Source of the DNA: Shigella phage SP18
Sequence record: GQ981382
Reading direction: 5' to 3' (one strand)
DNA: 64,000 nt
Part shown: positions 1 through 64,000 of the stretch, in pieces
Numbering within the stretch: position 1 is the first letter of the stretch
Layout of the letters: every line of letters starts with the position of its first letter
Position numbers and translations under genes: made by a program
Notes under the pieces: model-generated
What the model saw: only the letters and a program-made list of their open reading frames with translations
Database searches by the model: none
What the model was told of the DNA's origin: nothing

Positions 1-1556
<1,556 letters not shown>

Positions 1557-1585
1557 AAGTAAAGCAAACTATTAGAGGACTCAAA

Positions 1586-3565
1586 ATGGCTTTATTATCC
1601 CCGGGCATTGAGCTCAAAGAAACAACGGTCCAAAGCACTGTTGTTCGTAACGCGACGGGTCGTGCGGCGCTGGTTGGTAAATTCCAGTGGGGCCCAGCTT
1701 TCCAGGTAACTCAGATTACAAACGAAGTAGAACTTGTTGATTTGTTTGGTGGCCCGAACAATATCACGGCTGACTACTTTATGAGTGGAATGAACTTCCT
1801 TCAATATGGTAATGACCTGCGTACTGTTCGTGTAGTTAACCGCGACCACGCTAAAAACGCATCCCCGGTAGCAGGGAACATTGAAAGTACAATCGCTACT
1901 GCTGGTTCTAACTATGCAGTCGGTGACGCTATCCAGGTTAAATACAACCAGACTGTTGTTGAAACTTCTGGCCGTATCACCAAGGTTGACGTTGACGGGA
2001 AAATCCTCGCGGTCTTCATTCCGTCTGACAAAATTATTTCCTTTGCAAAATCTGTAAACCAGTATCCCGCTTTAGGCTCGGCTTGGACTGCTGAAATCCT
2101 GACCACTTCTTCAGGTGTGTCTGGCACGATTACCCTCGGGAAAATTGTTACCGATTCTGGTATCCTGTTGACCGAAGCAGAAAATAGTGAAGAAGCTATT
2201 ACCTCTCTGGAATTCCAGGCTTCCCTGCAGAAATATGCAATGCCGGGTGTTGTTGCTCTTTATCCTGGTGAAATCGGTTCGACTCTCGAAGTTGAAATCG
2301 TTTCCAAAGCTGCTTATGATGCTGGCTCTTCAAAGATGCTTGACATCTATCCGAATGGCGGTTCCCGTGCTTCTGTAGCTCGTGCAGTGTTTAACTATGG
2401 CCCACAGTCTGACGACCAGTATGCAATCATCGTTCGCCGTGATGGTGATATCGTTGAAAACGTCGTTCTGTCAACTAAAGAAGGCGATAAAGACGTTTAC
2501 GGCAACAACATTTATCTGGATGACTACTTTGCAAAAGGTACTTCCAATTACATCTATGCAACTTCTCTGAACTGGCCAAAAGGTTTTGCAGGCATCATCA
2601 ATCTGATGGGCGGTATTTCTGCAAACGACCAGGTGACCGCTGGTGATTTGATGCAAGGTTGGGACCTGTTTGCTGACCGTGAAGCACTGCATATTAACCT
2701 GCTTATTGCTGGTGCTTGTGCTGGTGAAGGTGATGCGACTGCTTCCACTGTTCAGAAGCACGTAGTTTCTATCGCTGACGAACGTCAGGATTGCTTGGCA
2801 TTTATCTCTCCACCGAAAGGTCTGTTGGTTAACGTTCCCCTGACCCGCGCAGTGGATAACCTGATTGACTGGCGTACAGGTAGTGGTGCATTTGATACTG
2901 ATAACATGAATATCAGCACGACTTATGCAGCGATTGATGGCAACTATAAATATCAGTATGATAAATATAACGACGTTAACCGTTGGGTTCCTCTGGCAGC
3001 TGATATGGCTGGTCTGTGTGCTCGTACTGATGATGTTTCTCAGCCTTGGATGTCTCCGGCCGGCTATAACCGTGGTCAGATTCTGAACGTTCTGAAATTG
3101 GCAATCGAACCACGTCAGACTCAACGTGACCGCATGTATCAGGAAGCTATCAACCCGGTTGTTGGTTTCGCAGGTGGCGATGGTTTTGTTCTGTACGGTG
3201 ATAAGACTGCAACTAAAGTTCCATCTCCGATGGACCATATCAACGTTCGCCGTCTTACGAATATGCTGAAGAAAAATATCGGTGACGCATCCAAATATAA
3301 ACTGTTTGAGCTTAACGATAACTTCACTCGTGCATCATTCCGTATGGAAACTTCTCAATACTTGGATGGTATTCGTGCGCTCGGTGGCATTTATGAAGGT
3401 CGTGTAGTTTGTGATACTACTAACAACACCCCAGCGGTCATAGACCGCAATGAGTTCGTTGCTAGCATTTATTATAAGCCTGCGCGCAGCATCAACTATA
3501 TACAGCTTAATTTCGTAGCCACTAGCACTGGTGCTGATTTTGATGAGTTGATTGGGCCACAATAA
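1586..3565 (+). CDS. 18: Tail sheath protein gp18
   Basis: 659 aa, the same length as T4 gp18, with matching N-terminus (LLSPGIELKETTVQST); follows gene 17 as in T4; TATAAATA motif upstream. Confidence 0.93.
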   Translation: MALLSPGIELKETTVQSTVVRNATGRAALVGKFQWGPAFQVTQITNEVELVDLFGGPNNITADYFMSGMNFLQYGNDLRTVRVVNRDHAKNASPVAGNIESTIATAGSNYAVGDAIQVKYNQTVVETSGRITKVDVDGKILAVFIPSDKIISFAKSVNQYPALGSAWTAEILTTSSGVSGTITLGKIVTDSGILLTEAENSEEAITSLEFQASLQKYAMPGVVALYPGEIGSTLEVEIVSKAAYDAGSSKMLDIYPNGGSRASVARAVFNYGPQSDDQYAIIVRRDGDIVENVVLSTKEGDKDVYGNNIYLDDYFAKGTSNYIYATSLNWPKGFAGIINLMGGISANDQVTAGDLMQGWDLFADREALHINLLIAGACAGEGDATASTVQKHVVSIADERQDCLAFISPPKGLLVNVPLTRAVDNLIDWRTGSGAFDTDNMNISTTYAAIDGNYKYQYDKYNDVNRWVPLAADMAGLCARTDDVSQPWMSPAGYNRGQILNVLKLAIEPRQTQRDRMYQEAINPVVGFAGGDGFVLYGDKTATKVPSPMDHINVRRLTNMLKKNIGDASKYKLFELNDNFTRASFRMETSQYLDGIRALGGIYEGRVVCDTTNNTPAVIDRNEFVASIYYKPARSINYIQLNFVATSTGADFDELIGPQ

Positions 3566-3710
3566 TTATCATCGCTTAGAAAGAATTAATTAGCAGCAAA
3601 ACCGTAGAACCATTATACAGTGCTATAAATAAAAGCATAATCGGTTCTACGGGCTCCTGTGGTTGATTCTGGGAAGCCATTATCTTGAGATGATGAATCA
3701 TATTACCTAG

Positions 3711-3718
3711 TATAAATA
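3711..3718 (+). promoter_or_regulatory. Late promoter motif TATAAATA upstream of gene 19 (second copy at 3624-3631)
   Basis: Exact TATAAATA upstream of the gene 19 RBS. Confidence 0.7.
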
Positions 3719-3770
3719 CATGCATCAGGGACGCGTTCGCGCGACCTGTGTCTATAAAGAGGATTCCTTA

Positions 3771-4262
3771 ATGGAACTTACCGATATCACCAGAGCCTTC
3801 GAGTCAGGGGACTTTGCTCGCCCTAACTTGTTCGAAGTCGAAATCCCATTCCTGGGTAAAAACTTTGCTTTCCATTGTAAAGCAGCCCCGATGCCAGCTG
3901 GCATTGTAGAAAAAGTTCCGGTCGGTTACATGAACCGTAAAATCAACGTAGCGGGTGACCGTACATTTGATGACTGGACTATTACGATTTATAACGACGA
4001 TGCTCATAAAGTTCGTCAAGCAATTGTTGATTGGCAAAATCTGTGTCACGGTATGACTAACGAAATCACCGGTGCAGCTCCTGCTGATTATAAGAAAACT
4101 GCTACTGTCCGCCAGTTCCATCGTGACGGCAAGACCATTACGAAAGAAGTTGTTATTACCGGCATGTGGCCAACCAACGTTGGGGAAGTCCAGATGGATT
4201 GGGACAGTAATAATGAGATTGAGACGTTTGAAACGACGTTCGCAATTGACTGGTGGGAATAA
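3771..4262 (+). CDS. 19: Tail tube protein gp19
   Basis: 163 aa from the internal Met (MELTDITRAFESGDFARPNLFEVEI), co-linear with T4 gp19; GAGGA-type RBS and late promoter 3711-3718 upstream. The ORF-track start at 3720 lies inside the promoter. Confidence 0.9.
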   Translation: MELTDITRAFESGDFARPNLFEVEIPFLGKNFAFHCKAAPMPAGIVEKVPVGYMNRKINVAGDRTFDDWTITIYNDDAHKVRQAIVDWQNLCHGMTNEITGAAPADYKKTATVRQFHRDGKTITKEVVITGMWPTNVGEVQMDWDSNNEIETFETTFAIDWWE

Positions 4263-4263
4263 G

Positions 4264-4271
4264 TATAAATA
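4264..4271 (+). promoter_or_regulatory. Late promoter motif TATAAATA upstream of gene 20
   Basis: Exact TATAAATA in the 19-20 intergenic region, followed by a UUCG hairpin at 4280-4297. Confidence 0.7.
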
Positions 4272-4319
4272 AAGTTATTATGAGGCTTCGGCCTCATTTC
4301 CCAAACTTCGGAGACTCTA

Positions 4320-5894
4320 ATGGCAGGTTTTAACACAATACTAAATTTTCTTAAGCCTTGGGCTAAAGAAGATGAACAAGAATATAAGCAACAAGAAAAA
4401 AATAATTTAGAGTCAATGACCGGGCCGAAGTTTGATGATGGGGCTCGCGAAATTGAGTCACAAGAACAAAACGTCCCGTATAATGCATTGATGCAACAGA
4501 TGTTCGGGAGCAATGAACCTGAAGTAAAAAATACCAGGGAATTAATTGACACTTACCGCAACCTACTAAATAATTATGAAGTTGATAACGCGGTGCAAGA
4601 AATTGTGTCTGATGCTATCGTTTTTGAAGACGGTAAAGATGTTGTAGCTCTTAACCTTGATGCTACCGAATTTAGTCAGAAAATTAAAGACCGAATCCTT
4701 GAAGAATTCGCGGAAGTTAATAACCTCCTTAATTTCGAGCGTAAAGGTTCTGACCATTTTAAACGTTGGTACGTGGATTCTCGAATTTTCTTCCACAAAA
4801 TTATCAACCCATCAAAACTTAAAGATGGTGTCCAAGAACTTCGTCGTCTTGACCCAAGACAAATCCAGTTCATCCGTGAAATCGTTACACGCATGGAAAA
4901 TGGTACAAAAATTGTCGACGGTTACAGAGAATATTTTGTATACGATACGGGCCATGAAAGTTATTGTGCCGATGGTCGTATATATGAAGCAGGTACTAAA
5001 ATAAAAATTCCTCGTGCGGCAATTGTATATGCGCATTCTGGATTACTCGATTGTTGTGGCAAGAATATCATCGGATACTTGCAACGAGCAATTAAACCTG
5101 CAAACCAATTAAAACTATTAGAAGATGCTTTAGTCATTTATCGTATAACTCGTGCTCCAGACCGCCGAGTCTTTTATATCGATACCGGGAATATGCCGTC
5201 TCGTAAAGCAGCAGCACACATGCAACATATTATGAACACGATGAAAAACCGTGTCGTATATGATGCAACCACGGGTAAAATCAAAAACCAACAGCACAAC
5301 ATGTCAATGACAGAAGATTATTGGTTGCAACGTCGTGATGGTAAAGCAGTCACTGAAGTTGATACACTCCCGGGTGCGCAAGGCATGTCGGATATGGACG
5401 ATATTCGCTGGTTTAAGAACAACCTATATCAGGCTCTCCGAATTCCATTATCTCGTATTCCTAACGACCAGAACAGCGGCGTTATGTTTGATGCGGGTGC
5501 GACAATTACTCGCGATGAATTGAATTTCTCTAAATGGATTCGACAGCTACAGAATAAATTTGAAGAAGTTTTCCTCGACCCGCTTAAAACCAACCTTATC
5601 CTGAAAAAAATTATTTCAGAAGAGGAATGGGAAAAGGAACTAAATAATATTAAAGTTACGTTCAACCGTGATAGCTATTTCACCGAAATGAAAGATGCAG
5701 AAATCATGGAACGCAGAATCAATATGCTAACGATGGCTGAACCGTTTATCGGTAAATATATTTCGCATCAAACGGCTATGAAGGATTTCCTCCAGATGTC
5801 TGATGAAGAAATTAATCAAGAAGCTAAGCAAATTGAATTGGAGTCCAAAGAGGCTCGTTTCCAAAACCCTGAAGAAGAAGAAGAGGATTTCTAA
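4320..5894 (+). CDS. 20: Portal vertex protein gp20
   Basis: 524 aa, same length as T4 gp20, with conserved blocks ([47 protein letters not shown]). Confidence 0.93.
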
Positions 5895-6145
5895 TGGATG
5901 ATTTATTTGAAGCCATTAAATCAAACGACCTCGTAGCCGTTCGCAAATATTTTGCTGAAAACATTGGCCCAGTATGCGGTAGTTTGATTGAAGAACGTAA
6001 GATTGAAATTGCACGTTCCATCATGATTGAAGGCGAAGAGCCTAAAGAAGAAGATGAAGACGACGGTAAAGCAGAAAAGAAAGACAAAAAAGAATCTGAT
6101 GACGCTGACGAAGGCGACGACGATGAAGATGAGGACGATGAATAA
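5894..6145 (+). CDS. 67: Prohead core protein gp67
   Basis: 83 aa with acidic C-terminal tail, at the T4 gene 67 position between 20 and 68; start overlaps the gene 20 stop. Confidence 0.8.
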
Positions 6146-6573
6146 TGTTTATTATCCCTGATGATTACGAATTAACTCTTGAAAACATTGAAAGTGTTTC
6201 CGAAGAAGCTCAGGGACAATTTGATTCATTATCTGAAGCCTTAGAAAAAGACGATATAAATATTATTGTAGAAAACATGTTTGCAGCCGGTGAATACGAA
6301 AAAGCAACGGTTATCGGCGCTCTGAATGAAGGTGTTCAGCTTAACGAATTTATCGTTAAACATGTATCGTCTCGCGGTGAGTTAACCCGCACAAAAGACC
6401 GAGCTACTCGTAAGCGTAATGCTTTCCAAACAACTGGTCTTTCTAAAGCTAAACGTCGTCAAATTGCCCGTCTGGCTACTAAAACGAAAAGAGCAAACCC
6501 ATCTACGCAAATCAGAGCAGAGCGCAAGCGCAAAAAAGCTCGAGCTAAGCGTAAAGCATTCGGACTTGATTAA
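6145..6573 (+). CDS. 68: Prohead core protein gp68
   Basis: 142 aa with basic C-terminus, at the T4 gene 68 position and of similar size. Confidence 0.8.
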
Positions 6574-7211
6574 TGGAACAGAAACCAGAGTTACTAATCG
6601 AACACTGGGGTCAACCGGGCGAAATTAAAGATGGTGTACCGATGTTGGAATCTCATGATGGTTCCAGCAGCGGTTTAAAGCCAGGACTTTATATTGAAGG
6701 TATTTTCCTACAAGCTGAAGTTGTTAACCGTAATAAACGACTTTATCCTAAACATATTTTGGAAAAAGCCGTTGCGGACTATATCGCCGAACAGGTTGAA
6801 ACCAAGCAGTCTCTTGGAGAATTAAACCATCCACCTCGTGCAAACGTTGACCCTATGCAGGCGGCAATTATTATCGAGGACATGTGGTGGAAAGGGAATG
6901 ATGTATATGGCCGCGCGCGTATTATCGAAGGCGACCATGGCCCAGGTGATAAACTTGCTGCGAATATAAGAGCAGGTTGGATTCCTGGTGTATCTAGTCG
7001 TGGACTTGGTTCCTTGACTAAATCAGCAAAAGGTTATAGCATCGTTAATGAAGGTTTTAAATTGACGGTTGGAGTAGATGCAGTATGGGGGCCAAGTGCT
7101 CCGGACGCTTGGGTCAAACCAAAGCAGATTACAGAATCACAAACGGCAGTTGCCGATACCAGTGCCGATGACGCCTTTATGGCTCTCGCAGAGGCTTTAA
7201 AGACGTTATAA
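6573..7211 (+). CDS. 21: Prohead core protease gp21
   Basis: 212 aa, the T4 gp21 length; conserved blocks (LNHPPRANVDPMQAA, SSRGLGS); at the T4 position. Confidence 0.9.
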   Translation: MEQKPELLIEHWGQPGEIKDGVPMLESHDGSSSGLKPGLYIEGIFLQAEVVNRNKRLYPKHILEKAVADYIAEQVETKQSLGELNHPPRANVDPMQAAIIIEDMWWKGNDVYGRARIIEGDHGPGDKLAANIRAGWIPGVSSRGLGSLTKSAKGYSIVNEGFKLTVGVDAVWGPSAPDAWVKPKQITESQTAVADTSADDAFMALAEALKTL

Positions 7212-7214
7212 ATA
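7207..7214 (+). promoter_or_regulatory. Late promoter motif TATAAATA upstream of gene 22
   Basis: Exact TATAAATA about 30 nt upstream of the gene 22 start. Confidence 0.7.
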
Positions 7215-7243
7215 AATGTATATCTTAACAACAGGACTACAAA

Positions 7244-8062
7244 ATGCTTAAAGAACAACTCATTTCTGAAGCTCAGAATATCGATGCTTCCGTTGCTCTT
7301 GATAGTATTTTCGAATCAGTTAATTTGTCCCCGGAAGCGAAAGCTACCTTCGGCACTGTATTCGAAGCTACCGTCAAGCAACACGCCATCAAACTGGCAG
7401 AATCTCACATTCACGCCATCGCTGAAAAAGCTGAAGAAGAAGTCGAAAAGAATAAAGAAGAAGCCGACGAAAAAGCAGAGAAAAAACTGAAAGAATCTGC
7501 AGCTAAATTCCTGGACCACGTTGCTAAAGAATGGCTCGCTGAAAATAAACTGGCTGTCGACCGCGGCATTAAAGCTGACCTGTTCGAATCCATGTTCACC
7601 GGCATGAAAGAACTGTTCGTTGAGCACAACGTTGTTGTTCCAGAAGAATCTGTCGATGTTGTTGCAGAAATGCAGGAAGAACTGGCTGAACAGAAAGAAG
7701 AAACCGCTAATCTGTTCGAAGAAGTTGCTAAGCGTGATGCTTATATCAATTATGTCCAACGTGAAGTTGCGTTGACTGAAGCGACTAAAGACCTGACTGA
7801 ATCCCAAAAAGAAAAAGTTGGTTCTCTGGTAGAAGGCATGGAATACTCTGATGCATTCGGTACCAAAATTGGCGCTATCGTTGAAATGGTTAAAGGTCAG
7901 GTAGAACCCACCAACAAACCAATCACCGAAGCCGCTATAAATAAAAATGTAGACGATGCTGCGGCACTGAATTACATTTCAGAAGCAGTTGAAGAAAAAG
8001 GCGCCAAGCCTACCCTGTCCTTCGCGGACTTGTCTGCTCTCGCAGCATCACGAATTTCTTAA
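7244..8062 (+). CDS. 22: Prohead core scaffold protein gp22
   Basis: 272 aa, highly acidic and Glu/Lys-rich with coiled-coil character; T4 gp22 position and size; TATAAATA at 7207-7214. Confidence 0.88.
   Translation: MLKEQLISEAQNIDASVALDSIFESVNLSPEAKATFGTVFEATVKQHAIKLAESHIHAIAEKAEEEVEKNKEEADEKAEKKLKESAAKFLDHVAKEWLAENKLAVDRGIKADLFESMFTGMKELFVEHNVVVPEESVDVVAEMQEELAEQKEETANLFEEVAKRDAYINYVQREVALTEATKDLTESQKEKVGSLVEGMEYSDAFGTKIGAIVEMVKGQVEPTNKPITEAAINKNVDDAAALNYISEAVEEKGAKPTLSFADLSALAASRIS
7936..7943 (+). promoter_or_regulatory. Late promoter motif TATAAATA inside the gene 22 3' end (for gene 23)
   Basis: Exact TATAAATA about 140 nt upstream of gene 23. Confidence 0.55.
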
Positions 8063-8083
8063 TTTAATAAGGTTATACAACAC

Positions 8084-9643
8084 ATGAAAAAGAATGCATT
8101 AGTTCAAAAATGGTCCGCTCTGTTGGAAAACGAAGCTCTTCCGGAAATCGTTGGTGCTTCTAAACAAGCTATCATCGCTAAAATCTTTGAAAACCAGGAA
8201 CAAGATATTCTGACCGCTCCTGAATACCGTGACGAAAAAATCTCCGAAGCATTTGGTTCTTTCCTGACCGAAGCTGAAATCGGTGGTGACCATGGTTATG
8301 ATGCTACCAATATCGCTGCTGGCCAGACCTCTGGTGCAGTAACTCAGATTGGGCCGGCAGTTATGGGTATGGTTCGTCGTGCTATCCCGCATCTGATTGC
8401 GTTTGATATTTGTGGCGTACAGCCTCTGAACAACCCGACTGGCCAGGTATTTGCACTGCGTGCAGTATACGGTAAAGACCCTGTCGCTGCTGGTGCTAAA
8501 GAAGCTTTCCATCCGATGTATGCTCCGAACGCTATGTTCTCTGGTCAGGGCGCTGCTCAGACTTTTGAAGCACTGGCTGCAAGCAAAGTTCTGGAAGTTG
8601 GTAAAATTTATTCTCACTTCTTCGAAGCAACCGGTTCTGCACACTTCCAGGCCGTTGAAGCTGTAACCGTTGATGCCGCTGCTACTGATGCTGCTAAACT
8701 GGATGCCGCCGTAACCGCTCTGTTGGAAGCTGGTAAGCTGGCTGAACTGGCTGAAGGTATGGCTACCTCCATCGCCGAACTGCAAGAAGGTTTTAACGGT
8801 TCCCAGGATAACCCGTGGAACGAAATGGGCTTCCGTATCGACAAACAAGTTATCGAAGCTAAATCTCGTCAGCTGAAAGCAAGCTACTCCATCGAACTGG
8901 CACAGGACCTCCGCGCTGTTCACGGTATGGATGCTGATGCCGAATTGAGTGGTATTCTGGCTACCGAAATTATGCTAGAAATCAACCGCGAAGTTATCGA
9001 TTGGATTAACTACTCCGCACAGGTTGGTAAATCTGGTATGACCAACACCGTTGGCGCTAAAGCTGGTGTGTTTGACTTCCAGGACCCGATTGATATCCGT
9101 GGTGCTCGTTGGGCTGGTGAAAGCTTCAAAGCTTTACTGTTCCAGATTGATAAAGAAGCCGCTGAAATCGCTCGTCAGACCGGTCGTGGTGCAGGTAACT
9201 TCATCATCGCTTCCCGTAACGTAGTTAACGTGCTGGCTGCTGTTGATACTTCTGTTAGTTATGCTGCTCAGGGTCTGGGTAAAGGTTTCAACGTTGACAC
9301 CACTAAAGCTGTGTTCGCCGGTGTTCTGGGTGGCAAATACCGTGTCTATATCGACCAGTATGCTCGTGCAGACTATTTCACCATCGGTTACAAAGGCGCT
9401 AACGAAATGGATGCTGGTATCTACTACGCACCATATGTTGCACTGACCCCGCTGCGTGGCTCTGACCCGAAAAACTTCCAGCCGGTTATGGGCTTCAAAA
9501 CCCGTTACGGTATCGGTATCAACCCGTTTGCTGACCCTGCTGCTCAGGCTCCGACCAAGCGCATTCAGAACGGCATGCCGGACATCGTTAACAGCCTTGG
9601 CTTGAACGGTTACTTCCGCCGCGTATATGTTAAAGGAATTTAA
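8084..9643 (+). CDS. 23: Major capsid protein gp23
   Basis: 519 aa; gp23 blocks (AIPHLIAFDICGVQP, GINPFADPAAQAP); UUCG hairpin terminator immediately downstream. Confidence 0.95.
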   Translation: MKKNALVQKWSALLENEALPEIVGASKQAIIAKIFENQEQDILTAPEYRDEKISEAFGSFLTEAEIGGDHGYDATNIAAGQTSGAVTQIGPAVMGMVRRAIPHLIAFDICGVQPLNNPTGQVFALRAVYGKDPVAAGAKEAFHPMYAPNAMFSGQGAAQTFEALAASKVLEVGKIYSHFFEATGSAHFQAVEAVTVDAAATDAAKLDAAVTALLEAGKLAELAEGMATSIAELQEGFNGSQDNPWNEMGFRIDKQVIEAKSRQLKASYSIELAQDLRAVHGMDADAELSGILATEIMLEINREVIDWINYSAQVGKSGMTNTVGAKAGVFDFQDPIDIRGARWAGESFKALLFQIDKEAAEIARQTGRGAGNFIIASRNVVNVLAAVDTSVSYAAQGLGKGFNVDTTKAVFAGVLGGKYRVYIDQYARADYFTIGYKGANEMDAGIYYAPYVALTPLRGSDPKNFQPVMGFKTRYGIGINPFADPAAQAPTKRIQNGMPDIVNSLGLNGYFRRVYVKGI

Positions 9644-9661
9644 TCCTAGATTAAGTTAAAT

Positions 9662-9690
9662 AAAAAGGGACCCTTGAGGTCCCTTTCTTG
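9662..9690 (+). terminator. Intrinsic terminator hairpin after gene 23
   Basis: GGGACCC-TTGA-GGGTCCC stem-loop followed by TTTCTT. Confidence 0.7.
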
Positions 9691-9693
9691 TTT

Positions 9694-9975
9694 TCATACC
9701 ATACCATTTAAATGAACTTCTACTCGGCGCTTGATAAGGTCTCTGAAGTTAACATTGTTTTCTTGAAGTTTCAACCAGTTACCATTTTTATCTTTAGTGT
9801 GAGTAGAATAATTACCATTCCACCAGAAATCAGTGTCATATGCTAAGTTTTCATATTTTTTAACTAGTTTGTTCAGAGCATTACCATTAACACCATTTGG
9901 GTATTTGTTAACCAAGGCAATAACTTCAATTTCCAGATTTTTAAAGGTGTTCAGAAGGAAAGTTGCTTTGTTCAT
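9694..9975 (-). CDS. Hypothetical early protein, 93 aa, at the T4 segD locus
   Basis: ORF directly downstream of a PeSL-like early promoter cassette with GGAG RBS; no recognisable endonuclease motif. Confidence 0.5.
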   Translation of the reverse strand: MNKATFLLNTFKNLEIEVIALVNKYPNGVNGNALNKLVKKYENLAYDTDFWWNGNYSTHTKDKNGNWLKLQENNVNFRDLIKRRVEVHLNGMV

Positions 9976-10046
9976 TTTTAAACTCCAGGTTTTGTTTGTT
10001 AACTCAGTATGGAATCATTATGTCTTATCTTAATCTGGTTGTAAAC
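9976..10046 (-). promoter_or_regulatory. PeSL-like early promoter-leader cassette, copy A
   Basis: Minus strand GTTTACAA, 16 nt, CATAATGATTCCATACTGAGTTA, then GGAG and ATG; shared with copies B and C. Confidence 0.7.
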
Positions 10047-10052
10047 AACTTT

Positions 10053-10060
10053 TATAAATA
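10053..10060 (+). promoter_or_regulatory. Late promoter motif TATAAATA upstream of gene 24
   Basis: Exact TATAAATA about 26 nt upstream of the gene 24 start. Confidence 0.7.
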
Positions 10061-10085
10061 AAGTATATCACAAAAGGAAATAGCA

Positions 10086-11366
10086 ATGGCTAAAATTAAC
10101 GAACTCTTAAAAGAGTCGACCACGACCACAAGTTCTTCGATTGGTCGACCGAATCTAGTAGCTTTAACCAGAGCTACGACTAAACTGATTTACACCGATT
10201 TAGTAGCACAACAGCGCACATCCCAGCCACTGGCGGCATTATACGGTCTTAAATACCTGACTCAGCAAGATGAATTATCTTTCCAGACTGGTGCAACCTA
10301 TTCCGGTGCAGTATCAGTAAAAGACCGTGCGACCATTCCGGTTTTTGTTGCTGGCGCAGTTTATGCTAAAGACGATTTGTTCCAGTTTGAAAATGTAGTT
10401 TATAAAGCGCTGGTAGCAACTCCATTTGCTGGAGCAACGGGCGATGAGTATGACCAGCTTCAAGAAGCGATGGTTAAATTGACCATCCGTATTATGTCCG
10501 AAGCTGCAATCACCGAACGTTTTGAAGGACCACAGGAAGTCGAAATTGCCGAAGCTAAATTTTTGGTTAACAAATGGAATGCTCCGGTTAAATCTCGTAA
10601 GCTGAAAAGCACTGTTACAGTGGAACTGGCCCAGGACCTGGAAGCAAACGGTTTTGACGCTCCAAACTTCCTGGAAGACCTGTTAGCTACCGAAATGGCT
10701 GATGAAATTAACAAAGATATCCTGCAATCCCTGGTAACAGTTTCCAAGCGTTATAAAGTTGCTGGGCTATGTGATGATGGCCTGATTGACCTGTCTTATA
10801 CTAACTCTCCGGAAGCTTCACGCAAGTTGTACGAAATCATGTGTGAGATGGTCTCCCATATTCAGCGGGCAACTTCTTACACCGCAACATACGTTGTTGC
10901 TTCTACGCGTGTAGCTGCAGTTTTGGCTGGTTCCGGTTGGTTGAAGCATCGTCCACAAGATGAGAAATATCTCTCCGATAATGCGTATGGTTTCTTGGAT
11001 AATGGTCTACCGCTTTATTGCGATACGAACACTCCATTTGATTATGTGACTGTTGGTGTTAAAGAAGATTTCGGTGGGAAAGAGATGGTGGGTTCACTGT
11101 TTTATGCACCTTATACCGAAGGTCTTGACCTGGAAGACCCTGAACATGTTGGTTCGTTCAAAGTTGTCGTTGACCCAGAAAGTTTGCAGCCGTCTATTGC
11201 ATTAATGGTTCGTTATGCGTTAGCAGCTAACCCTTATACAGTGACTGCTGATGATAAACAAGCTCGTATTATTGATGCAACAAATATGGATTTGATGGCA
11301 GGACGTTCAGATATGTCTGTACTGCTTGGTGTGAAACTTCCTAAAGTTCTGACTGAAATAAATTAA
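10086..11366 (+). CDS. 24: Capsid vertex protein gp24
   Basis: 426 aa; gp23-like fold paralogue at the T4 gene 24 position; late promoter 10053-10060. Confidence 0.92.
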   Translation: MAKINELLKESTTTTSSSIGRPNLVALTRATTKLIYTDLVAQQRTSQPLAALYGLKYLTQQDELSFQTGATYSGAVSVKDRATIPVFVAGAVYAKDDLFQFENVVYKALVATPFAGATGDEYDQLQEAMVKLTIRIMSEAAITERFEGPQEVEIAEAKFLVNKWNAPVKSRKLKSTVTVELAQDLEANGFDAPNFLEDLLATEMADEINKDILQSLVTVSKRYKVAGLCDDGLIDLSYTNSPEASRKLYEIMCEMVSHIQRATSYTATYVVASTRVAAVLAGSGWLKHRPQDEKYLSDNAYGFLDNGLPLYCDTNTPFDYVTVGVKEDFGGKEMVGSLFYAPYTEGLDLEDPEHVGSFKVVVDPESLQPSIALMVRYALAANPYTVTADDKQARIIDATNMDLMAGRSDMSVLLGVKLPKVLTEIN

Positions 11367-11395
11367 AAAGGGACCTTCGGGTCCCTTTATTTTTA
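11366..11395. terminator. Bidirectional terminator hairpin between gene 24 and rnlB
   Basis: AAGGGACC-TTCG-GGTCCCTT with A-run upstream and T-run downstream. Confidence 0.7.
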
Positions 11396-12400
11396 TTCAC
11401 TAACTAATGCAATCCAAACATGTCTTAATGTTTCTCTTACATTTGCGATGAGTTGCTTTTTAACTTCAACAGGATTTTCCGTCAGAGACAATTCAAGACC
11501 TTCGCGCCCCGCTTCTTCCAGAATATCTTGGACTGTTAACCCCATTACCTTTCCAAAATCCTTCGGTGTTACTTCCCCAATTTTACTGATAACATTGTTG
11601 ATACGGTTAACAGTCACATAATCAGTGAAATTCCACAGTAAATCCATATCATTTTGGCTCAGAACCACTGCAGCCTTAATAGGCTTATCAGACTTTTTCT
11701 TTTCACTGAATTTAGAGTTCTTACATTTAATCGCCACACGCTCGCCGTTAGGTAACCAGGCAGGAACATCAGGTTTTAATACAAATCCTTCAGCAGTGAA
11801 TACTTTACCTTCCACCTTTGCATCAAAATCAGTGGTATTTGCTGTAGTCAATCCTGCGTTATCCACTGTAAAATTGTAATCAGGGACCACAGAATCCAGG
11901 TCATTAGGTAGCTTAATTAATTCTTCAAAACTACCTGTAGCCAGGCGCGGGGCAACTTTAAACTTATGAATAATACAAAAGGCTTCCATAAGTGTGTCAG
12001 TCAGGACGGATTCAGAGCCATCTTCCTTAGTAACGCGGATATCAAACACATAGAAATCTTTATCGCCGTAATTCACATTCTTCTGAATACCTGTACCAGC
12101 AAACTCACCATAAATCTGATATGCCTGGTAATTAATATCCTGCAAAAGTTTCTGCACAGATTTAATAGAATCTACGTAGTTCTTTAATACAATTTCATAA
12201 CCATAGAAATCTTCTGCAGGTAGGATAGGTCCAGTGCGTTTCGCGCATGTCACATTGTCTTGTTCAATAATTAATGAAAAATTGGTACCATGAATTTTCT
12301 CGCGGGCTACCCATTCACCGCTGGTGAAGCCTTGTAGGCGAATTTTTTCAATGAATTTGTTGTTATAGTGATTTTCAAGGCTGTTATATTTCTTAAACAT
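11393..12400 (-). CDS. rnlB: RNA ligase 2 (RnlB)
   Basis: 335 aa; near-identical in remembered blocks to T4 Rnl2 ([10 protein letters not shown] lysine-adenylyl motif, [22 protein letters not shown]). Confidence 0.92.
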
Positions 12401-12497
12401 ATTCTCTCACTTTTGATGTTATAAATATCATTATAAATTAGACCCACTATACTTTCTTTCTCTGAAAGGAATTAATAGTTGCAAAGGGTCTAGAACC

Positions 12498-12525
12498 ATT
12501 ATACCGCATTTTTATTTGAAGCAAA
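12498..12525 (-). promoter_or_regulatory. Middle-type promoter candidate upstream of rnlB
   Basis: Minus strand TTTGCTTC ... TATAAT upstream of the rnlB start. Confidence 0.45.
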
Positions 12526-12530
12526 AAGGG

Positions 12531-12794
12531 TCAGAATTTTACATACAGCATTGGCTTGGATTCTTGCCAATCATAATTCCAGGTAAAAGATGTAAATTTT
12601 TCTGCTCGCAGAAATTCAGATATCTTTGTGCGGTTTCCTTCTTCATACTCTTTTTCAGAAACTGCCATATTAACAGCATCTTTGCCATTTTCAGCGGCGG
12701 CAATAGCCACTTTGCGAAATATAGAAATAAAGTCATTTGCAACTTTATCTTGTGACTCTTTGGCTATTTGGCGTAGTTCTTCTGCGAATGTCAT
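12531..12794 (-). CDS. Hypothetical protein (24.2-like position)
   Basis: 87-aa ORF in the rnlB-hoc interval, co-oriented with flanking genes. Confidence 0.5.
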   Translation of the reverse strand: MTFAEELRQIAKESQDKVANDFISIFRKVAIAAAENGKDAVNMAVSEKEYEEGNRTKISEFLRAEKFTSFTWNYDWQESKPMLYVKF

Positions 12795-12994
12795 TTCTTC
12801 ACCTTTTTGTTATTCAAACGTTTACGATAAACAATCTTTTCTTTCGCTTTAAATTTAGCTTTAGCTTGCTCTACATCAACCCAGGCCTTTGCCATCTCTT
12901 TAGCAGTCCCGCCTAATACCTTGGCGATTTCAATAAATGTCATACCAGATTCATGCAGAAAATGTACTTTAACCTTATCCATAATGATTCTCAT
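12791..12994 (-). CDS. Hypothetical small basic protein (24.3-like position)
   Basis: 67-aa ORF whose stop overlaps the start of the downstream gene; Lys-rich C-terminus. Confidence 0.5.
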   Translation of the reverse strand: MRIIMDKVKVHFLHESGMTFIEIAKVLGGTAKEMAKAWVDVEQAKAKFKAKEKIVYRKRLNNKKVKK

Positions 12995-13084
12995 GTTGAG
13001 TTAGTGAAGCTATCTTAACATGGAATTTTTAACTTGTAAACAGGGTTTTTATGCCAGGCAACGCTTGCCCAGTACCATAAAAAA

Positions 13085-13111
13085 TAAAGGGACCTTCGGG
13101 TCCCTTTTTAA
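13085..13111 (-). terminator. Terminator hairpin downstream of hoc
   Basis: AAAGGGACC-TTCG-GGTCCCTTTT, same core as the 11366 hairpin. Confidence 0.65.
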
Positions 13112-13960
13112 TTAATAAACGTAATCGTATATAATACCAGCTTCTAAAGCGGTGCGATGAATAATTCGACCATTACGAGATTCTTGTACATCAACCTCTG
13201 GATAGTCGGTAATCATTTTTTGAAGGGTATATCGGTGCAAATAATATGGGCTATCTGGAGCATCAGTTTTCCAGTCTTGTCCAGCAAGAGTCATTTTCTG
13301 AATTTCGTCCATAACCCACCAACCACACCAGATATAAGCTGAATTACGAACTGGCAGCGGATGAACGTAAGGTAATTCGCCATCTGGAACTGGTGCGACT
13401 TTAGCCGTGACTGTTACATTACCAGTTTTTGTGACAGTCACCGGGTCATAATCAGTCGCCGAAACCACAACAGAAACTTCAATAACCTGTGAACCTTCAG
13501 CGCTTGTATCGATTACCAGAGTATCCGTGGTGCCAACTACAGGAGAACCGTCTTTCTTCCAAGAATAGGCAAAAGTAGCATCACCAGGTGCGCCAACTAC
13601 ATCCGCTTTAAAAGAAGCCGGAGTACCTTCCTGAACATTAATTGATTCTGGGGTTAATGTCACAGAAACATCAGACATAGTTTTATTCTGGATAGTTAAA
13701 GTCGTCTCAGCTTCAGCTGTTTCTGGTTCGCCGTCCGCTGGTGTAGTTGTTGCAACAACTTTAATAGTCTTGCTACCTGCTGGACCAACAGCAACATAAT
13801 CCATTGCAGCAGTCACAGAAGATTGAGGAACACCATCAACGGTCCAGACAAATGATTCGGTACCTTCAGCTGCAGCACCGGAACCGGTTGCAGTGAAATT
13901 GGTTGTTGCTCCAATAACGGCCGTAGCCGCCAAAGGAGCAATATCTACGGTATAAGCCAT
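13112..13960 (-). CDS. hoc: Hoc-like outer capsid protein with Ig-like repeats
   Basis: 282 aa with repeated Thr/Val-rich Ig-like segments and a conserved C-terminal capsid-binding-like region; T4 hoc position. Shorter than T4 Hoc (376 aa). Confidence 0.75.
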   Translation of the reverse strand: MAYTVDIAPLAATAVIGATTNFTATGSGAAAEGTESFVWTVDGVPQSSVTAAMDYVAVGPAGSKTIKVVATTTPADGEPETAEAETTLTIQNKTMSDVSVTLTPESINVQEGTPASFKADVVGAPGDATFAYSWKKDGSPVVGTTDTLVIDTSAEGSQVIEVSVVVSATDYDPVTVTKTGNVTVTAKVAPVPDGELPYVHPLPVRNSAYIWCGWWVMDEIQKMTLAGQDWKTDAPDSPYYLHRYTLQKMITDYPEVDVQESRNGRIIHRTALEAGIIYDYVY

Positions 13961-13969
13961 AATAAACCC

Positions 13970-14635
13970 TTATTTTAAAGTGACAAAAGATGAGTTACGA
14001 GTTTCTCGTACTAGAACAGACCCATTACGATTGATGTAATAAATCAAACTGAATAGAGTTTGGTGCGCGGTGGGATGTGGGAAAGCAGTTGGACGTTCTT
14101 TCCAATCTGGAGTCTCGGCAATCCACTGATAAATCCACCATGGAACAGTACAGAATCCAGGGTTCTTACCAATAAGCATTAAATTCGGGCTAAAGTTTTT
14201 TGGCAAATCAAATACAGGTTTTTCAGATTCGATAACCTTAGCAACAGCAGCTTCGAACTTTTCTTCGACAAAAGGAACGTCCTCTTCGACCAAAACAACT
14301 GGTTCTTCGATTTCAACAACTTCAACCTTTGCTTCGGTTGGAGCATCAAATAAGAGCTTAGCTTCTTCTTTAGCTGACTCATCGCCATCAAATTTAGCAC
14401 CTGACAATTCGTCATCGGCATCGATAAGGTCAGTGATGCTCAGTCCCTCATTATCATCAGGCATGGGCATGTCAGCAAATGCTTTAAGCCCTGCTTCCAG
14501 GTCAGCCAACATATTATCAAAGGTTTTTGTTTTCTTAACATCAACACCAAGTGATGCTGCATATTCGGCTAATTTTTCTTTGGCTTCTTTTTTCTCGAGG
14601 ACACGAATTTCCTCAATGTAGTTCTTGTCAATCAT
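13970..14635 (-). CDS. inh: Inh-like inhibitor of prohead protease
   Basis: 221 aa at the T4 inh position adjacent to hoc; acidic central region. Assignment is mostly by synteny. Confidence 0.55.
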   Translation of the reverse strand: MIDKNYIEEIRVLEKKEAKEKLAEYAASLGVDVKKTKTFDNMLADLEAGLKAFADMPMPDDNEGLSITDLIDADDELSGAKFDGDESAKEEAKLLFDAPTEAKVEVVEIEEPVVLVEEDVPFVEEKFEAAVAKVIESEKPVFDLPKNFSPNLMLIGKNPGFCTVPWWIYQWIAETPDWKERPTAFPHPTAHQTLFSLIYYINRNGSVLVRETRNSSFVTLK

Positions 14636-14653
14636 GATGAACCTCGGTTAGTG

Positions 14654-14661
14654 TATAAATA
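14654..14661 (+). promoter_or_regulatory. Late promoter motif TATAAATA upstream of uvsW
   Basis: Exact TATAAATA about 29 nt upstream of the uvsW ATG. Confidence 0.65.
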
Positions 14662-14689
14662 TAGATATATTTATTACCTTGGAATCATC

Positions 14690-16189
14690 ATGGATATTAA
14701 AATCAACTTTCTAAATTTTAGTCACGTGCATGTTGAATGTGAAGATGGAATCTTCTACGAACTCCGTGATTACTTCAGCTTCGAAGCTGAAAACTATCGC
14801 TTCAATCCAAAGTTCAAGCAGGGAGTTTGGGACGGACGAATCCGCCTCCTGGATTACAATCGTAAATTACCATACGGTTTGGTTAATCAAATTAAAAAGT
14901 TCGCTGACCAGTTTGGTTATTCATTCTGGATTGACCCGCAAATCACCGAGAAAGAAGAAATCTCTCGCGAAGAATTCGACAAATGGGTTGAGTCAAAAGA
15001 AATCTATTCAGGCAATACCAAGATAACGCCTCATTGGTATCAATCTGACGCCGTATATGACGGTCTGGTCAACAGAAGAAAGATTCTGAACTTACCTACG
15101 TCTGCAGGTAAAAGCCTCATCCAGGCGCTTCTGGCGCGATATTATCTCGAGAACTATGAAGGCAAGGTGCTTATCCTTGTTCCTACAACCGCGCTTGTTG
15201 ACCAGATGATTAATGACTTTGTTGATTATCGGCTTTTCCCTCGTGAAGCTTGTCTGGGTATTCGTTCCGGGACTAAACGCGATTCTGATGCGATGATTTA
15301 TGTATCGACTTATCAGACGGCTGTAAAACAACCTAAAGAATGGTTTGGCCAGTTTGGCCAGTTTATGAATGACGAATGCCACATGGCTACAGGTAAATCG
15401 ATTTCGACGGTTATCGAAGGCCTTACGAATTGCATGTTTAAATTTGGTCTGTCAGGTTCACTCCGTGATGGCAAAGCCAACCTTATGCAATATATGGGTC
15501 TGTTTGGTGATATCTTTAAACCAGTATCAACATCCAAATTGATGGAAGATGGCCAGGTTACTGACCTTAAAATAAATAGTATTTTCCTTCGTTACCCTGA
15601 TGAATTCACTGTTAAAATGAAAGGTAAAACTTATCAGGATGAAATTAAGGTAATTACAAAAGCTACACGCCGAAATAAATGGGTAACAAATCTTGCTCTC
15701 AAGCTTGCTAAAAAAGATGAAAACGTCTTTTTGATGTTTAAGAATATCGAGCACGGTAAATCGATGTTTGAAATGCTTAAGGAAGCTGGTCATGAGAAAG
15801 TGTATTATGTTTCCGGGGAAGTTGATACCGAAACCCGTAATGCTCTGAAGGTCATGGCAGAGAATGGAAAGGGAATTATTGTTGTAGCTTCATACGGTGT
15901 ATTCTCAACGGGGATTTCCGTTAAAAACCTCCATCATATTATTTTCGCTCACCCGGTCAAGTCAAAGGTAATTGTACTCCAGACAATTGGTCGTGTGCTT
16001 CGAAAACATGAATCCAAATCACAAGCAAACGTTTTTGATATCGTTGATGATATGGGTGTTAAACCTAAATCAGCAAATGCTAAAAAGAAATATGTTCATC
16101 TTAACTTTGCCCTAAAACATGGCCTTGAACGTATACAACGATATGCTGATGAACGTTTTAACTATGTAATTAAACAGGTGGAAATTTGA
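14690..16189 (+). CDS. uvsW: UvsW DNA helicase
   Basis: Matches T4 UvsW (NLPTSAGKS Walker A, MNDECH DEAH-like box, VASYGVFSTGISVKNLHH). Start taken at Met 14690 because the upstream in-frame GTG lies inside the TATAAATA motif. Confidence 0.93.
   Translation: MDIKINFLNFSHVHVECEDGIFYELRDYFSFEAENYRFNPKFKQGVWDGRIRLLDYNRKLPYGLVNQIKKFADQFGYSFWIDPQITEKEEISREEFDKWVESKEIYSGNTKITPHWYQSDAVYDGLVNRRKILNLPTSAGKSLIQALLARYYLENYEGKVLILVPTTALVDQMINDFVDYRLFPREACLGIRSGTKRDSDAMIYVSTYQTAVKQPKEWFGQFGQFMNDECHMATGKSISTVIEGLTNCMFKFGLSGSLRDGKANLMQYMGLFGDIFKPVSTSKLMEDGQVTDLKINSIFLRYPDEFTVKMKGKTYQDEIKVITKATRRNKWVTNLALKLAKKDENVFLMFKNIEHGKSMFEMLKEAGHEKVYYVSGEVDTETRNALKVMAENGKGIIVVASYGVFSTGISVKNLHHIIFAHPVKSKVIVLQTIGRVLRKHESKSQANVFDIVDDMGVKPKSANAKKKYVHLNFALKHGLERIQRYADERFNYVIKQVEI
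16167..16185 (+). repeat. 19-bp direct repeat, left copy (uvsW 3' end)
   Basis: TAATTAAACAGGTGGAAAT, identical to 16859-16877; the two copies bracket the HNH endonuclease gene. Confidence 0.85.
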
Positions 16190-16881
16190 ATTATCAAAAA
16201 ATATATGATGATTTAATTGGGAGTCGAAAGGCTTCCAAACCGATTGGATACACGGAATCTCACCATATCATTCCAGAATGTATGGGTGGACCTGATACAC
16301 AAGAAAACAGAGTCAACCTTACTCCGGAAGAACATTTCGTTGCGCATAAATTATTGGCCAAAATTCATCCTAATCATTACGGTCTTATAAAGGCCGTCAT
16401 TGCTATGGGTATGAGCTCTCGAACACATCAACGACAATTCAATAAATCGTATGGATGGGAGCGTAGACAAATGTCAGTTCTTCAAACTGGTGAAGGCAAT
16501 CCTTTTTATGGTAAACACCATACTGAAGAACATAAAGAATATATGAGCCAATTATTAAAGGGTCGCAAAATAACTTGGGCTGATAAAATATCCGCGACAA
16601 AGAAAGCGAATCCGTATAAATACTCTCAAGCACAATGTCAAGCTATATCTGAAAGAAATAAAGGTGAAGGTAATTGGATGTATGGTAAATCACATACACC
16701 AGAAGCATCAAAGAAAATTTCAGATAAAGCAAAAGAACGTTATAAGGACCCATCCAAAAATCCTGCCGCTAAGAAAGTGGTTTTAAACGGGATTGAATAT
16801 GGTTCGATGAAGCAAGCTTCTGTAGCAACGGGGCTTTCTTTATATAAAATCAGAAATTTAATTAAACAGGTGGAAATATAA
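16186..16881 (+). CDS. HNH homing endonuclease (mob-like), free-standing
   Basis: ESHHIIPECMGGPDTQENRVNLTPEEH HNH core followed by repeated NUMOD-like G-x-x-H-T/S-x-E units; TTG start overlapping the uvsW stop; 19-bp direct repeat at both junctions. Confidence 0.8.
   Translation: MNYQKIYDDLIGSRKASKPIGYTESHHIIPECMGGPDTQENRVNLTPEEHFVAHKLLAKIHPNHYGLIKAVIAMGMSSRTHQRQFNKSYGWERRQMSVLQTGEGNPFYGKHHTEEHKEYMSQLLKGRKITWADKISATKKANPYKYSQAQCQAISERNKGEGNWMYGKSHTPEASKKISDKAKERYKDPSKNPAAKKVVLNGIEYGSMKQASVATGLSLYKIRNLIKQVEI
16859..16877 (+). repeat. 19-bp direct repeat, right copy (HNH gene 3' end)
   Basis: TAATTAAACAGGTGGAAAT, identical to 16167-16185; both encode a C-terminal IKQVEI. Confidence 0.85.
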
Positions 16882-17108
16882 TGAAATCCTTCGAAGAAAT
16901 TATGTACGAAGCATCAATTGAAGGCTTTATGGCTAAGATTGGCTCCTGTCAGACCATGGACGGTCTGAAGGAGTTGGAAGGCTATTATAAGAAACGCAGC
17001 AAAGAAGCTGAACTGAAAGATTCCGATGATATCAGTGTTCGTGACGCTCTTGCCGGTAAACGCGCCGAGCTTGAGGATATGGACGACGACGAAGACGAAG
17101 ATTTCTAA
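16881..17108 (+). CDS. uvsW.1: UvsW.1-like small acidic protein
   Basis: 75 aa with acidic tail (MDDDEDEDF); sits where T4 uvsW.1 follows uvsW, here displaced by the endonuclease insertion. Confidence 0.75.
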   Translation: MKSFEEIMYEASIEGFMAKIGSCQTMDGLKELEGYYKKRSKEAELKDSDDISVRDALAGKRAELEDMDDDEDEDF

Positions 17109-17135
17109 ATAAAAAGGCCCCAACCAAAAGGAAGG
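17105..17135 (-). terminator. Candidate terminator hairpin between uvsW.1 and the uvsY-side genes
   Basis: GCCCC, 12-nt loop, GGGGC, with a T-run on the minus strand. Confidence 0.35.
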
Positions 17136-17166
17136 GGCAAAACCAAAAAATGGTTAACAACACTAG

Positions 17167-17334
17167 CTAAATTAAAAGTTGGGTCTCGTTCAGTTGCTCT
17201 TCTGTATTTTCCGTAACTGGCAAACTCTGAACATAATTATAACAGGCGCCCGGATGCACCGGACCTTGGTCTGTATCCACAACCAATGCAGAATCGATTG
17301 GAGTTTTACAGACAACACAAATCTTATCTGACAT
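17167..17334 (-). CDS. Small Cys-containing protein, 55 aa, not in the ORF track
   Basis: Hand translation MSDKICVVCKTPIDSALVVDTDQGPVHPGACYNYV...; CxxC plus a distal Cys; hairpin terminator downstream. Confidence 0.35.
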   Translation of the reverse strand: MSDKICVVCKTPIDSALVVDTDQGPVHPGACYNYVQSLPVTENTEEQLNETQLLI

Positions 17335-17473
17335 GATTGTCTCCTCAGTTAAACTTACATATCTATTTAGTGCTCTTCATAATAGCAGCACGAGCTTTCA
17401 TCTCATTAACAATTTCAGTTATTCGGTTTGCAGAGATAACCATCTCGTCAAGAATCTTACTAATATTTTTCAT

Positions 17474-17707
17474 TTAATTTTCCTTAAAGTATCTCATACC
17501 GGTATCTATCCCCATATTGTGAGAATAGAACGCATCATCGATGTATCCTGCAAATTTACCTTTAACATAGATAACATCTTCACCACAAGGGTGGTCAGCG
17601 CAGATACGAATATCCGCACGATTCAATTTCCATTCCTTCATCATATACTTAATTTCTTCTTCGAACTCTTCGTCTTGGTTAAACGCATCGTCGATAGAAT
17701 ATCGCAT
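17474..17707 (-). CDS. Hypothetical protein (uvsY.-2-like position)
   Basis: 77-aa ORF directly downstream of uvsY with abutting start/stop; contains a Cys/His cluster (CADHPCGED). Confidence 0.55.
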   Translation of the reverse strand: MRYSIDDAFNQDEEFEEEIKYMMKEWKLNRADIRICADHPCGEDVIYVKGKFAGYIDDAFYSHNMGIDTGMRYFKEN

Positions 17708-18141
17708 TACTTGCCTGCCTCGAATTGTCTTATTTCTAACATATGTTTAAGTGCGAAACTTCGTGACTTAACACCATCTAATGCAGCGCTACAGAAGTCC
17801 TGGAGTAGTGCCCAATACTGAATTGAAGTATCAATCTTCAGTATGTTTGAATCTGCGGCCATGACTGTTTTCAATTCTGACTTCTCGTATACATCCATGC
17901 ATACTTCTTCCCCTGGGTCACCCCTTCCTGTATAATGGTCTAGCCGTTTTTTCAGTGCAGTTTTCTTCTGAATCTCAAGACGCATTATTTCTTTCTTGCA
18001 GTTGGTATACAATCTCAACCATTTGCTATGCAACAAAACGTTGTTTTGTGTTTCATATTGAAGTTGCGTACCATCAATTTTTAAATCTGCATCCAACTCA
18101 TCCTGAAAGACTTCTAACTTATATTCAATCTCTGTTTTCAT
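17707..18141 (-). CDS. uvsY: UvsY recombination mediator
   Basis: Matches T4 UvsY (KWLRLYTNCKKEIMRLEIQKKTALKKRLDHYTGRGD, ALKHMLEIRQFEAGK). Start taken at the internal Met so the gene lies downstream of the middle promoter. Confidence 0.9.
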   Translation of the reverse strand: MKTEIEYKLEVFQDELDADLKIDGTQLQYETQNNVLLHSKWLRLYTNCKKEIMRLEIQKKTALKKRLDHYTGRGDPGEEVCMDVYEKSELKTVMAADSNILKIDTSIQYWALLQDFCSAALDGVKSRSFALKHMLEIRQFEAGK

Positions 18142-18169
18142 AATGTATCCAATGTAAGGGTCTAGAACC

Positions 18170-18200
18170 ATTATACAGCCATAAAATTAAAGCATTAACC
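18170..18200 (-). promoter_or_regulatory. Middle-type promoter (MotA-box-like TGCTTTA plus TATAAT) upstream of uvsY
   Basis: Minus strand reads aTGCTTTAattttatggctgTATAATgg, with 12-nt spacing between the MotA-box-like element and the -10. Confidence 0.6.
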
Positions 18201-18584
18201 GTTTTGACTTAACTGAATCCTGATTTGTTCGAGGGTGTCAGGGTCATCAACAATGCTAAACTGAACCGTTACGATAATGGAGTTATCATCATACATAGGG
18301 ACAACTGCAACCCGTAGATTGCTTATCCGTGGTTCGAAGTTCCGCACAGCGGAGACGATGTTGCGTTTAATGGTATCTGTGATTAATGGAGTGATATTCT
18401 CAAAAAGCTGATTACTTATATCACATCCAAATTCAGGCATAAAAGGCCTTGACCCTTTTCTTGTGGTGATTATTCCCAGAAGGCTGTTCTTAACAGACCT
18501 TGCGCCGGTTACTTTAGCAACGTCTTTATCCCAACTCATTGACAAGTCAGGAGACACATCGCTATACATTTTGTTTATATTCAT
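18195..18584 (-). CDS. 25: Baseplate wedge protein gp25
   Basis: 129 aa; matches T4 gp25 (LLGIITTRKGSRPF, EFGCDISNQLFENITPL). Confidence 0.92.
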   Translation of the reverse strand: MNINKMYSDVSPDLSMSWDKDVAKVTGARSVKNSLLGIITTRKGSRPFMPEFGCDISNQLFENITPLITDTIKRNIVSAVRNFEPRISNLRVAVVPMYDDNSIIVTVQFSIVDDPDTLEQIRIQLSQNG

Positions 18585-19208
18585 TTACATAAACTTAAAG
18601 AATTCTTTAAGCCCCTTAATTACATGGACAGAATGCGCTCCACACTCGCAAGAGATAGGAATAGCCATTTGGACCTGTGGCTTGAGAAGTTCTTCCGTTA
18701 GTGCATTTATATCATCGAGGGTAATTGCATTGTACAGGTCCTCGATTTCGGCTTCATTTAAGTCATCAACAACGATGCGCTCACCGCCTTCCGTGATAAT
18801 ATATTCGATACAACAAGCAATCATTTTTCCTTTATCGCCATCTTCAAACAGCCCAGGATAACGGAATTTAATTTTAAACGCCCCGAAATCACGAATAACT
18901 TCAGACTCATCCACGATGCTTGCGCGACTTATAGTCACAGGAATATCTTGTTCCTTTCCGCACTCACATATCCATGTATGCTCGACGTTAACAGCTCCGA
19001 GACTATTTGCCCAGAGATTAATAAGAAGCAGTTCAGCTTCCTGTTTGTTTAACCCTTTAGCATCAGTGCATTTATTAAGCAGTTCAATTATTGCAGGTTC
19101 CATACGCTTTTCTAATTTTGCTTGAAGCAAATCTTTGTATTCGCGCAAGGTAAAAGCCCTACAATTTATAGTTTTATTTTTAATTTGGACAATAAATTCA
19201 TAAGTCAT
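18585..19208 (-). CDS. 26: Baseplate hub protein gp26
   Basis: 207 aa from the internal Met, which has an AGGAG RBS; T4 gp26 position and size; minus-strand TATAAATA at 19226-19233. Confidence 0.8.
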   Translation of the reverse strand: MTYEFIVQIKNKTINCRAFTLREYKDLLQAKLEKRMEPAIIELLNKCTDAKGLNKQEAELLLINLWANSLGAVNVEHTWICECGKEQDIPVTISRASIVDESEVIRDFGAFKIKFRYPGLFEDGDKGKMIACCIEYIITEGGERIVVDDLNEAEIEDLYNAITLDDINALTEELLKPQVQMAIPISCECGAHSVHVIKGLKEFFKFM

Positions 19209-19225
19209 AATTTGCTCCTTTACTG

Positions 19226-19237
19226 TATTTATAAATA
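19226..19237. promoter_or_regulatory. Palindromic divergent late promoter pair TATTTATAAATA (genes 26 and 51)
   Basis: The 12-bp palindrome contains TATAAATA on both strands (plus 19230-19237 toward 51; minus 19226-19233 toward 26). Confidence 0.65.
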
Positions 19238-19261
19238 TCAATAAAGATAAAAGGGGATTCT

Positions 19262-20014
19262 ATGGCCAATATCGTAAGATGCGAAATGCCAGACGGAGTT
19301 CATCGTTTCAAACCGTTTACAGTCGCTGATTACCGTGATTTACTGCTTGTGCGAAACGACATGAACAACAAACCCGTCGAAGAACAAAAACAATTATTAG
19401 ACGAACTGTTGGAAGATTATTTTGGAGAGTATCCGAAAGCATGGAGGCCATACATATTCTTGAAGGTATTCACTTCCTCTATCGGTAAGACAAAAGTCCC
19501 GGTAGCGTTCGAATGTCAAAAATGTAAAAAGACAAAGCAGACTTTGTTTAATATGAGTCAAGGGCCATTGATAAATCCAACAATGGAAACTGCGGGGATA
19601 AAAATACAATTTAAGTTCCCCGAAGTGGAATATAAAGATAAGTCGGAGCTTGTTCTAAACACCATCCAGACTGTCGAAGACTCAGAACAAAAGTACAATT
19701 GGGAAGACCTTCCTGAAGAAACGAAGATGCAGGTTATTGATGCAATTGATATAGAGAGTCTCGAAGAGCTCCTTAAGAAAATGCATTCAGTTTATATTCC
19801 ATTTACATATGGTTGCTGCGAAAAACACAAAACCGAATATACAGACTTGATTGATGTCTTTAAGCTTATCCTTAACCCGGATGAAGTCTTTGTATTTTAT
19901 CAAATTAACCACTTGCTGGTAAAGAACCAATATACGCTCGATAGCATCATGCACATGATTCCCATCGAACGAGGTATTGCTTTATCGTTAGTTGAGAAGG
20001 ACTTGAAGAAATGA
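19262..20014 (+). CDS. 51: Baseplate hub assembly catalyst gp51
   Basis: 250 aa, T4 gp51 size and position; divergent from gene 26; late promoter 19230-19237. Confidence 0.85.
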
Positions 20015-21180
20015 CAGCTAAATCTATGCAGCGTGAAGGCTTTCCTAATATCAGCATACGCCTTTACGAAGATTATGATGCCTGGCTCGAACACCGTTTT
20101 GTAGAACTGGCTGCAACATTTACAACCATGACCATGCGCGATTCTCTTTACGGAAGAAACGAAGGCCTGTTGCAATTCTACGACACAAAGAACTTGCATA
20201 CAAAAATGAACGGTGAACAAATTATACAAGTCTCCGTTAAGAATGCCAACTCAGACCGAACCCAATCCAGGATATACGGAAGTAAGCACTTTGCTGTTTC
20301 CGTGGATTCAAAGGGTGATAACATAATTACAATTCAGCTGGCACCGATTCATGAAATTGAAGACCTGAAATTTAGTCGTATGTTTTATCCGAGTGTGCAA
20401 GAAACATTGGTCGAAATGACCGGGGTAATTTATCAGGATAGACCTTTGCTTGCTCCTCCGATAAACGGTATAAACGTTTATGCTCCTAATGTTCCGTGGT
20501 GTGATTCGATGAGCCAGTATATGGAATTCATCAGGGAAGTTGGTCTTGCAGTTGAATCTGATAAATTTGTATTTGTATGGCAAGATATTGACGGCATAAG
20601 TATCCAGGATTATGAATGGTTAATCGCGCAAGAGCCGATTAATTTCGTGGTGGGGGAACCCCGATTGGTTGGTCAGTTTGTACAAAACCTCGAGACCCCT
20701 TTGGCCTTCGATTTCGAATGGTTAACAAAGGCGAACCAACATACAAGAAAACCATACGAAAACGCAACCGTGTATGCGCATTCATTCCTTGATAAGAACG
20801 CAACCAGAATAACTTTTGGGGAAGGACAAAACAGCATTCTGGTATCTCGTTCTGGCGGCTATTCGGATTATACATATCGAAATGGTTTCGAGGAAGCACA
20901 ACGATTAATAACCATGTCACAATATGACGGTTACGCGCATTGCAAAACATACGGGAACTTTGAATTAACTCCGGGCGATAAGATAAATTTCTATGACCCG
21001 AAGAACCAATTCAAATATGATTTTTACGTAGACGAAGTTATTCATGAAGTGAGTAACAATACATCAATTACAAACCTCTATATGTTTACCAATGGTAAGC
21101 CTATCGAAGTTGAAGAACCACCGAAGGTTAAAAATGAACTTAAAACTGATTCTGCCGACGAAGAAAATACAGCTGGGTGA
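20011..21180 (+). CDS. 27: Baseplate hub protein gp27
   Basis: 389 aa, T4 gp27 size and position; start overlaps the gene 51 stop. Confidence 0.88.
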
Positions 21181-21652
21181 TAAAGAGATTCACGTTCCCA
21201 AGCTTGGACTCAAGCATCACAATCTGATTAAAAACGAACCTAATCCTTATGTTGCATTAAGAAAGATTATGCAATCGATATTCCCTAATCTTACAGCAGC
21301 CGAATCCGACTTTGTATCTTTACATCTTCTGGAATTCAATGGTAAGCTAAAAGACAAACGCGAGATTAATGGATTTACATATAAGCTGGATGATGTTTAT
21401 ATCTGTCAGCGCCTTGAATTCTCTTATCAAGGAAAGACATTTAAATTCCGCTCCAATAAACCGTATGAAGAATTCGGACCAGTTGACAATCTCCTGGAGA
21501 CCCTTTATCTCGGGGAAGATGTTCCAGACTTTCTGGATATGCCTGCTTTTGTTGCTAAGTGGGCAGACGATATCACAAGCACATTAGCAATCCCGGGCCC
21601 GAATGGTCCTGTTAAGGGGTTACTGAAAATAATGGAACTCCTAAATGAATAA
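21134..21652 (+). CDS. 28: Baseplate hub distal subunit gp28
   Basis: 172 aa from the ATG at 21134 ([11 protein letters not shown]); overlaps the gene 27 3' end; T4 gp28 size and position. Confidence 0.8.
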
Positions 21653-23390
21653 GAACTCCGAACAAACGAGCTTCAGACGCGGTGGACCTAATAAAAAGCT
21701 TATCGAAGAATTAGCACCACAAAGGAGGGCGGAAGCCCTCTCTGCTGAACAGAATGATGAATTATCGAATCTGAATACAACTCTTACAAATACTCAGGCT
21801 GCAACCGAACTTGTATCGGAAGCTATTGAGGATAAGGGTAATCAGATTATAGAGAATATCCAAACCAATAATGGAGTCCTCCAGGATATCAGTGCTGGGG
21901 TCGAACTGACGGCCGAAGCCACCGAGAAGACTCAACAAGGGATTAAAAACCTCACGGATATTCTCTCGGATAAGCTCGACAAACTCAGCGCAATGATAAG
22001 TGGTAAACTAGGCGTCACGTCTCCTGTGGCTGGTTCTGAAAGCCTTAAACCTGTGGAGGATGCACTACCAGAGCCTGAAGAGAATAAGCCCACGGCGAGC
22101 GTTCCAACGCTCATACCGCCTGAAGAACAAAAGCCCGACGCTGACTTCATTCCGGAACCAGAACAGCCAAAAACCGATGCAGAAGGCAAAGAGACTAATA
22201 CCTGGTCACTTGGTGATAAGCTTGATACCCTTTCGAAGATAACCGAAAAAGGATTTAAGGCATCGATTTCTGTAGCCGACCGAATCTCCGGAATGTTGTT
22301 CAAATATACAATTACAGCTGCAGCCGAAGCAGCCAAGCTTATTGGTGGATTATTGTTGTTGGTATTCGGTATCGATGCAATACGAGTTTACTTCCAATAT
22401 TTCATGAAGCAATTCGAAAAAGGATGGGCCGAATTTAATGATAAGTTCAAAGAATGGGGCCCACTGCTTGAAGGACTAATGACTTGGGCTAAGAACGCGC
22501 AAGCGATGTTTAGTGAAAAGAATTGGTTGGGATTAGCTGAAGCTATTATCCGTGGGATGGTCAACTTAACGAAGAACATGGCTCAACTTCTTATGCTTGG
22601 TATTTCGAAACTGATTTCAGCTATCTTAAGCAAAATCCCTGGGATGGGCGATTTAGCAGATAATGTGGAAGCCTCAGCTTTGATGTCTTATCAGCAAAAT
22701 ACAGGGGCAACTCTGGATGATGAAGACCAAACCAAGATAGCAAAATATCATGACAAACGTTCGGCTGAAGCAATGGAAGCTACAGAGAAGATGAATAAGA
22801 AGTATAAGGATAAACCTGAACTAATTAATCAAGCCGAAAAATATGGTAACCTTACCAAGGAACAAGCCGACCAGCTTCGCGCGGGTGGTATTGACACAAG
22901 CTTCAGAGACCTTCCGGAAGAAGAACGTCTGGACTATTTCAAGAAGCGTGACAAAGCACAGGCTGATATTATTCGTTTGACCCAAACTGCTGACAACCTA
23001 ATGAAGCCAGACGCAACCGATAAAAAGAATGCGATGGAAATGAGAGCTAACATTGAAAAACAATTAGCTGACCCATCTATGGCAAAAGGTGGAGCTCCGA
23101 AAGACCTGAATATGCGCGCCCTGTTGGAAAAACTTGATAAGTCTCTCGAGAAGTTCAAAGACGAACCGAAAGTTAAACCGCCGGATGTTAAGACTTCTCC
23201 GGATGCACAACAAGCTGCGAAGGTTGACGAAGGCATGAAGGCCAAAGAAAATAAATACAAGGATGCACCAGCTCAGGCACAAATTAACACAGTCAATAAT
23301 ATTCAGAAGACTTCCAGGACGCAATACAATATGCCTCCTCAAAGTTCAACCCCTGCCCCTGGCATGAGACAGGCCACGAGAATTAACTAA
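21645..23390 (+). CDS. 29: Baseplate hub / tail length determinator gp29
   Basis: 581 aa, extended and charge-rich, at the T4 gene 29 position and of similar size. Confidence 0.85.
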   Translation: MNKNSEQTSFRRGGPNKKLIEELAPQRRAEALSAEQNDELSNLNTTLTNTQAATELVSEAIEDKGNQIIENIQTNNGVLQDISAGVELTAEATEKTQQGIKNLTDILSDKLDKLSAMISGKLGVTSPVAGSESLKPVEDALPEPEENKPTASVPTLIPPEEQKPDADFIPEPEQPKTDAEGKETNTWSLGDKLDTLSKITEKGFKASISVADRISGMLFKYTITAAAEAAKLIGGLLLLVFGIDAIRVYFQYFMKQFEKGWAEFNDKFKEWGPLLEGLMTWAKNAQAMFSEKNWLGLAEAIIRGMVNLTKNMAQLLMLGISKLISAILSKIPGMGDLADNVEASALMSYQQNTGATLDDEDQTKIAKYHDKRSAEAMEATEKMNKKYKDKPELINQAEKYGNLTKEQADQLRAGGIDTSFRDLPEEERLDYFKKRDKAQADIIRLTQTADNLMKPDATDKKNAMEMRANIEKQLADPSMAKGGAPKDLNMRALLEKLDKSLEKFKDEPKVKPPDVKTSPDAQQAAKVDEGMKAKENKYKDAPAQAQINTVNNIQKTSRTQYNMPPQSSTPAPGMRQATRIN

Positions 23391-23398
23391 GGAATAAC

Positions 23399-24487
23399 AT
23401 GAAAGTAAAAGAACTCGATATTGCGGGTTTATTTAACGGAGGTTCTAAGACCTCCGCTGGGCAGTCAAAAGCTGCCCAGACTCAAGCTACTATTGTGGCG
23501 CAATATCCAGCAGAACGAGCTTCCGGTAATGATTCTTCAGATGATATGCGAGTTAATGACCTTTATAAAAATGGTCTGTTATTCACGGCATACAATTTCA
23601 GTTCAAGAACATCTCCGGAATTACGCTCAGACAGGTCAAGCCAATTGACTTCATTAAAGAAAGTTTCCAATGGCGCTTCATTTAACCCGGTTAAAAGTTT
23701 AACATCTTTTGCTAAATCGAAATTAACCGGCGCTGGCTCAACAGGTAAAAGTTTTGATTCAAACGCTGTTGCAAATATCCTGTTGCCTCGTTCGAAGTCT
23801 GATGTAGAATCCGTATCGCACCGATTCAACGATGTTGGTGAATCTCTTATTACGAAAGGGGGCGGCTCAGCTACAGGTATTCTTAGTAACATCGCATCGA
23901 CTGCAGTTTTCGGCGCACTCGAATCAGTTACAAATGGTGTAATGGCCGACCATGGTGAACAGATTTACACAACCGCGCGAAGCATGTATGCTGGTCCTGA
24001 TAACAGGACAAAAGTTTACACATGGGAAATGACTCCACGTTCGGCCCAGGACTTAATCCAGATAGTGAAGATATACGAGATTTTTAACTATTATTCCTAT
24101 GGAGAAACCGGCAAAAGTTCGTTTGCTTCCGAGCTGAAAGAAAAAATCGATACATGGTATAAATCCACCTTCAAAAAAGAAGCAATCGATAACTTTGACG
24201 GCAAGTTGCTCGGTGAAGAGATAACAAGCTTCCTAACGAACGTTCTGGTGGTCTCTAACCCTACTATCTGGTATATCCGCAACTTCGGCGATACAAGCTC
24301 GTACGATGGTCGTGGGGAGCTATTTGGGCCGTGTCAGATTCAGAGCATACGATTTGACAAATCACCGGATGGTCATTTCGGTGGATTAGCTATTGCTCCT
24401 AACCTACCATCGACTTTTGTGCTTGAAATCACTTTCCGTGAAATCATTACGCTTAACCGTGGCTCGTTATATGCGGAGGGTTTCTAA
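23399..24487 (+). CDS. 48: Baseplate tail tube cap gp48
   Basis: 362 aa; T4 gp48 size and position between 29 and 54. Confidence 0.85.
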   Translation: MKVKELDIAGLFNGGSKTSAGQSKAAQTQATIVAQYPAERASGNDSSDDMRVNDLYKNGLLFTAYNFSSRTSPELRSDRSSQLTSLKKVSNGASFNPVKSLTSFAKSKLTGAGSTGKSFDSNAVANILLPRSKSDVESVSHRFNDVGESLITKGGGSATGILSNIASTAVFGALESVTNGVMADHGEQIYTTARSMYAGPDNRTKVYTWEMTPRSAQDLIQIVKIYEIFNYYSYGETGKSSFASELKEKIDTWYKSTFKKEAIDNFDGKLLGEEITSFLTNVLVVSNPTIWYIRNFGDTSSYDGRGELFGPCQIQSIRFDKSPDGHFGGLAIAPNLPSTFVLEITFREIITLNRGSLYAEGF

Positions 24488-25431
24488 TGTTTACTTTACA
24501 AGAATTCCAAACGCAGGCGATTAATATCGACTTACAAAGGAATAACCTTTTTAGTGTGGTCTTCGCGACCGCACCTTCCTCTAAATCTCAGAATCTTCTG
24601 GACCAGTTTGGTGGCGCATTATTCAGCAACCTTCCTGTTAACTCAGATTGGTTCGGATTAACACAAGGTGACTTAACTCAAGGGATAACAACTCTTGTTA
24701 CTGCCGGAACACAAAAGCTTATTCGCAAATCAGGGATAAGCAAATATCTTATTGGGGCAATGAGTAACCGTGTTGTGCAATCATTATTAGGGGAATTTGA
24801 GGTTGGTACTTACCTGCTTGATTTCTTTAATATGGCTTATCCAACGGCTGGTCTATTAGTTCACTCTGTTAAGCTTCCGGATAACACATTGAACTACGAA
24901 ATGGACCTTAACCATAATGCGCCAAATATCAAGATAACAGGGAGAGAATATTCTCCGTTGGTATTGAGCTTTAGAATGGATTCAGAGGCGGGGAACTTCA
25001 GAGCATTTAACGATTGGGTTAACTCTGTACAGGACCCAGTTACCCAGCTAAGGGCTTTGCCTGAAGACGTTGAAGCTGATATTCAGGTTAACCTTCATTC
25101 GCGTAATGGGTTACCACATACGGTTGTTATGTTAACCGGTTGTGTTCCTGTAAGTGTATCAGCGCCTGAATTGAGCTATGAAGGGGATAATCAGATAGCT
25201 ACATTTGATGTAACTTTTGCTTATCGCGTTATGTCAACTGGTGCGGTGGGAAGAGCTGCAGCATTGGAATGGTTGGAAGATAAGGTTATTAAAGGTGTAT
25301 CTGGTATTAGTTCAGATAACAACTTGAACGCAGAAGTTGCCAAATTGAGTCGCTTGTCTGGTGCTCAATCTGGATTAACAAGTCTATACAATACGTTTAC
25401 TGGTTCTGGCGGAAGTCAACGTATATTATAA
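24487..25431 (+). CDS. 54: Baseplate tail tube initiator gp54
   Basis: 314 aa; T4 gp54 size and position; bidirectional UUCG hairpin terminator downstream. Confidence 0.85.
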   Translation: MFTLQEFQTQAINIDLQRNNLFSVVFATAPSSKSQNLLDQFGGALFSNLPVNSDWFGLTQGDLTQGITTLVTAGTQKLIRKSGISKYLIGAMSNRVVQSLLGEFEVGTYLLDFFNMAYPTAGLLVHSVKLPDNTLNYEMDLNHNAPNIKITGREYSPLVLSFRMDSEAGNFRAFNDWVNSVQDPVTQLRALPEDVEADIQVNLHSRNGLPHTVVMLTGCVPVSVSAPELSYEGDNQIATFDVTFAYRVMSTGAVGRAAALEWLEDKVIKGVSGISSDNNLNAEVAKLSRLSGAQSGLTSLYNTFTGSGGSQRIL

Positions 25432-25433
25432 AA

Positions 25434-25460
25434 AGAAAGGGACCGAAGGTCCCTTTTTAT
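25434..25460. terminator. Bidirectional terminator hairpin between gene 54 and the alt-side genes
   Basis: AAAGGGACC-GAAG-GTCCCTTTTT. Confidence 0.7.
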
Positions 25461-25747
25461 TTGCGGAATGAAATGAAACCTGCTGCAGTCATTACAACTT
25501 CTTTCTTAGCAAAGACTGTAATTGCAATTGGTGCTTCAGATTCAAGTTGCCCAGTTACTACACCATTAAAAATATTTTCTGTTTGTTCAGAATTTACAAA
25601 GTTTTCAACAGGGCGAAGGTCAAACTTCTTATCTTCGCCAAACACGCGCCGCAGTTCATTACCCACCGCGCTGTCAAACTCTTCTGAAGCCGGGATAACA
25701 TTCTCAACTACCAGTTCCTGGCCATTAAAGCGAAAAGATGATTTCAT
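25457..25747 (-). CDS. Hypothetical protein downstream of alt (alt.-1-like position)
   Basis: 96 aa from the internal Met (MKSSFRFNGQ), which has a GAGGA RBS; the longer ORF-track version would overlap the alt 3' end. Confidence 0.55.
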   Translation of the reverse strand: MKSSFRFNGQELVVENVIPASEEFDSAVGNELRRVFGEDKKFDLRPVENFVNSEQTENIFNGVVTGQLESEAPIAITVFAKKEVVMTAAGFISFRK

Positions 25748-25811
25748 TTTGTTTTCCTCATGTGCAATTGATATGAACATTGTATCGCACTTCCTTGTGC
25801 TTGTAAACCCC

Positions 25812-27872
25812 CTACGAAAGGAATTTAGGAGGAATAGCTTCCAAATTAATACAACTAGCAAGAATACCAAGACCTTGATTGACTTTCTTCGTTACCCCAG
25901 AGGATGCAAACGATGCAAAGTCAACAGATTCTACTGGCTCTTCTGTTTCCTCGCCCTGATAAACGACAAGCTCACCAGTTTCCATCAACACATCACCATC
26001 ATAGATAACTGCATTTTCATCCAGTTGGTCAGTGGTCTGGATATCAGCTTCCAGCATTTTGACGTTCGCGTTTCCTTTATACGAAGCATCCGTAATTTTG
26101 GTAATCTTAACTACAGTTCCACGTGGAAGAATAACTTCCTGCTCGGATGGGTTGCCTGACAATTCCCCAGGAACAATTACGTTAATTAAGTCTGCCCCAG
26201 AAATTTTCCAACCGACATGAATCATTGCGTTGTCCGGGTTTGCACCTGGGATATTTGGTAAAACAATTTCGTCATCAGCCTGGAAAGATGTCCCGTCGCG
26301 ATAGTCCTGATGAACTGCGGCCATAGCAACGTTCGCCACCCAGCCACCAAAGATAATTGGTTTAAATGATGTTGATACATAGTTCCTAAAATAGAATAAT
26401 TTCGACTGTTTAATTTTATTAAATGTAGGAACGTTTAAATATTGACCACGCCAAAGAGTTGTATTAGGTGGCAACTTATGTCCAATTTCAAAGGCCGAAT
26501 CCAATTCCTTAATTGTTTCGACAACTCTGTCTAGATTTAGGAATTCGGTGTCTTCTTCATAATAATTACCCATCAAATAATTATTAATATCGACATAGTT
26601 GGCTCCACAATAATCTGCAATTGCTTCACGCTGGCCATAATGGAAACGGTTGTCAGTATACCCTGCTGTGAAATTAAGAGTATTTTCTGATGCTTCTTCT
26701 GCAAAGTCTTTAACTGCAACACGAATGGCGCTTGTGTATTCTTCTTCCCAGAGCGTGGCTGCATAAGTGGCTGCATCCAGGTTAGGAGGAGCATCATTCA
26801 TTTTTCTTTCGATAAATGCGGCTTTGCGAAGGTTAAGAATCTCTGCACATGATTCGGCAAAAATCTGCATCTGCTTCATACTACCAACTGGAGCACGTTT
26901 AAGTTCGCGATGCATACGGTTAAAAATTGGGTCAGAGTCTTCAACACGAATTTCTTCTTTCCAAACACCATTTGCACGCATAGCCGTATCTGCTGCGCGC
27001 ATACGAGCCATAGTATTCGTTTCGGAAGGTCGAACAAAAATTTCCAGTTCTTCGTAATCATCGATAAGTTCTGCCGTAGCCGGTCGACTAAACTTAGCAG
27101 CTTCTGCATCAATTTCGTCCCAACCTTCTGGCACGGAATCACTTGGAGCGTACTGGGCTTGTGCAATAGCTCGGCGACTGATTTTAGTTTTCTGGGCAAC
27201 AGCAGCATCGGTCTTTTTGTTTGCTGCATCAATCAGAACTTCGGCTGCGATTTCTTGTTTGGAGACTTGTGCGCCTGTATCTTTATTAGTGAATACATCG
27301 CCGACTTTAGTTTCAACTTTTTGATATTTCTCAGGGACCGGTGGCATACCATCAACCGAAAGCAGGTCAACACCCTTTTTGTACATAATTACATAAGCGT
27401 TCTTTTTACCGAGGCCGGAAGCATTCGGAAGAACATGATAACGCCCGCTGGTTTTCATTTGAATCAGTCGATTCATAATACGAATAACAGCTTGGTCTTG
27501 CCCTTTCATCTTTTTGGATGGGAAACGGAACAAGACTACATCAGGTTTGCCTAGTTTAATGCTTTCCCAGACTGTAACAAAAATCAGGTTAATCGCATCA
27601 AGAGGTTTTTCACCTAGACCACCCTTCAGAGGAACAGCATGGCCATGTGAAGTCCCGGATAACAGGAATACCTCGGCAATTGCATCGCCACGTTTATATT
27701 GTTTAACTGTTTCTTTGCCCGTGAATTGCATCAAACGGGCCATAAGAGAATTGGTCCCAGGAACACCGAATTGCCAAACCTGCGGGACCTTGTATTTTGG
27801 ATTCATATTAATGACAGGATAACCGAAGGCTTCGATATATTTGTCAAAGAGTTCATTTAATTGTTCAGACAT
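25812..27872 (-). CDS. alt: Alt ADP-ribosyltransferase (packaged, modifies host RNA polymerase)
   Basis: 686 aa; N-terminus co-linear with T4 Alt; C-terminal ART motifs (YVDINNYL, FRNYVSTSF, EQEVILPRG = R-S-ExE signature). Confidence 0.9.
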   Translation of the reverse strand: MSEQLNELFDKYIEAFGYPVINMNPKYKVPQVWQFGVPGTNSLMARLMQFTGKETVKQYKRGDAIAEVFLLSGTSHGHAVPLKGGLGEKPLDAINLIFVTVWESIKLGKPDVVLFRFPSKKMKGQDQAVIRIMNRLIQMKTSGRYHVLPNASGLGKKNAYVIMYKKGVDLLSVDGMPPVPEKYQKVETKVGDVFTNKDTGAQVSKQEIAAEVLIDAANKKTDAAVAQKTKISRRAIAQAQYAPSDSVPEGWDEIDAEAAKFSRPATAELIDDYEELEIFVRPSETNTMARMRAADTAMRANGVWKEEIRVEDSDPIFNRMHRELKRAPVGSMKQMQIFAESCAEILNLRKAAFIERKMNDAPPNLDAATYAATLWEEEYTSAIRVAVKDFAEEASENTLNFTAGYTDNRFHYGQREAIADYCGANYVDINNYLMGNYYEEDTEFLNLDRVVETIKELDSAFEIGHKLPPNTTLWRGQYLNVPTFNKIKQSKLFYFRNYVSTSFKPIIFGGWVANVAMAAVHQDYRDGTSFQADDEIVLPNIPGANPDNAMIHVGWKISGADLINVIVPGELSGNPSEQEVILPRGTVVKITKITDASYKGNANVKMLEADIQTTDQLDENAVIYDGDVLMETGELVVYQGEETEEPVESVDFASFASSGVTKKVNQGLGILASCINLEAIPPKFLS

Positions 27873-27881
27873 TTTTAACCC

Positions 27882-29756
27882 TTAATTGAGAAGGTGTACA
27901 AGTTTTTCCATAGACAAATCATAAGAGATTCTGTCATATTTTTTCAAAAGCGAATTTGATTCGTCTATCTGGTCATTTTCTAAGATAGAGCATTCAACGA
28001 GAATGTATTTACCCATCGAACCCATCATGCCAGCTGTAGCACCATAGACTTTATCAATCTTAAGCATTGTTCCACGTGGAAGAATAACTTCGGTTTCAAC
28101 GGACCAGTTTGCCAGGTCACCAGGAATAACTACCTTGATATTTTCTGCACCTTTGATAATCATACCAATCTTGATTGTAGGTTTCGCCGAACCAGTTGCA
28201 CTTTTAATAGTTGCATCGATTGCCCCATCATCGATATCACTCGATAATGCATTTGGGTCAAGGTTCGCAGCGGTGTGGCCCATACGACCGAAAATATTTG
28301 GCGCCAGAGATGTACTCGCAAACATAGGAAGATACATCGTTTTATTTTTTATGGAATTAATTGCCATATCGGTTGGCATGACTTGAGCACGGTAGATGAT
28401 AGTTCCTTTTGGAAGCTTAACACCGTTTTCAAATACTTTATCCATATCGGAAATCATTTTGATTTCGCTTTCTTTTGCGTCAGCTTTCCCTAGCAGGAAA
28501 TTATTGATTGCAGTATATTTTCCGCGAGTATACGCCTTAATTGCTTCGGCCTGGTCTTCAGTTATTTCAGGGTTGTCGGAGATATGAAATAATGGTTGGA
28601 TGGCCTTGGTGTAAATTTCATCTGCGATAATACGAATAGCTTCTTTAGTCTTATCTTCGCGCGCCCAGGTCCCCACAATGGAGTCGTCAAGCAACATATC
28701 AGCAACTCTACGCAATGTATCAACAGGATTCTTTGAGGCCCGCAGGACGTTCGAAAACTCACTTATTTTGTGTTCCATGTCAACTTCTTTAAGAGCATTA
28801 AACACATCCATGGCTACACGAGTTTTTGTCTTATCTTCACCAACACCACCTTGTGCAACTAAATCAAAATAGTCTGCATACTCATCACCCGCACGGTCGA
28901 TTACTTTTATTGAAGCTTTAGCTATCTGACTTTCTCTGGCATCATCTGCTGAATGCACTGCGCTACTGGTCGAGAGTTTTGTATAAATCTCTTTGTGCTC
29001 TGGTGAGAATTTAGCAAGGCCAGTTGGTTCGTTCCCCGAATACAATGCGTTAATAGCTGCGCGTTTAGAAAACTTGGTTTTAACAACAACTGCCTGGTCT
29101 GTACGTTTTTCTTCAACCTTTGCAATAGAGGCCGCAATAGCTTCATTCTTGGTAACAGTTTCGCCGGTGGCTTTGTCTACATAAACATCACCGACTTTCG
29201 ATTCCACTTTTGTGTACAATTCGGTATTGATGCCAGGAATTCCGGCGATAGATTCAATTGGTTTGGATTTACGATAAATCAATACGTAAGTATGTTTACC
29301 CGTGTACTGATACATATCATCCAGAACTTTGAACTGACCGCCGGCACGGGCCATAATAAGCCGAGCAAGAACACGCTGAATAGTTCGTTCTTGTCCCTTC
29401 ATTTTGCGGGTCGGGAAGCGGAACATAATTGCATCCATTTTCATCAGTTTTACTTGTTCGTAAACTACATCAAAAATGGATTTAATTGCTCCAATCGGGT
29501 TATCACCAAGACCACCTTTAAGAATAGCTGGAGTACCGTTTGAATTTAATGACATCAAAATAACGTGTGCATACTTATCGCCAGTTTTGACCTGTTTAAT
29601 AGCATCGCCTTCGGATGCGTAAGACACCATACGAGCAATAAGATTATCATTCCCCGGGACCTGGATATTCCAAATCTGTGGAACTTTTGACTTTGAAAGG
29701 TTAATGGCCGGGATATTAGATTCCCCTTCAAAAACCTCTGACAATAATTCGGTCAT
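27882..29756 (-). CDS. Alt-like ADP-ribosyltransferase, second paralogue
   Basis: 624 aa; same architecture with independent ART motifs (YTAINNFL, MFASTSLAP, ETEVILPRG) and shared central block (TELYTKVESKVGDVYVDKATG). Confidence 0.88.
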   Translation of the reverse strand: MTELLSEVFEGESNIPAINLSKSKVPQIWNIQVPGNDNLIARMVSYASEGDAIKQVKTGDKYAHVILMSLNSNGTPAILKGGLGDNPIGAIKSIFDVVYEQVKLMKMDAIMFRFPTRKMKGQERTIQRVLARLIMARAGGQFKVLDDMYQYTGKHTYVLIYRKSKPIESIAGIPGINTELYTKVESKVGDVYVDKATGETVTKNEAIAASIAKVEEKRTDQAVVVKTKFSKRAAINALYSGNEPTGLAKFSPEHKEIYTKLSTSSAVHSADDARESQIAKASIKVIDRAGDEYADYFDLVAQGGVGEDKTKTRVAMDVFNALKEVDMEHKISEFSNVLRASKNPVDTLRRVADMLLDDSIVGTWAREDKTKEAIRIIADEIYTKAIQPLFHISDNPEITEDQAEAIKAYTRGKYTAINNFLLGKADAKESEIKMISDMDKVFENGVKLPKGTIIYRAQVMPTDMAINSIKNKTMYLPMFASTSLAPNIFGRMGHTAANLDPNALSSDIDDGAIDATIKSATGSAKPTIKIGMIIKGAENIKVVIPGDLANWSVETEVILPRGTMLKIDKVYGATAGMMGSMGKYILVECSILENDQIDESNSLLKKYDRISYDLSMEKLVHLLN

Positions 29757-29792
29757 ATTGTTTTCCTTATAAAATATGATGTATTTATACGA

Positions 29793-29815
29793 AAAAGGGC
29801 CGAAGCCCTTTTGTT
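29793..29815 (-). terminator. Terminator hairpin downstream of DNA ligase
   Basis: AAGGGC-CGAA-GCCCTT flanked by A/T runs. Confidence 0.6.
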
Positions 29816-31355
29816 ATTTTAATCCAGTCTTTGACCAGTCGCCAAATACATCTTCGAATGTGTCTGCATGGTCTTTATCGAAACGGAACCCTTTGATAAT
29901 CGGCAGGAACAATGCAACCGTATTATCTTTACGAGTCTCGGAAGTCACCCAACCATTACATTCACAGTCAGCAATCATTCCAACCAATTCACCTTTACGA
30001 GCTTTAACCATCAAGGCTTCACGGTCCAGTTCGTGACGTTCATCAATCGGAATAGAAACCCATTTTTTGGTTTTCTTATCTTTCACTTGAGTTGTGTCTT
30101 TAAAACCAGACCCACAGTTATTTGTAATCTTGCCACAAGAAGAACGAAGCACAACACCGCCAATTTTATCTGGGTCTTTATCGTGCTCGTAATATCCAAT
30201 GATTTCCATTGCAATGTCAATTACTTCTTTGAACTTATACAAGTTCTTTGAGCGCTTGTTTTCCCAAATCGATGCCATATTCTTAAGGATAATACCTTCA
30301 AGACCTTCATCAACATATTTCTTATAGATAACTTTCGCTTCATCGAGATTGTTAACAACATGGTTTTCAATCAGAATCATGCGGTCGAAACCATGCAGCA
30401 CCACATTATCTGCAATCATCTTTTCCAGAACAGCAAAACGCACATCGTATTTCAACGGATTGAGAATCTTAACATCAGAATAGACTTCAATCAGCGGAAC
30501 ATAATCCCAAACCTGGAATTTCATGCAAGAAGCTTCTGCTGCAGAAATAGTTCCTTTCAATGATTTGTTTGCCAGACCATTTGAAAAGGTTCTTGATTCC
30601 GCGAATTCTGTGAATTCTTTTGCCTTACTAAGCTCAGGCATATCGTCAAAAAGGAAGCTCAAACCATCATTCTGGGGAGCTATTTTCTGTTCATGATATA
30701 CTAACTCGCCGTCAATCAAAACGCCCTCAGGATGTCTCTCACGCGCTTCACGGGTAGCTTCAATCAATTCCTTTTTAAGGAGGTCAAGCTTGAGGTATTC
30801 GTTGCCAGCTCGGGATAACAATCGAACATCATCCAACTCATCGCCACGAACTTCTGCAAAACACCGAGCGCCGTCGGCTTTCAATTGCGCAAAGGCCGGG
30901 AACTTAATGTTCTTGGCAATACCGGCTTCATCATAGGAAGAAGCGAGCATCTGCGGTTGTTCAGGAATTAAACCTTTCCAAACCTTATTTGCAATTGATA
31001 CGGATGCCCCGCATTCCAGGTCACGCATCATAACACGCCGCAGGACTTCAACATCTGCTTTTTTACCATCAGCAATATAGCCAGATAATTCCTCGATTGC
31101 AGCATTACCTGTTAATTTACGAGAGGCTAATGTGAATTCAATAAAGTCAAGCATATCATCGATATTCAGCATACCAAAGCTTTGAGTCGTTGTCCCAGGT
31201 TTTGGCCATTTCTTAATATAGAACTGGATGCCTTTGGAATATGTCAAACGATACACACGTTTGAGGGTTTCATTGTCAGAATACGATTCCAGAATAGCTT
31301 GTTTCTCTTTAGTAGAATCGGTTGCAGCAATTTCATTTAAAATATCTAAAATCAT
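29814..31355 (-). CDS. 30: ATP-dependent DNA ligase gp30
   Basis: KADGAR adenylation motif and T4 ligase-like blocks (LEGIILKN, KFQVWDYVPL); start at the ATG with AAGAGGTG RBS. Confidence 0.93.
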   Translation of the reverse strand: MILDILNEIAATDSTKEKQAILESYSDNETLKRVYRLTYSKGIQFYIKKWPKPGTTTQSFGMLNIDDMLDFIEFTLASRKLTGNAAIEELSGYIADGKKADVEVLRRVMMRDLECGASVSIANKVWKGLIPEQPQMLASSYDEAGIAKNIKFPAFAQLKADGARCFAEVRGDELDDVRLLSRAGNEYLKLDLLKKELIEATREARERHPEGVLIDGELVYHEQKIAPQNDGLSFLFDDMPELSKAKEFTEFAESRTFSNGLANKSLKGTISAAEASCMKFQVWDYVPLIEVYSDVKILNPLKYDVRFAVLEKMIADNVVLHGFDRMILIENHVVNNLDEAKVIYKKYVDEGLEGIILKNMASIWENKRSKNLYKFKEVIDIAMEIIGYYEHDKDPDKIGGVVLRSSCGKITNNCGSGFKDTTQVKDKKTKKWVSIPIDERHELDREALMVKARKGELVGMIADCECNGWVTSETRKDNTVALFLPIIKGFRFDKDHADTFEDVFGDWSKTGLK

Positions 31356-31364
31356 AATCACCTC

Positions 31365-31646
31365 TTAGTCGTTGGCTCTATTATATGCCACATCTTCCAA
31401 AAGCAAATCCAGACGCTTATGATAAGAGAACACAAATCTCATTCGCCCATCTGGTTTAAACTTAGACATAAAGTGAACATAGATAAACCCTTGCTCAACA
31501 CATTCACGCCAAACCGGATGGTCTTTGGCTGGGTTAATATCAAACGAGTAATCATGATTCACATGACGAATAAACTGATTAACATGACCATAATCCATGG
31601 TAGTAGTAGGACCATAATCAGAAATAGTATGAACGACAAACATCAA
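31365..31646 (-). CDS. Hypothetical protein (30.1-like position)
   Basis: 93-aa ORF between ligase and the HAD-like gene, with abutting start/stop. Confidence 0.55.
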   Translation of the reverse strand: MMFVVHTISDYGPTTTMDYGHVNQFIRHVNHDYSFDINPAKDHPVWRECVEQGFIYVHFMSKFKPDGRMRFVFSYHKRLDLLLEDVAYNRAND

Positions 31647-32467
31647 TTACCCCCTTGGCCGCCGGTCGGTTGATTGTACCAATATTCAATGCCAGTACCT
31701 ACGCATGGGCCATATTGATATGGATATGCTGGATTATAACCAGGAGTCCATGGTTGACCTGGCTGCCAGCCTTGTTGCATTTGTTGTTGAAGACGGCGAG
31801 TTTCACGAAACAGTTCGTCCAGTTTACGGAGTTCATCAGGGGTGAATTCTGGTTTGACCGGTTCATCTTTGTGTTTCAGTTTAAGCTGTCCAGCAACATC
31901 GTCCCAATTAAAAACTTTGGAAGCTGTTTTAGGAATAGCATCACGTTCGCCACGGGCCATCCAATAAACCGGGACTTCAAGGATTTCACTCGCATGGTCG
32001 CAATGGTGTGCAAGGTCATCAATATAACAAACGACATTATATTTGGTCTTCGCTTTCTGGAATAACTCTTCTTTAGAGGCTGTATGGCCACACATCATCA
32101 CTTCTTTAAATGCACCAGGGAACAAAGCATTCAGGTTGAATTGACGATTCAGACGGGCATCAATGGAATCACCCAGAGCTGTAACGGCCACAAAATCATA
32201 TTGCTCTTTGAGGTTATTAATAACCCTTAACGCATCCGCATAAGGAGACAAATAGCGAATAAAATCTGAACAGTTATATTTCTCAATCAACTGTGCTCCC
32301 AACTCTTCATCACAATTGAACAGTTTACCAGGGGTCACAAATTTTTCATCCTGAATCATCTTAAGGATATGTTCCAGGGGTAAATTATATTTTTGGGCGA
32401 AATAAGGCAAGCCAGACTGCCATGACAAACATACGCCATCAATATCGGTTAAAATAACGGGTTTCAT
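31643..32467 (-). CDS. HAD-superfamily hydrolase-like protein (30.2-like position), Gln/Pro/Tyr-rich C-terminus
   Basis: N-terminal MKPVILTDIDGV (DxDGx motif I) and later YIDD (motif IV); low-complexity tail QQMQQGWQPGQPWTPGYNPAYPYQYG. Confidence 0.65.
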   Translation of the reverse strand: MKPVILTDIDGVCLSWQSGLPYFAQKYNLPLEHILKMIQDEKFVTPGKLFNCDEELGAQLIEKYNCSDFIRYLSPYADALRVINNLKEQYDFVAVTALGDSIDARLNRQFNLNALFPGAFKEVMMCGHTASKEELFQKAKTKYNVVCYIDDLAHHCDHASEILEVPVYWMARGERDAIPKTASKVFNWDDVAGQLKLKHKDEPVKPEFTPDELRKLDELFRETRRLQQQMQQGWQPGQPWTPGYNPAYPYQYGPCVGTGIEYWYNQPTGGQGGN

Positions 32468-32931
32468 AATGCATCTCTCAATTGGTTAAGTATGTCAATA
32501 AATTCTTGTTCAGTCAATATTGTATCATGAACAGTAAGGTGGCTCGCCATCGAATGCTTTAAAACTTTGCCCTTTGTAGCTTGTAATGCGTCGCGGAATC
32601 CTTTGTTTTGGAGCGCTGCTTCAAAATATGCATTTGTATACAACTCTTTCCATGATGTAGAGTATCTTGAAAAGGGAATTCCAAGCCAGAAAAGCGTCCC
32701 ACGGTCCGCAGCTCTTGCATAAGCTCTTCCAGTTTGCTGGGCGGTCAATCCGGACATCCCAAATATACGTTTTTGTTGTTCACAATTTCTCACCTTACAC
32801 CCCTGTAGGAAGCCTTCAAGACCTCCAAACTGGATGCCATCCATAACAAAAGGCCATTTAGCAAAGTTACTTAATGCACATGACGGCCATGGGAAATTGC
32901 TTCTGATTTCTAACTCAGACATCTTTGACAC
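32464..32931 (-). CDS. NADAR / YbiA-like (DUF1768) protein (30.3-like position)
   Basis: LSNFAKWPFVMDGIQFGGLEGFLQGCK matches the YbiA core (FSNFAAWP..DG......EHYFQAQK); later ALQATKGKVLKH matches the YbiA C-terminal helix. Recognised by eye, not by search. Confidence 0.6.
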   Translation of the reverse strand: MSKMSELEIRSNFPWPSCALSNFAKWPFVMDGIQFGGLEGFLQGCKVRNCEQQKRIFGMSGLTAQQTGRAYARAADRGTLFWLGIPFSRYSTSWKELYTNAYFEAALQNKGFRDALQATKGKVLKHSMASHLTVHDTILTEQEFIDILNQLRDAL

Positions 32932-33127
32932 TGATAATATCTACATCAGCCCAATGACCATAACCAGGTAGACGGTCTTCAATAGATAAGCTGTTATGCT
33001 TTTTAAGGATAATCTTTTTAATAACTTTTTCTTTGTTATCTTGAAGATAAGGACTATGGTCAATAACTGAATAAGTAACTTCAACCATTTCTGTTCCCAA
33101 AATTTTCTGAATCAGTTTCTTAAACAT
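32915..33127 (-). CDS. Hypothetical protein
   Basis: 70-aa ORF, co-oriented and tightly packed in the early-gene cluster. Confidence 0.45.
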   Translation of the reverse strand: MFKKLIQKILGTEMVEVTYSVIDHSPYLQDNKEKVIKKIILKKHNSLSIEDRLPGYGHWADVDIISVKDV

Positions 33128-33128
33128 A

Positions 33129-33323
33129 TTATCCTCGCCTTAAACATTTGATTACAGACAGTTCACCGCTCATGCGAACATCTTCAGTTCCATCAACCCA
33201 CAAGACTAAATACGCTTCTTTAATTACAATACCACCGAATTTAAAAGCAGGCAGGACCTTTGAAATCATTCCAGGAATACCCACACCTTTTAACTGAACA
33301 GTTTGTGATAAGAATAGTTGCAT
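33129..33323 (-). CDS. Hypothetical protein
   Basis: 64-aa ORF with abutting stop/start to both neighbours. Confidence 0.45.
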   Translation of the reverse strand: MQLFLSQTVQLKGVGIPGMISKVLPAFKFGGIVIKEAYLVLWVDGTEDVRMSGELSVIKCLRRG

Positions 33324-33610
33324 TAGAACCTCATCTGGAAACCGTGTGATTTAACATTACCGCCATTAATATCAGACGAATTAATTTCACGTGCTGCAAT
33401 TGGGTCAATATCAATGTCGCGGCTAAGCTTGGTGATTGCCAGTGTATCACGTCCATTAACAGCCCTGAATTCAACTGGGCAAACTATATCCACATAGTTT
33501 TTAATGGATTCTTTAGTTGGTTGCTTATCAGCAGGTACACCTGGACCAGCTTTAGAGAAAACAACTTCACAGAAATTTTTACGTGTATCAAAGTAAGTAG
33601 TCATAAACAT
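33323..33610 (-). CDS. Hypothetical protein
   Basis: 95 aa from the Met with a GAGG RBS (MFMTTYFDTRKNF); a hairpin from the upstream gene overlaps the longer ORF-track version. Confidence 0.5.
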   Translation of the reverse strand: MFMTTYFDTRKNFCEVVFSKAGPGVPADKQPTKESIKNYVDIVCPVEFRAVNGRDTLAITKLSRDIDIDPIAAREINSSDINGGNVKSHGFQMRF

Positions 33611-33646
33611 AGTATTTGCCTCAAGGGGCTTTCGCCCCATTTAAGA

Positions 33647-34012
33647 TTAGATATCAAATTCATTAAGAACTACATCAAAAATTGCTTCCAGGTGTTCAGG
33701 TTTTGCTTTGTTACCCAGGATATGACGAATCCAAGTTTTAACCAACAGCTTGCGATTAACACCATTCCAGCAAGGATGAGTCCCTAAATCACGTTCACGG
33801 AAATCATCATCTAAAGCAATTTTAAAGGTTGAACCAGTCATAGTGATTGAAAGAGTGATACCATTTTCAAATCGCATATAAACGTAGTTAGGAGTCATAT
33901 ACTGTTCAATTTCGCACACTGAACCATTTTTATGTTTCCACAGGCAAATAACTTCAGAAGAACCTGGGATGCAGTTAGAAACATATTTGCGTTCAAAGTT
34001 GATGTAGTTCAT
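33647..34012 (-). CDS. Hypothetical protein
   Basis: 121-aa ORF with a GGAGAATAAAATG-type start context. Confidence 0.5.
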   Translation of the reverse strand: MNYINFERKYVSNCIPGSSEVICLWKHKNGSVCEIEQYMTPNYVYMRFENGITLSITMTGSTFKIALDDDFRERDLGTHPCWNGVNRKLLVKTWIRHILGNKAKPEHLEAIFDVVLNEFDI

Positions 34013-34083
34013 TTTATTCTCCAGTTGTTTTCATTTGTTGGTACAGGTTTATAATATCATAACCTGTACCAAAGTAAACTGTT

Positions 34084-34452
34084 TTATGCGACTTTAATCC
34101 AATTATCTAAATTTAATTCACCCTTAGCTTTCATTTTTTCAATCAAATCATCAGCAGTGGTGCGACCATTTTGATACCATGTAACATCTTCAGAATAACC
34201 AGTTTCTTCATCTTCATAGGTCTTACAGCGAATCTTACCAAGAATCAAAGTTTTCAGTTCGTAGGTATCACCAGTAAAAAAGTTTGTTACCATAATTTTC
34301 CAGGAGAAGTCATCAGAAGGACCTTCTGGAGTCATGCAAGAAACGAATTCAAATTGTTCTTTATACAAGTGCCATTGCATTTCTTTAGTTTCAATGGCTT
34401 TGTAGCCGTCGTGGTCTTTACCTTTGATGTATGAGTTAAGATTGATTTTCAT
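34084..34452 (-). CDS. Hypothetical early protein downstream of a PeSL-like cassette
   Basis: 122 aa; conserved cassette (-35, -10, leader, GGAGAATAAAATG) immediately upstream. Confidence 0.6.
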   Translation of the reverse strand: MKINLNSYIKGKDHDGYKAIETKEMQWHLYKEQFEFVSCMTPEGPSDDFSWKIMVTNFFTGDTYELKTLILGKIRCKTYEDEETGYSEDVTWYQNGRTTADDLIEKMKAKGELNLDNWIKVA

Positions 34453-34523
34453 TTTATTCTCCAGTGCTTTATTGTGTAACTCAGTATGGAATCATTATGC
34501 ACTGGCCCAACCCTGTTGTACAC
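34453..34523 (-). promoter_or_regulatory. PeSL-like early promoter-leader cassette, copy B
   Basis: Minus strand GTGTACAA, 16 nt, CATAATGATTCCATACTGAGTTA, then GGAGAATAAAATG. Confidence 0.7.
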
Positions 34524-34537
34524 CCTTTATGAAAAAA

Positions 34538-34558
34538 AAAGACTCCCGAAGGAGTCAT
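34538..34558 (-). terminator. Terminator hairpin overlapping the stop of the 34555-34905 gene
   Basis: GACTCC-CGAA-GGAGTC followed on the minus strand by a nine-T run. Confidence 0.65.
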
Positions 34559-34905
34559 TTGATAATTGTTTTATAGGTCACTTCAGCTGTGTAGAAGTTT
34601 TTGGCTTTCATTACAATAGCTTCACCCTTTGGATTCGCCTCAATCCATTCTCTGGCACGTTTATGTGCTTCCAGTTCAGTAAGCAAACCAGAGCGTTGAC
34701 AGCCACGGTCTTGTGTACCAGCTTCACTTAAGAAAGCGACTAGATAAATTGCGTCGTCATACGGTTTAGCAGGTGGGATGTACACCGGAGGACTCGGTGG
34801 GACATACGCAGCAGGATGATGACCCGGAATTTCATTGTATGGACCAGGCGCGGCATAAGATGCTCCACGTGGTGTAGTAAACGTGTGATTGTATCTATCG
34901 TTCAT
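34555..34905 (-). CDS. Hypothetical protein with Pro/Tyr-rich N-terminus
   Basis: 116-aa ORF; hairpin plus T-run terminator overlaps its stop on the minus strand. Confidence 0.5.
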   Translation of the reverse strand: MNDRYNHTFTTPRGASYAAPGPYNEIPGHHPAAYVPPSPPVYIPPAKPYDDAIYLVAFLSEAGTQDRGCQRSGLLTELEAHKRAREWIEANPKGEAIVMKAKNFYTAEVTYKTIIK

Positions 34906-34914
34906 AATATTTTC

Positions 34915-34947
34915 CTAGAAAAAAGGGACTCCGAAGAGTCCCTGAAC
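34915..34947 (-). terminator. Terminator hairpin downstream of the 53-aa basic ORF
   Basis: GGGACT-CCGAAG-AGTCCC followed on the minus strand by TTTTTT. Confidence 0.6.
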
Positions 34948-35109
34948 TTATGCTTTCGGCTTACCAAAGCAAGCTGCATCGGCACGCAATACCGCACGAG
35001 CACGAGCCTGAAGTTTATCAGTTACCTGATTGATTCGCTTGTTGGACGCACGCTTGTAACCAGCGCGTTTGGAGGAGCCATCAACAACTTTAACTTCTTT
35101 CTTAGCCAT
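34948..35109 (-). CDS. Small basic protein, 53 aa, not in the ORF track
   Basis: Hand translation MAKKEVKVVDGSSKRAGYKRASNKRINQVTDKLQARARAVLRADAACFGKPKA; AAAGAG RBS-like element; terminator hairpin directly downstream. Confidence 0.45.
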   Translation of the reverse strand: MAKKEVKVVDGSSKRAGYKRASNKRINQVTDKLQARARAVLRADAACFGKPKA

Positions 35110-35506
35110 ATTAAATTCTCTTTAAAATAGAATGCAGGACTTATTGGCATTGCCTGCGCAAGCCCTCGAAGGGAACATTAGGTTTCGGATATTTAACGAC
35201 AGGATAACCATAAACCTCGTCATCATACCTTATAGCTCTTATCTGTTGCACACCGTTAGCTTAAAGGTTCCGGGTTCGATTTCTCGAGGATAAGATATAT
35301 ACTGATGGATATATAGGCCTTGAGGCGTACTCCCGATTGGCCATCACCTCGGGGTAGCATGCACTTGCCGCTATAAGAATAACATTCAAGAGGTACACCA
35401 TAAAATTGCCGAGGTCTTAAAACTATAATGATTCGCAAATCATTAATCAGACAATTCGACGGCTCCTCGATTTTAGCTCACACTAAGGCAGTGAATCTCC
35501 AATAAA

Positions 35507-35761
35507 TTACTTCAGAGTTACGACAAAATGGCGAACAGCTTTACGGGCAGCAGATGCCAGCGGCTTAGCAAATTTCAGTTCATCTTTTGCTTCGAGCACT
35601 GCACGAAGGTCGGTTTGAATCGGGTTAAGATGTTTGAAATACTGCAGAATTTCCAGTGCTTCGGCTTCAACATCAATAGATGCGCCGTAGTTTTCGTGAC
35701 CGTTATTCCATGCAGTGCGTTGCAGTTCAAGAGCGTGTTGTAATTGTTTGTTTAAAGACAT
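35507..35761 (-). CDS. rIII: rIII-like lysis inhibition accessory protein
   Basis: 84 aa from the internal Met (MSLNKQLQHALELQRTAWNNGHENYGASIDVEAEALEILQYFKHLNP), matching T4 rIII by recall; GAGG RBS; adjacent to gene 31 as in T4. Confidence 0.8.
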   Translation of the reverse strand: MSLNKQLQHALELQRTAWNNGHENYGASIDVEAEALEILQYFKHLNPIQTDLRAVLEAKDELKFAKPLASAARKAVRHFVVTLK

Positions 35762-35901
35762 TTTAGAAGCCTCAATATGAGGTGAATATTTGGTGGACAC
35801 GTTCTTCTGAATTTCACTTCCTTTCGGCAAGTCTCTCAGTTGTAGTCCACCGTTTAGGATTCTCCGGTTAACTAACTGGTCCGGCAGCCAATCCATATTA
35901 T

Positions 35902-35909
35902 TATTTATA
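35902..35909 (-). promoter_or_regulatory. Late promoter motif TATAAATA (minus strand) upstream of rIII
   Basis: Reverse complement of plus-strand TATTTATA; lies in the 31-rIII interval. Confidence 0.5.
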
Positions 35910-35918
35910 ACGCTAATT

Positions 35919-36266
35919 TTACTTATAAAGACAAGGAACAGCTTTATAATGACAGGTCACAAATTTCTGCTTAACTTCTTTAGCCTGCTTAAGTCCCAGA
36001 GCAACCAGAGGATGTGGAACGTTTGCAATCTTGCCAACCGGAAGAGGAGTCAAATCACCCACTTCACAGAAACCTTCGGGAACATCCGGACCAACCGAAA
36101 ATACTTCGCACATCTCTGGGATTTCACCCTGATGGAGTTTTCCGATAACGATACCTGATGCCGTAGTTTCTTCATCACCAGCTTGCTTTGGCTCAGAAAC
36201 CAAAATAATATATTCACCTACTGCTTTAATTGGTAATTCCATATTTAATCCATGTTGTTTGGTCAT
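35919..36266 (-). CDS. 31: Co-chaperonin gp31 (GroES-like)
   Basis: Matches T4 gp31 ([52 protein letters not shown]). Start could be the internal Met at 36242. Confidence 0.92.
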
Positions 36267-36297
36267 GTATTAATAATAACACGCACCGTTTGAAGCA

Positions 36298-36597
36298 TTA
36301 AAGGACAAGCAGAGTCTCGGTCTGCAGACCATTCACGGAAATCAATTTATTGAAACAGAATGAACGCCATTCATTAAGCTTGGTATCAAATACCCGGATA
36401 TAGCTAACTGGTTCTTTATTGGCTTCTGGTCCAGGGGTCTGGATTTCTTTATGCGGCAGCAGGTCCAGGTCACGAGTACAAGTCATACGGCGGATGCTAC
36501 CATCTGCTTTTTCAAACAGAACTTCGTGAAAACCAACAGACAAAATAGTCTTGACTTTTTCACGGAGACGAATTGTTTCTTGTTCAGTTAAAATCAT
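36298..36597 (-). CDS. Hypothetical protein (31.1-like position)
   Basis: 99-aa ORF downstream of gene 31. Confidence 0.55.
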   Translation of the reverse strand: MILTEQETIRLREKVKTILSVGFHEVLFEKADGSIRRMTCTRDLDLLPHKEIQTPGPEANKEPVSYIRVFDTKLNEWRSFCFNKLISVNGLQTETLLVL

Positions 36598-36599
36598 AA

Positions 36600-36833
36600 T
36601 TATTCCAAAACAGTTTTAATGGTTGTTGCATTACGCTCTTTTAGAGCTCTTAATAGGCTATGGCAATTTTCAAGAATAGGCACCGTTTTATAGTTCATTT
36701 CGGGGCGAACCCACTCGGATTTATAGTACGATTTCCAACGAGAGAAAAAGTACTTTTTATATTCTACTGAATAGGCTACCAGGTTTTCACCTTTTGAGTT
36801 CAGACCTGAAAACTTAACTAGACGAAATTTCAT
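36600..36833 (-). CDS. Hypothetical protein (31.2-like position)
   Basis: 77-aa ORF with abutting start/stop. Confidence 0.5.
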   Translation of the reverse strand: MKFRLVKFSGLNSKGENLVAYSVEYKKYFFSRWKSYYKSEWVRPEMNYKTVPILENCHSLLRALKERNATTIKTVLE

Positions 36834-37414
36834 TATTCACCACAAAATTCGTTAATGTTTTCCCAGTTCAATTTGTCTAGACTACGCTTAGGCACATTGA
36901 ACACCTCAATTCCCGCGTTCTTCAGGATATCATCCCAACCAGGAATATTCTTATCATACGTTTCACAGTAAACCAATTTCTTGATTCCTGATTGAGAAAT
37001 TGCCTTTGCACAATCAGGGCAAGGAGAAAGCGTCACATACATAGTAGCGCCTTCAATTGACGAACCCATTCTGGCTGCGAACAGAATCGCATTAAGCTCG
37101 GCATGAATTTCGTTGTTCTTTGACCAGGCCGAATGAGCTTCGCGATGAGCTTTCGCCAATACAAAACGGTCAACCTGACTGAATCTCACGCATTCTGACT
37201 TATGACCAGGGATGAGAACTGGTTTAGGTTTATTCAGTAACCAACCTTGCTCTTCCGCATGCTCGCAACAGTTAACCCCACCCGCAGGGGAACCATTATA
37301 CCCTGTAGAAATAATGCGACCATTCTTTTCAATAACAGCTCCCACTTTCCAGGAGCAACATTTGGATTCTTGAGATACAAGGTATGCGATTTGCAGAACA
37401 GTAGTTGGTTTCAT
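36833..37414 (-). CDS. cd: dCMP deaminase
   Basis: 193 aa, the T4 Cd length; zinc-binding deaminase motifs (CCEHAEEQ, HAELNAILFAA, PCPDCAKAI). Confidence 0.93.
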   Translation of the reverse strand: MKPTTVLQIAYLVSQESKCCSWKVGAVIEKNGRIISTGYNGSPAGGVNCCEHAEEQGWLLNKPKPVLIPGHKSECVRFSQVDRFVLAKAHREAHSAWSKNNEIHAELNAILFAARMGSSIEGATMYVTLSPCPDCAKAISQSGIKKLVYCETYDKNIPGWDDILKNAGIEVFNVPKRSLDKLNWENINEFCGE

Positions 37415-37750
37415 TTACATCACCACGAGATAATTGGTTTTAATAGTTTCAACACGATATAATTCATGTCGCAATTTAGTAATGCTCTTAACATGTGTTG
37501 TAATTATACTATCACCATCGCTGAAGCGTTTTTTCTTATCGTCAAAAATCACCCCAAACATTCGCTCACCAATTTCTACAGGAGCTTCTGTGATAACAAC
37601 CGCATCATAATTACTTGGGTGAATACTTTTAAACAGAGCATCATTCGCAAGCGTTACTTTGATAAATGCAGCTGTCTCCGGGTCCAACTTACGATGGTCA
37701 CCCAAATCATTTTTAAGTGCTTCCTGAAAAATATCCATTAAATTCATCAT
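37415..37750 (-). CDS. Hypothetical protein (cd.x-like)
   Basis: 111-aa ORF; stop abuts the cd start. Confidence 0.5.
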   Translation of the reverse strand: MMNLMDIFQEALKNDLGDHRKLDPETAAFIKVTLANDALFKSIHPSNYDAVVITEAPVEIGERMFGVIFDDKKKRFSDGDSIITTHVKSITKLRHELYRVETIKTNYLVVM

Positions 37751-37992
37751 TGAATATACACTCGCTGCGCTTCAACCAGACCGTCAGAACCCAATTTCAG
37801 TTGGGTCAACTGATCACCACCTTTTAGAGTAATTTTCGGATTAATGACAATCATAAAACTGCGTGCAGATTCCTGAATAACTTGCAAAGTCGCAGCAGGG
37901 AATCGCTCTGATACGTGATTAATCATCGCTTGAGCAAATGCCTTCACTTTTTCGTGGAACTCTTCAACAGTAATTGGGGTTTCGCTAAGCAT
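37747..37992 (-). CDS. Hypothetical protein (cd.x-like)
   Basis: 81-aa ORF with 4-nt overlaps to both neighbours. Confidence 0.5.
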   Translation of the reverse strand: MLSETPITVEEFHEKVKAFAQAMINHVSERFPAATLQVIQESARSFMIVINPKITLKGGDQLTQLKLGSDGLVEAQRVYIQ

Positions 37993-38534
37993 CAGATTGT
38001 CTCCTGTTTTACTTGTTTAATGATAGAAGCTTTTGTGATATCGCCTTTGATAATATAGCAATCTTCTGCAGTACCACGGTTTAACAGACGCTCTGCTTCG
38101 CCTTCCGCTCGCTCTTTTGACACATGACGAGAGTTAATCTCAATCTTGCCATTTTTAACCACAAGCAATTTCCAAACTGATGCAAGTTTCACTGGCACAG
38201 GTTCAACTTCTGGCTTAACACCAACTTCTGCCCGGATGAAATAATCAAATTCATCAGACAATGGACCAGCAGAAACAAACATTGCTCCATGATGCCTGTT
38301 TTCTGCGCCAGATATTTTTGCCAAATCCACAAAATCATTTTCATCAATCAAACGTATCTCACAAACTTTTCTTCCACCGCTCGCGGTATCAGGTACAATT
38401 TTCACTTCAAACGGAGTCATACCGATGTATTTGGCAATTTGGTAATTAGCTGCCCAGCCGCCGGCAATAAACTGTTTTTTGGCATTTTCAGATACGAATT
38501 TGTAAAACTTGCCTTCTTCAAAGAAATTACTCAT
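37992..38534 (-). CDS. Hypothetical protein sharing an N-terminal motif with the 50652-51020 gene
   Basis: 180 aa; N-terminal GKFYKFVSENAKKQFIAGG resembles GKFYVLDPAAKKQFIAGS in the 122-aa protein at 50652-51020. Confidence 0.55.
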   Translation of the reverse strand: MSNFFEEGKFYKFVSENAKKQFIAGGWAANYQIAKYIGMTPFEVKIVPDTASGGRKVCEIRLIDENDFVDLAKISGAENRHHGAMFVSAGPLSDEFDYFIRAEVGVKPEVEPVPVKLASVWKLLVVKNGKIEINSRHVSKERAEGEAERLLNRGTAEDCYIIKGDITKASIIKQVKQETI

Positions 38535-38594
38535 TTTGTTTTCCTCATGTGTTGATGAAATTCATTATACACCATCCGTGGTGAAAGTAAACAC

Positions 38595-38873
38595 TTAAAT
38601 TGCTTCGACAACTACCGTTTGTTTCTGGAAGTCCATCTTGCATGAAATAGCCAAAATGTGGTTATCAATTTTAAATGGAACAATTGCAAATGCTGCACCA
38701 GGCGTGAGTTGAACAGTGATTGCATCAACTGCATCCGGGAACATGATTTCCAGAATAGCAGACAAACGGCCATGCACTTTTAGTTCAGTCGACACGTCGA
38801 CGCTTTCGTATAGATAATCAGATACAATCTGACTAAAAACTACTTTAACAATTTCAGAATATGTAGGAAACAT
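38595..38873 (-). CDS. Hypothetical protein
   Basis: 92-aa ORF downstream of a middle-promoter-like element. Confidence 0.5.
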   Translation of the reverse strand: MFPTYSEIVKVVFSQIVSDYLYESVDVSTELKVHGRLSAILEIMFPDAVDAITVQLTPGAAFAIVPFKIDNHILAISCKMDFQKQTVVVEAI

Positions 38874-38919
38874 TTCTTTTCTCGCTTAGTTATTAGGGTA
38901 TCCAAAGGACCTAGACCCC

Positions 38920-38945
38920 ATTATAACATAAAATTTTTAAAGCGT
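38920..38945 (-). promoter_or_regulatory. Middle-type promoter candidate upstream of the 38595-38873 gene
   Basis: Minus strand CGCTTTAAaaatttTATGTTATAATgg. Confidence 0.4.
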
Positions 38946-39160
38946 TAATGGACGGTATGCACCTTGACATTAACGATAAATCGGTCAATGACTTCAGTCA
39001 GCGGAACGAATTCAACATAATATTCGCCCTTGTATCGTTCGTTGATATCATTGCGCAGTGCAGCCAGGTTGTTGATAAGAGCAGGAGACATATTCTGCCC
39101 TACCAGTTTCTGAAGCTCTTTATAAGCTTCTTCTTCAACTTCATGGTGTTTGTTATACAT
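38945..39160 (-). CDS. Hypothetical protein
   Basis: 71 aa from the internal Met (MYNKHHEVEE); start chosen to give an 8-nt overlap with the upstream gene. Confidence 0.45.
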   Translation of the reverse strand: MYNKHHEVEEEAYKELQKLVGQNMSPALINNLAALRNDINERYKGEYYVEFVPLTEVIDRFIVNVKVHTVH

Positions 39161-39362
39161 AATGTTCTTCCAAGAAGGCCAAGAGTTCTGGAGCGGATTT
39201 AAAGATACCGCCATCGACCTTGTCTTCATCTTTATAGTCCATTACATCCAGACCAATACGTCCATCTGTTAAAGGCCATACGCCGAAGAAAAAGCATTTA
39301 CGTTTTTCAATTTCTTCGATTGTACGAAAAATCTTTTCGATATTATTCATAGGGTTCCACAT
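39153..39362 (-). CDS. Hypothetical protein
   Basis: About 69 aa; start ambiguous between two nearby Met codons. Confidence 0.4.
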   Translation of the reverse strand: MWNPMNNIEKIFRTIEEIEKRKCFFFGVWPLTDGRIGLDVMDYKDEDKVDGGIFKSAPELLAFLEEHYV

Positions 39363-39376
39363 CTCCACTACTTGAG

Positions 39377-39384
39377 TATAAATA
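39377..39384 (+). promoter_or_regulatory. Late promoter motif TATAAATA upstream of the second HNH endonuclease gene
   Basis: Exact TATAAATA 27 nt upstream of the ATG at 39411, with an AGAGGA RBS between. Confidence 0.65.
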
Positions 39385-39410
39385 TAGTATATCACCAAAG
39401 AGGACATACA

Positions 39411-41272
<1,862 letters not shown>

Positions 41273-41439
41273 AATAATTTCCTCAAATTTTATAATCCGT
41301 GGGAGCATTATACTCTGCTCCCATAAGTTTGTACACTACTTTCCAAAAATACCATTTATACACATGCTAAGCACGATTCCAAAACAAAAGCATGTAAAGC
41401 CAAACAGAATGACATCCGACCCATCGATACAAGACTCAA

Positions 41440-41730
41440 TCATTTGCACTTCTCCTCTTTTAGTTCAGAACGATAATAACATAACATGCCTTTTTGGTCA
41501 TGTACATACCTTTTTACATCATTCATCCAAATCCTGAATTCTTGCGATGCTTCAAAAGGCATACCAACCCAGGCTTGACCCTCAATTACCTTCACTTCCC
41601 ATTGCTGTTTGTAATCAGCCAATGCAACAGGCCAATTAGGATGAACTTGGATTGTGGGCTCCACAACGGGCTTCTGGGCGCATGAAACGAGTCCAATAGC
41701 CAAACATACTGCCAGGATAGATTTCATCAT
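41440..41730 (-). CDS. o-spanin (outer-membrane lipoprotein spanin subunit)
   Basis: Signal peptide with lipobox (LAIGLVSC); 96 aa; 4-nt overlap with the upstream i-spanin gene; matches the T4 pseT.2/pseT.3 spanin arrangement. Confidence 0.75.
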   Translation of the reverse strand: MMKSILAVCLAIGLVSCAQKPVVEPTIQVHPNWPVALADYKQQWEVKVIEGQAWVGMPFEASQEFRIWMNDVKRYVHDQKGMLCYYRSELKEEKCK

Positions 41731-42080
41731 TTGGTGAGCTCCTGGAAGTCCTGGGCGAACTTATCAAATGACTGATTAATCTGTTTTTCGACTAATTTAG
41801 GCTTCGCTGCCACAACCTTAGTACGTTTTGCATCTGCGCGAAGTTTATCATTTTCCTTCTGCAGGTGTTCAACATATTCCTGTCGCTGTTGGTCAAGGAG
41901 ATTAATTTGATTAACCTGGTCTTTTACTGATTGCAGATTTTTCGCATTATCTTCTGCGACTTTGGTGACTTCCGCCACCGCCGTCTTGAGATTATCCACT
42001 TTTGCTTTTAGATAGAAACCACTACCAGCAGTTACTACCAGGGCGAGCATAAGCCCTGTGGTGAGATTACTTATTTGCAT
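41727..42080 (-). CDS. i-spanin (inner-membrane spanin subunit)
   Basis: N-terminal transmembrane segment (LMLALVVTAGSGFYL) followed by a long coiled-coil-like periplasmic region; immediately upstream of the lipoprotein gene. Confidence 0.75.
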   Translation of the reverse strand: MQISNLTTGLMLALVVTAGSGFYLKAKVDNLKTAVAEVTKVAEDNAKNLQSVKDQVNQINLLDQQRQEYVEHLQKENDKLRADAKRTKVVAAKPKLVEKQINQSFDKFAQDFQELTK

Positions 42081-42574
42081 AACTTGATGATTACCTCAAC
42101 AATATCATCCTGGGATAAACCATTCAGGAGGATGTGATTTGTACTGTCAGATGCTGAAATGCGGAACTGATTACCAACTTCATCCGCCATATCATCCTGG
42201 GTTAACACTGGGTGTTTAATTCCCAGGCGGTGTTGAAGTGTCAGGGGTTCAACCACAACATAACAAACACATCCATTGATATGCACATTAGGTTGGGTCT
42301 GATTGATGAACACTTCTGCATCATATTTAACCAAATGGTTCTTTAAGAAGTCAACCATTTCGGGAACAGATTCATGAAGGGCTTCTTTCCGCTCTTCTGA
42401 TTTCTTATCACGATATTCTTTTTGTTTCGCCTTCAACTTATTATCAGACGCCAGTTTCTTTCTTAAGTCAGTAAGGAACCCAACATTTTTGGAACCTTTA
42501 TAAACATAGATTCCGTCATGGCGGTCACCATATACATCAACAATCATATCATTTGAAATCAGTTGCATATTCAT
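42071..42574 (-). CDS. alc: Alc-like protein (host transcription shut-off)
   Basis: 167 aa from the internal Met with a GAGGA RBS, matching T4 Alc size and position between pseT and rnlA. Identity is by synteny and size. Confidence 0.6.
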   Translation of the reverse strand: MNMQLISNDMIVDVYGDRHDGIYVYKGSKNVGFLTDLRKKLASDNKLKAKQKEYRDKKSEERKEALHESVPEMVDFLKNHLVKYDAEVFINQTQPNVHINGCVCYVVVEPLTLQHRLGIKHPVLTQDDMADEVGNQFRISASDSTNHILLNGLSQDDIVEVIIKLCK

Positions 42575-42587
42575 AATATTTTCCTCA

Positions 42588-42821
42588 TTAGTAGCGGTTG
42601 TAACCTCTAGGACCAAAAGAGTTGGCACCCAGGCGTTCATCTTTCTTTTTGGCTCTTGCTCTAAACCCAGAATCACCTGTTTGAGCTTTCAGTTCTTTTA
42701 ACAATTTGGCCTTCAGGTCAGTAATGAAACCAATCCGGCGGTCTCCCTTGTAGACATAGATTCCGTCATTACTGTCACCATATGCCTGTGTAACTCTTTC
42801 ATTTGTAATTAAGTTTAACAT
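42588..42821 (-). CDS. Hypothetical protein, partial paralogue of the alc N-terminus
   Basis: 77 aa; AYGDSNDGIYVYKGDRRIGFITDLKAKL versus alc DVYGDRHDGIYVYKGSKNVGFLTDLRKKL; PeSL-like cassette upstream. Confidence 0.55.
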   Translation of the reverse strand: MLNLITNERVTQAYGDSNDGIYVYKGDRRIGFITDLKAKLLKELKAQTGDSGFRARAKKKDERLGANSFGPRGYNRY

Positions 42822-42880
42822 GTTTTAGTCCTCATCAGTAGTTGATGGAACCATTATGTATAGAAAGAAGGGGCTTGTAC
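42822..42880 (-). promoter_or_regulatory. PeSL-like early promoter-leader cassette, copy E (variant leader)
   Basis: Minus strand GTGTACAA, 16 nt, CATAATGGTTCCATCAACTACTGATGAGGA, then ATG. Confidence 0.65.
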
Positions 42881-42891
42881 ACCCCTTTTTA

Positions 42892-44028
42892 TTATTCAGG
42901 AAGGATTACTTCCGCTTGGTAGTCCGACGGAATGTAAAGTTTATGATTTTTAAGGAAAACTTTATTGATTTGAGCAATCGTTTGTTCAGTTTCCTGCGGG
43001 CGTTGATAGGTGTTCATTAATACGGAGAACAATCCCGGGTACGGTTTACACAACTCTTGACCTTTAATCGCAAACTCGCGACGGTCTTTTCCTGCCAGTT
43101 GTTTCTGGGCATCAAGCAGCAATCCAAGAGTGTTGGACAGATAATCCAGATGTACAATGGTAAAGGCATTAACTTTTTCGCGAGCATAATCATCACCAGT
43201 AAACATGGCAATAACATCATCTGCGCCGCCGGCAACAACAACTTCAAACAGACGCTCATTATTATTAATGGAGTCTTTAGTATGGTGCAGAGCACAATAC
43301 CATTCTGTTTTCAGCTTGAACTTCTGACCACTTGCCAGCTCGTAGACGAAGCCTTCAATCTCTTTCATACCACGAACATTCTCAATGCTCACCAGGTCAT
43401 ATGCTTCAACCAGGAAAGGACGGAGTGCAGCATCTTTGAACAGCTCAGGATAAGGAATATATTCGCCAGTTTCATTATGACGAACGTTCAGTAAAATCAG
43501 GTCACGTTCCTGGTAAGGCAAAACAATGCGGTTGGTTGGTGCAACATATTCCATATTGCATGTATAACCAGCTTCAGTGATTTCAGTCACACGAGCCCTG
43601 AACGCTTCACGGTGCGGTTGTTTAAACACCTGCAGAGATTCAGCAGCTTGGGAACTTTTAATCGACCCTTTGGATTTAAAAGCAATATTAGTCTGGTCCA
43701 TATAAGTAGAAACCAAGCTACCATCAGCTTTTGCAGTAACCAGGACAACTTCATCAAGGTTAAGGTCCATGGTCATTGGGTTCTCACCCAGATTAAAGAA
43801 TTTTTCCATAGGACGGGCAGCAATGCGAACTGGACCATTGTCATCCATTTCAAACATAATGCCGCGGCACTCCAGCGCATCATCAAGAAGCCAATCACTA
43901 TAGGAAGCATAGTTATAGCTAAAGATGCGGAACTTAGTTTCAAATGGAGAAACAAAATCCGTATAGAAAAACTTACCTTTATCGGATTCGGCGCAAAGCT
44001 TCATTAAGTTATCATATAATTCAATCAT
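42892..44028 (-). CDS. rnlA: RNA ligase 1 (RnlA)
   Basis: 378 aa; matches T4 Rnl1 (FFYTDFVSPFETKFRIFSYNYASYSDWLLDDALECRGIMFEMD, KADGSLVSTY ligase motif). Confidence 0.93.
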   Translation of the reverse strand: MIELYDNLMKLCAESDKGKFFYTDFVSPFETKFRIFSYNYASYSDWLLDDALECRGIMFEMDDNGPVRIAARPMEKFFNLGENPMTMDLNLDEVVLVTAKADGSLVSTYMDQTNIAFKSKGSIKSSQAAESLQVFKQPHREAFRARVTEITEAGYTCNMEYVAPTNRIVLPYQERDLILLNVRHNETGEYIPYPELFKDAALRPFLVEAYDLVSIENVRGMKEIEGFVYELASGQKFKLKTEWYCALHHTKDSINNNERLFEVVVAGGADDVIAMFTGDDYAREKVNAFTIVHLDYLSNTLGLLLDAQKQLAGKDRREFAIKGQELCKPYPGLFSVLMNTYQRPQETEQTIAQINKVFLKNHKLYIPSDYQAEVILPE

Positions 44029-44441
44029 TTCTTCACCTTATGTTGGTAATTCCACGGGGGATTAAAAAGCTTGATGAACATCGGCTCTTCTAGAGACATC
44101 GTTTCGACTGACATTGTGCCAAGTTCATTGGTCATTGACAGATTGAAACATTGTCGTGCATAGAATACCACCTTTTTACCTTCTTGTAAAGCTTCATGTA
44201 TCATCCGGGATTTGTTTGAATCACTTGTCTGGTCGATTCGGTTAATCGCAGTCCGGTAATAGTTGATACGCTTCTTAAGGTTGTTCGTCTTACCAATATA
44301 CACTAGTTCATCATCAACTGAAATAGCATAGATAACATTTTTCTTGTTTGCGAGAGTAAGAATAGGGATTTTACCATCGACTAACTCCAACTCCGCGTAT
44401 TTTATAAAACTGTATTCATCAGCGATTTGTTTCATGGGCAA
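44025..44441 (-). CDS. denA: Endonuclease II (DenA)
   Basis: 138 aa, T4 DenA size and position between rnlA and nrdB; GIY-YIG-like core (VIYAISVDDELVYIGKT). Confidence 0.8.
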   Translation of the reverse strand: MPMKQIADEYSFIKYAELELVDGKIPILTLANKKNVIYAISVDDELVYIGKTNNLKKRINYYRTAINRIDQTSDSNKSRMIHEALQEGKKVVFYARQCFNLSMTNELGTMSVETMSLEEPMFIKLFNPPWNYQHKVKK

Positions 44442-44460
44442 AAAGGGCCGAAGCCCTTTC
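44438..44460 (-). terminator. Terminator hairpin downstream of nrdB
   Basis: AGGGC-CGAA-GCCCT with a T-run on the minus strand. Confidence 0.6.
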
Positions 44461-44461
44461 C

Positions 44462-45640
44462 TTATAGATATTTACGGAAACCAGCAAGAACATTCTCATC
44501 GACGTCATTGTCAATCTGGGCTACCAGGTAAGCAGACAACTCAACTTCTTGTGGGGCAGATTGCACATTATCAGAGTTAAGATATTCGCGAATCCATGGA
44601 ATCGGGTGCTTAGTAGATTCTAACACGATTTCACAAGGGAGACCGCATTGCTTCATACGAGAAACTGTCAGGTAATCGATAAAACGGTTAAGAATCTCGA
44701 CGCTCAACCCAGGGAGTCCACCATCTTTAAACAGATGCACGGCCCATTCTTTTTCCTGGCGATTAACTTCCATGAAAATGGCTGCGGCTTCTGCTTCACA
44801 TTCGTGTGCGATTTTAACCCATTCGTCACCGTCAACACCAGTTTGCAGCTGACGAAGAATATATTGGGTCCCCTTAAGGTGGAGCTGTTCATCACGGGCG
44901 ATGAACTTCATTATCTTCGCATTACCTTCCATGATTTCCATGTTCTTATGGAAGTTGAAAGTACAAGCAAAAGATACATAAAAACGAATAGCTTCCAGGG
45001 CGTTAATAACGTGCAGGCAGAGATAAAGAGACTTCATCAATGCTCGTTTGGCGATAGATTCTTGTTTGATAGCTCGTTCCAAACGTTCGTCCGCTTCGGG
45101 AGTTTCTTTGGCCAGTTCAACAAAAGCAATCTGGTTTTGCCATTGACGAGTTTTATTCAGAACATCATCATAGTAATGACCAATGGATTCTGCACGCTTC
45201 ATGATTGCATCATCTAACAGGATTTCGTCGAATACTTTCGCCGGGTCCGTGTAGAGATTTCGCATGATGTGCGTATAAGAACGAGAGTGAATTGTCTCGC
45301 TGAATGTCCAGGTCTGAATCCATGTATCAAGACTCGGGTCAGAAACTAATGCGGCTAATGCTGCAGCTGGAGCACGACCCTGAATACTATCCAGAAGTGA
45401 TTGGTATTTCAGGTTGTTGGTAAAAATATTTTGTTGATGTTCAGGAAGCTTATTAAATTGGGCTCCATCCATCATCAGGTTTACTTCCTCTGGACGCCAG
45501 AAGAATGATAATTGCTTTTCTGTTAATTCTTCGAAAACTTTATGGCGCTGGATATCATAACGGGCGATGCCCAATCCTGAACCGAAGAACATCGGCTCGG
45601 TTAAAACATCCACTGGAGTGGTATTAAAAACTGTACTCAT
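44462..45640 (-). CDS. nrdB: Ribonucleotide reductase small subunit NrdB, uninterrupted
   Basis: 392 aa continuous ORF with diiron/tyrosyl-radical family blocks; no intron-like interruption. Confidence 0.93.
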   Translation of the reverse strand: MSTVFNTTPVDVLTEPMFFGSGLGIARYDIQRHKVFEELTEKQLSFFWRPEEVNLMMDGAQFNKLPEHQQNIFTNNLKYQSLLDSIQGRAPAAALAALVSDPSLDTWIQTWTFSETIHSRSYTHIMRNLYTDPAKVFDEILLDDAIMKRAESIGHYYDDVLNKTRQWQNQIAFVELAKETPEADERLERAIKQESIAKRALMKSLYLCLHVINALEAIRFYVSFACTFNFHKNMEIMEGNAKIMKFIARDEQLHLKGTQYILRQLQTGVDGDEWVKIAHECEAEAAAIFMEVNRQEKEWAVHLFKDGGLPGLSVEILNRFIDYLTVSRMKQCGLPCEIVLESTKHPIPWIREYLNSDNVQSAPQEVELSAYLVAQIDNDVDENVLAGFRKYL

Positions 45641-45678
45641 TTTATTTCCTCAATAGCTCATCCATGAGCATAATTATA

Positions 45679-47934
45679 TCAAAGTTTACAGGCGGAGCAG
45701 TCTTCTGCTTTAGGAGCTTCGATTTCGTAATCGTCTGTTCCGGAACCATCTCTAGTGTTATGATAATAAAGGTTTTTTCCGCCAAAATACCAGAAGTACA
45801 TCAGGTCGTCAAGCATAACAGACATCGGAACTTTTCCTTTCGGATAATTCTGTGGGTCATAATATGTATTGGCTGATGCTGACTGACAAATCCATTTCAA
45901 CATAATCGCGACTTGTGTCAGATAAGGTTTGTTACCCTGCTTAGCTAGCACCCATGCGTAATCGTACAATCCTTTATTGTGCTCAATATTGGGCACGACT
46001 TGATTAAAGGAACCCTCTTTTGACTCTTTAATAGAGACTGGTCCACGCGGAGGTTCGATACCGTTTGTACTGTTAGAAACTTGGGAAGATGACTCACAAG
46101 GCATAAGTGCTGATAATGTGCTATTACGGATGCCATGTTCAACCAGGTCTTCCCGCAACTGCGCCCAGTCACAAACGTAGTTTGGAGCTGCGATTTGGTC
46201 AATCTTTTTATTGTACCAGTCGATAGGTAATTCGCCTCGAGCCCAACGAGTGTCTGAATAATATTCGCAAGGTCCTTTTTCTTTGGCGAGCTTGATTGAT
46301 GCTCGGATAAGGCCATATTGTAATCTCTCGAACAGTTCATGTGTTAAATCATTTGCATCAGCGTAGGAAGCGAAATTGCTTGCCAGCCATGCAGCATAGT
46401 TAGTAACCCCAACACCCAGGTTGCGGCGTTTTTTGGCTTTCAGAGCTTCTTTAACCGGATAACCCTGATAGTCCAACAGGTTATCAAGAGCACGAACTTG
46501 AACTTCAGCCAGCTCGTTAATCTTATCTTGGTCCTGCCAGTCAAAACTATCCAGAACAAATGCAGACAATGTGCACAATCCGATTTCAGCGTCTTCGCTG
46601 TTCACATCAGTAGTCGGGATTGCAATTTCGCAGCAAAGGTTTGATTGACGAATCGGAGCCTTATCACGGATGAACGGAGTGTAGTCATTCACGTTATCGA
46701 CGAACTGCGGATAAACCCTGGCTGTACCGGAACGTTCAGTCATGAATAATTCGAATACATCTTTTGCTTTGATACGCTTCTTACGAACTGTCGGGTCTTT
46801 TTCCAAGGCTTCATATAACTCGCGGAATTTATCCGGGTTATCAAAATATGAATAATACAATTCACCGCCAGCTTCGTGCGGACTAAACAGAGTGATGTAA
46901 TCATTCTTAGCCAGACGTTCCATCATCAGGTTATTCAGCTGGACACCATAGTCCATATGTCTGATGCGGTTTTCTTCAACGCCCTTGTTGTTCTTCAGAA
47001 CGAGTAAATTTTCAACTTCCAAATGCCAAATAGGATAATAAGCAGTAGCAGCGCCGCCACGGATTCCACCTTGTGAACATGATTTAACAGCCGTTTGGAA
47101 ATGTTTCCAGAACGGAATAACACCAGTATGCTTAACTTCGCCCATACCGATTTTCGAACCTTCGGCACGAATCATGCCAACGTTGATACCGATACCTGCA
47201 CGCTTACTGATATATTCGATGATTGAATTAGCAGTCTTATTAATTGACTTCAGGGAGTCAGCCGCTTCGATAACCACGCAGGAACTGAACTGTCTGGTAG
47301 GTGTTCTGGCGCCGGCCATGATAGGCGTGGGCAACGAAACCTGTCGAGTGGATACTGCATCATAAAAACGGCAAACGTGCTTCAGACGGTCCGTTGGTTC
47401 ATCCTGGTGCAGTGCCATGCCGATAGCCATGATTGCGAATTGCGGAGTCTCGTAGATTTTCCCAGTGGTTTTATCTTTAACCAGGTATTTTTCTTTAAGC
47501 TGCATCGCGCCTGCATAAGTCAAGTCAAAATCACGTTCGTGTTTGATACGAGATTCCAGATAAGTAATCTCTTCGGCCGAGTAGCTTGACAACAGTTCCG
47601 GGTCGTATTTGCCTTCATTGACACAATAAGAAATCTGGTCAATAAAAGAACGCGGTTCGAACTGGCCATAAACATCTTTACGCAGAGCAAACATCGTAGC
47701 CTTCGCTGCAACGTATTGGTAATCTGGTTCTTCAACCGAGATAAGCCCAGCAGACACTTTGATGATAACCGTCTGAATATCGCGAGTAGTCATACCATCG
47801 CGCAGGTGTGGTTTGATTGTTTCGTATAATTCATACGGGTCGATATTGGTTCCTTCACATGACCAGGAAAGAACTTTAATAATTTTCTGGCCATCAAAAT
47901 CTTGAGATACGCCACTACTTTTTTGTACTTGCAT
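45679..47934 (-). CDS. nrdA: Ribonucleotide reductase large subunit NrdA
   Basis: 751 aa; class Ia RNR blocks (NLCCEIAIP, CESSSQ) and C-terminal CSACKL. Confidence 0.95.
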   Translation of the reverse strand: MQVQKSSGVSQDFDGQKIIKVLSWSCEGTNIDPYELYETIKPHLRDGMTTRDIQTVIIKVSAGLISVEEPDYQYVAAKATMFALRKDVYGQFEPRSFIDQISYCVNEGKYDPELLSSYSAEEITYLESRIKHERDFDLTYAGAMQLKEKYLVKDKTTGKIYETPQFAIMAIGMALHQDEPTDRLKHVCRFYDAVSTRQVSLPTPIMAGARTPTRQFSSCVVIEAADSLKSINKTANSIIEYISKRAGIGINVGMIRAEGSKIGMGEVKHTGVIPFWKHFQTAVKSCSQGGIRGGAATAYYPIWHLEVENLLVLKNNKGVEENRIRHMDYGVQLNNLMMERLAKNDYITLFSPHEAGGELYYSYFDNPDKFRELYEALEKDPTVRKKRIKAKDVFELFMTERSGTARVYPQFVDNVNDYTPFIRDKAPIRQSNLCCEIAIPTTDVNSEDAEIGLCTLSAFVLDSFDWQDQDKINELAEVQVRALDNLLDYQGYPVKEALKAKKRRNLGVGVTNYAAWLASNFASYADANDLTHELFERLQYGLIRASIKLAKEKGPCEYYSDTRWARGELPIDWYNKKIDQIAAPNYVCDWAQLREDLVEHGIRNSTLSALMPCESSSQVSNSTNGIEPPRGPVSIKESKEGSFNQVVPNIEHNKGLYDYAWVLAKQGNKPYLTQVAIMLKWICQSASANTYYDPQNYPKGKVPMSVMLDDLMYFWYFGGKNLYYHNTRDGSGTDDYEIEAPKAEDCSACKL

Positions 47935-47985
47935 GTTTTCCTCTGTTATAAAATGGGGTCATGCTTATAATAACACATGACCCTG

Positions 47986-47993
47986 AAGCGGAA
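47986..47993 (-). promoter_or_regulatory. TATAAATA-like motif (minus strand) plus leader hairpin upstream of nrdA
   Basis: Minus-strand TATAAATA followed by an 8-bp inverted repeat (GGGTCATG...CATGACCC, 47953-47980) before the nrdA start. Confidence 0.4.
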
Positions 47994-48064
47994 TCGTATT
48001 TATAGAAGGAAGTTAAGCCCAACCATTACGACCAAAAATAAAATGCCAGCAATTTGAATATTCA

Positions 48065-49726
<1,662 letters not shown>

Positions 49727-49730
<4 letters not shown>

Positions 49731-50068
49731 TTTAATTCCTTAACTGTCTTTTTAATGGCAGTAAAATCTTTACGAATATCGAGAACCAATTTGTAAAGAT
49801 GTTTAATTGTATCTGTATCAAAATATGATACAGCGCAACGTGATTGGCGAATATCTTCTAATGAATATTTGCTTTCACTTGTACCATATCCAATAATACC
49901 ACTAATGCACTTGTCATTAAGCGTATATTTCTGTGGACCATCAATATTATTTTTAGGATAGATGTAAAGGCTCCAATCAAATTTTTGTTCAAGCGTATTA
50001 ACCTTAACTTCAAGAATCAGTTCAGGATGTGCATCATCTTTAGCAAAACAAGTGTATTCAGTAAGCAT
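49727..50068 (-). CDS. Hypothetical protein
   Basis: 113 aa from the internal Met (MLTEYTCFAK), which has a GAGGA RBS; the longer ORF-track form overlaps the upstream gene in another frame. Confidence 0.5.
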
Positions 50069-50078
50069 TATATTTTCC

Positions 50079-50318
50079 TCACGCTTTCTTAGCAACTTTC
50101 CAGTCAGCTTTAAATTGGTCAACGTCAGAGTGATGAATCCAGAAACCAGATGAGCTACCATCTTCATAAAGAGGACAACCATCACACTCATCTTTCCAAC
50201 CCATCGCGCATAAAGTTTCTTCAGCTTTTTCCAGAGCTTCTGGATTGTTACCCTGGATTGTGAAGTACCATTTGCCTTTAACTTCTGAATCTTTGATGCT
50301 CTCACGTTGTAATTTCAT
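50079..50318 (-). CDS. Hypothetical early protein downstream of a PeSL-like cassette
   Basis: 79 aa; GGAGAATAAAATG start context; conserved cassette upstream. Confidence 0.6.
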   Translation of the reverse strand: MKLQRESIKDSEVKGKWYFTIQGNNPEALEKAEETLCAMGWKDECDGCPLYEDGSSSGFWIHHSDVDQFKADWKVAKKA

Positions 50319-50390
50319 TTTATTCTCCAGGGTTTTAGTTGTTAACTCAGTATGGGACCATTATGTCATAGCCCCATTTGGTTGTACACT
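50319..50390 (-). promoter_or_regulatory. PeSL-like early promoter-leader cassette, copy C
   Basis: Minus strand GTGTACAA, 16 nt, CATAATGGTCCCATACTGAGTTA, then GGAGAATAAAATG. Confidence 0.7.
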
Positions 50391-50395
50391 ACTTT

Positions 50396-50662
50396 TTAAA
50401 TTTTATCAAGCCATTTGCCAAGTTTAATCATTTCCTTGGTGGCTTTTTCCATACTTCTGAACTTAACTAATAAAGGATGAGTATCAACACCCATAACAAG
50501 ATTGGTTGCAAGACTGTGCTCACCCACAAGCCACAATGAGTATGTTTGAACATCGAGACCATAATTTCTGTCTTTATGTAAACGTACACCCATTACTTCA
50601 AATTGTTCGCTTGCTTTTTCTACTGCATCCAGGAAATCATCTTTAGTCATGTTAGACCTCAA
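50396..50662 (-). CDS. Hypothetical protein
   Basis: 88-aa ORF overlapping the start region of its upstream neighbour. Confidence 0.5.
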   Translation of the reverse strand: MRSNMTKDDFLDAVEKASEQFEVMGVRLHKDRNYGLDVQTYSLWLVGEHSLATNLVMGVDTHPLLVKFRSMEKATKEMIKLGKWLDKI

Positions 50663-51020
50663 AAGTTGCTTTAATCAAGGCAATAACTTCCGCGGCATTT
50701 TTATAATTTACCTGCACATGAATGGTTTGGGTATCAACATCAGGAGCATCACCATCAACTTCCAGGAAGTGACAGAATTCCCATTCAGCGAGTTCAAAGT
50801 ACTCATCAACATCACCCATACTATTCAGGATGGTGCCATCTTTCATTTCAACTTTTTCAACAAAATAATCACCTTCAATATAACACATATCCAGGACTTT
50901 GAAGGAATTGCCATGCTGTTCCATTAACTTGACCATGCACGAATTATCATCAGGACTACCAGCGATGAATTGTTTTTTAGCAGCAGGGTCTAATACGTAA
51001 AATTTACCAGTTTCCATCAT
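50652..51020 (-). CDS. Hypothetical acidic protein, paralogue of 51083-51445
   Basis: 122 aa; GDVDEYFELAEWEFCHF and AEVIALIKATFEV align with the neighbouring paralogue; cassette-like promoter upstream. Confidence 0.6.
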   Translation of the reverse strand: MMETGKFYVLDPAAKKQFIAGSPDDNSCMVKLMEQHGNSFKVLDMCYIEGDYFVEKVEMKDGTILNSMGDVDEYFELAEWEFCHFLEVDGDAPDVDTQTIHVQVNYKNAAEVIALIKATFEV

Positions 51021-51080
51021 TTTATTTTCCTCATGTAGTTGATAGGTCTATAATAACATAATCATAGACCCGTTGTAAAC
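51021..51080 (-). promoter_or_regulatory. PeSL-like early promoter-leader cassette, copy G (degenerate -10)
   Basis: Minus strand GTTTACAA, 16 nt, TTATTAT, then CCTATCAACTACATGAGGAAAATAAAATG; contains a 7-bp inverted repeat. Confidence 0.5.
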
Positions 51081-51082
51081 TG

Positions 51083-51445
51083 CTATTTGAAAGCTTTTTG
51101 TAGAAGTTCAATGATTTGGTCGACGTTATTAGCATCCACAACACAATTAATAGAAACCGCCCCCGAAGGTGTTTTTGTATAATTGGAGTATTCACGGAAG
51201 CAATAAAACTCTTCTTCACTAAGTTCAAAATAATCATCACCCATGCCATCATCATTATAGATTGCACCATTAGCACAAATGATTTCGGTTACATAATCAT
51301 AGCCGTCTGCACTTGATATTGATTTAACTTCAAACCAATCACCATTTTCTTGGATGATGTCGACCATACTAGCATTCGATGAACTAATATCAATGAAAGA
51401 TTTAATACGATGTGGATTGAACTCATATTTTTTGCCGATTTCCAT
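51083..51445 (-). CDS. Hypothetical acidic protein, paralogue of 50652-51020
   Basis: 120 aa; GDDYFELSEEEFYCF and DQIIELLQKAFK; PeSL-like cassette upstream. Confidence 0.6.
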   Translation of the reverse strand: MEIGKKYEFNPHRIKSFIDISSSNASMVDIIQENGDWFEVKSISSADGYDYVTEIICANGAIYNDDGMGDDYFELSEEEFYCFREYSNYTKTPSGAVSINCVVDANNVDQIIELLQKAFK

Positions 51446-51516
51446 TTTTTATTTCCTCAGTTGTTATCAGTAGTTGATGGAATCATTATGCCTTAGCTCA
51501 AAGGACTTGTACACTA
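51446..51516 (-). promoter_or_regulatory. PeSL-like early promoter-leader cassette, copy D (variant leader)
   Basis: Minus strand GTGTACAA, 16 nt, CATAATGATTCCATCAACTACTGATAACAACTGAGGAAATAAAAAATG. Confidence 0.65.
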
Positions 51517-51524
51517 CTTTTTGA

Positions 51525-51552
51525 AAATAAAAAAGGGACCCGAAGGTCCCCC
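51525..51552 (-). terminator. Terminator hairpin downstream of gene 32
   Basis: GGGACC-CGAA-GGTCCC with a T-run on the minus strand. Confidence 0.7.
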
Positions 51553-51557
51553 TTATA

Positions 51558-52469
51558 TTAAAGGCCAGCCAGAAGGTCGTCAAGACCATCATCAGAAGGC
51601 TCTGGAGTGCTTGGAGCAGTCGCAGTGCGTTCAGACTTAGCAGGTTTGCTGGAAGTGAAGTCTTCCATATCTTTATCGAAATCGTCCAGGTCAGCGCCCA
51701 GTTTATCAGCTTGTGCAGCGGCTTTAGAAGCAGCCCCGCCAAGAGCAGCCGTACCCATTACTTTAGAGAATTTCTTCTGATTCTCTTCAAGGGATTTAAA
51801 TACCAGCAATTCATTCAGGTCAGACATTTCGTCCCAAAGTTTTTTCTGGAATGCTTCATCATTGATACCAGCGATTTCAGACTGGTTCATGAATTTGGAA
51901 TCATCGTAGTTTTTATAACCGGAAACCAGTTTGGATTTCAGTACAAAGTTTGCACCTTCAAAAGGACAAGTTACATCAATAGCTGTTTCGCCCATGTCAA
52001 CATCGACTTCAACCATCTGGTTAATTTTGTCCATGATTTTCTTGCCGAAGCGATATTTGAATACTTGACCTTCGTTAGACGGAACAGCAGGGTCTTTAAT
52101 GACCAGGATGTTAGCCCAGTAAGAAGTATTACGCTTCAGTTTACGATATTCGGATTCGTTTGTGTTGTACAGGTCATTCTTGTTCATGTACGCACACACA
52201 GGGCAGTTTTCATAATCGCCGTGGGTAGAAGTACAGTTTTCAATATACCATTGACCGCCATTTTTAAAGCCGTGGTTAACGAGCTTGATGAACGGAGATG
52301 GATTTTCTTCATTCTTGGAAGGCAGGAAACGAATAACCGCAGAACCGACGCCATCAGTATCTTTCAGTTTCCATTCTTTTTTATCGTCAGAAGAGAAACC
52401 AGAACCACCTTTCAGAGCGTTAAGGGAAGCAGCCAGGTCAGCAGGGTTTTTACGTTTAAACATAGACAT
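51558..52469 (-). CDS. 32: Single-stranded DNA-binding protein gp32
   Basis: 303 aa; matches T4 gp32 (GKWYIENCSSTHGDY-like zinc region, GANFVLK, acidic C-terminal tail). Confidence 0.95.
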
Positions 52470-52512
52470 ATGATTTTCCTTAGATTATTTGATTTTTAGC
52501 AGTTGTTTTGAT

Positions 52513-52537
52513 TACGTATTAATTATACTTCAAAGTG
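52513..52537 (-). promoter_or_regulatory. Middle-type promoter candidate upstream of gene 32
   Basis: Minus strand cGCTTCAatcactttgaagTATAAT, with 12-nt spacing. Confidence 0.5.
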
Positions 52538-53157
52538 ATTGAAGCGATAAACTTTTGAAATTCAGAATCAAGATGGGGATTCCATCCTAATTTGAATTTA
52601 TTTATAATGGAAATACCGGTCGTGTGTGTACACGGTAAACCAGTTTCTCTTGCCATAATAACTGGACCAAGTCTGGAAGTTCTATGCGGTCCTATATACC
52701 AGTCATAATATATTCCAGCATTTAACCAAACTAAATGAGCACCTTTAGCTATTGTATTAGGATGTTCCCAAGGCAATAAACCTTTAAGGTGAGAATTTAA
52801 TTTCATATTTATTTTATGTGATTCTGATTTTGGTTTACCTTTTAATGAAGACTTAAAGGTTCCACGAGCACTCGCCTTATTGAAAAACAATGGCGATTTA
52901 ACCACATTATAGTGTTGATGGTAAAACTCTTCTTCTGACAACACATCGTCACACACATGCAGAATTTTAACGGTTGGTTTTTCAGACAATGCCTCAATAA
53001 AACGAGATTGTTTGCATGAAGACCAGTATTCTTTATTATGTGAATCAATTATAACACCATTTTCAAAAGCACAATTATGCTTTGACCCAATGTAAAAATA
53101 AGGAGGCGTTTTATTTTTCAGACGAGTTTCAAATGTAAACCAATATACAACATTCAA
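52519..53157 (-). CDS. Hypothetical protein at the segG-like locus, possibly a degenerate GIY-YIG endonuclease
   Basis: 212 aa between genes 32 and 59; N-terminal VYWFTF...YFYIGSK loosely resembles a GIY...YIG motif. Confidence 0.35.
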   Translation of the reverse strand: MNVVYWFTFETRLKNKTPPYFYIGSKHNCAFENGVIIDSHNKEYWSSCKQSRFIEALSEKPTVKILHVCDDVLSEEEFYHQHYNVVKSPLFFNKASARGTFKSSLKGKPKSESHKINMKLNSHLKGLLPWEHPNTIAKGAHLVWLNAGIYYDWYIGPHRTSRLGPVIMARETGLPCTHTTGISIINKFKLGWNPHLDSEFQKFIASITLKYN

Positions 53158-53807
53158 AACTTACACCCTTTAACAGTCTCGATGAACAATTTACGGGCTT
53201 CAAGAGAATCGATATTTAAGATTTTCTTATAAGCATTTAGTTTAGTTGAATACTTTTCCCAAACCAAGTCGTTAGTCTGTTCATCATGTTGGTCTATTAT
53301 ACCTAAAAATGAATCAAGCAAACAAAACGTTTCAAATGAAATAACATTCGATTGGAGAAGTTTGAAAATATAACTTGTATTCACTTTAGTATTATACTCG
53401 AAAATCTCTTGAAGCGATTTGACTTCGACTTTCTTACTGAAGTAATAGATATTCTTTATATCATCTTCGTATACTTGTTTAATTCTTTTAAGTCTGCCAA
53501 TGTATTCACGATAAAATATCAGAGCATCAGCATCACTTATATCGCCTATCCATGCATCCTGGTTTGCAACCAGGTTTGACATGAATATTAACGTTAATTC
53601 TTTAAGAGTGTACTTATCGCTAAGCTTTTCGAAAAAATACTTATCGCGACGTTTTTGATAAGCACTATCGGAGATTCGCATGGTCCAGTTATATTTGATA
53701 ATATCATAACGACCCGAAAAATGCTGTTTGATGGATAAGTACAGTTGGTATACTGATTTACCATTTATGTATCGGTTGTTATTTGGAGGCATGCGAATCG
53801 TAATCAT
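53154..53807 (-). CDS. 59: Helicase loader gp59
   Basis: 217 aa, the T4 gp59 length; matches (KYFFEKLSDKYTLKELTLIFMSNLVANQDAWIGDISDADALIFYREYIGRLK). Confidence 0.95.
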   Translation of the reverse strand: MITIRMPPNNNRYINGKSVYQLYLSIKQHFSGRYDIIKYNWTMRISDSAYQKRRDKYFFEKLSDKYTLKELTLIFMSNLVANQDAWIGDISDADALIFYREYIGRLKRIKQVYEDDIKNIYYFSKKVEVKSLQEIFEYNTKVNTSYIFKLLQSNVISFETFCLLDSFLGIIDQHDEQTNDLVWEKYSTKLNAYKKILNIDSLEARKLFIETVKGCKF

Positions 53808-54097
53808 AACAAAAAGTCCAGCGTATTAGTTTTCTGTGTACGAGACATACTCGGACGAAGCAGGTTATCATCATATGCTTCATTCATAATCTTATCGACG
53901 ATTCCCGCAGGGATATATCGCGCAAAATTACCTTCAGGAATTCCACGTTCTTCCAACCAGGCAGTTGTAGCTTCCAGATAAGACATTTCGGTTGACTCAA
54001 CCATGGCTTCAATATCAAGCCCGTTTTGCTGCTTACTAATCGCCCCGGAAGGCGATTCAGTTTTCTGTGTATCAAAATTAACTAAAGAGGACATCAT
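53804..54097 (-). CDS. 33: Late transcription co-activator gp33
   Basis: C-terminal match to T4 gp33 (MSYLEATTAWLEERGIPEGNFARYIPAGIVDKIMNEAYDDNLLRPS...TNTLDFLL); start placed at the Met with a GGAG RBS; 5' end overlaps dsbA. Confidence 0.8.
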   Translation of the reverse strand: MMSSLVNFDTQKTESPSGAISKQQNGLDIEAMVESTEMSYLEATTAWLEERGIPEGNFARYIPAGIVDKIMNEAYDDNLLRPSMSRTQKTNTLDFLL

Positions 54098-54332
54098 AGA
54101 GCTCCACAGCTTCGGTTTTTTCATCTTCAAAACGCTCACGGGTGCCTTTATGATACAGACCGAGCTGTGTATTGAACATCTTACCGTCAACGCCTAATTC
54201 GGTTTTTGCCTTGTCTTTAAGGTCTTTAATTTCGTCTGCATATGCTTCCATTTTTAATTTGGTATCGGAAGCAGCTTTAATCAGCTTGGCCAGTTCAGCA
54301 CCATGAGTATCAGGACAAAATTCAACTTTCAC
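54078..54332 (-). CDS. dsbA: DsbA-like late-gene dsDNA-binding protein
   Basis: 84 aa, T4 dsbA position between rnh and 33; apparent GTG start; overlaps gene 33 in a different frame. Confidence 0.65.
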   Translation of the reverse strand: MKVEFCPDTHGAELAKLIKAASDTKLKMEAYADEIKDLKDKAKTELGVDGKMFNTQLGLYHKGTRERFEDEKTEAVELYDVLFS

Positions 54333-54356
54333 TTTTTTCTTCTTTCATAATATACC

Positions 54357-55301
54357 TTAATAAAATTCAGCAATGTTTGCAGTTAGTTTAGACAGACCAG
54401 ACTTAACAAAGTAAGGATAAACTTTACTTTTGGCCGGGATGACGTAGTTATTATATCGTTCTAAAATTGAAGCGGATATTTCCGTTGGGATAAAGTCCAT
54501 ATCAATCAACAATTGGTTTTCACAGAATCTATTATATTGCTCTTCTGTTAAAAGCGTTTTCAGCACGTCATGGTCGTAATAGTTGAGCGCAATTTGTTCA
54601 AGCTCGGCTGCACGTGTCGGTGGAGTGCGTTCACCCTCTTCGTGAGTGTAATAAAAATCACCACGAACCTTGATGCTCGACACGTTATCTTTTTTGTCAC
54701 CTTTAACAACCTTTGTCACGCAATCCATAAGGGCATCGCCTGATTTAGTTTTGACATATTTTTTCTGCATCGGGGACCATTGTTTCACCCCAGGGAATTT
54801 ATGCAACTGTGTAAAGTCACCATCCGAAGAAACAATCATAACCGGATGTCCGAGACCAGTGAGCAACTTCGTTAATACTGCAATATGGTCATCAGCCTCG
54901 ACTTTATCCATATTCATCACGATGTAAGGCATGTGTTTTTCCATTTCATCGATAATGATGTGCATGGCAGCATGTAGGCCTTCCCAATCGAATTGAGACT
55001 CTTCACGAGCTTTCGCACGGTTTTTCTTATAATAATAAGATTTTGTGCGGCGCCAATAGCCATTCTTCGAGTTATCAACACAAATAATTGGAATCGTATA
55101 ACCGAGCTTCTTGAACTGCACAATATTTTTTCTGATGGAGTTCAGAACCAGGTGTCTGGTCATTGCAGTTGTTACCTTCGGAAAGCCTGCGTCTTTGCCG
55201 AATTCCTGGAAGGCTGCAGCCATGATGAGCTGACTAAAATCGAGTAACTGAAAACCATCTTTTTGACGGTCTTCTTCAGGGAGTAAAAAATCTAAATTCA
55301 T
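54357..55301 (-). CDS. rnh: RNase H (5'-3' exonuclease / flap endonuclease)
   Basis: 314 aa; matches T4 RNase H (GYWRRTKSYYYKKNRAKAREES, EADDHIAVL, SSDGDFTQLHK). Confidence 0.95.
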   Translation of the reverse strand: MNLDFLLPEEDRQKDGFQLLDFSQLIMAAAFQEFGKDAGFPKVTTAMTRHLVLNSIRKNIVQFKKLGYTIPIICVDNSKNGYWRRTKSYYYKKNRAKAREESQFDWEGLHAAMHIIIDEMEKHMPYIVMNMDKVEADDHIAVLTKLLTGLGHPVMIVSSDGDFTQLHKFPGVKQWSPMQKKYVKTKSGDALMDCVTKVVKGDKKDNVSSIKVRGDFYYTHEEGERTPPTRAAELEQIALNYYDHDVLKTLLTEEQYNRFCENQLLIDMDFIPTEISASILERYNNYVIPAKSKVYPYFVKSGLSKLTANIAEFY

Positions 55302-55329
55302 ATGAACCTCTGTTCAATTAGTTGACTCG

Positions 55330-55358
55330 ATTATATTAGCATAAAATTTTTAAAGCAA
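55330..55358 (-). promoter_or_regulatory. Middle-type promoter candidate upstream of rnh
   Basis: Minus strand tTGCTTTAaaaattttatgctaaTATAAT; spacing longer than the usual 11-13 nt. Confidence 0.35.
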
Positions 55359-55366
55359 TATAAATA
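55359..55366 (+). promoter_or_regulatory. Late promoter motif TATAAATA upstream of gene 34
   Basis: Exact TATAAATA about 30 nt upstream of the gene 34 ATG. Confidence 0.7.
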
Positions 55367-55396
55367 CACGTATACCAATCAATAAGGATAAAGCAC

Positions 55397-58300
55397 ATGG
55401 CCGATATTTTAAAACCAGCATTCAGAGCAACATCCGGTCTCGATGCTGCTGGTGAGAAAGTCATTAATGTCGCAAAAGCTGATTACTCAGTTTTATCAGA
55501 CGGCGTTAACGTAGATTTCTTTATAGAAGAAAACACAGTTCAACAATATGATGCGACACGAGGATACAAAAAGAACTTTGCCGTTATTAACGATAACCGT
55601 ATTTGGGTTGCTCAACGTGATATCGCGGCTCCGGCAGGGACATTTACCCCTCAGTATTGGTTAGCAACCCGTACTGACCCGAAATGGGAAACTGTTGCAT
55701 CTCCAACTCGTCAGCTTAGCTCGGGTGAATTTATCGCGGTCGACTCAGCTGCAAGCTTTACCACATTTACATTGCCTCCAAACCCGACTGATGGTGATAC
55801 CATCGTTATTAAAGATATCGGTGGCAATACCGGTTATAATGAAATCAAAGTTCAATCGAGCAATGTACCTGGTCAAGGTAACCAAAAGATTGTTCGTTTC
55901 GGTAACCAATTTACTGAAATATTAATCAGTAAGCCGTTCTCTTACAACATGCTTATTTTCTCCAACCGCTTATGGCAGTTCTGGGAAGCAGGTAACGAAG
56001 AACGCGGAATAAGAATTGAACCAAGCTCTGGCAAATATCGTGCACAGGCAGCAGACTTTATTATGCGCCATTACACGACCGCAGAGAAAATTACATTTGT
56101 TCTTCCTAAGTATGCTAACCAAGGCGATATTGTCAAATCAGTAGATATAGATGGATTAGGGCCATTATACCACCTGGATGTTGAAACGTTTGACGAGTCA
56201 AGTTCTCTGGGTAAACAAGGCCAACACAGTATGGAATTCCGTACTACTGGTGATGGTTTCTTCGTTTATAATGCCACCGAAAAATTGTGGGTGACCTGGG
56301 ACGGTGATAATAAAACTCGTTTGCGTGTAATTCGTGACAATGTAAAATTGTTACCAAACGAAAGTATTATCGTGTTCGGTAATGATAACAACACCTCACA
56401 GACAATTAACATCGACCTTCCGACGGGTGTTCGTCCTGGTGATGTTGTTAAGATTGCTCTGAACTATCTCCGCAAGGCACAGACTGTTAATATTAAAGCT
56501 TCGGCTACTGATAAAATTGCATCTTCTGTTCAGCTGCTTCAGTTCCCGAAACGTTCGGAATATCCACCTGACACTGAATGGGTATTTGTTGACTCTTTGA
56601 CTTTCAATGGTAATATAAGTTATACTCCGGTTATTGAATTAAGTTACATGGAAGATACGGTTAATAACGTTAACTACTGGGTTGTTGCTCAGAACGTTCC
56701 GACTATTGAGCGTGTTGACTCGAAGGATGATTTGACCCGTGCTCGTCTGGGTGTTATTGCATTGGCTAACCAGGCTCAGGCTAACGTTGACCATGAAAAT
56801 AACCCTGAAAAAGAATTAGCAATTACCCCGCAGACTTTAGCTAACCGTGTGGCTACTGAATCACGTCGTGGTATTGCACGAATTGCTAACACTGCACAGG
56901 TGAACCAGGATACGACTTTTGCTTTCCAGGATGACATCATCATCTCTCCGAAAAAGTTAAACGAACGTACAGCTACAGAAACAAGACGTGGGCTCGCAGA
57001 AATTGCCACACAGCAAGAAACTGATGCAGGCACTGATGATACTACCATCATCACTCCGCGCAAGCTACAAGCTCGTCAGGGCTCCGAAAGCTTATCTGGT
57101 ATCGTTAAGTATGTTCCTACTACCGGGACTACTCCAGCAGCAAGCCGTATAACGGTTGGGACAAACGTTTATAATAAAAATACAACCACTCTGGTAATTT
57201 CTCCGAAAGCTTTGGACCAATATAAAGCTGACCAGAATAACCAAGGTGCTGTATATCTGGCTACTCAGTCAGAAGTTAACGCGGGTGCAACAAATACAGG
57301 ATTCAGTAACTCGGTCGTGACTCCGGAAACATTAGGCGCACGCAGAGCAACAGATTCAAACCATGGTTTAATCGAGATTGCAACTCAGGTTGAAACTAAT
57401 GCAGGAACCGATTATACCAGAGCTGTGACTCCTAAAACGTTAAATGACCGTAAAGCAACAGAATCATTATCCGGCATAGCCGAGATTGCTACGCAATCAG
57501 AATTTGATACTGGCACTGATGATACTCGTATCGCAACGCCATTAAAAATTAAAACTAGACTTAATAATACTGCTCGTACTTCTGTTATTGCAGCAAGTGG
57601 TTTAGTAGAAACAGGGACGCTCTGGGACCATTATACGCTGAATATTCTTGAAGCAAATGAGACTCAACGTGGCACCGCACGACTGGCAACTCAACTTGAA
57701 GTTAATACCGGCACCGACGACAAAACAATCGTTACTCCGCTTAAGTTGATGTCGAAAAAAGCCACAGAAGGCACCGAAGGTATAGTTCGCATCGCTACTC
57801 GCGCAGAAACTATCGCAGGAACAAGTTCGATTCTGGCTGTTTCTCCTGTTAGTCTGAAATGGATTGCACAGTCCGAACCAACATGGGCGGCAACCACGAC
57901 GACCCGCGGCTTTGCTAAGATGTCTGAAGGCGCAATTACTTTTGTCGGTAATGCAACTGCAGGTTCGACCCAGGCTCTTGACCTGTACGAGAAAAATAGC
58001 TATGCTATCTCTCCGTATGAGTTAAACAAAACCCTTGGTAACTTCCTGCCGCGTCTGGCTAAAGCAGCAGACTCGGATAAACTGGATAACCTGGATAGTA
58101 CACAGTTCGTCAGGAGAGATATTGACCAGACAGTTGAAGGAACATTAACCCTTCGTAAAAACATCAGAATCGATGGCCAGTTAACTACAGGTGGTACAGG
58201 TGAGTTTGGTGGTTCTTTAGCTGCTAATTCTACATTTACTATTCGTAATACAGGTGCTTCAACTCGTTTGATATTTGAAAAAGGACCACAAACTGGAAAT

Positions 58301-59296
58301 AACCCGTTTCAAACCATGAATATCCGAGTATGGGGTAACCAATTCGCTGGTGGTTCTGATACAAGTCGTTCTACGATATTTGAAGTTGGCGATGAAACAT
58401 CCAACCATTTTTATTCTCAACGGAATAATCTTGGTAATATTACTTTTAGTATCAACGGCACAGTTCAACCGATTAACGTTAATGCATCCGGAACATTGAA
58501 TGCTAATGGGGTGGCAACATTTGGACGTTCAGTGACCGCACAGGGTGAATTTATAACCTATAGTGCAAACGCATTTAGAGCTATTAATGGACAGTATGGG
58601 TTCTTTATTCGTAATGATAACTCGAACATCTATTTCATGCTTACAAATGCAAATGACCAGACTGGTGGCTTTAACGGATTAAGACCATTAGCTATTAGTA
58701 ATACATCTGGCCAAGTAACGATTGGTGAAAGCTTAATCATTGCCAAAGGTGCTACTATAAATTTGGGTGGTTTAACGGTTAATTCAAGAATTCGTTCACA
58801 AGGTACTAAACCTGCTGACCTTTATTCGAGAAAACCTAATGCCGATAATACAGGCTTCTGGTCCGTTGAAGTTAATGATTCAGCTACATATAATCAGTTC
58901 CCGGGTTATTTCAAAATGGTCGAAAAGACTAACGAAGTAACTGGTCTGCCTTATTTGGAGCGTGGTGAAGAAGTTAAATCACCTGGCACATTGACTCAGT
59001 TTGGTAACACGCTGAATTCACTCTATCAAGACTGGATTACTTATCCGAATACTGCTAATGCAAGCACCACTCGTTGGACTCGTACATGGCAGCAGAACAA
59101 AAACGCATGGTCTGGTTTTGTTCAGGTCTTTGATGGTGGCAACCCACCTCAGCCGTCGGATATTGGTGCATTGCCTGCTGATAATGCTTCGATGAGTAAC
59201 CTGACTATCAGGGATTGGTTAAGAATCGGTAACGTACGCATTGTTCCAGACCCAGTAACCAAATCCGTTAAATTTGAATGGATTGATACACCATAA
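55397..59296 (+). CDS. 34: Long tail fibre proximal subunit gp34
   Basis: 1299 aa with repeated T-E/D-x-x-G-x-A-x-I-A-T-Q fibre motifs; T4 gp34 size and position; late promoter 55359-55366. Confidence 0.93.
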   Translation: MADILKPAFRATSGLDAAGEKVINVAKADYSVLSDGVNVDFFIEENTVQQYDATRGYKKNFAVINDNRIWVAQRDIAAPAGTFTPQYWLATRTDPKWETVASPTRQLSSGEFIAVDSAASFTTFTLPPNPTDGDTIVIKDIGGNTGYNEIKVQSSNVPGQGNQKIVRFGNQFTEILISKPFSYNMLIFSNRLWQFWEAGNEERGIRIEPSSGKYRAQAADFIMRHYTTAEKITFVLPKYANQGDIVKSVDIDGLGPLYHLDVETFDESSSLGKQGQHSMEFRTTGDGFFVYNATEKLWVTWDGDNKTRLRVIRDNVKLLPNESIIVFGNDNNTSQTINIDLPTGVRPGDVVKIALNYLRKAQTVNIKASATDKIASSVQLLQFPKRSEYPPDTEWVFVDSLTFNGNISYTPVIELSYMEDTVNNVNYWVVAQNVPTIERVDSKDDLTRARLGVIALANQAQANVDHENNPEKELAITPQTLANRVATESRRGIARIANTAQVNQDTTFAFQDDIIISPKKLNERTATETRRGLAEIATQQETDAGTDDTTIITPRKLQARQGSESLSGIVKYVPTTGTTPAASRITVGTNVYNKNTTTLVISPKALDQYKADQNNQGAVYLATQSEVNAGATNTGFSNSVVTPETLGARRATDSNHGLIEIATQVETNAGTDYTRAVTPKTLNDRKATESLSGIAEIATQSEFDTGTDDTRIATPLKIKTRLNNTARTSVIAASGLVETGTLWDHYTLNILEANETQRGTARLATQLEVNTGTDDKTIVTPLKLMSKKATEGTEGIVRIATRAETIAGTSSILAVSPVSLKWIAQSEPTWAATTTTRGFAKMSEGAITFVGNATAGSTQALDLYEKNSYAISPYELNKTLGNFLPRLAKAADSDKLDNLDSTQFVRRDIDQTVEGTLTLRKNIRIDGQLTTGGTGEFGGSLAANSTFTIRNTGASTRLIFEKGPQTGNNPFQTMNIRVWGNQFAGGSDTSRSTIFEVGDETSNHFYSQRNNLGNITFSINGTVQPINVNASGTLNANGVATFGRSVTAQGEFITYSANAFRAINGQYGFFIRNDNSNIYFMLTNANDQTGGFNGLRPLAISNTSGQVTIGESLIIAKGATINLGGLTVNSRIRSQGTKPADLYSRKPNADNTGFWSVEVNDSATYNQFPGYFKMVEKTNEVTGLPYLERGEEVKSPGTLTQFGNTLNSLYQDWITYPNTANASTTRWTRTWQQNKNAWSGFVQVFDGGNPPQPSDIGALPADNASMSNLTIRDWLRIGNVRIVPDPVTKSVKFEWIDTP

Positions 59297-59304
59297 GAGG
59301 TATT

Positions 59305-60441
59305 ATGGAAAGATTTATGGCTGAATTTGGACAGGGATACGTCCAAGTTCCCGTGCTTTCTGAAAATAACGCAGTAAGATATAAATTGTCGATTGCTGGG
59401 ACTTGTACCAAATCGCCAAACTATCCCTACGTTAAGTTTCAAGATGAGGCCTTCGGGCCTCAGGACTTCCAGAATGGATTAAACCTTATTGAGATTGACC
59501 CAGTAACAAATACAATTACCGCCACCAAAAACTATGGCTTCACGAAAGACTATGACGTCATTTCACAGGCCTTTGTGACTTATATTAATTCCATCCCGGC
59601 TGGTAGGATTGTTTGTTTGATATCACAGGGGAAATTGAATGCTTCCCAAACTTTAATTGATTGGTTCAGAACACATGGCTCGACTGCATTTCCGGATAAG
59701 TGGTTGATTGACCAAGTTGATACTTCGTATTCGGCTTTTTATATCTCTGGTCGAAATGCAATCGTTAAAGAGCATGTGTTGTATAATGACGGGGTAACTG
59801 TTGAGGATGTATTGACTCCATTGGAAATGGTGTATGACGACTTTGCTGATGTAGGCGGCACAGGGTTCCCTCTGCGCATCGTGGAAGACGAAAACACATA
59901 TTACAGTAATAGTACACAAGAAATAAAACGTTTCCCCACAGACTCTCCTATCACTCCTGCGGTCGATTATAATATGGCACCTGGAGATACTTTTTACCTG
60001 AAGTTTCAGCTGACATATGACCAGGCACTTAAAGACCTTGGAACAACTCAGATGTCTGTTCGATTCTTTAATGGACAGACGATGATTCAGTCAAACGATT
60101 ATGATATCCCATCTACAGGACAAGCAAGCCCACCGGCTGGTGCATGGATGACGTTTGAACGTTATGTAGTTGTTCCACCGAATGCTGATGGATTTACACT
60201 GTACGCAAGGAAGACCGCTGCTGCAGGGCAAGGTGGAGTAAGGAATATTTTCTTTACAGAAATCGCCCGACAAGAAACACAAGCTAAATCTGCAGAAATC
60301 GGTGTCAACGGCATAAGAATGGTTGTAGCTGGAGAACCAGGAAATCTTGGTAATGTCATTGCACAATTGAATGATAAAAATGCGACAAGGTCCAGTCAAT
60401 CTGGATTTGTATTTGCAGCGGAATTCCGTGAAAAAGAATAA
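59305..60441 (+). CDS. 35: Long tail fibre hinge protein gp35
   Basis: 378 aa; T4 gene 35 position and size; AGAGG RBS; UUCG terminator hairpin downstream. Confidence 0.85.
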   Translation: MERFMAEFGQGYVQVPVLSENNAVRYKLSIAGTCTKSPNYPYVKFQDEAFGPQDFQNGLNLIEIDPVTNTITATKNYGFTKDYDVISQAFVTYINSIPAGRIVCLISQGKLNASQTLIDWFRTHGSTAFPDKWLIDQVDTSYSAFYISGRNAIVKEHVLYNDGVTVEDVLTPLEMVYDDFADVGGTGFPLRIVEDENTYYSNSTQEIKRFPTDSPITPAVDYNMAPGDTFYLKFQLTYDQALKDLGTTQMSVRFFNGQTMIQSNDYDIPSTGQASPPAGAWMTFERYVVVPPNADGFTLYARKTAAAGQGGVRNIFFTEIARQETQAKSAEIGVNGIRMVVAGEPGNLGNVIAQLNDKNATRSSQSGFVFAAEFREKE

Positions 60442-60462
60442 GGACCTTCGGGTCCTTTTTCA
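60439..60462 (+). terminator. Terminator hairpin after gene 35
   Basis: GGACC-TTCG-GGTCC followed by TTTTT. Confidence 0.7.
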
Positions 60463-60470
60463 TTATAAAT
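60463..60470 (+). promoter_or_regulatory. Late promoter motif TATAAATA upstream of gene 36
   Basis: Exact TATAAATA between the gene 35 terminator and the gene 36 RBS. Confidence 0.7.
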
Positions 60471-60496
60471 ACTCTTATCTAATAAAGGGGAATAAT

Positions 60497-61156
60497 ATGG
60501 CCGATTTAAGAGTAGGCTCAACGACTGGTGGGTCAGTTATCTGGCACCAGGGTAACTTTCCGTTGACGCCCGTAAGCAATGATTTATTTTACAAAACATA
60601 TAAAGTATATACAGAATTCAATAAACCGCAAGCAGCAGATAACGACTTTGTTTCTAAAGCAGCAGGTGGGACATATTTAAACACTGTAGGGTTTGATAAA
60701 GATTTACAGTTTAAAGACACTGATGGGTATTGGGTTAAATTAGGACGTAAAGTAAACAACTCCCCGATGTCTGCTACATATTCTTTCTCATTTAGAATGA
60801 GCAAAGGTATGGGTCTTGAGACATCGGATGGTACACCGTTTGTAATTTTCGACCCGACTACTGTTATAGGTGCAAACCGTCTTACTGTAATGGGTGATAT
60901 CCTTGGTCGTCAAATTAAAGACGAATCAGGTCGAGTGTTTTCTCCAGGGAATACTCCGTCAAAAGCACAAGTTGGATTAAGTGATGTGGATAACGCAAAA
61001 CAGGTCCAAATAAATAATAGTAACATACAATCTATGGCTGGCGTTCTTTCAGCCCCGAATTTCATATCTAGGAACCCAGGAACATTGAACGAACACGTTC
61101 CTCGTATTGACCAGGTTGTTCTTAGAGGCACATCTGAAGATTTTGGATATTATTAA
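60497..61156 (+). CDS. 36: Long tail fibre distal subunit gp36
   Basis: 219 aa from the Met ([23 protein letters not shown]), co-linear with T4 gp36; AAGGGG RBS and late promoter 60463-60470. Confidence 0.92.
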
Positions 61157-61164
61157 GAGGCATT

Positions 61165-64000
61165 ATGGCTACTTTAAAATCGATACAATTTAAAAGAAGT
61201 AAAACACCAGGAGCCAAGCCTACTGCAGCTCAGTTAGATGAAGGCGAACTGGCTATTAACTTGCGTGACCGCACTATTTTTACTAAATCCGACCAGGGAC
61301 AGATTATTGATTTGGGCTTTGCAAAAGGCGGAACTATTGATGGAGATGTTCTTCAAAACGGGACATTTAACCTTAACGGTAACCAATTTGTTTATGCCGG
61401 TAAATATATTGAATTTTTACCTAAGACCACCGGTAATGGCGCATGGGCAAACCAGCATCTGAATAAAGCACCTATCTTTACGGATTTGAGTTCAACTACC
61501 TCAGTATCAGAATACCACCCTTTGATTAAGCAACGTTATAAAGATGGTACTTTTTCAGTAGGTACATTAGTAAGCGAAGGCTCATTTAGAGTTCATTATA
61601 TTGATTCTACAGCTCCAGACAATTCTAAACACTGGGTCTTTAACCGTAACGGTAATTTTATTGTAGATTCTGGCAATATTGAGGTCCGCACAGGTAATAT
61701 TTCTGCGTCAGGCAATATTAACTCCGCTAATGGTATAGTTTCTGCTCCACAAGTTATTACTAAAAATATTATTCTTGATTCGAAAAATTTCGGACAATAC
61801 GACAGTCAATCTTTAGTTAACTACGTATACCCAGGCACAGGCGAAACGAATGGTGTAAACTATCTTCGTAAAGTTCGCGCCAAATCCGGCGGCACTATGT
61901 GGCATGAGCTTTGCACTGCCCAGACAGGTCAAGCTGATGAATTGTCTTGGTGGACAGGTAATACTCCAACATCTAAACAATATGGCATTCGTAATGATGG
62001 ACGAATGGCAGGCCGTAATAGCCTTGCATTAGGTACATTCACTACAGATTTCCCGTCTAGTGATTATGGCAACTTCGGTATAATGGGCGATAAGTATCTT
62101 GTTCTCGGTGACACTGTAACTGGTCTGAAATATATTAAACAAGGTGTTTATGATTTAGTTGGTGGAGGTTATTCAGTTGCTTCCATTACTCCTGATAGTT
62201 TCCGTAGTACTCGTAAAGGTTTATTTGGTCGTTCAGAAGACCAAGGCGAAACATGGATTATGCCTGGAACCAACAAGGCGCTTTTATCGGTTCAAACACA
62301 AGCTGATAATAACGCTGCTGGCGACGGCCAGACACATATTGGCTATAACTCAGGCGGAAAAATGAACCACTATTTCCGTGGTAAAGGCAAAACTAATATT
62401 AATACTCAAAAAGGCATGGAAGTTAATCCGGGTATTTTGAAATTGGTAACTGGCTCTGATAATCTACAATTTTATGCTAACGGAACTATTTCTTCTATTC
62501 AACCTATTAAATTGGATAATGAGATATTTTTAACTACCTCTAATAATACTGCAGGCCTTAAATTTGGCGCCCCTAGCGGAGTTAATGAAACAAGAGCTAT
62601 CCAGTGGAACGGTGGTACTCGTGAAGGACAGAATAAAAACTATGTGATTGTTAAAGCATGGGGTAACTCATTTAATGCCGCCGGTGATAAATCTCGCGAA
62701 ACGGTTTTCCAAGTATCAGATGGTCAAGGATATTATTTTTATGCCCATCGTAAAGCTCCAACCGGCGACGAAACTATTGGACGCATTGAAGCTCAGTTTG
62801 CTGGAGCTCTTAATGCTAAAAGTATTAATGCCATCGAAAATTTTAAAGTTAATGGATTAAGCACTTTAGTCGGCGGAGTTACAATGAGCAATGGACTTAA
62901 TTTAACTGGCGGTGCTAATATCAGCGGGCCAGTTAAAATCGGCGGCGTCACCAATGCATTAAGAATTTGGGACTCTCGCTATGGCGCCATTTTCCGTCGC
63001 TCAGAAACATCATTACATATTATCCCAACTAATGAAAATGAAGGGGAAAACGGTGCAATAAGCAACCTTCGTCCGTTTAGTATTGAGTTAGGCACCGGTA
63101 CGGTTATAATGGGGGATAAATCTACGGGCGGACCGCTTTTCACGGTCGACAACGTAAGTAAATTCGTCCAGACGGACTGTAGATTCCGTGTTAACATGGA
63201 TTCTGATGGTATTGTTGTTAACGCCTCATCTCAAGCGGCATCTAACTTTATTCAAGGTCGTAAGGCTGATGTGACTAAATGGTATTTGGGTATTGGCGAT
63301 GGCGGCAACGTCGTTCGTATGCACAACTACACATATTCTCACGGTATTGCGTTAAACTCTGATACTGTCGATATTACTAAGCCTCTTAAAGTTGGAAATG
63401 CCCAACTAGGAACTGACGGTAATATTACAGGTGGTAGTGGTAATTTCGGTAATTTAAATACTACCATCGAGAATATGAAAGCCGATATTGTTACCAGTTA
63501 CCCAGTCGGTGCCCCAATTCCATGGCCAAGTGATTCAGTTCCTGACGGATTTGCTTTAATGGAAGGCCAGACTTTTGACACAGGTGCTTATCCTAAGCTC
63601 GCTATCGCATATCCTACCGGTACTATTCCTGATATGCGTGGACAAACTATCAAGGGTACACCTAGTGGACGGGCCGTGTTAAGCGCAGAAGCAGATGGTG
63701 TTAAGTCTCATAACCACTCCGCATCGGCATCAACTACTGCTTTGACAGGCACAACCAATGGTACGGACTTGGGTACAAAAACTGTCAGCACTGTTGATAT
63801 AGGGCGTAAGTATACTAATAACGCAGGAGCGCATACTCACACGTTCTCAGGAACAACTAGTACGAACGGCGACCATAACCACCCAGCTTCACTTGGTAAC
63901 AACGCCAACGTTCAATCAGGTCGTTTTGCAGCATCTAACTCAGGTCAGTCTGCTATAGCATATACCAACAACGCTGGTAACCACAGTCACACGTTCTCAG
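61165..64000 (+). CDS. 37: Long tail fibre distal subunit gp37 (receptor-binding), 3' partial
   Basis: ORF open to the window end; N-terminus [37 protein letters not shown] matches T4 gp37; C-terminal HxH boxes; AAGAGG RBS. Confidence 0.92.

Follow-up and report, generated by a model that had tools for sequence, protein, structure and literature searches.

Free-standing homing endonuclease genes abound in T4-type phages. T4 MobE, encoded between nrdA and nrdB, belongs to the same protein family as the product of the homing endonuclease gene (HEG) described here (34% identity over 86% of the query; PHROG 655), and each of the two genes is free-standing within an operon. Their start codons overlap the stop codon of the preceding gene, an arrangement suggestive of translational coupling, and their 5' coding regions each contain a stem-loop (PMC2988022). 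The present HEG differs from mobE in its locus (uvsW/uvsW.1), in its C-terminal DNA-binding region, in its TTG start and in reading a duplicated host-gene tail as its own C-terminus; its hairpin, lacking a poly(U) tract, is not a canonical terminator, which is a further difference from mobE. The T4 endonuclease SegE is a free-standing GIY-YIG HEG lying between inh and uvsW, and thus adjoins the same host gene as the HEG analysed here; the T4 genome annotation indeed has segE next to uvsW. SegE targets uvsW of related phages and spreads with co-conversion of flanking sequence (PMC2988022); its family is GIY-YIG, not HNH, and its gene adjoins the 5' end of uvsW, not the 3' end. Free-standing T4 endonucleases generally combine cleavage at a distance, co-conversion and frequent overlap of upstream ORFs (PMC2988022).

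Two other systems concern insertion into coding sequence. Mobile ORFs of fungal mitochondria (atp6 in Allomyces; atp6, atp9, cox2 and nad3 in Glomus) carry the endonuclease ORF near the 3' end of a host gene, as here; the host gene uses an inserted, diverged C-terminus, and the native one persists downstream, identical to that of close relatives. This replacement pattern was also found for the HEGs of Dhakavirus, Tequatrovirus, Angelvirus and the P479-type; the sequence under study has two identical 19-bp tail copies, preceded, however, by 145 bp of diverged, HEG-linked tract. Unlike the fungal ORFs, the HEG retains only about 19 bp of the native piece, this piece doubles as HEG C-terminus and as the signal region for ribosome binding and coupling at uvsW.1 instead of forming a dead pseudo-copy, and the enzyme is an HNH protein of a phage, not a LAGLIDADG or GIY-YIG protein of a mitochondrion. 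The likeness is functional and does not testify to common descent. The mobA/gene 60 bypass cassette of T4, which Bonocora et al. reportedly described in 2011, is said to join an HNH Mob endonuclease to sequence that makes insertion into a coding region tolerable. There a translational bypass element splits a topoisomerase gene, whereas the HEG has a short duplicated or surrogate tail and splits no gene.

The DNA analysed is a 64-kb stretch (hereafter the window) from a VR7-like Gaprivervirus. The features of the locus are as follows.

14654..14661, + strand: late promoter motif of the T4 type, TATAAATA, located 29 nt ahead of the uvsW ATG
14690..16189, + strand: uvsW helicase gene, 499 aa, ATG at 14690 and TGA at 16187-16189 (UvsW_N, E 1e-39; ResIII and Helicase_C domains)
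15980..16003, + strand: uvsW codons of helicase motif VI (QTIGRVLR), invariant across genera at the protein level
16021..16166, + strand: HEG-linked haplotype (co-conversion) tract at the 3' end of uvsW, from genome comparison
16167..16185, + strand: direct repeat copy 1, the last UvsW codons (V-IKQVEI)
16186..16881, + strand: free-standing Mob-like HNH homing endonuclease gene, 231 aa, TTG at 16186 and TAA at 16879-16881
16186..16216, + strand: predicted 11-bp RNA hairpin over the HEG TTG and first codons (121-nt fold, z = -3.05)
16217..16238, + strand: GAAA-tetraloop hairpin in HEG codons 11-18, maintained with compensatory changes in 12 of 13 orthologues
16249..16350, + strand: HNH (beta-beta-alpha-metal) motif, residues 22-55 (H26 H27 ... 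N41 ... H50 ... H54)
16489..16704, + strand: two NUMOD3 DNA-binding repeats (16489-16530 and 16663-16704), a direct repeat; NUMOD3 match of 68 bits in two stretches
16615..16622, + strand: late-promoter-like TATAAATA within the HEG, present in all Gaprivervirus and Dhakavirus orthologues, its conservation being statistically weak
16859..16877, + strand: direct repeat copy 2, the native uvsW tail read as the HEG C-terminus (L-IKQVEI)
16881..17108, + strand: uvsW.1, 75 aa (PF11637, E 1.6e-24)
17117..17138, no strand assigned: GC-rich hairpin between the convergent uvsW.1 and uvsY.-2, from fold prediction

The hairpin at 17117..17138 is the bidirectional terminator known to be conserved downstream of uvsW.1 (PMC1524935).

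A preliminary description of the locus had proposed that an HNH endonuclease gene is inserted between uvsW and uvsW.1 and bracketed by a perfect 19-bp direct repeat. The repeat, TAATTAAACAGGTGGAAAT, occurs exactly twice on the + strand of the window, at 16167-16185 and 16859-16877 (copy-to-copy spacing 692 bp); no third match was found in the 64 kb even when three mismatches were tolerated, and none of 100 dinucleotide shuffles contained two or more matches. Allowing one mismatch extends it to 21 of 22 positions (16164-16185 and 16856-16877). The position between the two genes is confirmed by the helicase domains on one side and the PF11637 match on the other. Each copy starts at the second codon base of its own ORF, so that IKQVEI is the C-terminus of UvsW and of the product of the inserted ORF alike, as had been noticed at the outset. 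The HEG start (TTG, 16186-16188) does overlap the uvsW stop (TGA, 16187-16189) as TTGA, and its TAA overlaps the uvsW.1 ATG (16881) as TAATG. The 22 nt preceding this ATG match the empty sites of VR7 and EAWsc9 base for base, in line with the earlier suggestion that the downstream copy restores the uvsW.1 start context. Repeat copy 1 contains AGGTGG, the Shine-Dalgarno sequence of the HEG, 4 nt before the TTG, and copy 2 carries the Shine-Dalgarno sequence and TAATG coupling context of uvsW.1. Since the last 19 bp of uvsW stand on both sides of the HEG, the UvsW C-terminus is kept, the HEG stays in frame through the second copy, and the ribosome-binding site and coupling context of uvsW.1 are still the native ones.

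Six HEG-less Gaprivervirus genomes (VR7, EAWsc9, TH57, VR20, VR25 and PSD2001) were fetched for comparison. All six have uvsW abutting uvsW.1, as had been predicted for endonuclease-free relatives, with the uvsW TAA overlapping the uvsW.1 ATG in the empty junction GGAAATATAATG; each holds a single repeat copy, and none carries both. The net insertion relative to these genomes is 692 bp. In the database, about 20 distinct Gapriverviruses are empty (locus shorter by 692-693 bp), against four with the HEG and two with a second HEG. Orthologues of the HEG occupy the same junction in Gaprivervirus, Dhakavirus, Tequatrovirus, Jiaodavirus and four metagenomic lineages, the contexts of all four metagenomic orthologues examined reading uvsW, HEG, uvsW.1; a second HNH family is found at this junction in Gaprivervirus and Angelvirus. 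The junction is occupied in 49 of 749 Tequatrovirus-type, 13 of 189 Jiaodavirus-type and one of six Angelvirus records. Pattern scans of IMG/VR gave no match to the occupied junction and one to the empty junction, the IMG copy of VR20. The cassette is confined to this locus in all eight lineages examined, and its presence or absence at one fixed site varies among close relatives, as is characteristic of homing endonuclease genes. No description of an endonuclease gene at the uvsW/uvsW.1 junction was found in the open-access literature, although absence there is not proof; the site and layout of this HEG are apparently undescribed, the element itself being of an ordinary T4-type mobile kind.

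Profile, homologue and motif evidence identifies the inserted protein as a Mob-like HNH/NUMOD3 endonuclease, in agreement with the initial assignment. In an alignment with EcoKMcrA and IscB, residues S25-H26-H27...N41...H50...H54 fall on the HNH motifs of those proteins, and among 42 homologues H27, N41, H50 and H54 are invariant, H26 being present in at least 90%. The Pfam HNH model PF01844 scores 13.8 bits (E 0.065), under its 21.4-bit gathering cut-off, on this protein, and the second family at the same junction passes that cut-off with 22.9 and 23.8 bits; the cut-off for NUMOD3 is 20.4 bits. A tblastn search with the HEG product as query matched T4 mobE at 33.9% identity over 86% of its length (E 4e-19), PHROG 655 'homing endonuclease' matches with E 6.9e-57, and the C-terminal beta-beta-helix-helix region weakly resembles the I-TevI DNA-binding domain (1i3j, probability 0.98, E 0.22). 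The TTG start is supported by ATG or GTG at this position in orthologues and by the conserved N-terminus MNYxKIY. The HEG is under purifying selection, with dN/dS of about 0.07 (0.06-0.08 at dS of about 1.2-1.5); cross-genus dN/dS values for uvsW were left out, because an indel makes ungapped values meaningless.

The unit that travels is larger than the cassette of about 16186-16877 first delimited, since some 165 bp of upstream uvsW sequence goes along with the HEG. The tract at 16021-16166 is common to all five HEG-positive Gapriverviruses and to the empty VR7, the one empty genome with the tract but without the HEG; VR20, nearly identical in background otherwise, differs from it at 30 sites. 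Counted per 100 bp from the junction, mismatches number 16, 16, 1, 0, 6, 4, 2 and 1 between the window and VR20, 21, 13, 1, 3, 2, 2, 1 and 2 between VR7 and VR25, and 15, 7, 10, 0, 0, 0, 0 and 0 between TH40 and YenM_P8. The signature for other genera, per 50 bp, is 12, 9, 21, 3, 0 and 0 for AREG1 against RB3, and 16, 10 and 9 followed by zero in nine bins for AsFcp_2 against PX29; the Angelvirus comparison was aligned with MAFFT. Directly upstream of the HEG, in five genera and across different backgrounds, lies a sharply bounded divergent tract covering 150-350 bp of uvsW, which is the signature of co-conversion during homing, and these tracts indicate that flanking markers are co-converted with the endonuclease gene. 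On the uvsW.1 side no co-conversion is visible.

The possibility that one foreign upstream segment is common to all genera was rejected on the basis of an identity matrix, the tracts being genus-specific, with identities of 63-76% from one genus to another; UP19 alone departs from this, its tract being a little nearer to that of Gaprivervirus (83%) than to that of its own genus (78%). The tract has its left edge immediately 3' of the codons for helicase motif VI, which makes 15980..16003 a candidate cleavage or recognition region. No consistent HEG-associated substitutions were found in the motif VI codons that might serve as an immunity signature.

On this sequence evidence, 16186-16881 is very probably a free-standing Mob-type HNH/NUMOD3 HEG that has spread by homing at the 3' end of uvsW; it is embedded in the late uvsW-uvsW.1 operon through stop/start overlaps. 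In a mixed infection the enzyme would cut HEG-less uvsW alleles in the terminal ~190 bp of uvsW, a stretch running from the motif VI codons to the insertion point; from the donor, T4-type double-strand-break repair would then copy the HEG and the intervening uvsW segment, and such copying would leave the sharply bounded 150-350-bp divergent tract upstream of every HEG. The same scheme predicts which natural uvsW alleles should resist cleavage, in addition to the ~190-bp interval in which cutting should occur.

Double-strand-break homing does not normally produce target duplications, which counts against the homing reading as far as the 19-bp repeat is concerned. A perfect two-tail repeat is present only in the five Gaprivervirus genomes with the first HEG family (HEG1); elsewhere exact matches between the tails reach at most 6-11 bp. 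With the HEGs of Dhakavirus, Tequatrovirus, Angelvirus and the P479-type, the tail downstream is that of the local native uvsW, with a variant surrogate upstream, which favours insertion inside the last uvsW codons. In the window the HEG does lie between the two genes and is bounded by the repeat; the base-pair-level boundaries first proposed leave a choice of 20 equivalent placements within it. The meaningful insertion point would be better placed at the 5' edge of the tail, within uvsW and not between the genes, and, to judge from these comparisons, the perfect repeat is lineage-specific and no general hallmark of insertion.

This distribution also bears on a reading in which the 19-bp repeat is a secondary homogenisation and not the original footprint: an ancestral cassette with a diverged surrogate uvsW tail would have been overwritten by native sequence in the Gaprivervirus lineage, which could have happened through a heteroduplex or gene conversion extending up to the point of heterology during homing or recombination. 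Besides the restriction of the perfect repeat to five genomes, with 6-11 bp matches elsewhere, it gains from the Dhakavirus and Tequatrovirus surrogate tails, which share ATGAAAGAGGT, unlike either native tail, and from the upstream copy departing from the native junction precisely where HEG sequence begins (GGAAAT/TTGA against GGAAAT/ATAA). In a second lineage (contig L025), however, the duplicate TAAAAGAGGTTAAATT[G/A]TGA is also nearly perfect, with agreement at 20 of 21 positions, and (near-)perfect duplication could accordingly be the primitive, decaying state. Homogenisation is a substantial possibility, though held at somewhat under an even chance. A more doubtful explanation is that the HEG is old and vertically inherited, the empty genomes being deletion derivatives produced by recombination between tail copies and the patchiness reflecting repeated loss. 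Nucleotide identity of the HEG between genera does track that of uvsW and uvsW.1 (80% between Gaprivervirus and Dhakavirus, with 80% and 78% for the flanks); divergence matching the flanks fits long residence and alone is no proof of recent mobility. A perfect 19-bp repeat could also support precise deletion regenerating the observed empty junction, and VR7 is empty yet has the HEG-linked upstream haplotype. Against this, the same ~145-bp tract and HEG occur together in at least two Gaprivervirus backgrounds (VR20-like and EAWsc9-like), the HEG of Dhakavirus, at dS 0.17, is much younger than its uvsW neighbour (dS 0.84), repeats outside Gaprivervirus are too diverged for easy precise deletion, and the strong purifying selection on the nuclease is hard to explain without activity. 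Vertical inheritance with loss is therefore considered unlikely.

Direct repetition of host sequence on both sides of an insert is what a transposon or IS-like element would leave as the target-site duplication of its transposase. In this case, however, the sole ORF is the HNH/NUMOD3 endonuclease and has no transposase or integrase domain, terminal inverted repeats are absent at the cassette ends, the element occupies one locus only in the eight lineages, and orthologous insertions have a degenerate repeat or none, which makes such an origin highly improbable. Still less credible is a group I intron-encoded endonuclease whose repeat marks exon boundaries, as the product name 'group I intron endonuclease' given in GenBank for phage UPEC01 (MW233709) would imply. 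Between 14400 and 17600 no Rfam intron family matched even with E relaxed to 1; the ORF takes up the entire 692-bp insert between separate genes, as in free-standing Mob genes, so that an intron core would have no space; since empty relatives have uvsW and uvsW.1 as two genes, there is nothing to splice; and the MW233709 annotation starts at Met33 and loses the HH of the HNH motif. A separate suggestion, that the uvsW/uvsW.1 split is itself the scar of an old HEG, found no support among 68 UvsW.1 homologues (43-96 aa, from fairly close relatives only), none of which is fused to a helicase.

Beyond the homing reading preferred here, the element can tentatively, and with more doubt than conviction, be regarded as a self-contained 'gene-end replacement' cassette for a coding-region target, with reversible insertion in Gaprivervirus. 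The cassette may bring its own resistant copy of the last 50-80 uvsW codons, the native 19-bp tail may be reused as the HEG C-terminus and uvsW.1 coupling signal, and the conserved start-sequestering hairpin, together with the GNRA hairpin in the 5' codons, may tune expression. The perfect repeat may make insertion precisely reversible in Gaprivervirus, and VR7 may be an excision product or the result of short-tract repair; it would then be immune because the resistant tract was kept. If this were true, a cycle of invasion, immunity and loss could be observed at a single locus in five named phage genera.

The uvsW-HEG-uvsW.1 transcript likely originates from TATAAATA at 14654..14661, a role assigned from T4 biology; this motif has 22 matches in the window against 4.8 expected. 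Its internal occurrence at 16615..16622 could drive transcription of uvsW.1. No promoter or terminator belonging to the HEG was found at its ends, and scans for sigma-70 promoters and intrinsic terminators over 14500-17400 remained at background level. The hairpin at 16186..16216 is predicted by folding to sequester the HEG start, and with the weak TTG and the 4-nt Shine-Dalgarno spacing HEG expression would probably be low.

The locus offers a base-resolved example of a HEG placed inside the end of an essential-pathway operon with both neighbours undamaged. The 3' end of uvsW appears to be a recurrent homing hotspot, with two HNH families in at least five genera, which would explain the local mosaicism and elevated synonymous divergence in uvsW, a gene that often serves as a phylogenetic marker. 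The annotation of these phages can be amended in two respects, namely the 'group I intron endonuclease' label and the existing HEG coding sequences, some of which begin at Met33 and are thus truncated.

Matching across the whole window located two copies of the 19-mer TAATTAAACAGGTGGAAAT, at 16167-16185 and 16859-16877, and no third match in the window even with up to three mismatches; none of 100 dinucleotide-preserving shuffles gave two 19-mer matches. With one mismatch tolerated, the repeat extends to 21 of 22 positions (16164-16185 and 16856-16877). The copies are spaced 692 bp apart and each begins at codon base 2 of its own ORF, so that UvsW ends in ...NYVIKQVEI and the inserted protein in ...RNLIKQVEI. 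Matching, shuffles and the ORF map thus confirmed in full the repeat pair and shared IKQVEI ends reported in the preliminary description. The genes concerned, all read on the strand presented, are:

14690 to 16187-16189, uvsW, ATG to TGA, with Pfam domains UvsW_N, ResIII and Helicase_C
16186 to 16879-16881, inserted ORF of 231 codons, TTG to TAA
16881 to 17108, uvsW.1, starting with ATG, with the Pfam UvsW.1 domain

Judged by its sequence, the inserted ORF is a free-standing Mob-type HNH homing endonuclease gene (HEG), as had been proposed. It contains two NUMOD3 repeats (68 bits, Pfam), matches PHROG 655 'homing endonuclease' at E 7e-57 and is homologous to T4 MobE (tblastn, 34% identity across 86% of the protein). 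The Pfam HNH model remained below threshold (13.8 vs 21.4 bits); residues 22-55 (Y-T-E-S-H-H-I-I-P...G-G...N-R-V-x-L-T-P-E-E-H-x-x-A-H) align with the HNH motifs of McrA and IscB, and H27, N41, H50 and H54 do not vary across 42 aligned homologues. The AlphaFold model is confident (pLDDT 86.7), and whole-chain fold searches returned weak matches only, the sensible ones being to HNH domains and to the DNA-binding domain of I-TevI. The HEG region matched no intron family, and no terminal inverted repeats were found at the cassette.

The start at TTG 16186, overlapping the uvsW stop, is supported by homology, since in orthologues the very same codon is ATG or GTG and precedes a conserved N-Y-x-K-I-Y. 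The first in-frame ATG is codon 33, within the HNH motif. Two GenBank records, UPEC01 (L001 883-1482) and pEC-M719-6WT.2 (L017 883-1482), call the CDS from Met33, and the catalytic His pair is therefore lost from these annotations; one of the two gives the product name 'group I intron endonuclease'. Several of these ORFs are already labelled 'homing endonuclease' in GenBank. In the T4 RefSeq record NC_000866 (L010 178-1941) uvsW is still one 1764-nt CDS with a sequence-discrepancy note, unlike in related genomes and the literature, where uvsW and uvsW.1 are split.

The window represents a VR7-like Gaprivervirus, the nearest phage being UPEC01 (98.4%). The same HEG with the same perfect 19-bp repeat is present in four database phages; in two others, P479 and Yersinia phage vB_YenM_P8, its place is taken by a different HNH gene of 261 aa. 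In about 20 distinct Gapriverviruses the locus is 692-693 bp shorter. The prediction that uvsW directly abuts uvsW.1 in endonuclease-free relatives held in all six empty loci fetched (VR7, EAWsc9, TH57, VR20, VR25 and PSD2001): each has a single repeat copy, ...GTAATTAAACAGGTGGAAATATAATGAA..., and a uvsW TAA overlapping the uvsW.1 ATG, and none has both copies. The 1-bp discrepancy in locus lengths is due to an A-run at 17144-17149, just past the terminator hairpin downstream of uvsW.1, which is A6 in the window and PSD2001, A5 in UPEC01 and VR20, and A4 in VR7.

Orthologues of the HEG (49-97% identity, followed by an abrupt fall to 41% or less) were found only between uvsW and uvsW.1. They occur in the Dhakaviruses UP19, PSD2002 and ESCO10, in Tequatrovirus (UFV-AREG1, HY03; 49 of 749 matching records), in Jiaodavirus (Roth78; 13 of 189 records) and in four metagenomic contigs. 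The second HNH family (HEG 2; 261-263 aa), whose likeness to the first (HEG 1) is confined to the N-terminal ~64 residues, occupies exactly the same junction in P479 (L004 787-1572), YenM_P8 (L005 787-1572) and the Aeromonas Angelvirus AsFcp_2 (L013 1801-2592; empty relative PX29). Between Gaprivervirus and Dhakavirus the nucleotide identity of the HEG is 80% vs 80% and 78% in the flanks, and between Gaprivervirus and Tequatrovirus 70% vs 74% and 71%. The divergence is about that of the neighbouring genes, and in each genus the element has probably been at the site for a long time.

Comparison of occupied and empty junctions within each genus distinguished native from surrogate tails.

Tail copies at occupied junctions (downstream, HEG 3' end, native; upstream, uvsW end, surrogate)
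Dhakavirus: downstream ATGAAACAGGTGGATTTATGA, MKQVDL; upstream ATGAAAGAGGTCCAAATTTGA, MKEVQI
Tequatrovirus: downstream AAAACAGTTAATTTATAA, KTVNL; upstream ATGAAAGAGGTTAAACTTTGA, MKEVKL
Gaprivervirus, P479-type HEG: downstream ATTAAACAGGTGGAAATATAA, IKQVEI; upstream GTGAAACATGTGGAACTATGA, VKHVEL
Angelvirus: downstream native tail, KEVMIENT; upstream variant tail, KEIMLE

In all four the downstream copy is the native tail of the genus, base for base, and the upstream copy is a variant; HEG 2 has the same surrogate-tail/native-tail layout in both of its genera. In Jiaodavirus four synonymous changes are all that separates the upstream tail from the native one. In lineages other than the Gaprivervirus HEG lineage, exact tail-to-tail matches reach only 6-11 bp. 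The conserved HEG body stops at ...GLSxYK(L/I)R(K/N/Q)(L/M), and the short tail beyond it differs by lineage (IKQVEI, MKQVDL, RKTVNL, LKEVKL, RNL, KVTK, LRIKNG and others). The genus-specific native downstream tails may merely reflect long residence. Among the contigs, L025 has a second near-perfect duplicate (20/21), while L027 and L028 show no obvious tail duplicate and supply the uvsW.1 ribosome-binding site from their own sequence. In contig L029 (3140-3200) the duplicated DNA is present (GTTGAACT[A/G]TGAA) and the HEG reads another frame, so the duplication is a feature of the DNA, not of selection on the HEG C-terminus. The L029 HEG ends 14 nt into uvsW.1 (tail RLNCENY), which appears to begin at GTG.

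These layouts suggest an insertion point within uvsW, ~19 bp ahead of its stop. The cassette would supply a replacement tail that doubles as the HEG Shine-Dalgarno sequence, together with a start codon overlapping the new stop, and the HEG ORF would extend into the native tail, using its stop, Shine-Dalgarno sequence (AGGTGG) and TAATG coupling for uvsW.1. The perfect 19-bp repeat of the window would then be the special case in which both tails are identical. The inserted cassette described earlier stands, and its base-pair boundary is ambiguous, because this identity leaves 20 equivalent boundary positions. Double-strand-break homing does not normally create duplications; the tail duplication could go back to an illegitimate insertion event in an ancestor, or reflect homogenisation that later ran up to the heterology boundary.

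In genomes that are near-identical elsewhere, mismatch profiles revealed a sharply bounded divergent tract directly upstream of the HEG.

Mismatches per bin, outward from the junction
Window vs VR20 (empty), 100 bp: 16, 16, 1, 0, 6, 4, 2, 1
DK-13 vs VR20, 100 bp: 19, 16, 2, 4, 3, 1, 0, 1
TH40 vs EAWsc9, 100 bp: 9, 11, 3, 4, 1, 2, 0, 1
TH40 (HEG 1) vs YenM_P8 (HEG 2), 100 bp: 15, 7, 10, 0, 0, 0, 0, 0; right flank 0
VR7 vs VR25, 100 bp: left 21, 13, 1, 3, 2, 2, 1, 2; right 0-1
AREG1 vs RB3 (Tequatrovirus), 50 bp: 12, 9, 21, 3, 0, 0, ...
Roth78 vs JD18 (Jiaodavirus), 50 bp: 8, 16, 6, 2, 0, ...
UP19 vs JS98 (Dhakavirus), 50 bp: 13, 10, 11, 9, 4, 1, 0, ...
AsFcp_2 vs PX29 (Angelvirus), 50 bp: 16, 10, 9, next nine bins 0

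TH40 and YenM_P8 differ only in the HEG and in the final ~240 bp of uvsW. In the window the tract spans 16021-16166, its left edge lying closely 3' of the invariant codons for helicase motif VI (QTIGRVLR, 15980-16003), and synonymous divergence is 0.35-0.66 inside vs 0.07-0.21 farther upstream. The five HEG-positive Gapriverviruses have this tract in common amid distal uvsW sequences from at least two backgrounds, VR20-like and EAWsc9-like, which indicates that tract and HEG moved between backgrounds together. For free-standing T-even endonucleases the cut lies some way off the endonuclease gene, co-conversion of the intervening sequence is obligatory, and polymorphisms within that sequence can give resistance (PMC2988022); the tract pattern matches this established behaviour. 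Cleavage of HEG-less alleles would accordingly be expected within the ~190 bp at the 3' end of uvsW that separate the motif VI codons from the insertion point. The uvsW.1 flank shows no co-conversion, but is too conserved to be informative. Comparison of the tracts rejected a single foreign segment common to all genera as their origin. Selection on the HEG is strongly purifying (dN/dS 0.06-0.08 at dS 1.2-1.5), and in Dhakavirus the gene is much younger than the adjacent uvsW (UP19 vs ESCO10, dS 0.17 vs 0.84). The UP19 tract (last ~175 bp of uvsW) is 83% identical to the Gaprivervirus tract, 78% to Dhakavirus JS98 and 73-77% to other HEG-positive Dhakaviruses, which hints at inter-genus exchange.

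VR7 lacks the HEG, yet carries the HEG-linked tract (L003 about 622-767, equivalent to 16021-16166) in a VR25-like background. It may have arisen by short-tract repair or by precise deletion via the 19-bp repeat, or be related to the original host, and its allele may be a resistant empty one.

By sequence and behaviour, the element can be assigned to the Mob-type free-standing HNH HEGs, combining catalytic motif, MobE homology, NUMOD3 modules and free-standing status with presence/absence polymorphism at a fixed site and co-conversion. The preliminary interpretation is correct, and the element is ordinary in kind; its added value lies in a multi-genus homing hotspot whose co-conversion tracts are unusually clean, and in the neat duplication of a gene end. 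The uvsW/uvsW.1 site was not found among the T4 endonucleases tabulated in the 2010 review or in other literature retrieved. In spirit the element resembles the mobA/gene 60 cassette, and its layout works like that of fungal mitochondrial mobile ORFs, which supply a replacement C-terminus for atp6, atp9, cox2 or nad3 while the native C-terminus stays downstream (PMC3630166).

Regarding expression, we infer the following picture. A T4 late-promoter motif, TATAAATA, lies at 14654, 29 nt upstream of uvsW; the whole window has 22 matches, most of them on the + strand at 1000-16700, vs 4.8 expected by shuffling, consistent with the late-gene region of a T4-type genome. The GC-rich hairpin 3' of uvsW.1 fits the report of a conserved bidirectional terminator at this place (PMC1524935), and no promoter or terminator of its own was found at the HEG ends. 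The HEG TTG is only 4 nt past AGGTGG and within a predicted 11-bp hairpin (16186-16216; 121-nt fold z = -3.05), resembling the weak, coupled or structured initiation regions of other T4 HEGs (PMC2988022).

The late-promoter motif also occurs within the HEG (16615-16622), at the same ORF position in 5/5 Gaprivervirus and 3/3 Dhakavirus orthologues, and is absent from Tequatrovirus, Jiaodavirus and second-family HEGs. This internal copy could restore transcription of uvsW.1; as no more than two synonymous sites are involved, its conservation carries little statistical weight. HEG codons 11-18 (16217-16238) contain a hairpin whose loop is of GNRA type and which has the same position in UP19 (L006), in loci L011 and L007 and in contigs L025, L027 and L028. 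The hairpin is reminiscent of the internal terminators at the 5' ends of mobE and segF, but has no poly(U) tract. Twelve of 13 orthologues retain it with compensatory changes (GGGAGUC/GGCUUCC, AGAAGCC/GGCUUCU, GAGAGGC/GCCUCUC, GAGCCC/GGGCUC and GAGGCCU/AGGCCUC), also where they encode a different peptide, and the fraction of synonymous recodings folding as stably is 0.0005-0.16 per sequence.

What the first reader, a model, noticed from the sequence alone, without database searches (positions are those of the whole stretch)
25812..29756. Tandem duplication of Alt-type ADP-ribosyltransferases
Two full-length Alt-like proteins (686 and 624 aa) are encoded head-to-tail. Both retain the R-S-ExE catalytic signature (STS plus EQEVILPRG or ETEVILPRG) and share internal blocks but have diverged N-termini and central regions. 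T4 carries a single alt, so the pair may have diverged toward different targets (host RNA polymerase versus other host or defence proteins).
Basis: partly seen in the sequence, partly recalled or inferred. Interest (0 to 1): 0.5.

Follow-up and report, generated by a model that had tools for sequence, protein, structure and literature searches.

The report
Tandem phage Alt ADP-ribosyltransferase paralogues
A T4-like coliphage (identical here to Shigella phage SP18) carries two adjacent, intact genes for capsid-delivered Alt-type ADP-ribosylating enzymes, but this is already annotated and common among T4 relatives, and the extra copy is an old, separately inherited paralogue, not a local duplication.

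Summary
Two Alt-family ORFs lie head to tail on the minus strand: altA (25812-27872, 686 aa) and altB (27882-29756, 624 aa). Both keep the catalytic Arg / Ser-Thr-Ser / Glu-x-Glu residues.

It is not new. Both proteins are 100% identical to the adjacent Shigella phage SP18 proteins ADO19551/ADO19552, which are annotated as RNA polymerase ADP-ribosylases. Tandem alt copies were described in 2006 and 2014. They occur in Dhakavirus (2-3 annotated copies) and in T4's own genus (RB27). T4's small ORFs alt.-1 and alt.-2 are remnants of a second copy.

It is not an in-situ duplication:
- altA and altB never group together in trees (0/200 bootstraps).
- altB groups with WG01-type Dhakavirus gp201 (64% identity).
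- altB is a precise 1,884-bp presence/absence cassette, found in 4 of about 52 close relatives.

Likely mechanism: one late promoter drives altB, altA and alt.-3. Both enzymes keep the two prohead-protease (gp21) cleavage motifs mapped in T4 Alt, so both are probably packaged, trimmed and injected with the DNA. altB has an unusually short C-terminal propeptide (25 vs a median of 62 residues). Its central domain cannot be aligned with altA's, which fits a different substrate range. That difference is untested.

Interest is low.

The parts
27882..29756 (-). altB: 624-aa Alt-family ADP-ribosyltransferase, the accessory, promoter-proximal copy. Predicted domains: N-terminal alpha/beta domain ~17-194, helical region ~203-443, ART domain ~454-591.
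   Evidence: ORF. Pfam PF03496 and PHROG 802 matches. 100% identical to SP18 ADO19552.1. AlphaFold2 (AF2) model has pLDDT 80.9, and its ART domain matches C3, Vis, CDTa, iota and VIP2 toxins with Foldseek probability 1.0.
25812..27872 (-). altA: 686-aa Alt-family ADP-ribosyltransferase, the resident Gaprivervirus alt orthologue.
   Evidence: ORF. Pfam and PHROG matches. 97% identical to VR20 alt. 100% identical to SP18 ADO19551.1.
29782..29789 (-). T4-type late promoter box TATAAATA, 25 nt upstream of the altB ATG. It is the only such box on this strand between gene 30 and the terminator after alt.-3.
   Evidence: The same promoter, hairpin and Shine-Dalgarno (SD) block precedes the single alt of VR20.
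29793..29812 (.). GC-rich hairpin (AAAAGGGCTTCGGCCCTTTT) immediately after the DNA ligase (gene 30) stop codon. It is a terminator-like element separating gene 30 from the alt late operon.
   Evidence: A terminator upstream of alt is reported as conserved in T4-like genomes (PMC1524935).
29764..29768 (-). Shine-Dalgarno AAGGA for altB.
   Evidence: Read from the sequence.
27879..27884 (-). TAAGGG: the altB stop codon overlapping a Shine-Dalgarno-like sequence for altA. The 9-nt spacer contains no promoter, which implies co-transcription and possibly coupled translation.
   Evidence: Read from the sequence. No TATAAATA lies inside altB.
29736..29738 (-). altB Glu7 codon: predicted N-terminal prohead-protease site L-S-E|V.
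   Evidence: Aligns with T4 Alt ITE-6, which was mapped by mass spectrometry (PMC5694885). The column is E in 68/68 sequences and [L/I]-x-E in 66/68. Model pLDDT is below 50 for residues 1-9.
27960..27962 (-). altB Glu599 codon: predicted C-terminal prohead-protease site I-D-E|S, leaving a 25-residue propeptide.
   Evidence: Aligns with T4 Alt LTE-619. The column is E in 67/68. Model pLDDT is below 50 for residues 600-614.
27852..27854 (-). altA Glu7 codon: predicted N-terminal prohead-protease site L-N-E|L.
26016..26018 (-). altA Glu619 codon: predicted C-terminal prohead-protease site L-D-E|N, leaving a 67-residue acidic propeptide with the conserved YDGD...F-x-x-F...LASCI...P-x-KF tail.
28089..28391 (-). 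altB catalytic residues: R456 (28389-28391), S481-T-S (28308-28316), E554-x-E556 (28089-28097).
26136..26450 (-). altA catalytic residues: R475 (26448-26450), S500-T-S (26367-26375), E577-x-E579 (26136-26144).
25457..25747 (-). alt.-3 homologue (96 aa, function unknown), the last gene of the transcription unit.
   Evidence: PHROG 1739, E 9e-42. Annotated alt.-3 in VR20, JS98 and RB27.
25436..25456 (-). Intrinsic terminator (AAAGGGACCTTCGGTCCCTTT followed by a T-run) ending the altB-altA-alt.-3 unit, between converging alt.-3 and gene 54.
6573..7211 (+). gp21-type head maturation protease. This is the enzyme expected to process both Alt proteins. It lies next to portal (4320-5894), scaffold (7244-8062) and major capsid (8084-9643) genes.
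   Evidence: PHROG 207 'head maturation protease', E 2e-76, plus the neighbouring head-gene matches.

Best explanation
The locus encodes two paralogous, catalytically intact, arginine-specific mono-ADP-ribosyltransferases of the phage Alt family. They lie in one late transcription unit: terminator hairpin, late promoter TATAAATA, altB, altA, alt.-3, terminator.

altA is the resident alt gene of this genus (Gaprivervirus). altB belongs to a rare, old Alt sub-lineage shared with WG01-type Dhakaviruses. It sits as a precise gene cassette between the alt promoter/ribosome-binding site and the altA start codon. It is an accessory paralogue segregating in the genus, not a product of local duplication.

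Both proteins keep the N-terminal and C-terminal L/I-x-E motifs at which the T4 prohead protease gp21 trims Alt. The most likely course of events is as follows:
1. Both are made late in infection.
2. [quoted passage not shown]
3. Both are trimmed, to about 68.4 kDa (altA 8-619) and about 64.9 kDa (altB 8-599).
4. Both are ejected with the DNA into the next host.
5. Both ADP-ribosylate host proteins within the first moments of infection.

Their central helical regions are unalignable, and the substrate-recognition (ARTT) loops before the ExE motif differ. They therefore probably modify overlapping but non-identical sets of host proteins.

Shown here: gene structure, family membership, intact catalytic residues, promoter and terminator motifs, conserved cleavage motifs, phylogeny, and cassette boundaries.
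Inferred: late expression, packaging, processing, injection, enzymatic activity, and different targets.
For: Family and catalysis:
- Pfam PF03496 and PHROG 802 match both proteins.
- R/STS/ExE residues are intact, and invariant or near-invariant in 68 homologues.
- The AF2 model of altB (pLDDT 80.9) has an ART domain matching C3, Vis, CDTa, iota and VIP2 toxins at Foldseek probability 1.0. A profile search of PDB sequences finds the same toxins.

Expression:
- There is a single TATAAATA at 29782-29789(-), directly after a hairpin.
- The altB-altA spacer is 9 nt, and a terminator follows alt.-3.
- The same control block drives the single alt in VR20.

Packaging and processing:
- T4 Alt is a prohead-core protein that is injected with the DNA (PMC9958956; PMC9026906).
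- It is cleaved at ITE-6 and LTE-619 to 68.2 kDa (PMC5694885). The mass was reproduced here.
- The aligned motifs are LNE-7/LDE-619 in altA and LSE-7/IDE-599 in altB. They are conserved in 66/68 and 67/68 Alt proteins.
- Both altB sites fall in low-confidence, presumably flexible, segments of the model.
- The gp21 homologue and the head genes are in the same window.

Not a local duplication:
- NJ bootstraps give altA+altB 0/200 and altB+WG01 gp201 200/200 on the ART domain.
- The cassette boundaries are exact against VR20.
- altB is present in 4 phage records at 95% identity or more, while about 52 records match the flanks at 90% or more.

Maintained as a gene:
- The ORF is intact in 15 cluster members.
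- The carriers diverge by up to 6% in nucleotides with no disruption.
Against: - No experimental data exist for either protein. Packaging, processing, activity and targets are all inferred from T4 Alt, which is only 36% (altA) and 32% (altB) identical.
- altB's C-terminal propeptide is only 25 residues. It lacks the TGELV...F-x-x-F...LAS-ID...P-x-KF motif conserved in nearly every other listed Alt. If that tail is the capsid-targeting or tethering signal, altB might not be packaged.
- The direction of the indel (gain versus loss) could not be decided. altB diverges among its carriers about as much as the flanking genes do (93.9-99.8% nucleotide identity).
- Too few substitutions were available for a meaningful dN/dS on altB.
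Confidence: 0.64

Rival explanations
1. In-situ tandem duplication. An ancestral single alt duplicated within this phage lineage, and the copies then diverged toward different targets.
For: The genes are adjacent, on the same strand and 9 nt apart. They share the Alt architecture and 32% identity.
Against: - altA and altB never form a clade (0/200 bootstraps, both domains).
- altB's nearest relatives are in another genus: WG01 gp201 at 64% overall, in the same promoter-proximal position.
- Multi-copy alt arrays exist in Dhakavirus, Tequatrovirus (RB27), Aeromonas and Acinetobacter phages. The paralogues therefore predate these genera.
Confidence: 0.04
2. altB is not a virion protein. With its truncated C-terminal propeptide it escapes capsid incorporation. 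It would then act inside the cell that produces it, late in infection, like the non-packaged T4 enzymes ModA and ModB.
For: - altB and its WG01-type homologue are the only clusters among the ~120 listed that completely lack the conserved C-terminal tail.
- altB has the shortest post-cleavage tail in the alignment, 25 residues against a median of 62.
- The role of Alt's two propeptides (targeting, tethering or activity control) is explicitly an open question (PMC5694885).
Against: - altB keeps the N-terminal propeptide motif L-S-E|V and the aligned C-terminal I-D-E|S motif.
- It keeps the conserved N-terminal domain at 60-72% identity to other Alt proteins.
- It is driven by a late promoter shared with altA.
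- In T4, short N-terminal propeptides suffice to target internal proteins into the head (PMC9026906).
Confidence: 0.2
3. altB is a redundant or decaying passenger copy with no distinct function, on its way to loss as happened to the second alt of T4.
For: - Most Gapriverviruses do without it.
- T4 shows that a second alt can decay to small ORFs.
- alt itself is non-essential in T4 (PMC9026906).
Against: - The ORF is intact with all catalytic residues in SP18, 212, P896, PSD2001, DCP80 and 12 metagenomic members.
- Carriers differ by up to 115 nucleotide changes with no frameshift or stop.
- Protein identity stays at 98.7% or more while nucleotide identity drops to 93.9%. Most changes are therefore synonymous, which points to purifying selection.
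Confidence: 0.12

Closest known systems
Bacteriophage T4 Alt (gpAlt, 682 aa): a capsid-packaged NAD:arginine ADP-ribosyltransferase that modifies RNA polymerase alpha and other host proteins
   Same: - Same three-part architecture and the same R-S-ExE residues.
- Same genomic slot between gene 30 (ligase) and alt.-3/gene 54.
- Late promoter preceded by a terminator.
- Both gp21 cleavage motifs at aligned positions.
   Different: - Only 36% (altA) and 32% (altB) identical, and the central region cannot be aligned.
- Neither is a close orthologue, so T4's specific targets cannot be transferred with confidence.
- altB has a 25-residue C-terminal propeptide instead of 63.
Tandem alt arrays of Dhakavirus (JS98 alt/altb; WG01 gp201-gp200-gp199; LHE83)
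   Same: - Head-to-tail Alt paralogues downstream of gene 30.
- WG01 gp201 (631 aa) is the orthologue of altB. It is 64% identical, occupies the same promoter-proximal position and has the same short C-terminus.
   Different: - Dhakaviruses carry 2-3 annotated copies (tblastn finds up to 4 places in some records), and their other copies belong to different sub-lineages.
- Here the partner is the Gaprivervirus-type altA, whose N-terminal domain is an outlier, at most 46% identical to other Alt N-domains.
RB27 alt + alt.-2 in Tequatrovirus, and the T4 alt.-1/alt.-2 remnants
   Same: Two full-length tandem Alt genes in T4's own genus. This shows that paired alt genes are ancestral and widespread (PMC1524935).
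   Different: The RB27 second copy lies downstream of alt and belongs to a different sub-lineage. Its ART domain is 36% identical to altB and 41% to altA.
C3-like exoenzymes and the enzymatic components of binary toxins (C3bot, Vis, Certhrax, CDTa, iota Ia, VIP2): the R-S-E clade of bacterial ADP-ribosyltransferases
   Same: Same catalytic fold and motifs. Foldseek probability is 1.0, and the profile search gives E down to 8.5e-7.
   Different: - 13-19% identity.
- These toxins are secreted and act on eukaryotic GTPases or actin.
- They have no Alt N-terminal domain and are not delivered in a capsid.
T4 ModA/ModB
   Same: They are also phage R-S-E ADP-ribosyltransferases encoded as a tandem paralogue pair with different substrates (PMC10468400 abstract; PMC5512222).
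   Different: They are small single-domain enzymes. They are not packaged and sit in a different genomic location. Neither window protein has this architecture.

Membership tests
Phage Alt family (T4 gpAlt-like capsid ADP-ribosyltransferases) | C-terminal ADP-ribosyltransferase domain of the exoenzyme/VIP2 type (PF03496) | tested here: met
   71.9 bits (altA) and 56.8 bits (altB) against a cutoff of 23.4. The altB model matches C3, Vis, CDTa, iota and VIP2.
Phage Alt family (T4 gpAlt-like capsid ADP-ribosyltransferases) | Catalytic Arg / Ser-Thr-Ser / Glu-x-Glu residues | tested here: met
   altA R475, S500-T-S, E577/E579. altB R456, S481-T-S, E554/E556. The columns are invariant or at least 67/68 conserved.
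Phage Alt family (T4 gpAlt-like capsid ADP-ribosyltransferases) | Full-length architecture: conserved N-terminal ~235-aa domain, helical linker, ART domain and conserved C-terminal tail | tested here: met
   Met in full by altA (PHROG 802 positions 1-673 of 674). altB covers positions 1-618 of 674 and lacks most of the C-terminal tail.
Phage Alt family (T4 gpAlt-like capsid ADP-ribosyltransferases) | Genomic position between DNA ligase (gene 30) and alt.-3 / baseplate gene 54 | tested here: met
   Ligase at 29814-31361, alt.-3 at 25457-25747, gp54 at 24487-25431.
Phage Alt family (T4 gpAlt-like capsid ADP-ribosyltransferases) | Late-gene expression signal (T4 late promoter TATAAATA) | tested here: met
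   One box at 29782-29789(-) serves both genes. Only the motif is shown; its actual use was not tested.
Phage Alt family (T4 gpAlt-like capsid ADP-ribosyltransferases) | gp21 prohead-protease cleavage motifs (L/I-x-E) at both termini, as mapped in T4 Alt (ITE-6, LTE-619) | tested here: met
   altA LNE-7 and LDE-619. altB LSE-7 and IDE-599. Alignment and conservation. Cleavage itself is not testable here.
Phage Alt family (T4 gpAlt-like capsid ADP-ribosyltransferases) | Physical presence in the capsid and injection with the DNA | not testable with these tools
   Needs virion proteomics. No proteomic data for SP18-type phages were found in the literature searches.
Phage Alt family (T4 gpAlt-like capsid ADP-ribosyltransferases) | ADP-ribosylation of host RNA polymerase alpha and other host proteins | not testable with these tools
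   Biochemical property. Only 32-36% identity to T4 Alt.
Recent in-situ tandem gene duplication | The two copies are each other's closest relatives within the lineage | tested here: not met
   altA+altB clade 0/200 bootstraps in both the N and ART domains. altB+WG01 gp201 200/200 on the ART domain.
ModA/ModB-type phage ADP-ribosyltransferases | Small single-domain enzyme of roughly 200 aa (size from general knowledge of T4, not checked here), not packaged, with no Alt N-terminal domain | tested here: not met
   Both proteins are over 620 aa and carry the Alt N-terminal domain.
GNAT acetyltransferase fold (for the Alt N-terminal domain) | Significant structural similarity to GNAT enzymes and an acyl-CoA binding motif | tested here: inconclusive
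   [not shown]

The most novel reading that the evidence does not exclude
The alt slot of T-even-type phages may behave as a polymorphic-effector locus. A conserved N-terminal module, possibly a GNAT-like fold used for capsid loading or a second activity, would carry interchangeable helical-plus-ART 'warheads' that are swapped between phage genera.

The Dhakavirus LHE83 chimera is an example. Its N-domain is 100% WG01 gp199-type, and its warhead is 80-97% identical to this window's altA.

On this reading, altB is a distinct injected effector with its own host target, perhaps a defence or translation factor. Its unusually short C-terminal propeptide would change how it is tethered or released in the capsid.
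Probability: 0.3. Interest if true: 0.55.

Novelty: already known. Interest (0 to 1): 0.2.

Why it matters
As found, it matters little. The pair is already annotated in Shigella phage SP18 and its relatives, and alt duplications in T4-like phages were reported in 2006 and 2014.

The residual value is as a natural experiment. Almost isogenic Gapriverviruses exist with altB (SP18, 212, P896, PSD2001) and without it (VR20, TH54 and others), and they differ by a clean 1.9-kb cassette. This could show what a second injected ADP-ribosyltransferase adds, for example in host range, early takeover or counter-defence. It could also show what the C-terminal propeptide of Alt does, which the T4 head field has flagged as an open question.

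Tried and rejected
- Recent sweep of the altB cassette. P896 and phage 212 have only 4-5 nucleotide differences in altB against 21-61 in altA. However, PSD2001 (96.8%) and DCP80 (93.9%) diverge in altB as much as in the flanks. The idea was dropped, and gain versus loss stays undecided.
- dN/dS on altB. There are too few substitutions between the closest carriers to be meaningful.
- Direct sequence search of altA against PDB chains found nothing at E 0.01 or better. Only the profile search and the fold search reached the toxin ADP-ribosyltransferases.
- The precomputed Pfam tag PF26846 attached to all homologues is not in the local Pfam copy, so its name could not be read.
- A deletion mechanism via short repeats at the cassette edges. 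The VR20 spacer (CCTATT) matches neither window spacer (AACAAT, GGGTTAAAA), so no simple junction repeat was identified.
- Literature searches for virion proteomics of phages with two Alt proteins found only single-Alt cases.
- Two paper searches failed because terms were shorter than three characters.

Full report
**1. What is in the sequence**

The ORF listing finds two long ORFs on the minus strand at exactly the reported coordinates.
- 25812..27872 encodes 686 aa, called altA here.
- 27882..29756 encodes 624 aa, called altB here.
- They are 9 nt apart.

Upstream on that strand is the DNA ligase gene 30 (29814..31361). Downstream are an alt.-3 homologue (25457..25747) and, converging from the other strand, the baseplate genes 29, 48 and 54.

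The two proteins align over their whole length at 32% identity, E 3e-86. Both pass Pfam PF03496 (ADP-ribosyltransferase exoenzyme) well above threshold. Both match PHROG 802 'Alt-like RNA polymerase ADP-ribosyltransferase' at E 5e-225 and 2e-199.

The catalytic residues are present in both.
- altA: R475, S500-T-S, E577-Q-E579.
- altB: R456, S481-T-S, E554-T-E556.

In a 68-sequence alignment of Alt homologues, the first Ser and both Glu are invariant and the Arg is present in 67/68. An AlphaFold2 model of altB (mean pLDDT 80.9, pTM 0.72) has a C-terminal ADP-ribosyltransferase (ART) domain that Foldseek matches to C3 exoenzymes, Vis, Certhrax, CDTa, iota Ia and VIP2 with probability 1.0. A profile search of PDB sequences finds the same toxins.

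The observation therefore stands.

**2. Corrections to the description**

The N-termini are not the diverged part. Split by domain, altA versus altB is 42% identical over residues 8-235, 13% over the central helical region (effectively unalignable) and 32% over the ART domain.

altB also differs at the extreme C-terminus. Among the ~120 Alt clusters retrieved, altB and its WG01-type homologue are the only ones that completely lack the tail motif ...YDGDxLxETGELV...F-x-x-F...LAS-ID...P-x-KF. One 651-aa cluster, P0090, keeps only a degenerate version.

**3. Where the window comes from, and whether this is already known**

The locus is 99.4% identical to Escherichia phage 212. It is 93-98% identical to many Gapriverviruses, the VR7/VR20/SP18 group of T4-like coliphages.

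Both proteins are exact matches to the adjacent Shigella phage SP18 proteins ADO19551.1 and ADO19552.1. GenBank annotates both as 'RNA polymerase ADP-ribosylase' and RefSeq as 'Alt-like RNA polymerase ADP-ribosyltransferase'.

Tandem alt copies are in the literature.
- Nolan et al. 2006 describe a full-length alt duplication in Aeromonas phage 44RR and note that T4 alt.-1 and alt.-2 are paralogous to alt (PMC1524935).
- Jin et al. 2014 list Alt duplications in Ac42, JS98 and Bp7 (PMC4177764).

The annotated records agree.
- JS98 has two tandem alt genes and WG01 has three. tblastn finds four Alt-like places in LHE83 and 04086, although only two or three are annotated in the stretches read.
- RB27, in T4's own genus, has alt plus a full-length 'alt.-2'.

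I checked T4 directly. Its 61-aa alt.-1 and 67-aa alt.-2 ORFs are 96% identical to residues 1-56 and 62-116 of RB27 alt.-2, and the flanking DNA is 96-97% identical. T4's 'single alt' is thus the result of decay of a second copy.

Across the phage collection, tblastn with altB finds 1,813 places in 1,220 records. In an evenly spaced sample of 60 records, 28 had two or more places (my count from the table).

**4. This is not a local duplication**

Neighbour-joining trees with 200 bootstraps never join altA and altB (0/200 for both the N-terminal and ART domains). altB groups with WG01 gp201 and a metagenomic cluster in 200/200 (ART) and 147/200 (N) replicates.

WG01 gp201 is 64% identical to altB and has the same short C-terminus. 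It occupies the same promoter-proximal position, next to gene 30.

altB's N-terminal domain is of the type found in most enterobacterial T4-like phages (60-72% identity). altA's N-domain is an outlier, at most 46% identical to any non-Gaprivervirus Alt.

Compared with the single-alt relative VR20, the difference is an exact cassette. Homology runs through the ligase 3' end, the hairpin, the late promoter and the Shine-Dalgarno sequence to 6 nt before the start codon. It resumes precisely at the altA ATG.

In the phage collection altB occurs in only four records at 95% protein identity or more: 212, P896, PSD2001 and DCP80. About 52 records match the flanks at 90% or more. In the 5.8-billion-protein collection, the altB cluster has 15 members and its WG01-type sister cluster has 8, against 91 for the altA cluster.

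I first thought altB had spread recently, because it has 4-5 nucleotide differences to P896 and 212 against 21-61 in altA. PSD2001 and DCP80, however, diverge in altB by 3.2% and 6.1%, like their flanks. Acquisition versus repeated loss therefore remains open.

Protein identity stays at 98.7% or more while nucleotide identity falls to 93.9%. This indicates purifying selection.

**5. How it most likely works**

On the coding strand the order is as follows.
- Gene 30 stop codon.
- GC-rich hairpin (29793-29812).
- T4-type late promoter TATAAATA (29782-29789).
- AAGGA ribosome-binding site.
- altB.
- TAAGGG, a stop codon overlapping a Shine-Dalgarno-like sequence.
- altA.
- alt.-3.
- Intrinsic terminator (25436-25456).

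There is no second late-promoter box, so the two enzymes are expected to be co-transcribed late in infection. That is when head components are made.

In T4, Alt is a component of the prohead core at about 40 copies. It is injected with the DNA and ADP-ribosylates RNA polymerase and other host proteins (PMC9958956; PMC9026906; PMC5512222).

Mass spectrometry showed that the T4 prohead protease gp21 cuts Alt at ITE-6 and at LTE-619. This removes 6 N-terminal and 63 C-terminal residues and gives a 68.2-kDa mature protein (PMC5694885). My calculation for T4 residues 7-619 gives 68.2 kDa.

In the alignment these sites correspond to LNE-7 and LDE-619 in altA and to LSE-7 and IDE-599 in altB. The motif [L/I]-x-E is present in 66/68 Alt proteins at the N-terminal site. 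At the C-terminal site, [L/I/V/M]-x-E is present in 67/68.

In the altB model both sites lie in segments with pLDDT below 50 (residues 1-9 and 600-614), as expected for protease-accessible linkers. The gp21 homologue, portal, scaffold and capsid genes are in the same window.

The best-supported mechanism is therefore that both proteins are loaded into the prohead, trimmed and delivered with the genome as arginine-specific (ExE-type) mono-ADP-ribosyltransferases. The predicted mature forms are altA 8-619 (68.4 kDa) and altB 8-599 (64.9 kDa).

Different substrate ranges are plausible but untested. The central region is unalignable, and the loops before the ExE motif differ (altA PGELSGNPSEQE, altB PGDLANWSVETE).

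The main uncertainty is altB's C-terminal propeptide. At 25 residues it is the shortest in the alignment, against a median of 62. If that tail is what tethers Alt in the core, altB could be loaded differently or not at all. This is the strongest rival explanation.

**6. Additional observations**

Alt genes are modular. The Dhakavirus LHE83 protein WEY10270 has an N-terminal 135 residues 100% identical to WG01 gp199. From about residue 226 onward it is 80-97% identical to this window's altA. The bootstrap support changes accordingly, with ART 200/200 grouping with altA and N 0/200. This shows cross-genus exchange of the helical-plus-ART 'warhead' at the end of the conserved N-domain.

**7. Verdict**

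The finding is real but ordinary and already annotated. It is wrong on origin and on rarity.

Novelty: already known. Interest: about 0.2.

The residual value lies in the clean with/without-altB phage pairs and in the short-propeptide variant. Both could be used to address the open question of what Alt's propeptides and second copies do.

Noticed in passing
L007 (T4) 6056-6441; L009 (RB27) 2537-4594: T4's small ORFs alt.-1 (61 aa) and alt.-2 (67 aa) are 96% identical to residues 1-56 and 62-116 of the intact 685-aa second Alt gene of RB27. T4 therefore carries the wreck of a second tandem alt. The paralogy was noted in 2006 (PMC1524935).
   Followed up: yes
L010 (LHE83) 7998-10043, compared with window 25812-27872: LHE83 protein WEY10270 is a chimera. 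Residues 1-135 are 100% identical to WG01 gp199. From about residue 226 onward it is 80-97% identical to this window's altA. This implies cross-genus swapping of the helical-plus-ART module at the N-domain boundary.
   Followed up: partly
[not shown]
   Followed up: partly
window 25779-25807 (-): A sigma-70/T4-early-like promoter match (TTTACA, 17 nt, TACAAT; the -35 element reads GTTTAC) lies between the altA stop and the alt.-3 start. alt.-3 may therefore also be transcribed on its own, early in infection.
   Followed up: no
L012 (DCP80) 5001-7312: Phage DCP80 keeps altB intact, but its altA is annotated as a 141-aa fragment followed by unrelated genes (rIIA region). The record is only 140,978 bp. 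This is either a rearrangement/deletion or an assembly problem.
   Followed up: no
window 25812-27872 (-), residues 8-235: The N-terminal domain of the Gaprivervirus altA is an outlier. It is at most 46% identical to any other Alt N-domain, whereas most enterobacterial Alt N-domains, including altB's, are 60-72% identical to altB's.
   Followed up: partly
all homologues: Every homologue carries a precomputed Pfam tag PF26846.1 in addition to PF03496. That model is absent from the local Pfam copy, so its name could not be read. It probably covers the Alt N-terminal region.
   Followed up: no
window 1050-16622 (+): TATAAATA late-promoter boxes are strongly over-represented in the window: 22 found against 4.8 expected. 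They cluster on the plus strand across the head and tail gene block.
   Followed up: no

What the first reader, a model, noticed from the sequence alone, without database searches (positions are those of the whole stretch)
31643..32931. NADAR/YbiA-like protein and HAD-like hydrolase immediately downstream of the alt pair and DNA ligase
The 155-aa protein carries the YbiA/DUF1768 core (LSNFAKWPF..DG......EGFLQGCK). NADAR domains have been reported to remove ADP-ribose from guanine bases. Together with two ADP-ribosyltransferases, a ligase and a HAD-type phosphatase-like protein in one co-oriented cluster, this suggests a write/erase ADP-ribosylation module, possibly protecting phage DNA from DarT-like DNA ADP-ribosylating defences or tuning Alt activity. 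This is a hypothesis from domain content only.
Basis: inference. Interest (0 to 1): 0.65.

Follow-up and report, generated by a model that had tools for sequence, protein, structure and literature searches.

The report
Known phage anti-DarT enzyme plus phosphatase
The small protein is this phage's copy of T4 gp30.3/AdfN, an enzyme already shown to strip defensive ADP-ribose off phage DNA. Its neighbour is a conserved phosphatase of unknown substrate, and the proposed "write/erase module" with the Alt enzymes is not supported.

Summary
The window is a T4-like coliphage; the nearest record is vB_EcoM_VR20. The region is the ordinary T4 block cd-31-rIII-30.9…30.1-30(ligase)-alt, all on the minus strand.

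**The 155-aa ORF.** It really starts at the ATG at 32922 and is 152 aa long. It is the ortholog of T4 gp30.3, with 85% identity and no gaps.
- Pfam matches it to PF08010 (E = 2.6e-64).
- The catalytic residues E36, K43 and H123 and the C-terminal helix are all present.
- T4 gp30.3 was published as AdfN, a guanine-ADP-ribose DNA glycohydrolase that defeats DarTG1.

So the NADAR call and the anti-DarT idea are right, but they are already known.

**The 274-aa neighbour.** It is gp30.2, a HAD phosphatase with a C1 cap and all four catalytic motifs. Its closest subfamily is the NT5C-type deoxyribonucleotidases. Its substrate is unknown.

**The "module" fails.**
- The alt pair lies behind a terminator hairpin and has its own late promoter (TATAAATA).
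- NADAR and HAD separate in Vibrio, Rhizobium and Brevundimonas phages.
- In published T4 transposon data under DarTG1, only 30.3 is strongly depleted (log2FC −7.25). Gene 30.2 (−0.12) and alt (−0.01) are unaffected.

Interest is low.

The parts
32464..32922 (-). adfN / gene 30.3 ortholog: a 152-aa NADAR-fold DNA (guanine-N2) ADP-ribosylglycohydrolase. The ORF finder's 155-aa version begins at an upstream GTG at 32931.
31643..32467 (-). Gene 30.2 ortholog: a 274-aa HAD-superfamily phosphatase. Residues 1 to about 195 form a C1-capped, NT5C-like domain. They are followed by a helix and a P/Q/G/Y-rich tail ending in GTGIEYWYNQPT. Its start overlaps the adfN stop by 4 nt (ATGA).
31365..31643 (-). 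Gene 30.1 ortholog (DUF3045), function unknown. Its likely ATG overlaps the 30.2 stop by 1 nt (TGATG), as in T4.
   Evidence: PF11243 at E = 6e-17. phrog_2054. Sequence read. T4 layout.
29814..31355 (-). Gene 30, ATP-dependent DNA ligase. The probable start is the ATG at 31355; the ORF finder lists a GTG at 31361.
   Evidence: PF01068 at E = 2.3e-28. phrog_114 at 1.1e-156. 70.6% identity to T4 ligase from query residue 3.
29793..29812 (-). G+C-rich hairpin (AAAAGGGCTTCGGCCCTTTTT) immediately after the ligase stop. It is a terminator-like element that closes the 30.x-ligase unit.
29782..29789 (-). T4 late-promoter consensus TATAAATA, 26 nt upstream of the first alt paralog's ATG.
   Evidence: 22 matches in the window against 4.8 expected, and only two on the minus strand within 25-37 kb. 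Sequence.
27882..29756 (-). Alt-like ADP-ribosyltransferase paralog B (624 aa).
   Evidence: PF03496 at E = 2.5e-15. phrog_802 at 2.3e-199. 33% identity to T4 Alt.
25812..27872 (-). Alt-like ADP-ribosyltransferase paralog A (686 aa).
   Evidence: PF03496 at E = 5.8e-20. phrog_802 at 5.3e-225. 36% identity to T4 Alt and 32% to paralog B.

Best explanation
The finding covers two adjacent, translationally coupled genes of the standard T4-type 30.x block.

**Gene 30.3 (32464-32922, minus strand).** It encodes the ortholog of T4 AdfN, a stand-alone NADAR-fold glycohydrolase.
- When a host DarT1 toxin ADP-ribosylates guanine (N2) in phage DNA to block replication, AdfN hydrolyses the N-glycosidic bond. 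This releases ADP-ribose and restores replicable DNA.
- E36 and H123 position the distal ribose, with H123 taking the place of the Glu/Asp found in cellular NADARs. K43 holds the diphosphate.
- That activity was shown for T4 AdfN. Here it is inferred from 85% identity, conserved catalytic residues, an intact C-terminal helix and the fold.

**Gene 30.2 (31643-32467).** It encodes a HAD phosphatase. D8 is the nucleophile, D10 the general acid/base, T96 and K132 bind phosphate, and D150/D151 bind Mg2+.
- The helical C1 cap implies a small phosphomonoester substrate.
- Its closest subfamily is the NT5C 5'(3')-deoxyribonucleotidases, so a (deoxy)nucleoside monophosphate is the best guess. This is inferred, not shown.
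- It is not required for AdfN's anti-DarTG1 function in T4.

**Ligase and the two alt genes.** They are neighbours by inherited gene order. The alt pair is a separate late transcription unit, consistent with what is established for T4 Alt (my own knowledge), a late protein that is packaged in the head.
For: **Identity of gp30.3**
- Pfam, PHROG and BLASTP matches.
- Family-wide invariance of E36, H123 and other positions.
- A profile of the family finds E. coli YbiA as the best PDB hit (E = 0.005), aligned on the LSNFA…EGFLQ.xK core.

**Published function of the T4 ortholog**
- ΔadfN T4 and T2 fail to plaque on DarTG1 hosts. E36A and K43A mutations weaken rescue. Purified protein removes ADPr from DarT1-modified DNA. 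The activity is specific for G-ADPr, not T-ADPr (PMC11825919; PMC11125620).
- The His-for-Glu substitution of phage NADARs has been described (PMC11543638).
- T4 transposon sequencing under DarTG1 gives gene 30.3 log2FC −7.25, adjusted p = 0.

**gp30.2**
- HAD motifs, fold, and NT5C affinity.
- Some GenBank records already call the pair "putative phosphatase | NADAR domain containing protein".

**Separate alt unit:**
Against: - No experiment was done on this phage's own allele. It differs from T4 AdfN at 23 of 152 positions.
- The window protein does not itself reach Pfam or TIGRFAM NADAR thresholds.
- T4 AdfN does not rescue DarT1 toxicity in uninfected cells and needs an unidentified T-even factor, so the mechanism is incomplete.
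Confidence: 0.88

Rival explanations
1. NADAR, HAD, ligase and the two Alt ADP-ribosyltransferases form one co-regulated write/erase ADP-ribosylation module, in which the NADAR erases or tunes what Alt writes.
For: The genes are co-oriented and adjacent. Iyer et al. 2022 noted that NADARs of T4-like phages are encoded near ARTs.
Against: - This is the inherited T4 gene order.
- A hairpin plus the late-promoter consensus TATAAATA separates alt from the ligase unit.
- AdfN-like genes in Rhizobium RL2RES, Brevundimonas Bambus and Vibrio V07 have no HAD, ligase or Alt beside them.
- In T4 under DarTG1, alt has log2FC −0.01, alt.1 +0.02 and 30.2 −0.12, against −7.25 for 30.3.
- Alt modifies protein arginines (established knowledge). 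All tested NADAR activities are on guanine-ADPr in DNA.
Confidence: 0.04
2. gp30.2 is the unidentified T-even "potentiating factor" that T4 AdfN needs for full activity. It might work by binding or localising AdfN, or by clearing a phosphorylated product.
For: - The stop and start codons overlap (ATGA), which implies translational coupling.
- The two genes are adjacent or near each other in coliphage, Acinetobacter, Klebsiella and Aeromonas T4-likes.
- Johannesman et al. infer an unknown T-even factor.
- RB69-type and T4-type phages both carry 30.2.
Against: - 71 TA sites in T4 30.2 show no depletion under DarTG1 (log2FC −0.12, p = 0.61), whereas 30.3 insertions vanish.
- In Vibrio phage CZ01 the HAD gene stays with the ligase and no AdfN-like gene lies within about 5 kb of it. 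In another schizo-T4 phage, V07, the AdfN-like gene sits beside gene 47 with no HAD or ligase.
- Tight overlaps are the rule throughout this gene block.
Confidence: 0.05
3. The NADAR acts mainly on small molecules rather than on DNA. Candidates are soluble ADP-ribose derivatives used as immune signals, or riboflavin-pathway intermediates as for YbiA.
For: Iyer et al. [quoted passage not shown] There is a weak TIGR02464 (riboflavin-intermediate N-glycosidase) hit at E = 0.064. YbiA is the best structural match.
Against: There is direct biochemical and genetic evidence for DNA G-ADPr hydrolysis and DarTG1 counter-defence by the T4 ortholog. The catalytic Glu of the YbiA type is replaced by His.
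Confidence: 0.07
4. gp30.2 is a DNA-end phosphatase working with the adjacent DNA ligase, like the HAD 3'-phosphatase domain of T4 Pnkp, rather than a nucleotide phosphatase.
Against: - The model has a roughly 75-residue helical C1 cap (helices between residues 16 and 86). In HAD enzymes a cap goes with small-molecule substrates, and DNA-end phosphatases are capless (established HAD classification).
- Relatives hit NT5C rather than PNK-type models.
- W16 aligns with a Phe of the cytosolic deoxyribonucleotidase. I recall that Phe as base-stacking, but did not check it.
Confidence: 0.1

Closest known systems
T4 gp30.3 = AdfN (anti-DarT factor NADAR); Johannesman et al. 2025, PMC11825919; Toxins 2024, PMC11125620
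   Same: - Same gene position: 8-nt overlap with 30.4 and 4-nt overlap with 30.2.
- Same length (152 aa), 85% identity, no gaps.
- E36, K43 and H123 and the C-terminal helix are all present.
- Same predicted fold.
   Different: There are 23 substitutions, mostly conservative. The allele itself is untested. The host phage belongs to the VR20/VR7 group rather than to Tequatrovirus.
Cellular NADARs: DarG1 antitoxin (8bat), Phytophthora NADAR (8bau), E. coli YbiA (2b3w)
   Different: - Only 13-20% identity.
- The third catalytic position is His rather than Asp or Glu.
- It lacks the N-terminal extension of DarT1-linked NADARs.
- It is an orphan with no cognate toxin.
- It is ineffective as an antitoxin in uninfected cells.
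NT5C-type 5'(3')-deoxyribonucleotidases (Pfam PF06941; e.g. 2jao, 6g2n, 3bwv), compared with gp30.2
   Different: - The window protein is below Pfam thresholds.
- It has an extra C-terminal helix and a low-complexity tail.
- Substrate and phenotype are unknown.
RB69 gp30.3 (naturally defective allele)
   Same: Same locus and same family.
   Different: RB69 has a frameshift that removes the last 15 residues (the C-terminal helix) and is sensitive to DarTG1. The window allele is full-length.

Membership tests
NADAR superfamily, phage gp30.3/AdfN subfamily | NADAR alpha+beta fold | tested here: met
   [not shown]
NADAR superfamily, phage gp30.3/AdfN subfamily | N-terminal catalytic Glu and Lys seven residues apart (T4 E36 and K43; PnNADAR E43 and K50) | tested here: met
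   The GGLEGFLQGCK segment is identical to T4. E36 is invariant and position 43 is K, R or H across 14 diverse members. The segment aligns to the YbiA core.
NADAR superfamily, phage gp30.3/AdfN subfamily | Histidine in the last strand in place of the YbiA Glu or BC4488 Asp | tested here: met
   H123 is invariant in alignments A1 and A2. The feature is described in PMC11543638 and PMC11125620.
NADAR superfamily, phage gp30.3/AdfN subfamily | Intact C-terminal helix, which is needed for full activity and is lost in RB69 | tested here: met
   The alignment to T4 runs to residue 152. The model has a helix at 138-151.
NADAR superfamily, phage gp30.3/AdfN subfamily | Significant match to a curated family model | tested here: met
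   PF08010 Phage_30_3 scores 215.6 bits against a cut-off of 36. The general NADAR models are not reached: there is no PF08719 hit, and TIGR02464 scores 13.5 bits against a cut-off of 73.7.
NADAR superfamily, phage gp30.3/AdfN subfamily | Guanine-ADPr DNA glycohydrolase activity and DarTG1 counter-defence | not testable with these tools
   Shown only for the T4 ortholog.
HAD superfamily (gp30.2) | Four catalytic motifs: I DxDx[TV], II S/T, III K, IV DD | tested here: met
   D8-I-D10-G-V, T96, K132 and D150-D151. These are invariant or nearly invariant in 37 sequences. D8, D10 and K132 remain invariant, and D151 nearly so, in 41 more distant relatives.
HAD superfamily (gp30.2) | Rossmannoid HAD fold with a cap | tested here: met
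   [not shown]
HAD superfamily (gp30.2) | Pfam gathering threshold | tested here: not met
   HAD_2 scores 14.1 bits against a cut-off of 23.8. The family is too divergent for single-sequence detection.
NT5C 5'(3')-deoxyribonucleotidase subfamily (gp30.2) | Sequence membership in PF06941 and nucleotidase activity | tested here: inconclusive
   - 5 of 37 close homologs and 16 of 41 distant homologs (best E = 4.7e-9) hit NT5C. The window protein itself does not.
- The best PDB sequence hit is 2jao at E = 0.083.
- Activity is not testable here.
Write/erase ADP-ribosylation operon (NADAR + ART) | Co-transcription of the eraser with the writer | tested here: not met
   A terminator-like hairpin (29812-29793) and the late-promoter consensus (29789-29782) separate the ligase unit from alt.
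Write/erase ADP-ribosylation operon (NADAR + ART) | Linkage conserved beyond vertically inherited synteny, and genetic interdependence | tested here: not met
   Neighbourhoods in Rhizobium, Brevundimonas and Vibrio phages lack the partners. T4 transposon sequencing under DarTG1 shows no effect of alt or 30.2.

The most novel reading that the evidence does not exclude
The uncharacterised part is gp30.2. It is an NT5C-like HAD phosphatase with an intact active site and is found in about 1,450 phage records. It stays next to the DNA ligase even where the NADAR has moved away, and it has no phenotype in any published T4 screen that I could read.

The most novel reading still open is that it is a conditionally required enzyme. 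One possibility is a counter-defence or nucleotide-pool sanitiser that dephosphorylates a defence-generated or non-canonical (deoxy)nucleotide. Another is a redundant helper of AdfN whose loss is masked in T4. In either case the conserved C-terminal GTGIEYxxxQPT peptide could serve as a docking motif.
Probability: 0.12. Interest if true: 0.5.

Novelty: already known. Interest (0 to 1): 0.15.

Why it matters
There is little new here.

In practical terms, this phage carries an intact adfN allele and is unlike RB69, so it is predicted to resist DarTG1. The adjacent gp30.2 remains one of the widely conserved T4-type enzymes without an assigned substrate. The data assembled here (active-site conservation, NT5C affinity, linkage to ligase, no role against DarTG1) narrow what to test.

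Tried and rejected
- **Single-sequence PDB searches.** For both proteins they gave only noise or marginal hits. Profiles were needed.
- **Direct Pfam NADAR or HAD membership.** The window proteins do not reach it.
- **NCBIfam.** It gave only a sub-threshold TIGR02464 hit for gp30.3 and nothing for gp30.2 or gp30.1.
- **Sigma-70 promoter scan.** The result was at chance level (31 found against 29.8 expected) and was not used.
- **Literature searches for gp30.2 or phage deoxyribonucleotidases.** They returned nothing specific.
- **Supplements of PMC11825919.** They are not held.
- **gp30.2 as AdfN's missing co-factor.** I considered this and rejected it as unlikely on the T4 transposon data.
- **T4 alt.-1/alt.-2 as remnants of the window's second alt paralog.** I considered this and rejected it. 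They are recent copies of T4 alt itself, at 56-62% identity against 36-42%.
- **Rfam and tRNA scans of the window.** They found nothing.
- **Protein ADP-ribose as a NADAR substrate.** I did not find any published test of NADARs on arginine-ADPr in the papers read.

Full report
**Context.** The window is a T4-like coliphage. The 1.9 kb around the finding is 95.5% identical to Escherichia phage vB_EcoM_VR20, and 249 phage records match. From about 25.8 to 37.4 kb every real gene is on the minus strand.

The order in the direction of transcription is as follows:
- cd (36833-37414), then 31.2, 31.1 and 31.
- rIII, then a 30.9-like ORF.
- A 116-aa insert.
- 30.8-like, 30.7, 30.6, 30.5 and 30.4.
- 30.3 (32464-32922), 30.2 (31643-32467) and 30.1 (31365-31643).
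- DNA ligase (29814-31355).
- alt paralog B (27882-29756) and alt paralog A (25812-27872).

This is the T4 order cd…30.3-30.2-30.1-30-alt. The two genes of the finding therefore lie upstream of ligase and alt in the direction of transcription, not downstream.

**Observation check.** Both ORFs are real.

The 155-aa ORF:
- It matches Pfam PF08010 (Bacteriophage protein GP30.3) at E = 2.6e-64 and phrog_652 at 5.6e-51.
- Its biological start is the ATG at 32922, giving 152 aa. This start overlaps the stop of the gp30.4-like ORF by 8 nt, exactly as in T4.
- BLASTP against T4 gp30.3 gives 129 of 152 identities with no gaps.
- The quoted motif is present and is identical to T4 in the catalytic segment GGLEGFLQGCK.

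The 274-aa ORF:
- It matches phrog_420 at 1.3e-78.
- It is 66% identical to T4 gp30.2, with about 85% identity over the first 195 residues and a divergent tail (tblastn identities).

**Is the small protein a NADAR?** Sequence evidence alone is weak.
- There is no hit to Pfam NADAR.
- TIGR02464 (the YbiA-type N-glycosidase model) scores E = 0.064.
- A profile of 14 diverse family members finds E. coli YbiA (2b3w) as its best PDB hit at E = 0.005. The alignment runs over LSNFA..PF..DG…EGFLQ..K.

Across homologs from Escherichia, Acinetobacter, Klebsiella, Aeromonas, Vibrio, Rhizobium and Brevundimonas phages, E36 and H123 are invariant and position 43 is K, R or H.

**This is already known.**
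- De Souza and Aravind's classification, as cited in PMC11543638, already separated phage NADARs by a His that replaces the catalytic Glu or Asp.
- Toxins 2024 (PMC11125620) names these "gp30.3 proteins". It shows that the T4 enzyme hydrolyses guanine-ADPr DNA but not thymine-ADPr DNA in vitro, yet does not rescue DarT1 toxicity in uninfected cells.
- Johannesman et al. 2025 (PMC11825919) renamed gene 30.3 adfN. ΔadfN T4 and T2 cannot plaque on DarTG1 hosts. Ectopic AdfN rescues RB69, whose own allele is frameshifted and lacks the C-terminal helix. E36A and K43A mutations weaken rescue. The purified protein removes ADPr from DarT1-modified DNA. Full activity needs an unidentified T-even factor.
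- The HIDEN-SEQ T4 transposon screen shows gene 30.3 insertions falling from 261.0 to 0.7 mean reads under DarTG1 (log2FC −7.25, adjusted p = 0).

The window allele keeps E36, K43, H123 and the full C-terminal helix. I therefore infer the same activity. This is an inference; it was not tested on this allele.

**The HAD-like neighbour.**
- In a 37-sequence alignment, D8, D10 and G11 (motif I, DIDGV), K132 (motif III) and D150-D151 (motif IV) are invariant. T96 (motif II) is nearly invariant.
- The AF2 model is very confident over residues 1-200 (pLDDT above 90). It shows a Rossmannoid core with a helical cap inserted after motif I.
- A profile search of 1.84 billion representative proteins finds 1,479 relatives.
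- Of 41 distant relatives scanned, 16 hit Pfam NT5C (best E = 4.7e-9), 6 hit Hydrolase and 5 hit HAD_2.
- The only PDB sequence hit is the deoxyribonucleotidase 2jao. There W16 aligns with the Phe eight residues after the nucleophile.

I conclude that gp30.2 is an active HAD phosphatase of NT5C-like type. It probably acts on a small phosphomonoester such as a (deoxy)nucleoside monophosphate. The substrate is a guess. A few GenBank records already label the pair "putative phosphatase | NADAR domain containing protein", or label gp30.2 as "5' nucleotidase".

**Is there a write/erase module?** Four lines of evidence say no.

1. *Transcription.* Directly after the ligase stop there is a G+C-rich hairpin with a T-run (29812-29793). 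It is followed by the T4 late-promoter consensus TATAAATA (29789-29782), 26 nt before the first alt ATG. The motif is enriched in the window (22 matches against 4.8 expected), and this is one of only two minus-strand copies in the region. The 30.x genes and ligase are packed with overlapping stops and starts. The alt pair is thus a separate late unit. This fits T4 Alt being made late and packaged in the head (established T4 knowledge).

2. *Phylogenetic linkage.*
   - gp30.3-like and gp30.2-like genes occur in about 1,509 and 1,452 phage records respectively, with the same host spread. Both are thus widespread across Straboviridae.
   - They lie between gene 31 and ligase in Acinetobacter, Klebsiella and Aeromonas T4-likes.
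   - AdfN-like genes in Rhizobium phage RL2RES, Brevundimonas phage Bambus and Vibrio phage V07 have no HAD, ligase or Alt within 4 kb.
   - In Vibrio phage CZ01 the HAD gene remains upstream of ligase and Alt without a NADAR.
   - In PA5oct a HAD homolog stands alone.
   - The HAD gene therefore tracks the ligase, not the NADAR.

3. *Genetics in T4.* Under DarTG1, log2FC is −0.12 for 30.2 (71 sites, p = 0.61), −0.01 for 30.1, −0.01 for alt and +0.02 for alt.1. Only 30.4 is also significantly depleted (−1.79, adjusted p = 0.014), which I read as a probable polar effect on 30.3. Gene 30.2 also has no phenotype on LB or M9.

4. *Chemistry.* Every NADAR activity reported in the papers I read is on guanine-ADPr in DNA. 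I found no test on arginine-ADPr, which is the Alt product.

**Verdict.**
- The module idea is not supported.
- The only open question is what gp30.2 does.

Noticed in passing
window 25812-29756 (minus strand): The phage has two full-length, deeply diverged Alt paralogs (686 and 624 aa). They are 32% identical to each other and 36% and 33% identical to T4 Alt. They sit in tandem behind one late-promoter consensus. T4 has a single alt plus short remnants (alt.-1, alt.-2) that are recent copies of its own alt (56-62% identity). No alt.1 homolog is present here.
   Followed up: partly
window 34555-34905 (minus strand), hairpins at 34943-34924 and 34556-34541: A 116-aa ORF with a proline-rich N-terminus (phrog_17531, unknown function) is inserted between the 30.9-like and 30.8-like genes. 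It is bracketed by two strong terminator-like hairpins. It has no counterpart in the T4 cd-alt region or in the other loci fetched. It looks like a self-contained inserted cassette.
   Followed up: partly
window 31643-31883 (C-terminal ~80 residues of gp30.2): After the HAD domain comes a confident helix (residues 210-233) and then a low-confidence P/Q/G/Y-rich tail ending in GTGIEYWYNQPT. A similar G(T)GIEYxxxQPT peptide ends 14 of 116 homologs, despite very variable linkers. About half of the homologs lack the tail altogether. It may be a docking motif, and the partner is unknown.
   Followed up: partly
window 32559-32720 (minus strand, inside adfN in another frame): A 53-aa out-of-frame internal ORF corresponds to T4's annotated 30.3' (60% identity to its C-terminal 53 residues), but it lacks the first 22 codons of the T4 version. 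I did not test whether it is expressed or is just a by-product of the conserved adfN sequence.
   Followed up: no
database homologs of gp30.3 (P0013-P0022): Several phage and metagenome records carry truncated gp30.3 fragments (86-121 aa) or apparent fusions with neighbouring-gene domains (PF11097, PF06919, PF06019). This suggests recurrent frameshifts or mis-calls at this locus, like the natural RB69 defect.
   Followed up: no
T4 gene 30.4 (window equivalent 32915-33127): In the published T4 DarTG1 transposon screen, insertions in 30.4 are also significantly depleted (log2FC −1.79, adjusted p = 0.014). Gene 30.5 shows −3.0 but is not significant. Because 30.4 overlaps the adfN start by 8 nt, a polar or translational-coupling effect is the simplest reading. 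The same overlap is conserved in the window.
   Followed up: partly
window 35902-35909 (minus strand): A second minus-strand late-promoter consensus TATAAATA lies just upstream of the rIII homolog. The ORF finder extends rIII to 129 aa, while the region homologous to T4 rIII is residues 48-129.
   Followed up: no

Follow-up and report, generated by a model that had tools for sequence, protein, structure and literature searches.

A probable structured-RNA cassette in the spacer between rIII and 30.9 of T4-type phages

It has been reported that PeSLs, each consisting of an early sigma-70 promoter and a terminator-like stem-loop, are repeated many times per phage genome (PMC2839356, PMC4122927), and these descriptions make no mention of rIII or 30.9. 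Like the elements that we describe here, PeSLs are short non-coding modules at the gene boundaries of plastic regions, which have been reshuffled between phages. The rnaC and rnaD RNAs of T4 (species 1 and 2) are likewise non-coding RNAs of T4-type phages; they are found in the tRNA cluster.

In this study, we analysed a stretch of 64,000 nt from Shigella phage SP18 (GQ981382; hereafter the window) and in particular its spacer between rIII and 30.9. The T4 group is among the most closely studied of all viruses, and this spacer is unannotated in T4 itself and often mis-annotated in its relatives. We consider it very probable that the spacer contains a functional and novel structured-RNA cassette, hereafter called the core, which is read from the minus strand. 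The core, by contrast with a PeSL, lacks a promoter, occurs only once and folds into a complex structure with covariation, and assignment as a PeSL cassette was rejected on finding no promoter-like site on the minus strand of the gap and only one copy of the core. It also differs from rnaC and rnaD in its locus and shows no homology to them; T4 lacks the core, and a covariance model built from aligned diverse core copies (model R1) reached, with filters off, at most 6.4 bits in T4 69500-74500, a range that contains rnaC/rnaD (70908-71171).

The spacer between rIII and 30.9

The first-pass annotation had remarked on an island without a convincing coding frame between rIII and a 53-aa ORF, and this description holds. 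The ORF-free gap at 35110-35506 (397 nt) of this T4-type Straboviridae phage is real, and its limits are the start codon of the 53-aa ORF on one side and the stop codon of rIII on the other. The genes cd, 31.2, 31.1, 31 and rIII, the gap and 30.9 follow each other in T4-like order, all on the minus strand, and the closest records to the region are those of Escherichia phages P479 and 212. The upstream flank is the rIII CDS (35507..35762, minus strand), which matches phrog_1457 over residues 3-84, and the downstream flank is gene 30.9 (34948-35109, minus strand), which encodes a basic protein of 53 aa matching phrog_1427, that is T4 gp30.9, and whose leader and ribosome-binding region occupy 35110..35133 (minus strand). 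The ORF listing gives rIII 129 aa, starting from an ATG at 35896; because T4 rIII has 82 aa and the PHROG match spans an 84-aa version, the true start is probably at 35762, so that gene 31 and rIII would be about 155 nt apart. A 2003 article by Driukas and Nivinskas in Biologija, to which PMC9409239 refers, reportedly deals with rIII/30.9 expression. The terminator scan reported only 34943-34924, 34556-34541 and 36325-36309; the first two are strong intrinsic terminators with a UUCG loop on the minus strand, one after 30.9 and the other after the gene that follows it, and they delimit short transcription units downstream of the spacer.

The gap is non-coding. Six mechanical ORFs of 25-60 aa overlap it, for which neither PHROGs nor Pfam gave a match, and no frame is kept: among 35 homologues of the central part, no more than 12 have any one frame open, and the distances between invariant anchors (124-139 nt) vary by amounts not divisible by three. 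In GenBank, many genomes carry short 'hypothetical protein' CDSs over the RNA region, in frames that differ among phages (for example PP723050.1 CDS0046-0048, PV400811.1 XRA41273.1, ON720975.1 and MZ170040.1, and also in KEN22 and NM4.3), and in two records a 'glycogen branching enzyme' has been annotated there. These short CDS annotations are probably spurious calls, and model R1 could be used for correcting the annotation in about 400 genomes.

The gap matched 997 phage records, mostly with 90-95% identity, as compared with mostly 80-90% for the surrounding 3 kb, and the match is a mosaic of a left segment (segA, 35112-35230), a middle part of about 150 nt and a right segment (segC, 35382-35506). 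The T4 spacer of 244 bp has segA and segC without the middle 150 nt; these segments are 94.8% and 96.0% identical to those of T4, as against 85.5% for rIII, 78.6% for gene 31 and 79.7% for 30.9. The middle 150 nt, in turn, is 92-96% identical in Jiaodavirus, Karamvirus and Moonvirus, which are phages of Klebsiella, Enterobacter and Citrobacter and have this segment always directly after rIII, while rIII of the same phages is only 76-81% and gene 31 only 71-75% identical. Since the pieces of the gap are more identical than rIII, 31 and 30.9, the spacer is under stronger constraint at the nucleotide level than the genes that flank it.

The comparison of the rIII-proximal region in related phages, which had been proposed together with the view that free variation in length would speak against a function, uncovered conserved modules. 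Spacer length does vary among relatives, from 120 to 398 nt, but the differences come from entire modules being gained or lost, and the modules themselves are strongly conserved in sequence. The island would be best described as the untranslated spacer of a minus-strand rIII-30.9 transcript, packed with independently folding RNA modules, of which at least three are domains with a fold of their own. In SP18 their order on the minus strand is M2', MC, core, M1, T-hairpin and pre-RBS hairpin; this order varies by genus, with M1 on the 5' side of the core in Jiaodavirus and on its 3' side in SP18, and with M2 5' of the core in SP18 and 3' of it in PKM.Lu.22.1 and JC221.

Fold and strand of the core

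The core spans 153 nt (35229..35381, minus strand) and is modelled as a four-way junction of P1, P2, P3 and P4/P5. The closing helix P1 (35370-35377/35229-35236) has 8 bp, P2 (35347-35356/35328-35340) contains a conserved bulged A, and P3 (35310-35315/35296-35301) is an AU-rich hairpin that is 100% paired, with three compensatory pairs. P4 (35289-35295/35237-35243) encloses P5 (35284-35287/35276-35279), which has a GAAA loop that is mostly GAAA or GUAA among homologues, and a kissing helix of 6 bp joins the loop of P2 (35341-35346) to that of P3 (35303-35308). The junction strands GGCAAGKGCAUG, GGCCUAU, ACCYGGAMCC and GCUAACRGUGUGCAAC are near-invariant, and the core alignment has 58 invariant columns.

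Among 19 sequences, 93.2% of the cells in the core helices are paired, sliding the partner by 1-3 columns lowers this to 30-39%, and 27 of the 41 core pairs, including all eight of P1, have undergone compensatory change on both sides. None of 500 shuffles reached the observed pairing values, although such statistics overstate the significance because the core sequences are related and the independent compensatory events come from perhaps five to seven lineages. The kissing helix lies outside the covariance model and therefore provides an independent test of the fold. Each of the 12 distinct loop combinations allows at least six contiguous Watson-Crick pairs, as compared with 3.6 on average when the combinations are mismatched, and six different pairs of 6-mers are found in this position (UGAUGG/CCAUCA, CGAUGG/CCAUCG, CUAUGG/CCAUAG, CAAUGA/UCAUUG, UGUAUU/AAUACA and UGCAUU/AAUGCA). 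A change of C110-G128 to U-A in one clade, which is a single event, hints at a possible P6 of 3 bp; an all-against-all search for further covarying core columns was swamped by clade-level correlation. Model R1 gives 188 bits at 35229-35381 on the minus strand, with no second copy in the window, and scores of 95-188 bits over 41 loci. Folding of the core and of the whole gap as single sequences, on both strands, yielded structures no more stable than those of shuffles (z about -1), and single-sequence folds that are indistinguishable from shuffles offer no choice of strand or structure.

Two features that had been picked out in the first-pass annotation take on a different meaning in this fold. 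A tandem direct repeat had been placed at 35291-35312; its unit GATATATA indeed occurs twice, about 3 nt from there, at 35294-35301 and 35308-35315, but instead of a tandem direct repeat the two copies represent the two arms of P3 (35294..35315, minus strand) plus the kissing loop to P2. The hairpin AATGATT/AATCATT is also present, one nucleotide away from the position given, at 35427-35444; with one more pair it reaches 8 bp (35426-35445), and it lies within the module MC. Repeat and hairpin both lie within helices or domains backed by covariation.

With regard to the strand, the minus-strand reading gives G.U pairs that would turn into A.C mismatches on the opposite strand: the core has them at pair 34-47 (GC in 10 sequences, GU in 9) and at pair 100-115 (UG in 4), and in MC a UG is found in 6. 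Canonical cells make up 95.7% of the core when it is read as the minus strand and 93.0% when read as the plus strand, which is a modest difference. The GNRA (GAAA/GUAA), UUCG and UGCG loops are present only in the minus-strand sense, and the orientation of the core is that of the immediately upstream gene in every genome context examined. We favour a reading in which the RNA would be on the minus strand, in the same sense as rIII and 30.9. The earlier suggestion of a small RNA was thus well aimed in that the element is conserved and non-coding and appears to function at the RNA level, but not in its choice of the antisense strand. As the promoter scan reported no promoter-like site on the minus strand of the gap, the RNA is most simply part of the rIII-30.9 mRNA, and it is from this gene context that we infer minus-strand transcription through the gap.

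The covariance-model scan that had been recommended was carried out with Rfam 15 and gave no family match: there was no gathering-level match in the window, and at E values of up to 10 the region 34800-35900 produced only five chance-level matches (14-19 bits), none of them over the core. Among known self-cleaving ribozymes, the hammerhead, twister, twister-sister, pistol, hatchet and HDV-like models were tried and did not match. ARAGORN found no tRNA or tmRNA gene in the window, and a GGTTCGAT-like string corresponds to the plus strand of one arm and the loop of P5. BLAST of the gap hit one place per phage record. No description of the core RNA was found in the literature, mostly that outside subscription journals, with exact sequence strings included in the search, and the main text of an automated catalogue of candidate phage RNAs (PMC10690425) gave no sign of it, though the catalogue might include the core unnamed. 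Judged by its sequence and by these models, we rate the core as a putative new, previously undescribed RNA family among the phage-borne structured non-coding RNAs.

Companion modules and spread of the core

Upstream of the core on the minus strand lies the domain MC (35383..35473, minus strand), an extended stem of 91 nt that is also present in T4. It is built of the helices GAGG/CCUC, CCGU/AYGG and AAYURUC/GRYARUU and capped by the 8-bp hairpin with a UGCG loop, UAAUGAUU-UGCG-AAUCAUUA (35426..35445, minus strand). In MC, 98.6% of the cells are paired, with four compensatory pairs, as compared with 23-65% in slid controls; the alignment is 97% identical, and its few variable columns are mostly in the stem. 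The apical hairpin is invariant in all aligned homologues, which makes it neutral evidence for folding. All T4-type copies have an invariant GGAG in an internal loop of MC, here within GAGGAGC at 35462-35468 (minus strand). The T4 endoribonuclease RegB cleaves at GGAG, and the conserved GGAG of MC could be a candidate RegB site. The rIII protein has been linked to RegB/S1 (PMC9409239).

The module M2' (35475..35500, minus strand), GGAGAUUCACUGCCUUAGUGUGAGCU, was seen in alignments and has a small hairpin, CACU/AGUG. It is the version of SP18 and T4, and the canonical M2, GGUGAUUCGCUACCUUAAGUGCGGCU, is common to VR7-type T4-likes and Grimontviridae phages. The 26 nt of M2 are identical in VR7-type phages, where they stand just after rIII, and in two Grimontviridae phages, namely PKM.Lu.22.1 (positions 1455-1490 of the extracted locus) and PKM.Hi.22.6. 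In both PKM phages M2 lies directly before a UUCG terminator, whether the core is present or absent. M2 may be a shared 3'-end element or a patch of homology that lets the core move between families.

On the other side of the core, M1 (35176..35228, minus strand), which T4 also has, is a candidate H-type pseudoknot. Its hairpin GAC-G-AGG...CCU-GUC carries a loop GGUU, which pairs with AACC beyond a conserved GUUAAAUAUCCGAA linker, and this pairing of loop and downstream strand changes in a coordinated manner among relatives (GGUU/AACC, GUGAG/CUCAC, GUAGU/ACUAC and AGGUU/AACCU); a permutation test of the pseudoknot did not discriminate, since the loops share GGUU. M1 is followed by the T-hairpin GUUCCC-UUCGA-GGGCUUGCG (35157..35176, minus strand), which has a short G+C stem, a UUCG-type loop and conserved flanks. 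Almost every homologue has a hairpin of this kind, in the general form GUWCCC-loop-GGGCUUG, after the core. The T-hairpin lacks a U tract and is absent from the output of the terminator scan and is therefore no canonical intrinsic terminator. The pre-RBS hairpin GCAGG-loop-CCUGC (35134..35157, minus strand) lies just 5' of the ribosome-binding region of 30.9, a position that is taken by unrelated hairpins in other genera.

Two further observations concern the layout of the spacer. Its ends are complementary (TTATTGG at 35141-35147 and CCAATAA at 35499-35505, with neighbouring bases), and a fold of the whole gap predicts a closing helix there; this helix is not kept in VR7-type relatives, and we make no claim for it. 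Phages of the VR7, e11/2 and SF types have another segment, about 50 nt long, where the core would be (positions 1232-1527 of the extracted VR7 locus), and this segment resembles a partial duplicate of M1 (AGGUUAUCUGUC...), which suggests recombination between repeated modules.

The core itself is found in about 400 phage records and is absent from T4 and about 60% of the relatives; going by these genomes, it is dispensable. In a first clade of carriers, which comprises some Tequatrovirus, Gaprivervirus, Jiaodavirus, Karamvirus, Moonvirus, Serratia and Edwardsiella phages, it stands after rIII. In a second clade (Slopekvirus, Pseudotevenvirus and Yersinia phage JC221) it stands after uvsY/uvsY.-2, in a convergent intergenic region that faces uvsW.1 and has no co-directional downstream gene, and a strong bidirectional terminator follows about 200 nt beyond. 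In Slopekvirus, Pseudotevenvirus and JC221, 350-600 nt without an ORF separate uvsY.-2 from uvsW.1 (extracted-locus positions 1486-1830, 1480-1880 and 1130-1760). Besides the core, this stretch contains more conserved hairpins with compensatory changes, such as GCCAG-AAUAGUACCUCA-CUGGC versus GUCAG-...-CUGAC, as well as the strong bidirectional terminator at its end, and is probably another multi-module RNA region.

The core is also carried by PKM.Lu.22.1, a 76-kb phage of the Grimontviridae, a family unrelated to the Straboviridae. Here it lies between a hypothetical gene and a sigma-factor-like gene and is followed by M2 and then by a strong UUCG terminator; the downstream gene shows no homology to gp30.9. 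PKM.Hi.22.6, whose flanks are 98% identical to those of PKM.Lu.22.1, has kept M2 and the terminator and lacks the core precisely within its P1 boundaries, and it is exactly the same P1-bounded unit that T4 lacks. The core always follows closely on a stop codon, in the orientation of the upstream gene, and precedes a small G+C hairpin or terminator. Its distribution is that of a portable cassette, which occurs or is missing as a unit exactly delimited by P1, at two loci of the Straboviridae and in one Grimontviridae phage.

No host copy turned up when the core was compared by BLAST with all complete E. coli genomes, and scans of viral, metagenome and genome collections returned only T4-like contigs and chance matches. 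The matches on genome contigs and several of those in metagenomes were rejected as lacking the core, and a pattern scan with GGCAAGNGCATG...ACCCGGANCC added only chance matches in G+C-rich coding sequence. The phages offer natural plus/minus pairs, SP18 or LZ9 versus T4 and PKM.Lu.22.1 versus PKM.Hi.22.6, and with a core that is small (about 150 nt) and dispensable, its function should be directly testable.

Possible roles and related RNAs

A cassette that moves between loci and families while keeping about 58 invariant positions argues for a self-contained function that is aimed at a common enterobacterial target. Carriers share no common downstream gene, which may be 30.9, a sigma-like gene behind a terminator, or none, and this makes a gene-specific leader unlikely. 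The core sequence stays constant while its neighbours change, which would fit autonomous action through the conserved junction, and since all carriers infect Enterobacterales and belong to two phage families, the partner is likely to be either part of the host or a small molecule that is ubiquitous. The mechanism that we prefer, and that we put forward tentatively as a best guess from sequence comparison, is that the core acts as an autonomous RNA which binds a conserved host factor. According to this proposal, the folded core would persist in the mRNA or be released from it, would act as decoy or modulator by binding a factor, such as RNA polymerase or a protein, that is conserved across the Enterobacterales hosts, and would serve as a dispensable accessory for host takeover or anti-defence. 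It is also possible, though we are more doubtful here, that the core represents a new class of functional RNA that unrelated families of Enterobacterales phages exchange as a mobile host-takeover or anti-defence cassette, and that it works either as a new catalytic RNA or by trapping a protein of the host or a small-molecule immune signal.

Alternatively, the core might be a cis-acting transcription element similar to HK022 put or EAR, in which the nascent core binds the elongating host polymerase and alters read-through of the downstream hairpin or terminator. We consider this unlikely, albeit worth keeping in mind. Its location on the sense strand, after a stop codon and 5-70 nt upstream of the T-hairpin, would be as expected, it is intercistronic, as EAR is, and in PKM.Lu.22.1 it is found upstream of the strong UUCG terminator that precedes the sigma-factor-like gene; in addition, a host polymerase conserved across Enterobacterales would explain both the portability and the conservation of the core. 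However, no Rfam antiterminator matches, and outside PKM.Lu.22.1 the hairpin in question is the T-hairpin, which has no U tract. In clade 2 a co-directional downstream gene is missing altogether, so that in Slopekvirus and Pseudotevenvirus read-through into the convergent next gene would yield antisense RNA only, and hairpins or terminators are also found where the core is absent.

A role of the core as a self-cleaving ribozyme of a new kind, or as a cassette for RNA processing, which would cut the mRNA between rIII and 30.9, seems to us decidedly unlikely. A compact multi-helix junction with a tertiary kissing contact and invariant unpaired nucleotides, and a cassette-like spread in phage intergenic regions as known for twister, pistol and hatchet, would suit a ribozyme, and the candidate RegB site at the conserved GGAG of MC would suit processing. 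On the other hand, the core matches no known ribozyme model, is larger than most small ribozymes, and its sequence gives no inferable cleavage site.

More improbable is a ligand aptamer, either a riboswitch with an effect on the T-hairpin and on the expression that lies downstream, or an RNA trap for a small molecule. The core does have a conserved, covarying aptamer-like fold, with parallel hairpins, loop-loop pairing and a highly conserved junction reminiscent of the purine type, and GCAAG of J1/2 could base-pair with CUUGC in the conserved flank of the T-hairpin, as a possible switch. However, this pairing is without covariation support, and assignment as a riboswitch was rejected for want of a consistent 5' leader and of a canonical expression platform: the downstream genes differ among T4-likes, PKM and clade 2, and the T-hairpin has no U tract.

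The first-pass annotation had also drawn attention to a plus-strand element TATAATGATTC at 35424-35434. It is located there as described and overlaps with the 3' arm of the hairpin at the tip of MC, but a plus-strand promoter or antisense small RNA starting from TATAAT at 35424 is very improbable. The hexamer is perfect and conserved in T4; nevertheless, it has no usable -35 at 16-18 nt and no TG extension, it was not reported by the promoter scan, and its conservation is explained by the minus-strand helix domain MC around it. Moreover, a plus-strand RNA would contain an A.C mismatch in 6 of 9 sequences of MC and in 9 of 19 of the core (P2), and on the plus strand the core lies upstream of the hexamer instead of downstream.

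Equally remote is an element that acts at the DNA level, such as a miniature transposon, a recombination hotspot or a replication or packaging site. The 8-bp terminal inverted repeats formed by P1, the precise presence or absence of the core and the reshuffling of modules among genera could be read in this way. However, P1 differs and covaries by lineage at all eight pairs, which leaves no fixed site for a transposase, the PKM insertion has no target-site duplication, and there is one copy per genome; a MITE or DNA transposon remnant was rejected for these reasons. Furthermore, changes of the G.U type are asymmetric between the strands, and nothing points to the replication or packaging cis element that had been suggested earlier. 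Least credible of all is an unannotated small protein gene, for although mechanical ORFs of 46-60 aa cross the core and CDSs have been annotated over it in KEN22, NM4.3 and others, these lie in different frames among phages without a PHROG or Pfam match, no frame stays open through indels that are not multiples of three, and the substitutions in helices are compensatory.

The core can be placed among known systems as follows. It shares with purine-riboswitch-type aptamers a closing P1, two adjacent hairpins joined by loop pairing (6 bp in the core) and very conserved junction strands; in contrast to them, it has a four-way junction, an extra P4/P5 arm and a conserved strand of 32 nt, and it is without an Rfam match, a consistent downstream gene and an expression platform. 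HK022 put and Bacillus EAR are structured RNAs in an operon transcript, upstream of terminator-like hairpins and not tied to one gene, a description that may also suit the core, and by analogy with them the core would target the conserved host RNA polymerase. However, there is no similarity in sequence or model, and one of the contexts of the core has only a convergent downstream gene. The small ribozymes of phages (twister, twister-sister, pistol, hatchet and hammerhead) are also short, portable and conserved intergenic cassettes with pseudoknot or loop-loop contacts, but the core matches none of their models and is larger (about 135-150 nt). Finally, the core is much smaller than ROOL and GOLLD (PMC12286853), has no Rfam match and does not lie beside tRNA genes; in common with these RNAs it is phage-borne and multi-domain, and kissing-loop contacts hold a key place in its fold, which in the modelled core could form either within one molecule or between molecules.
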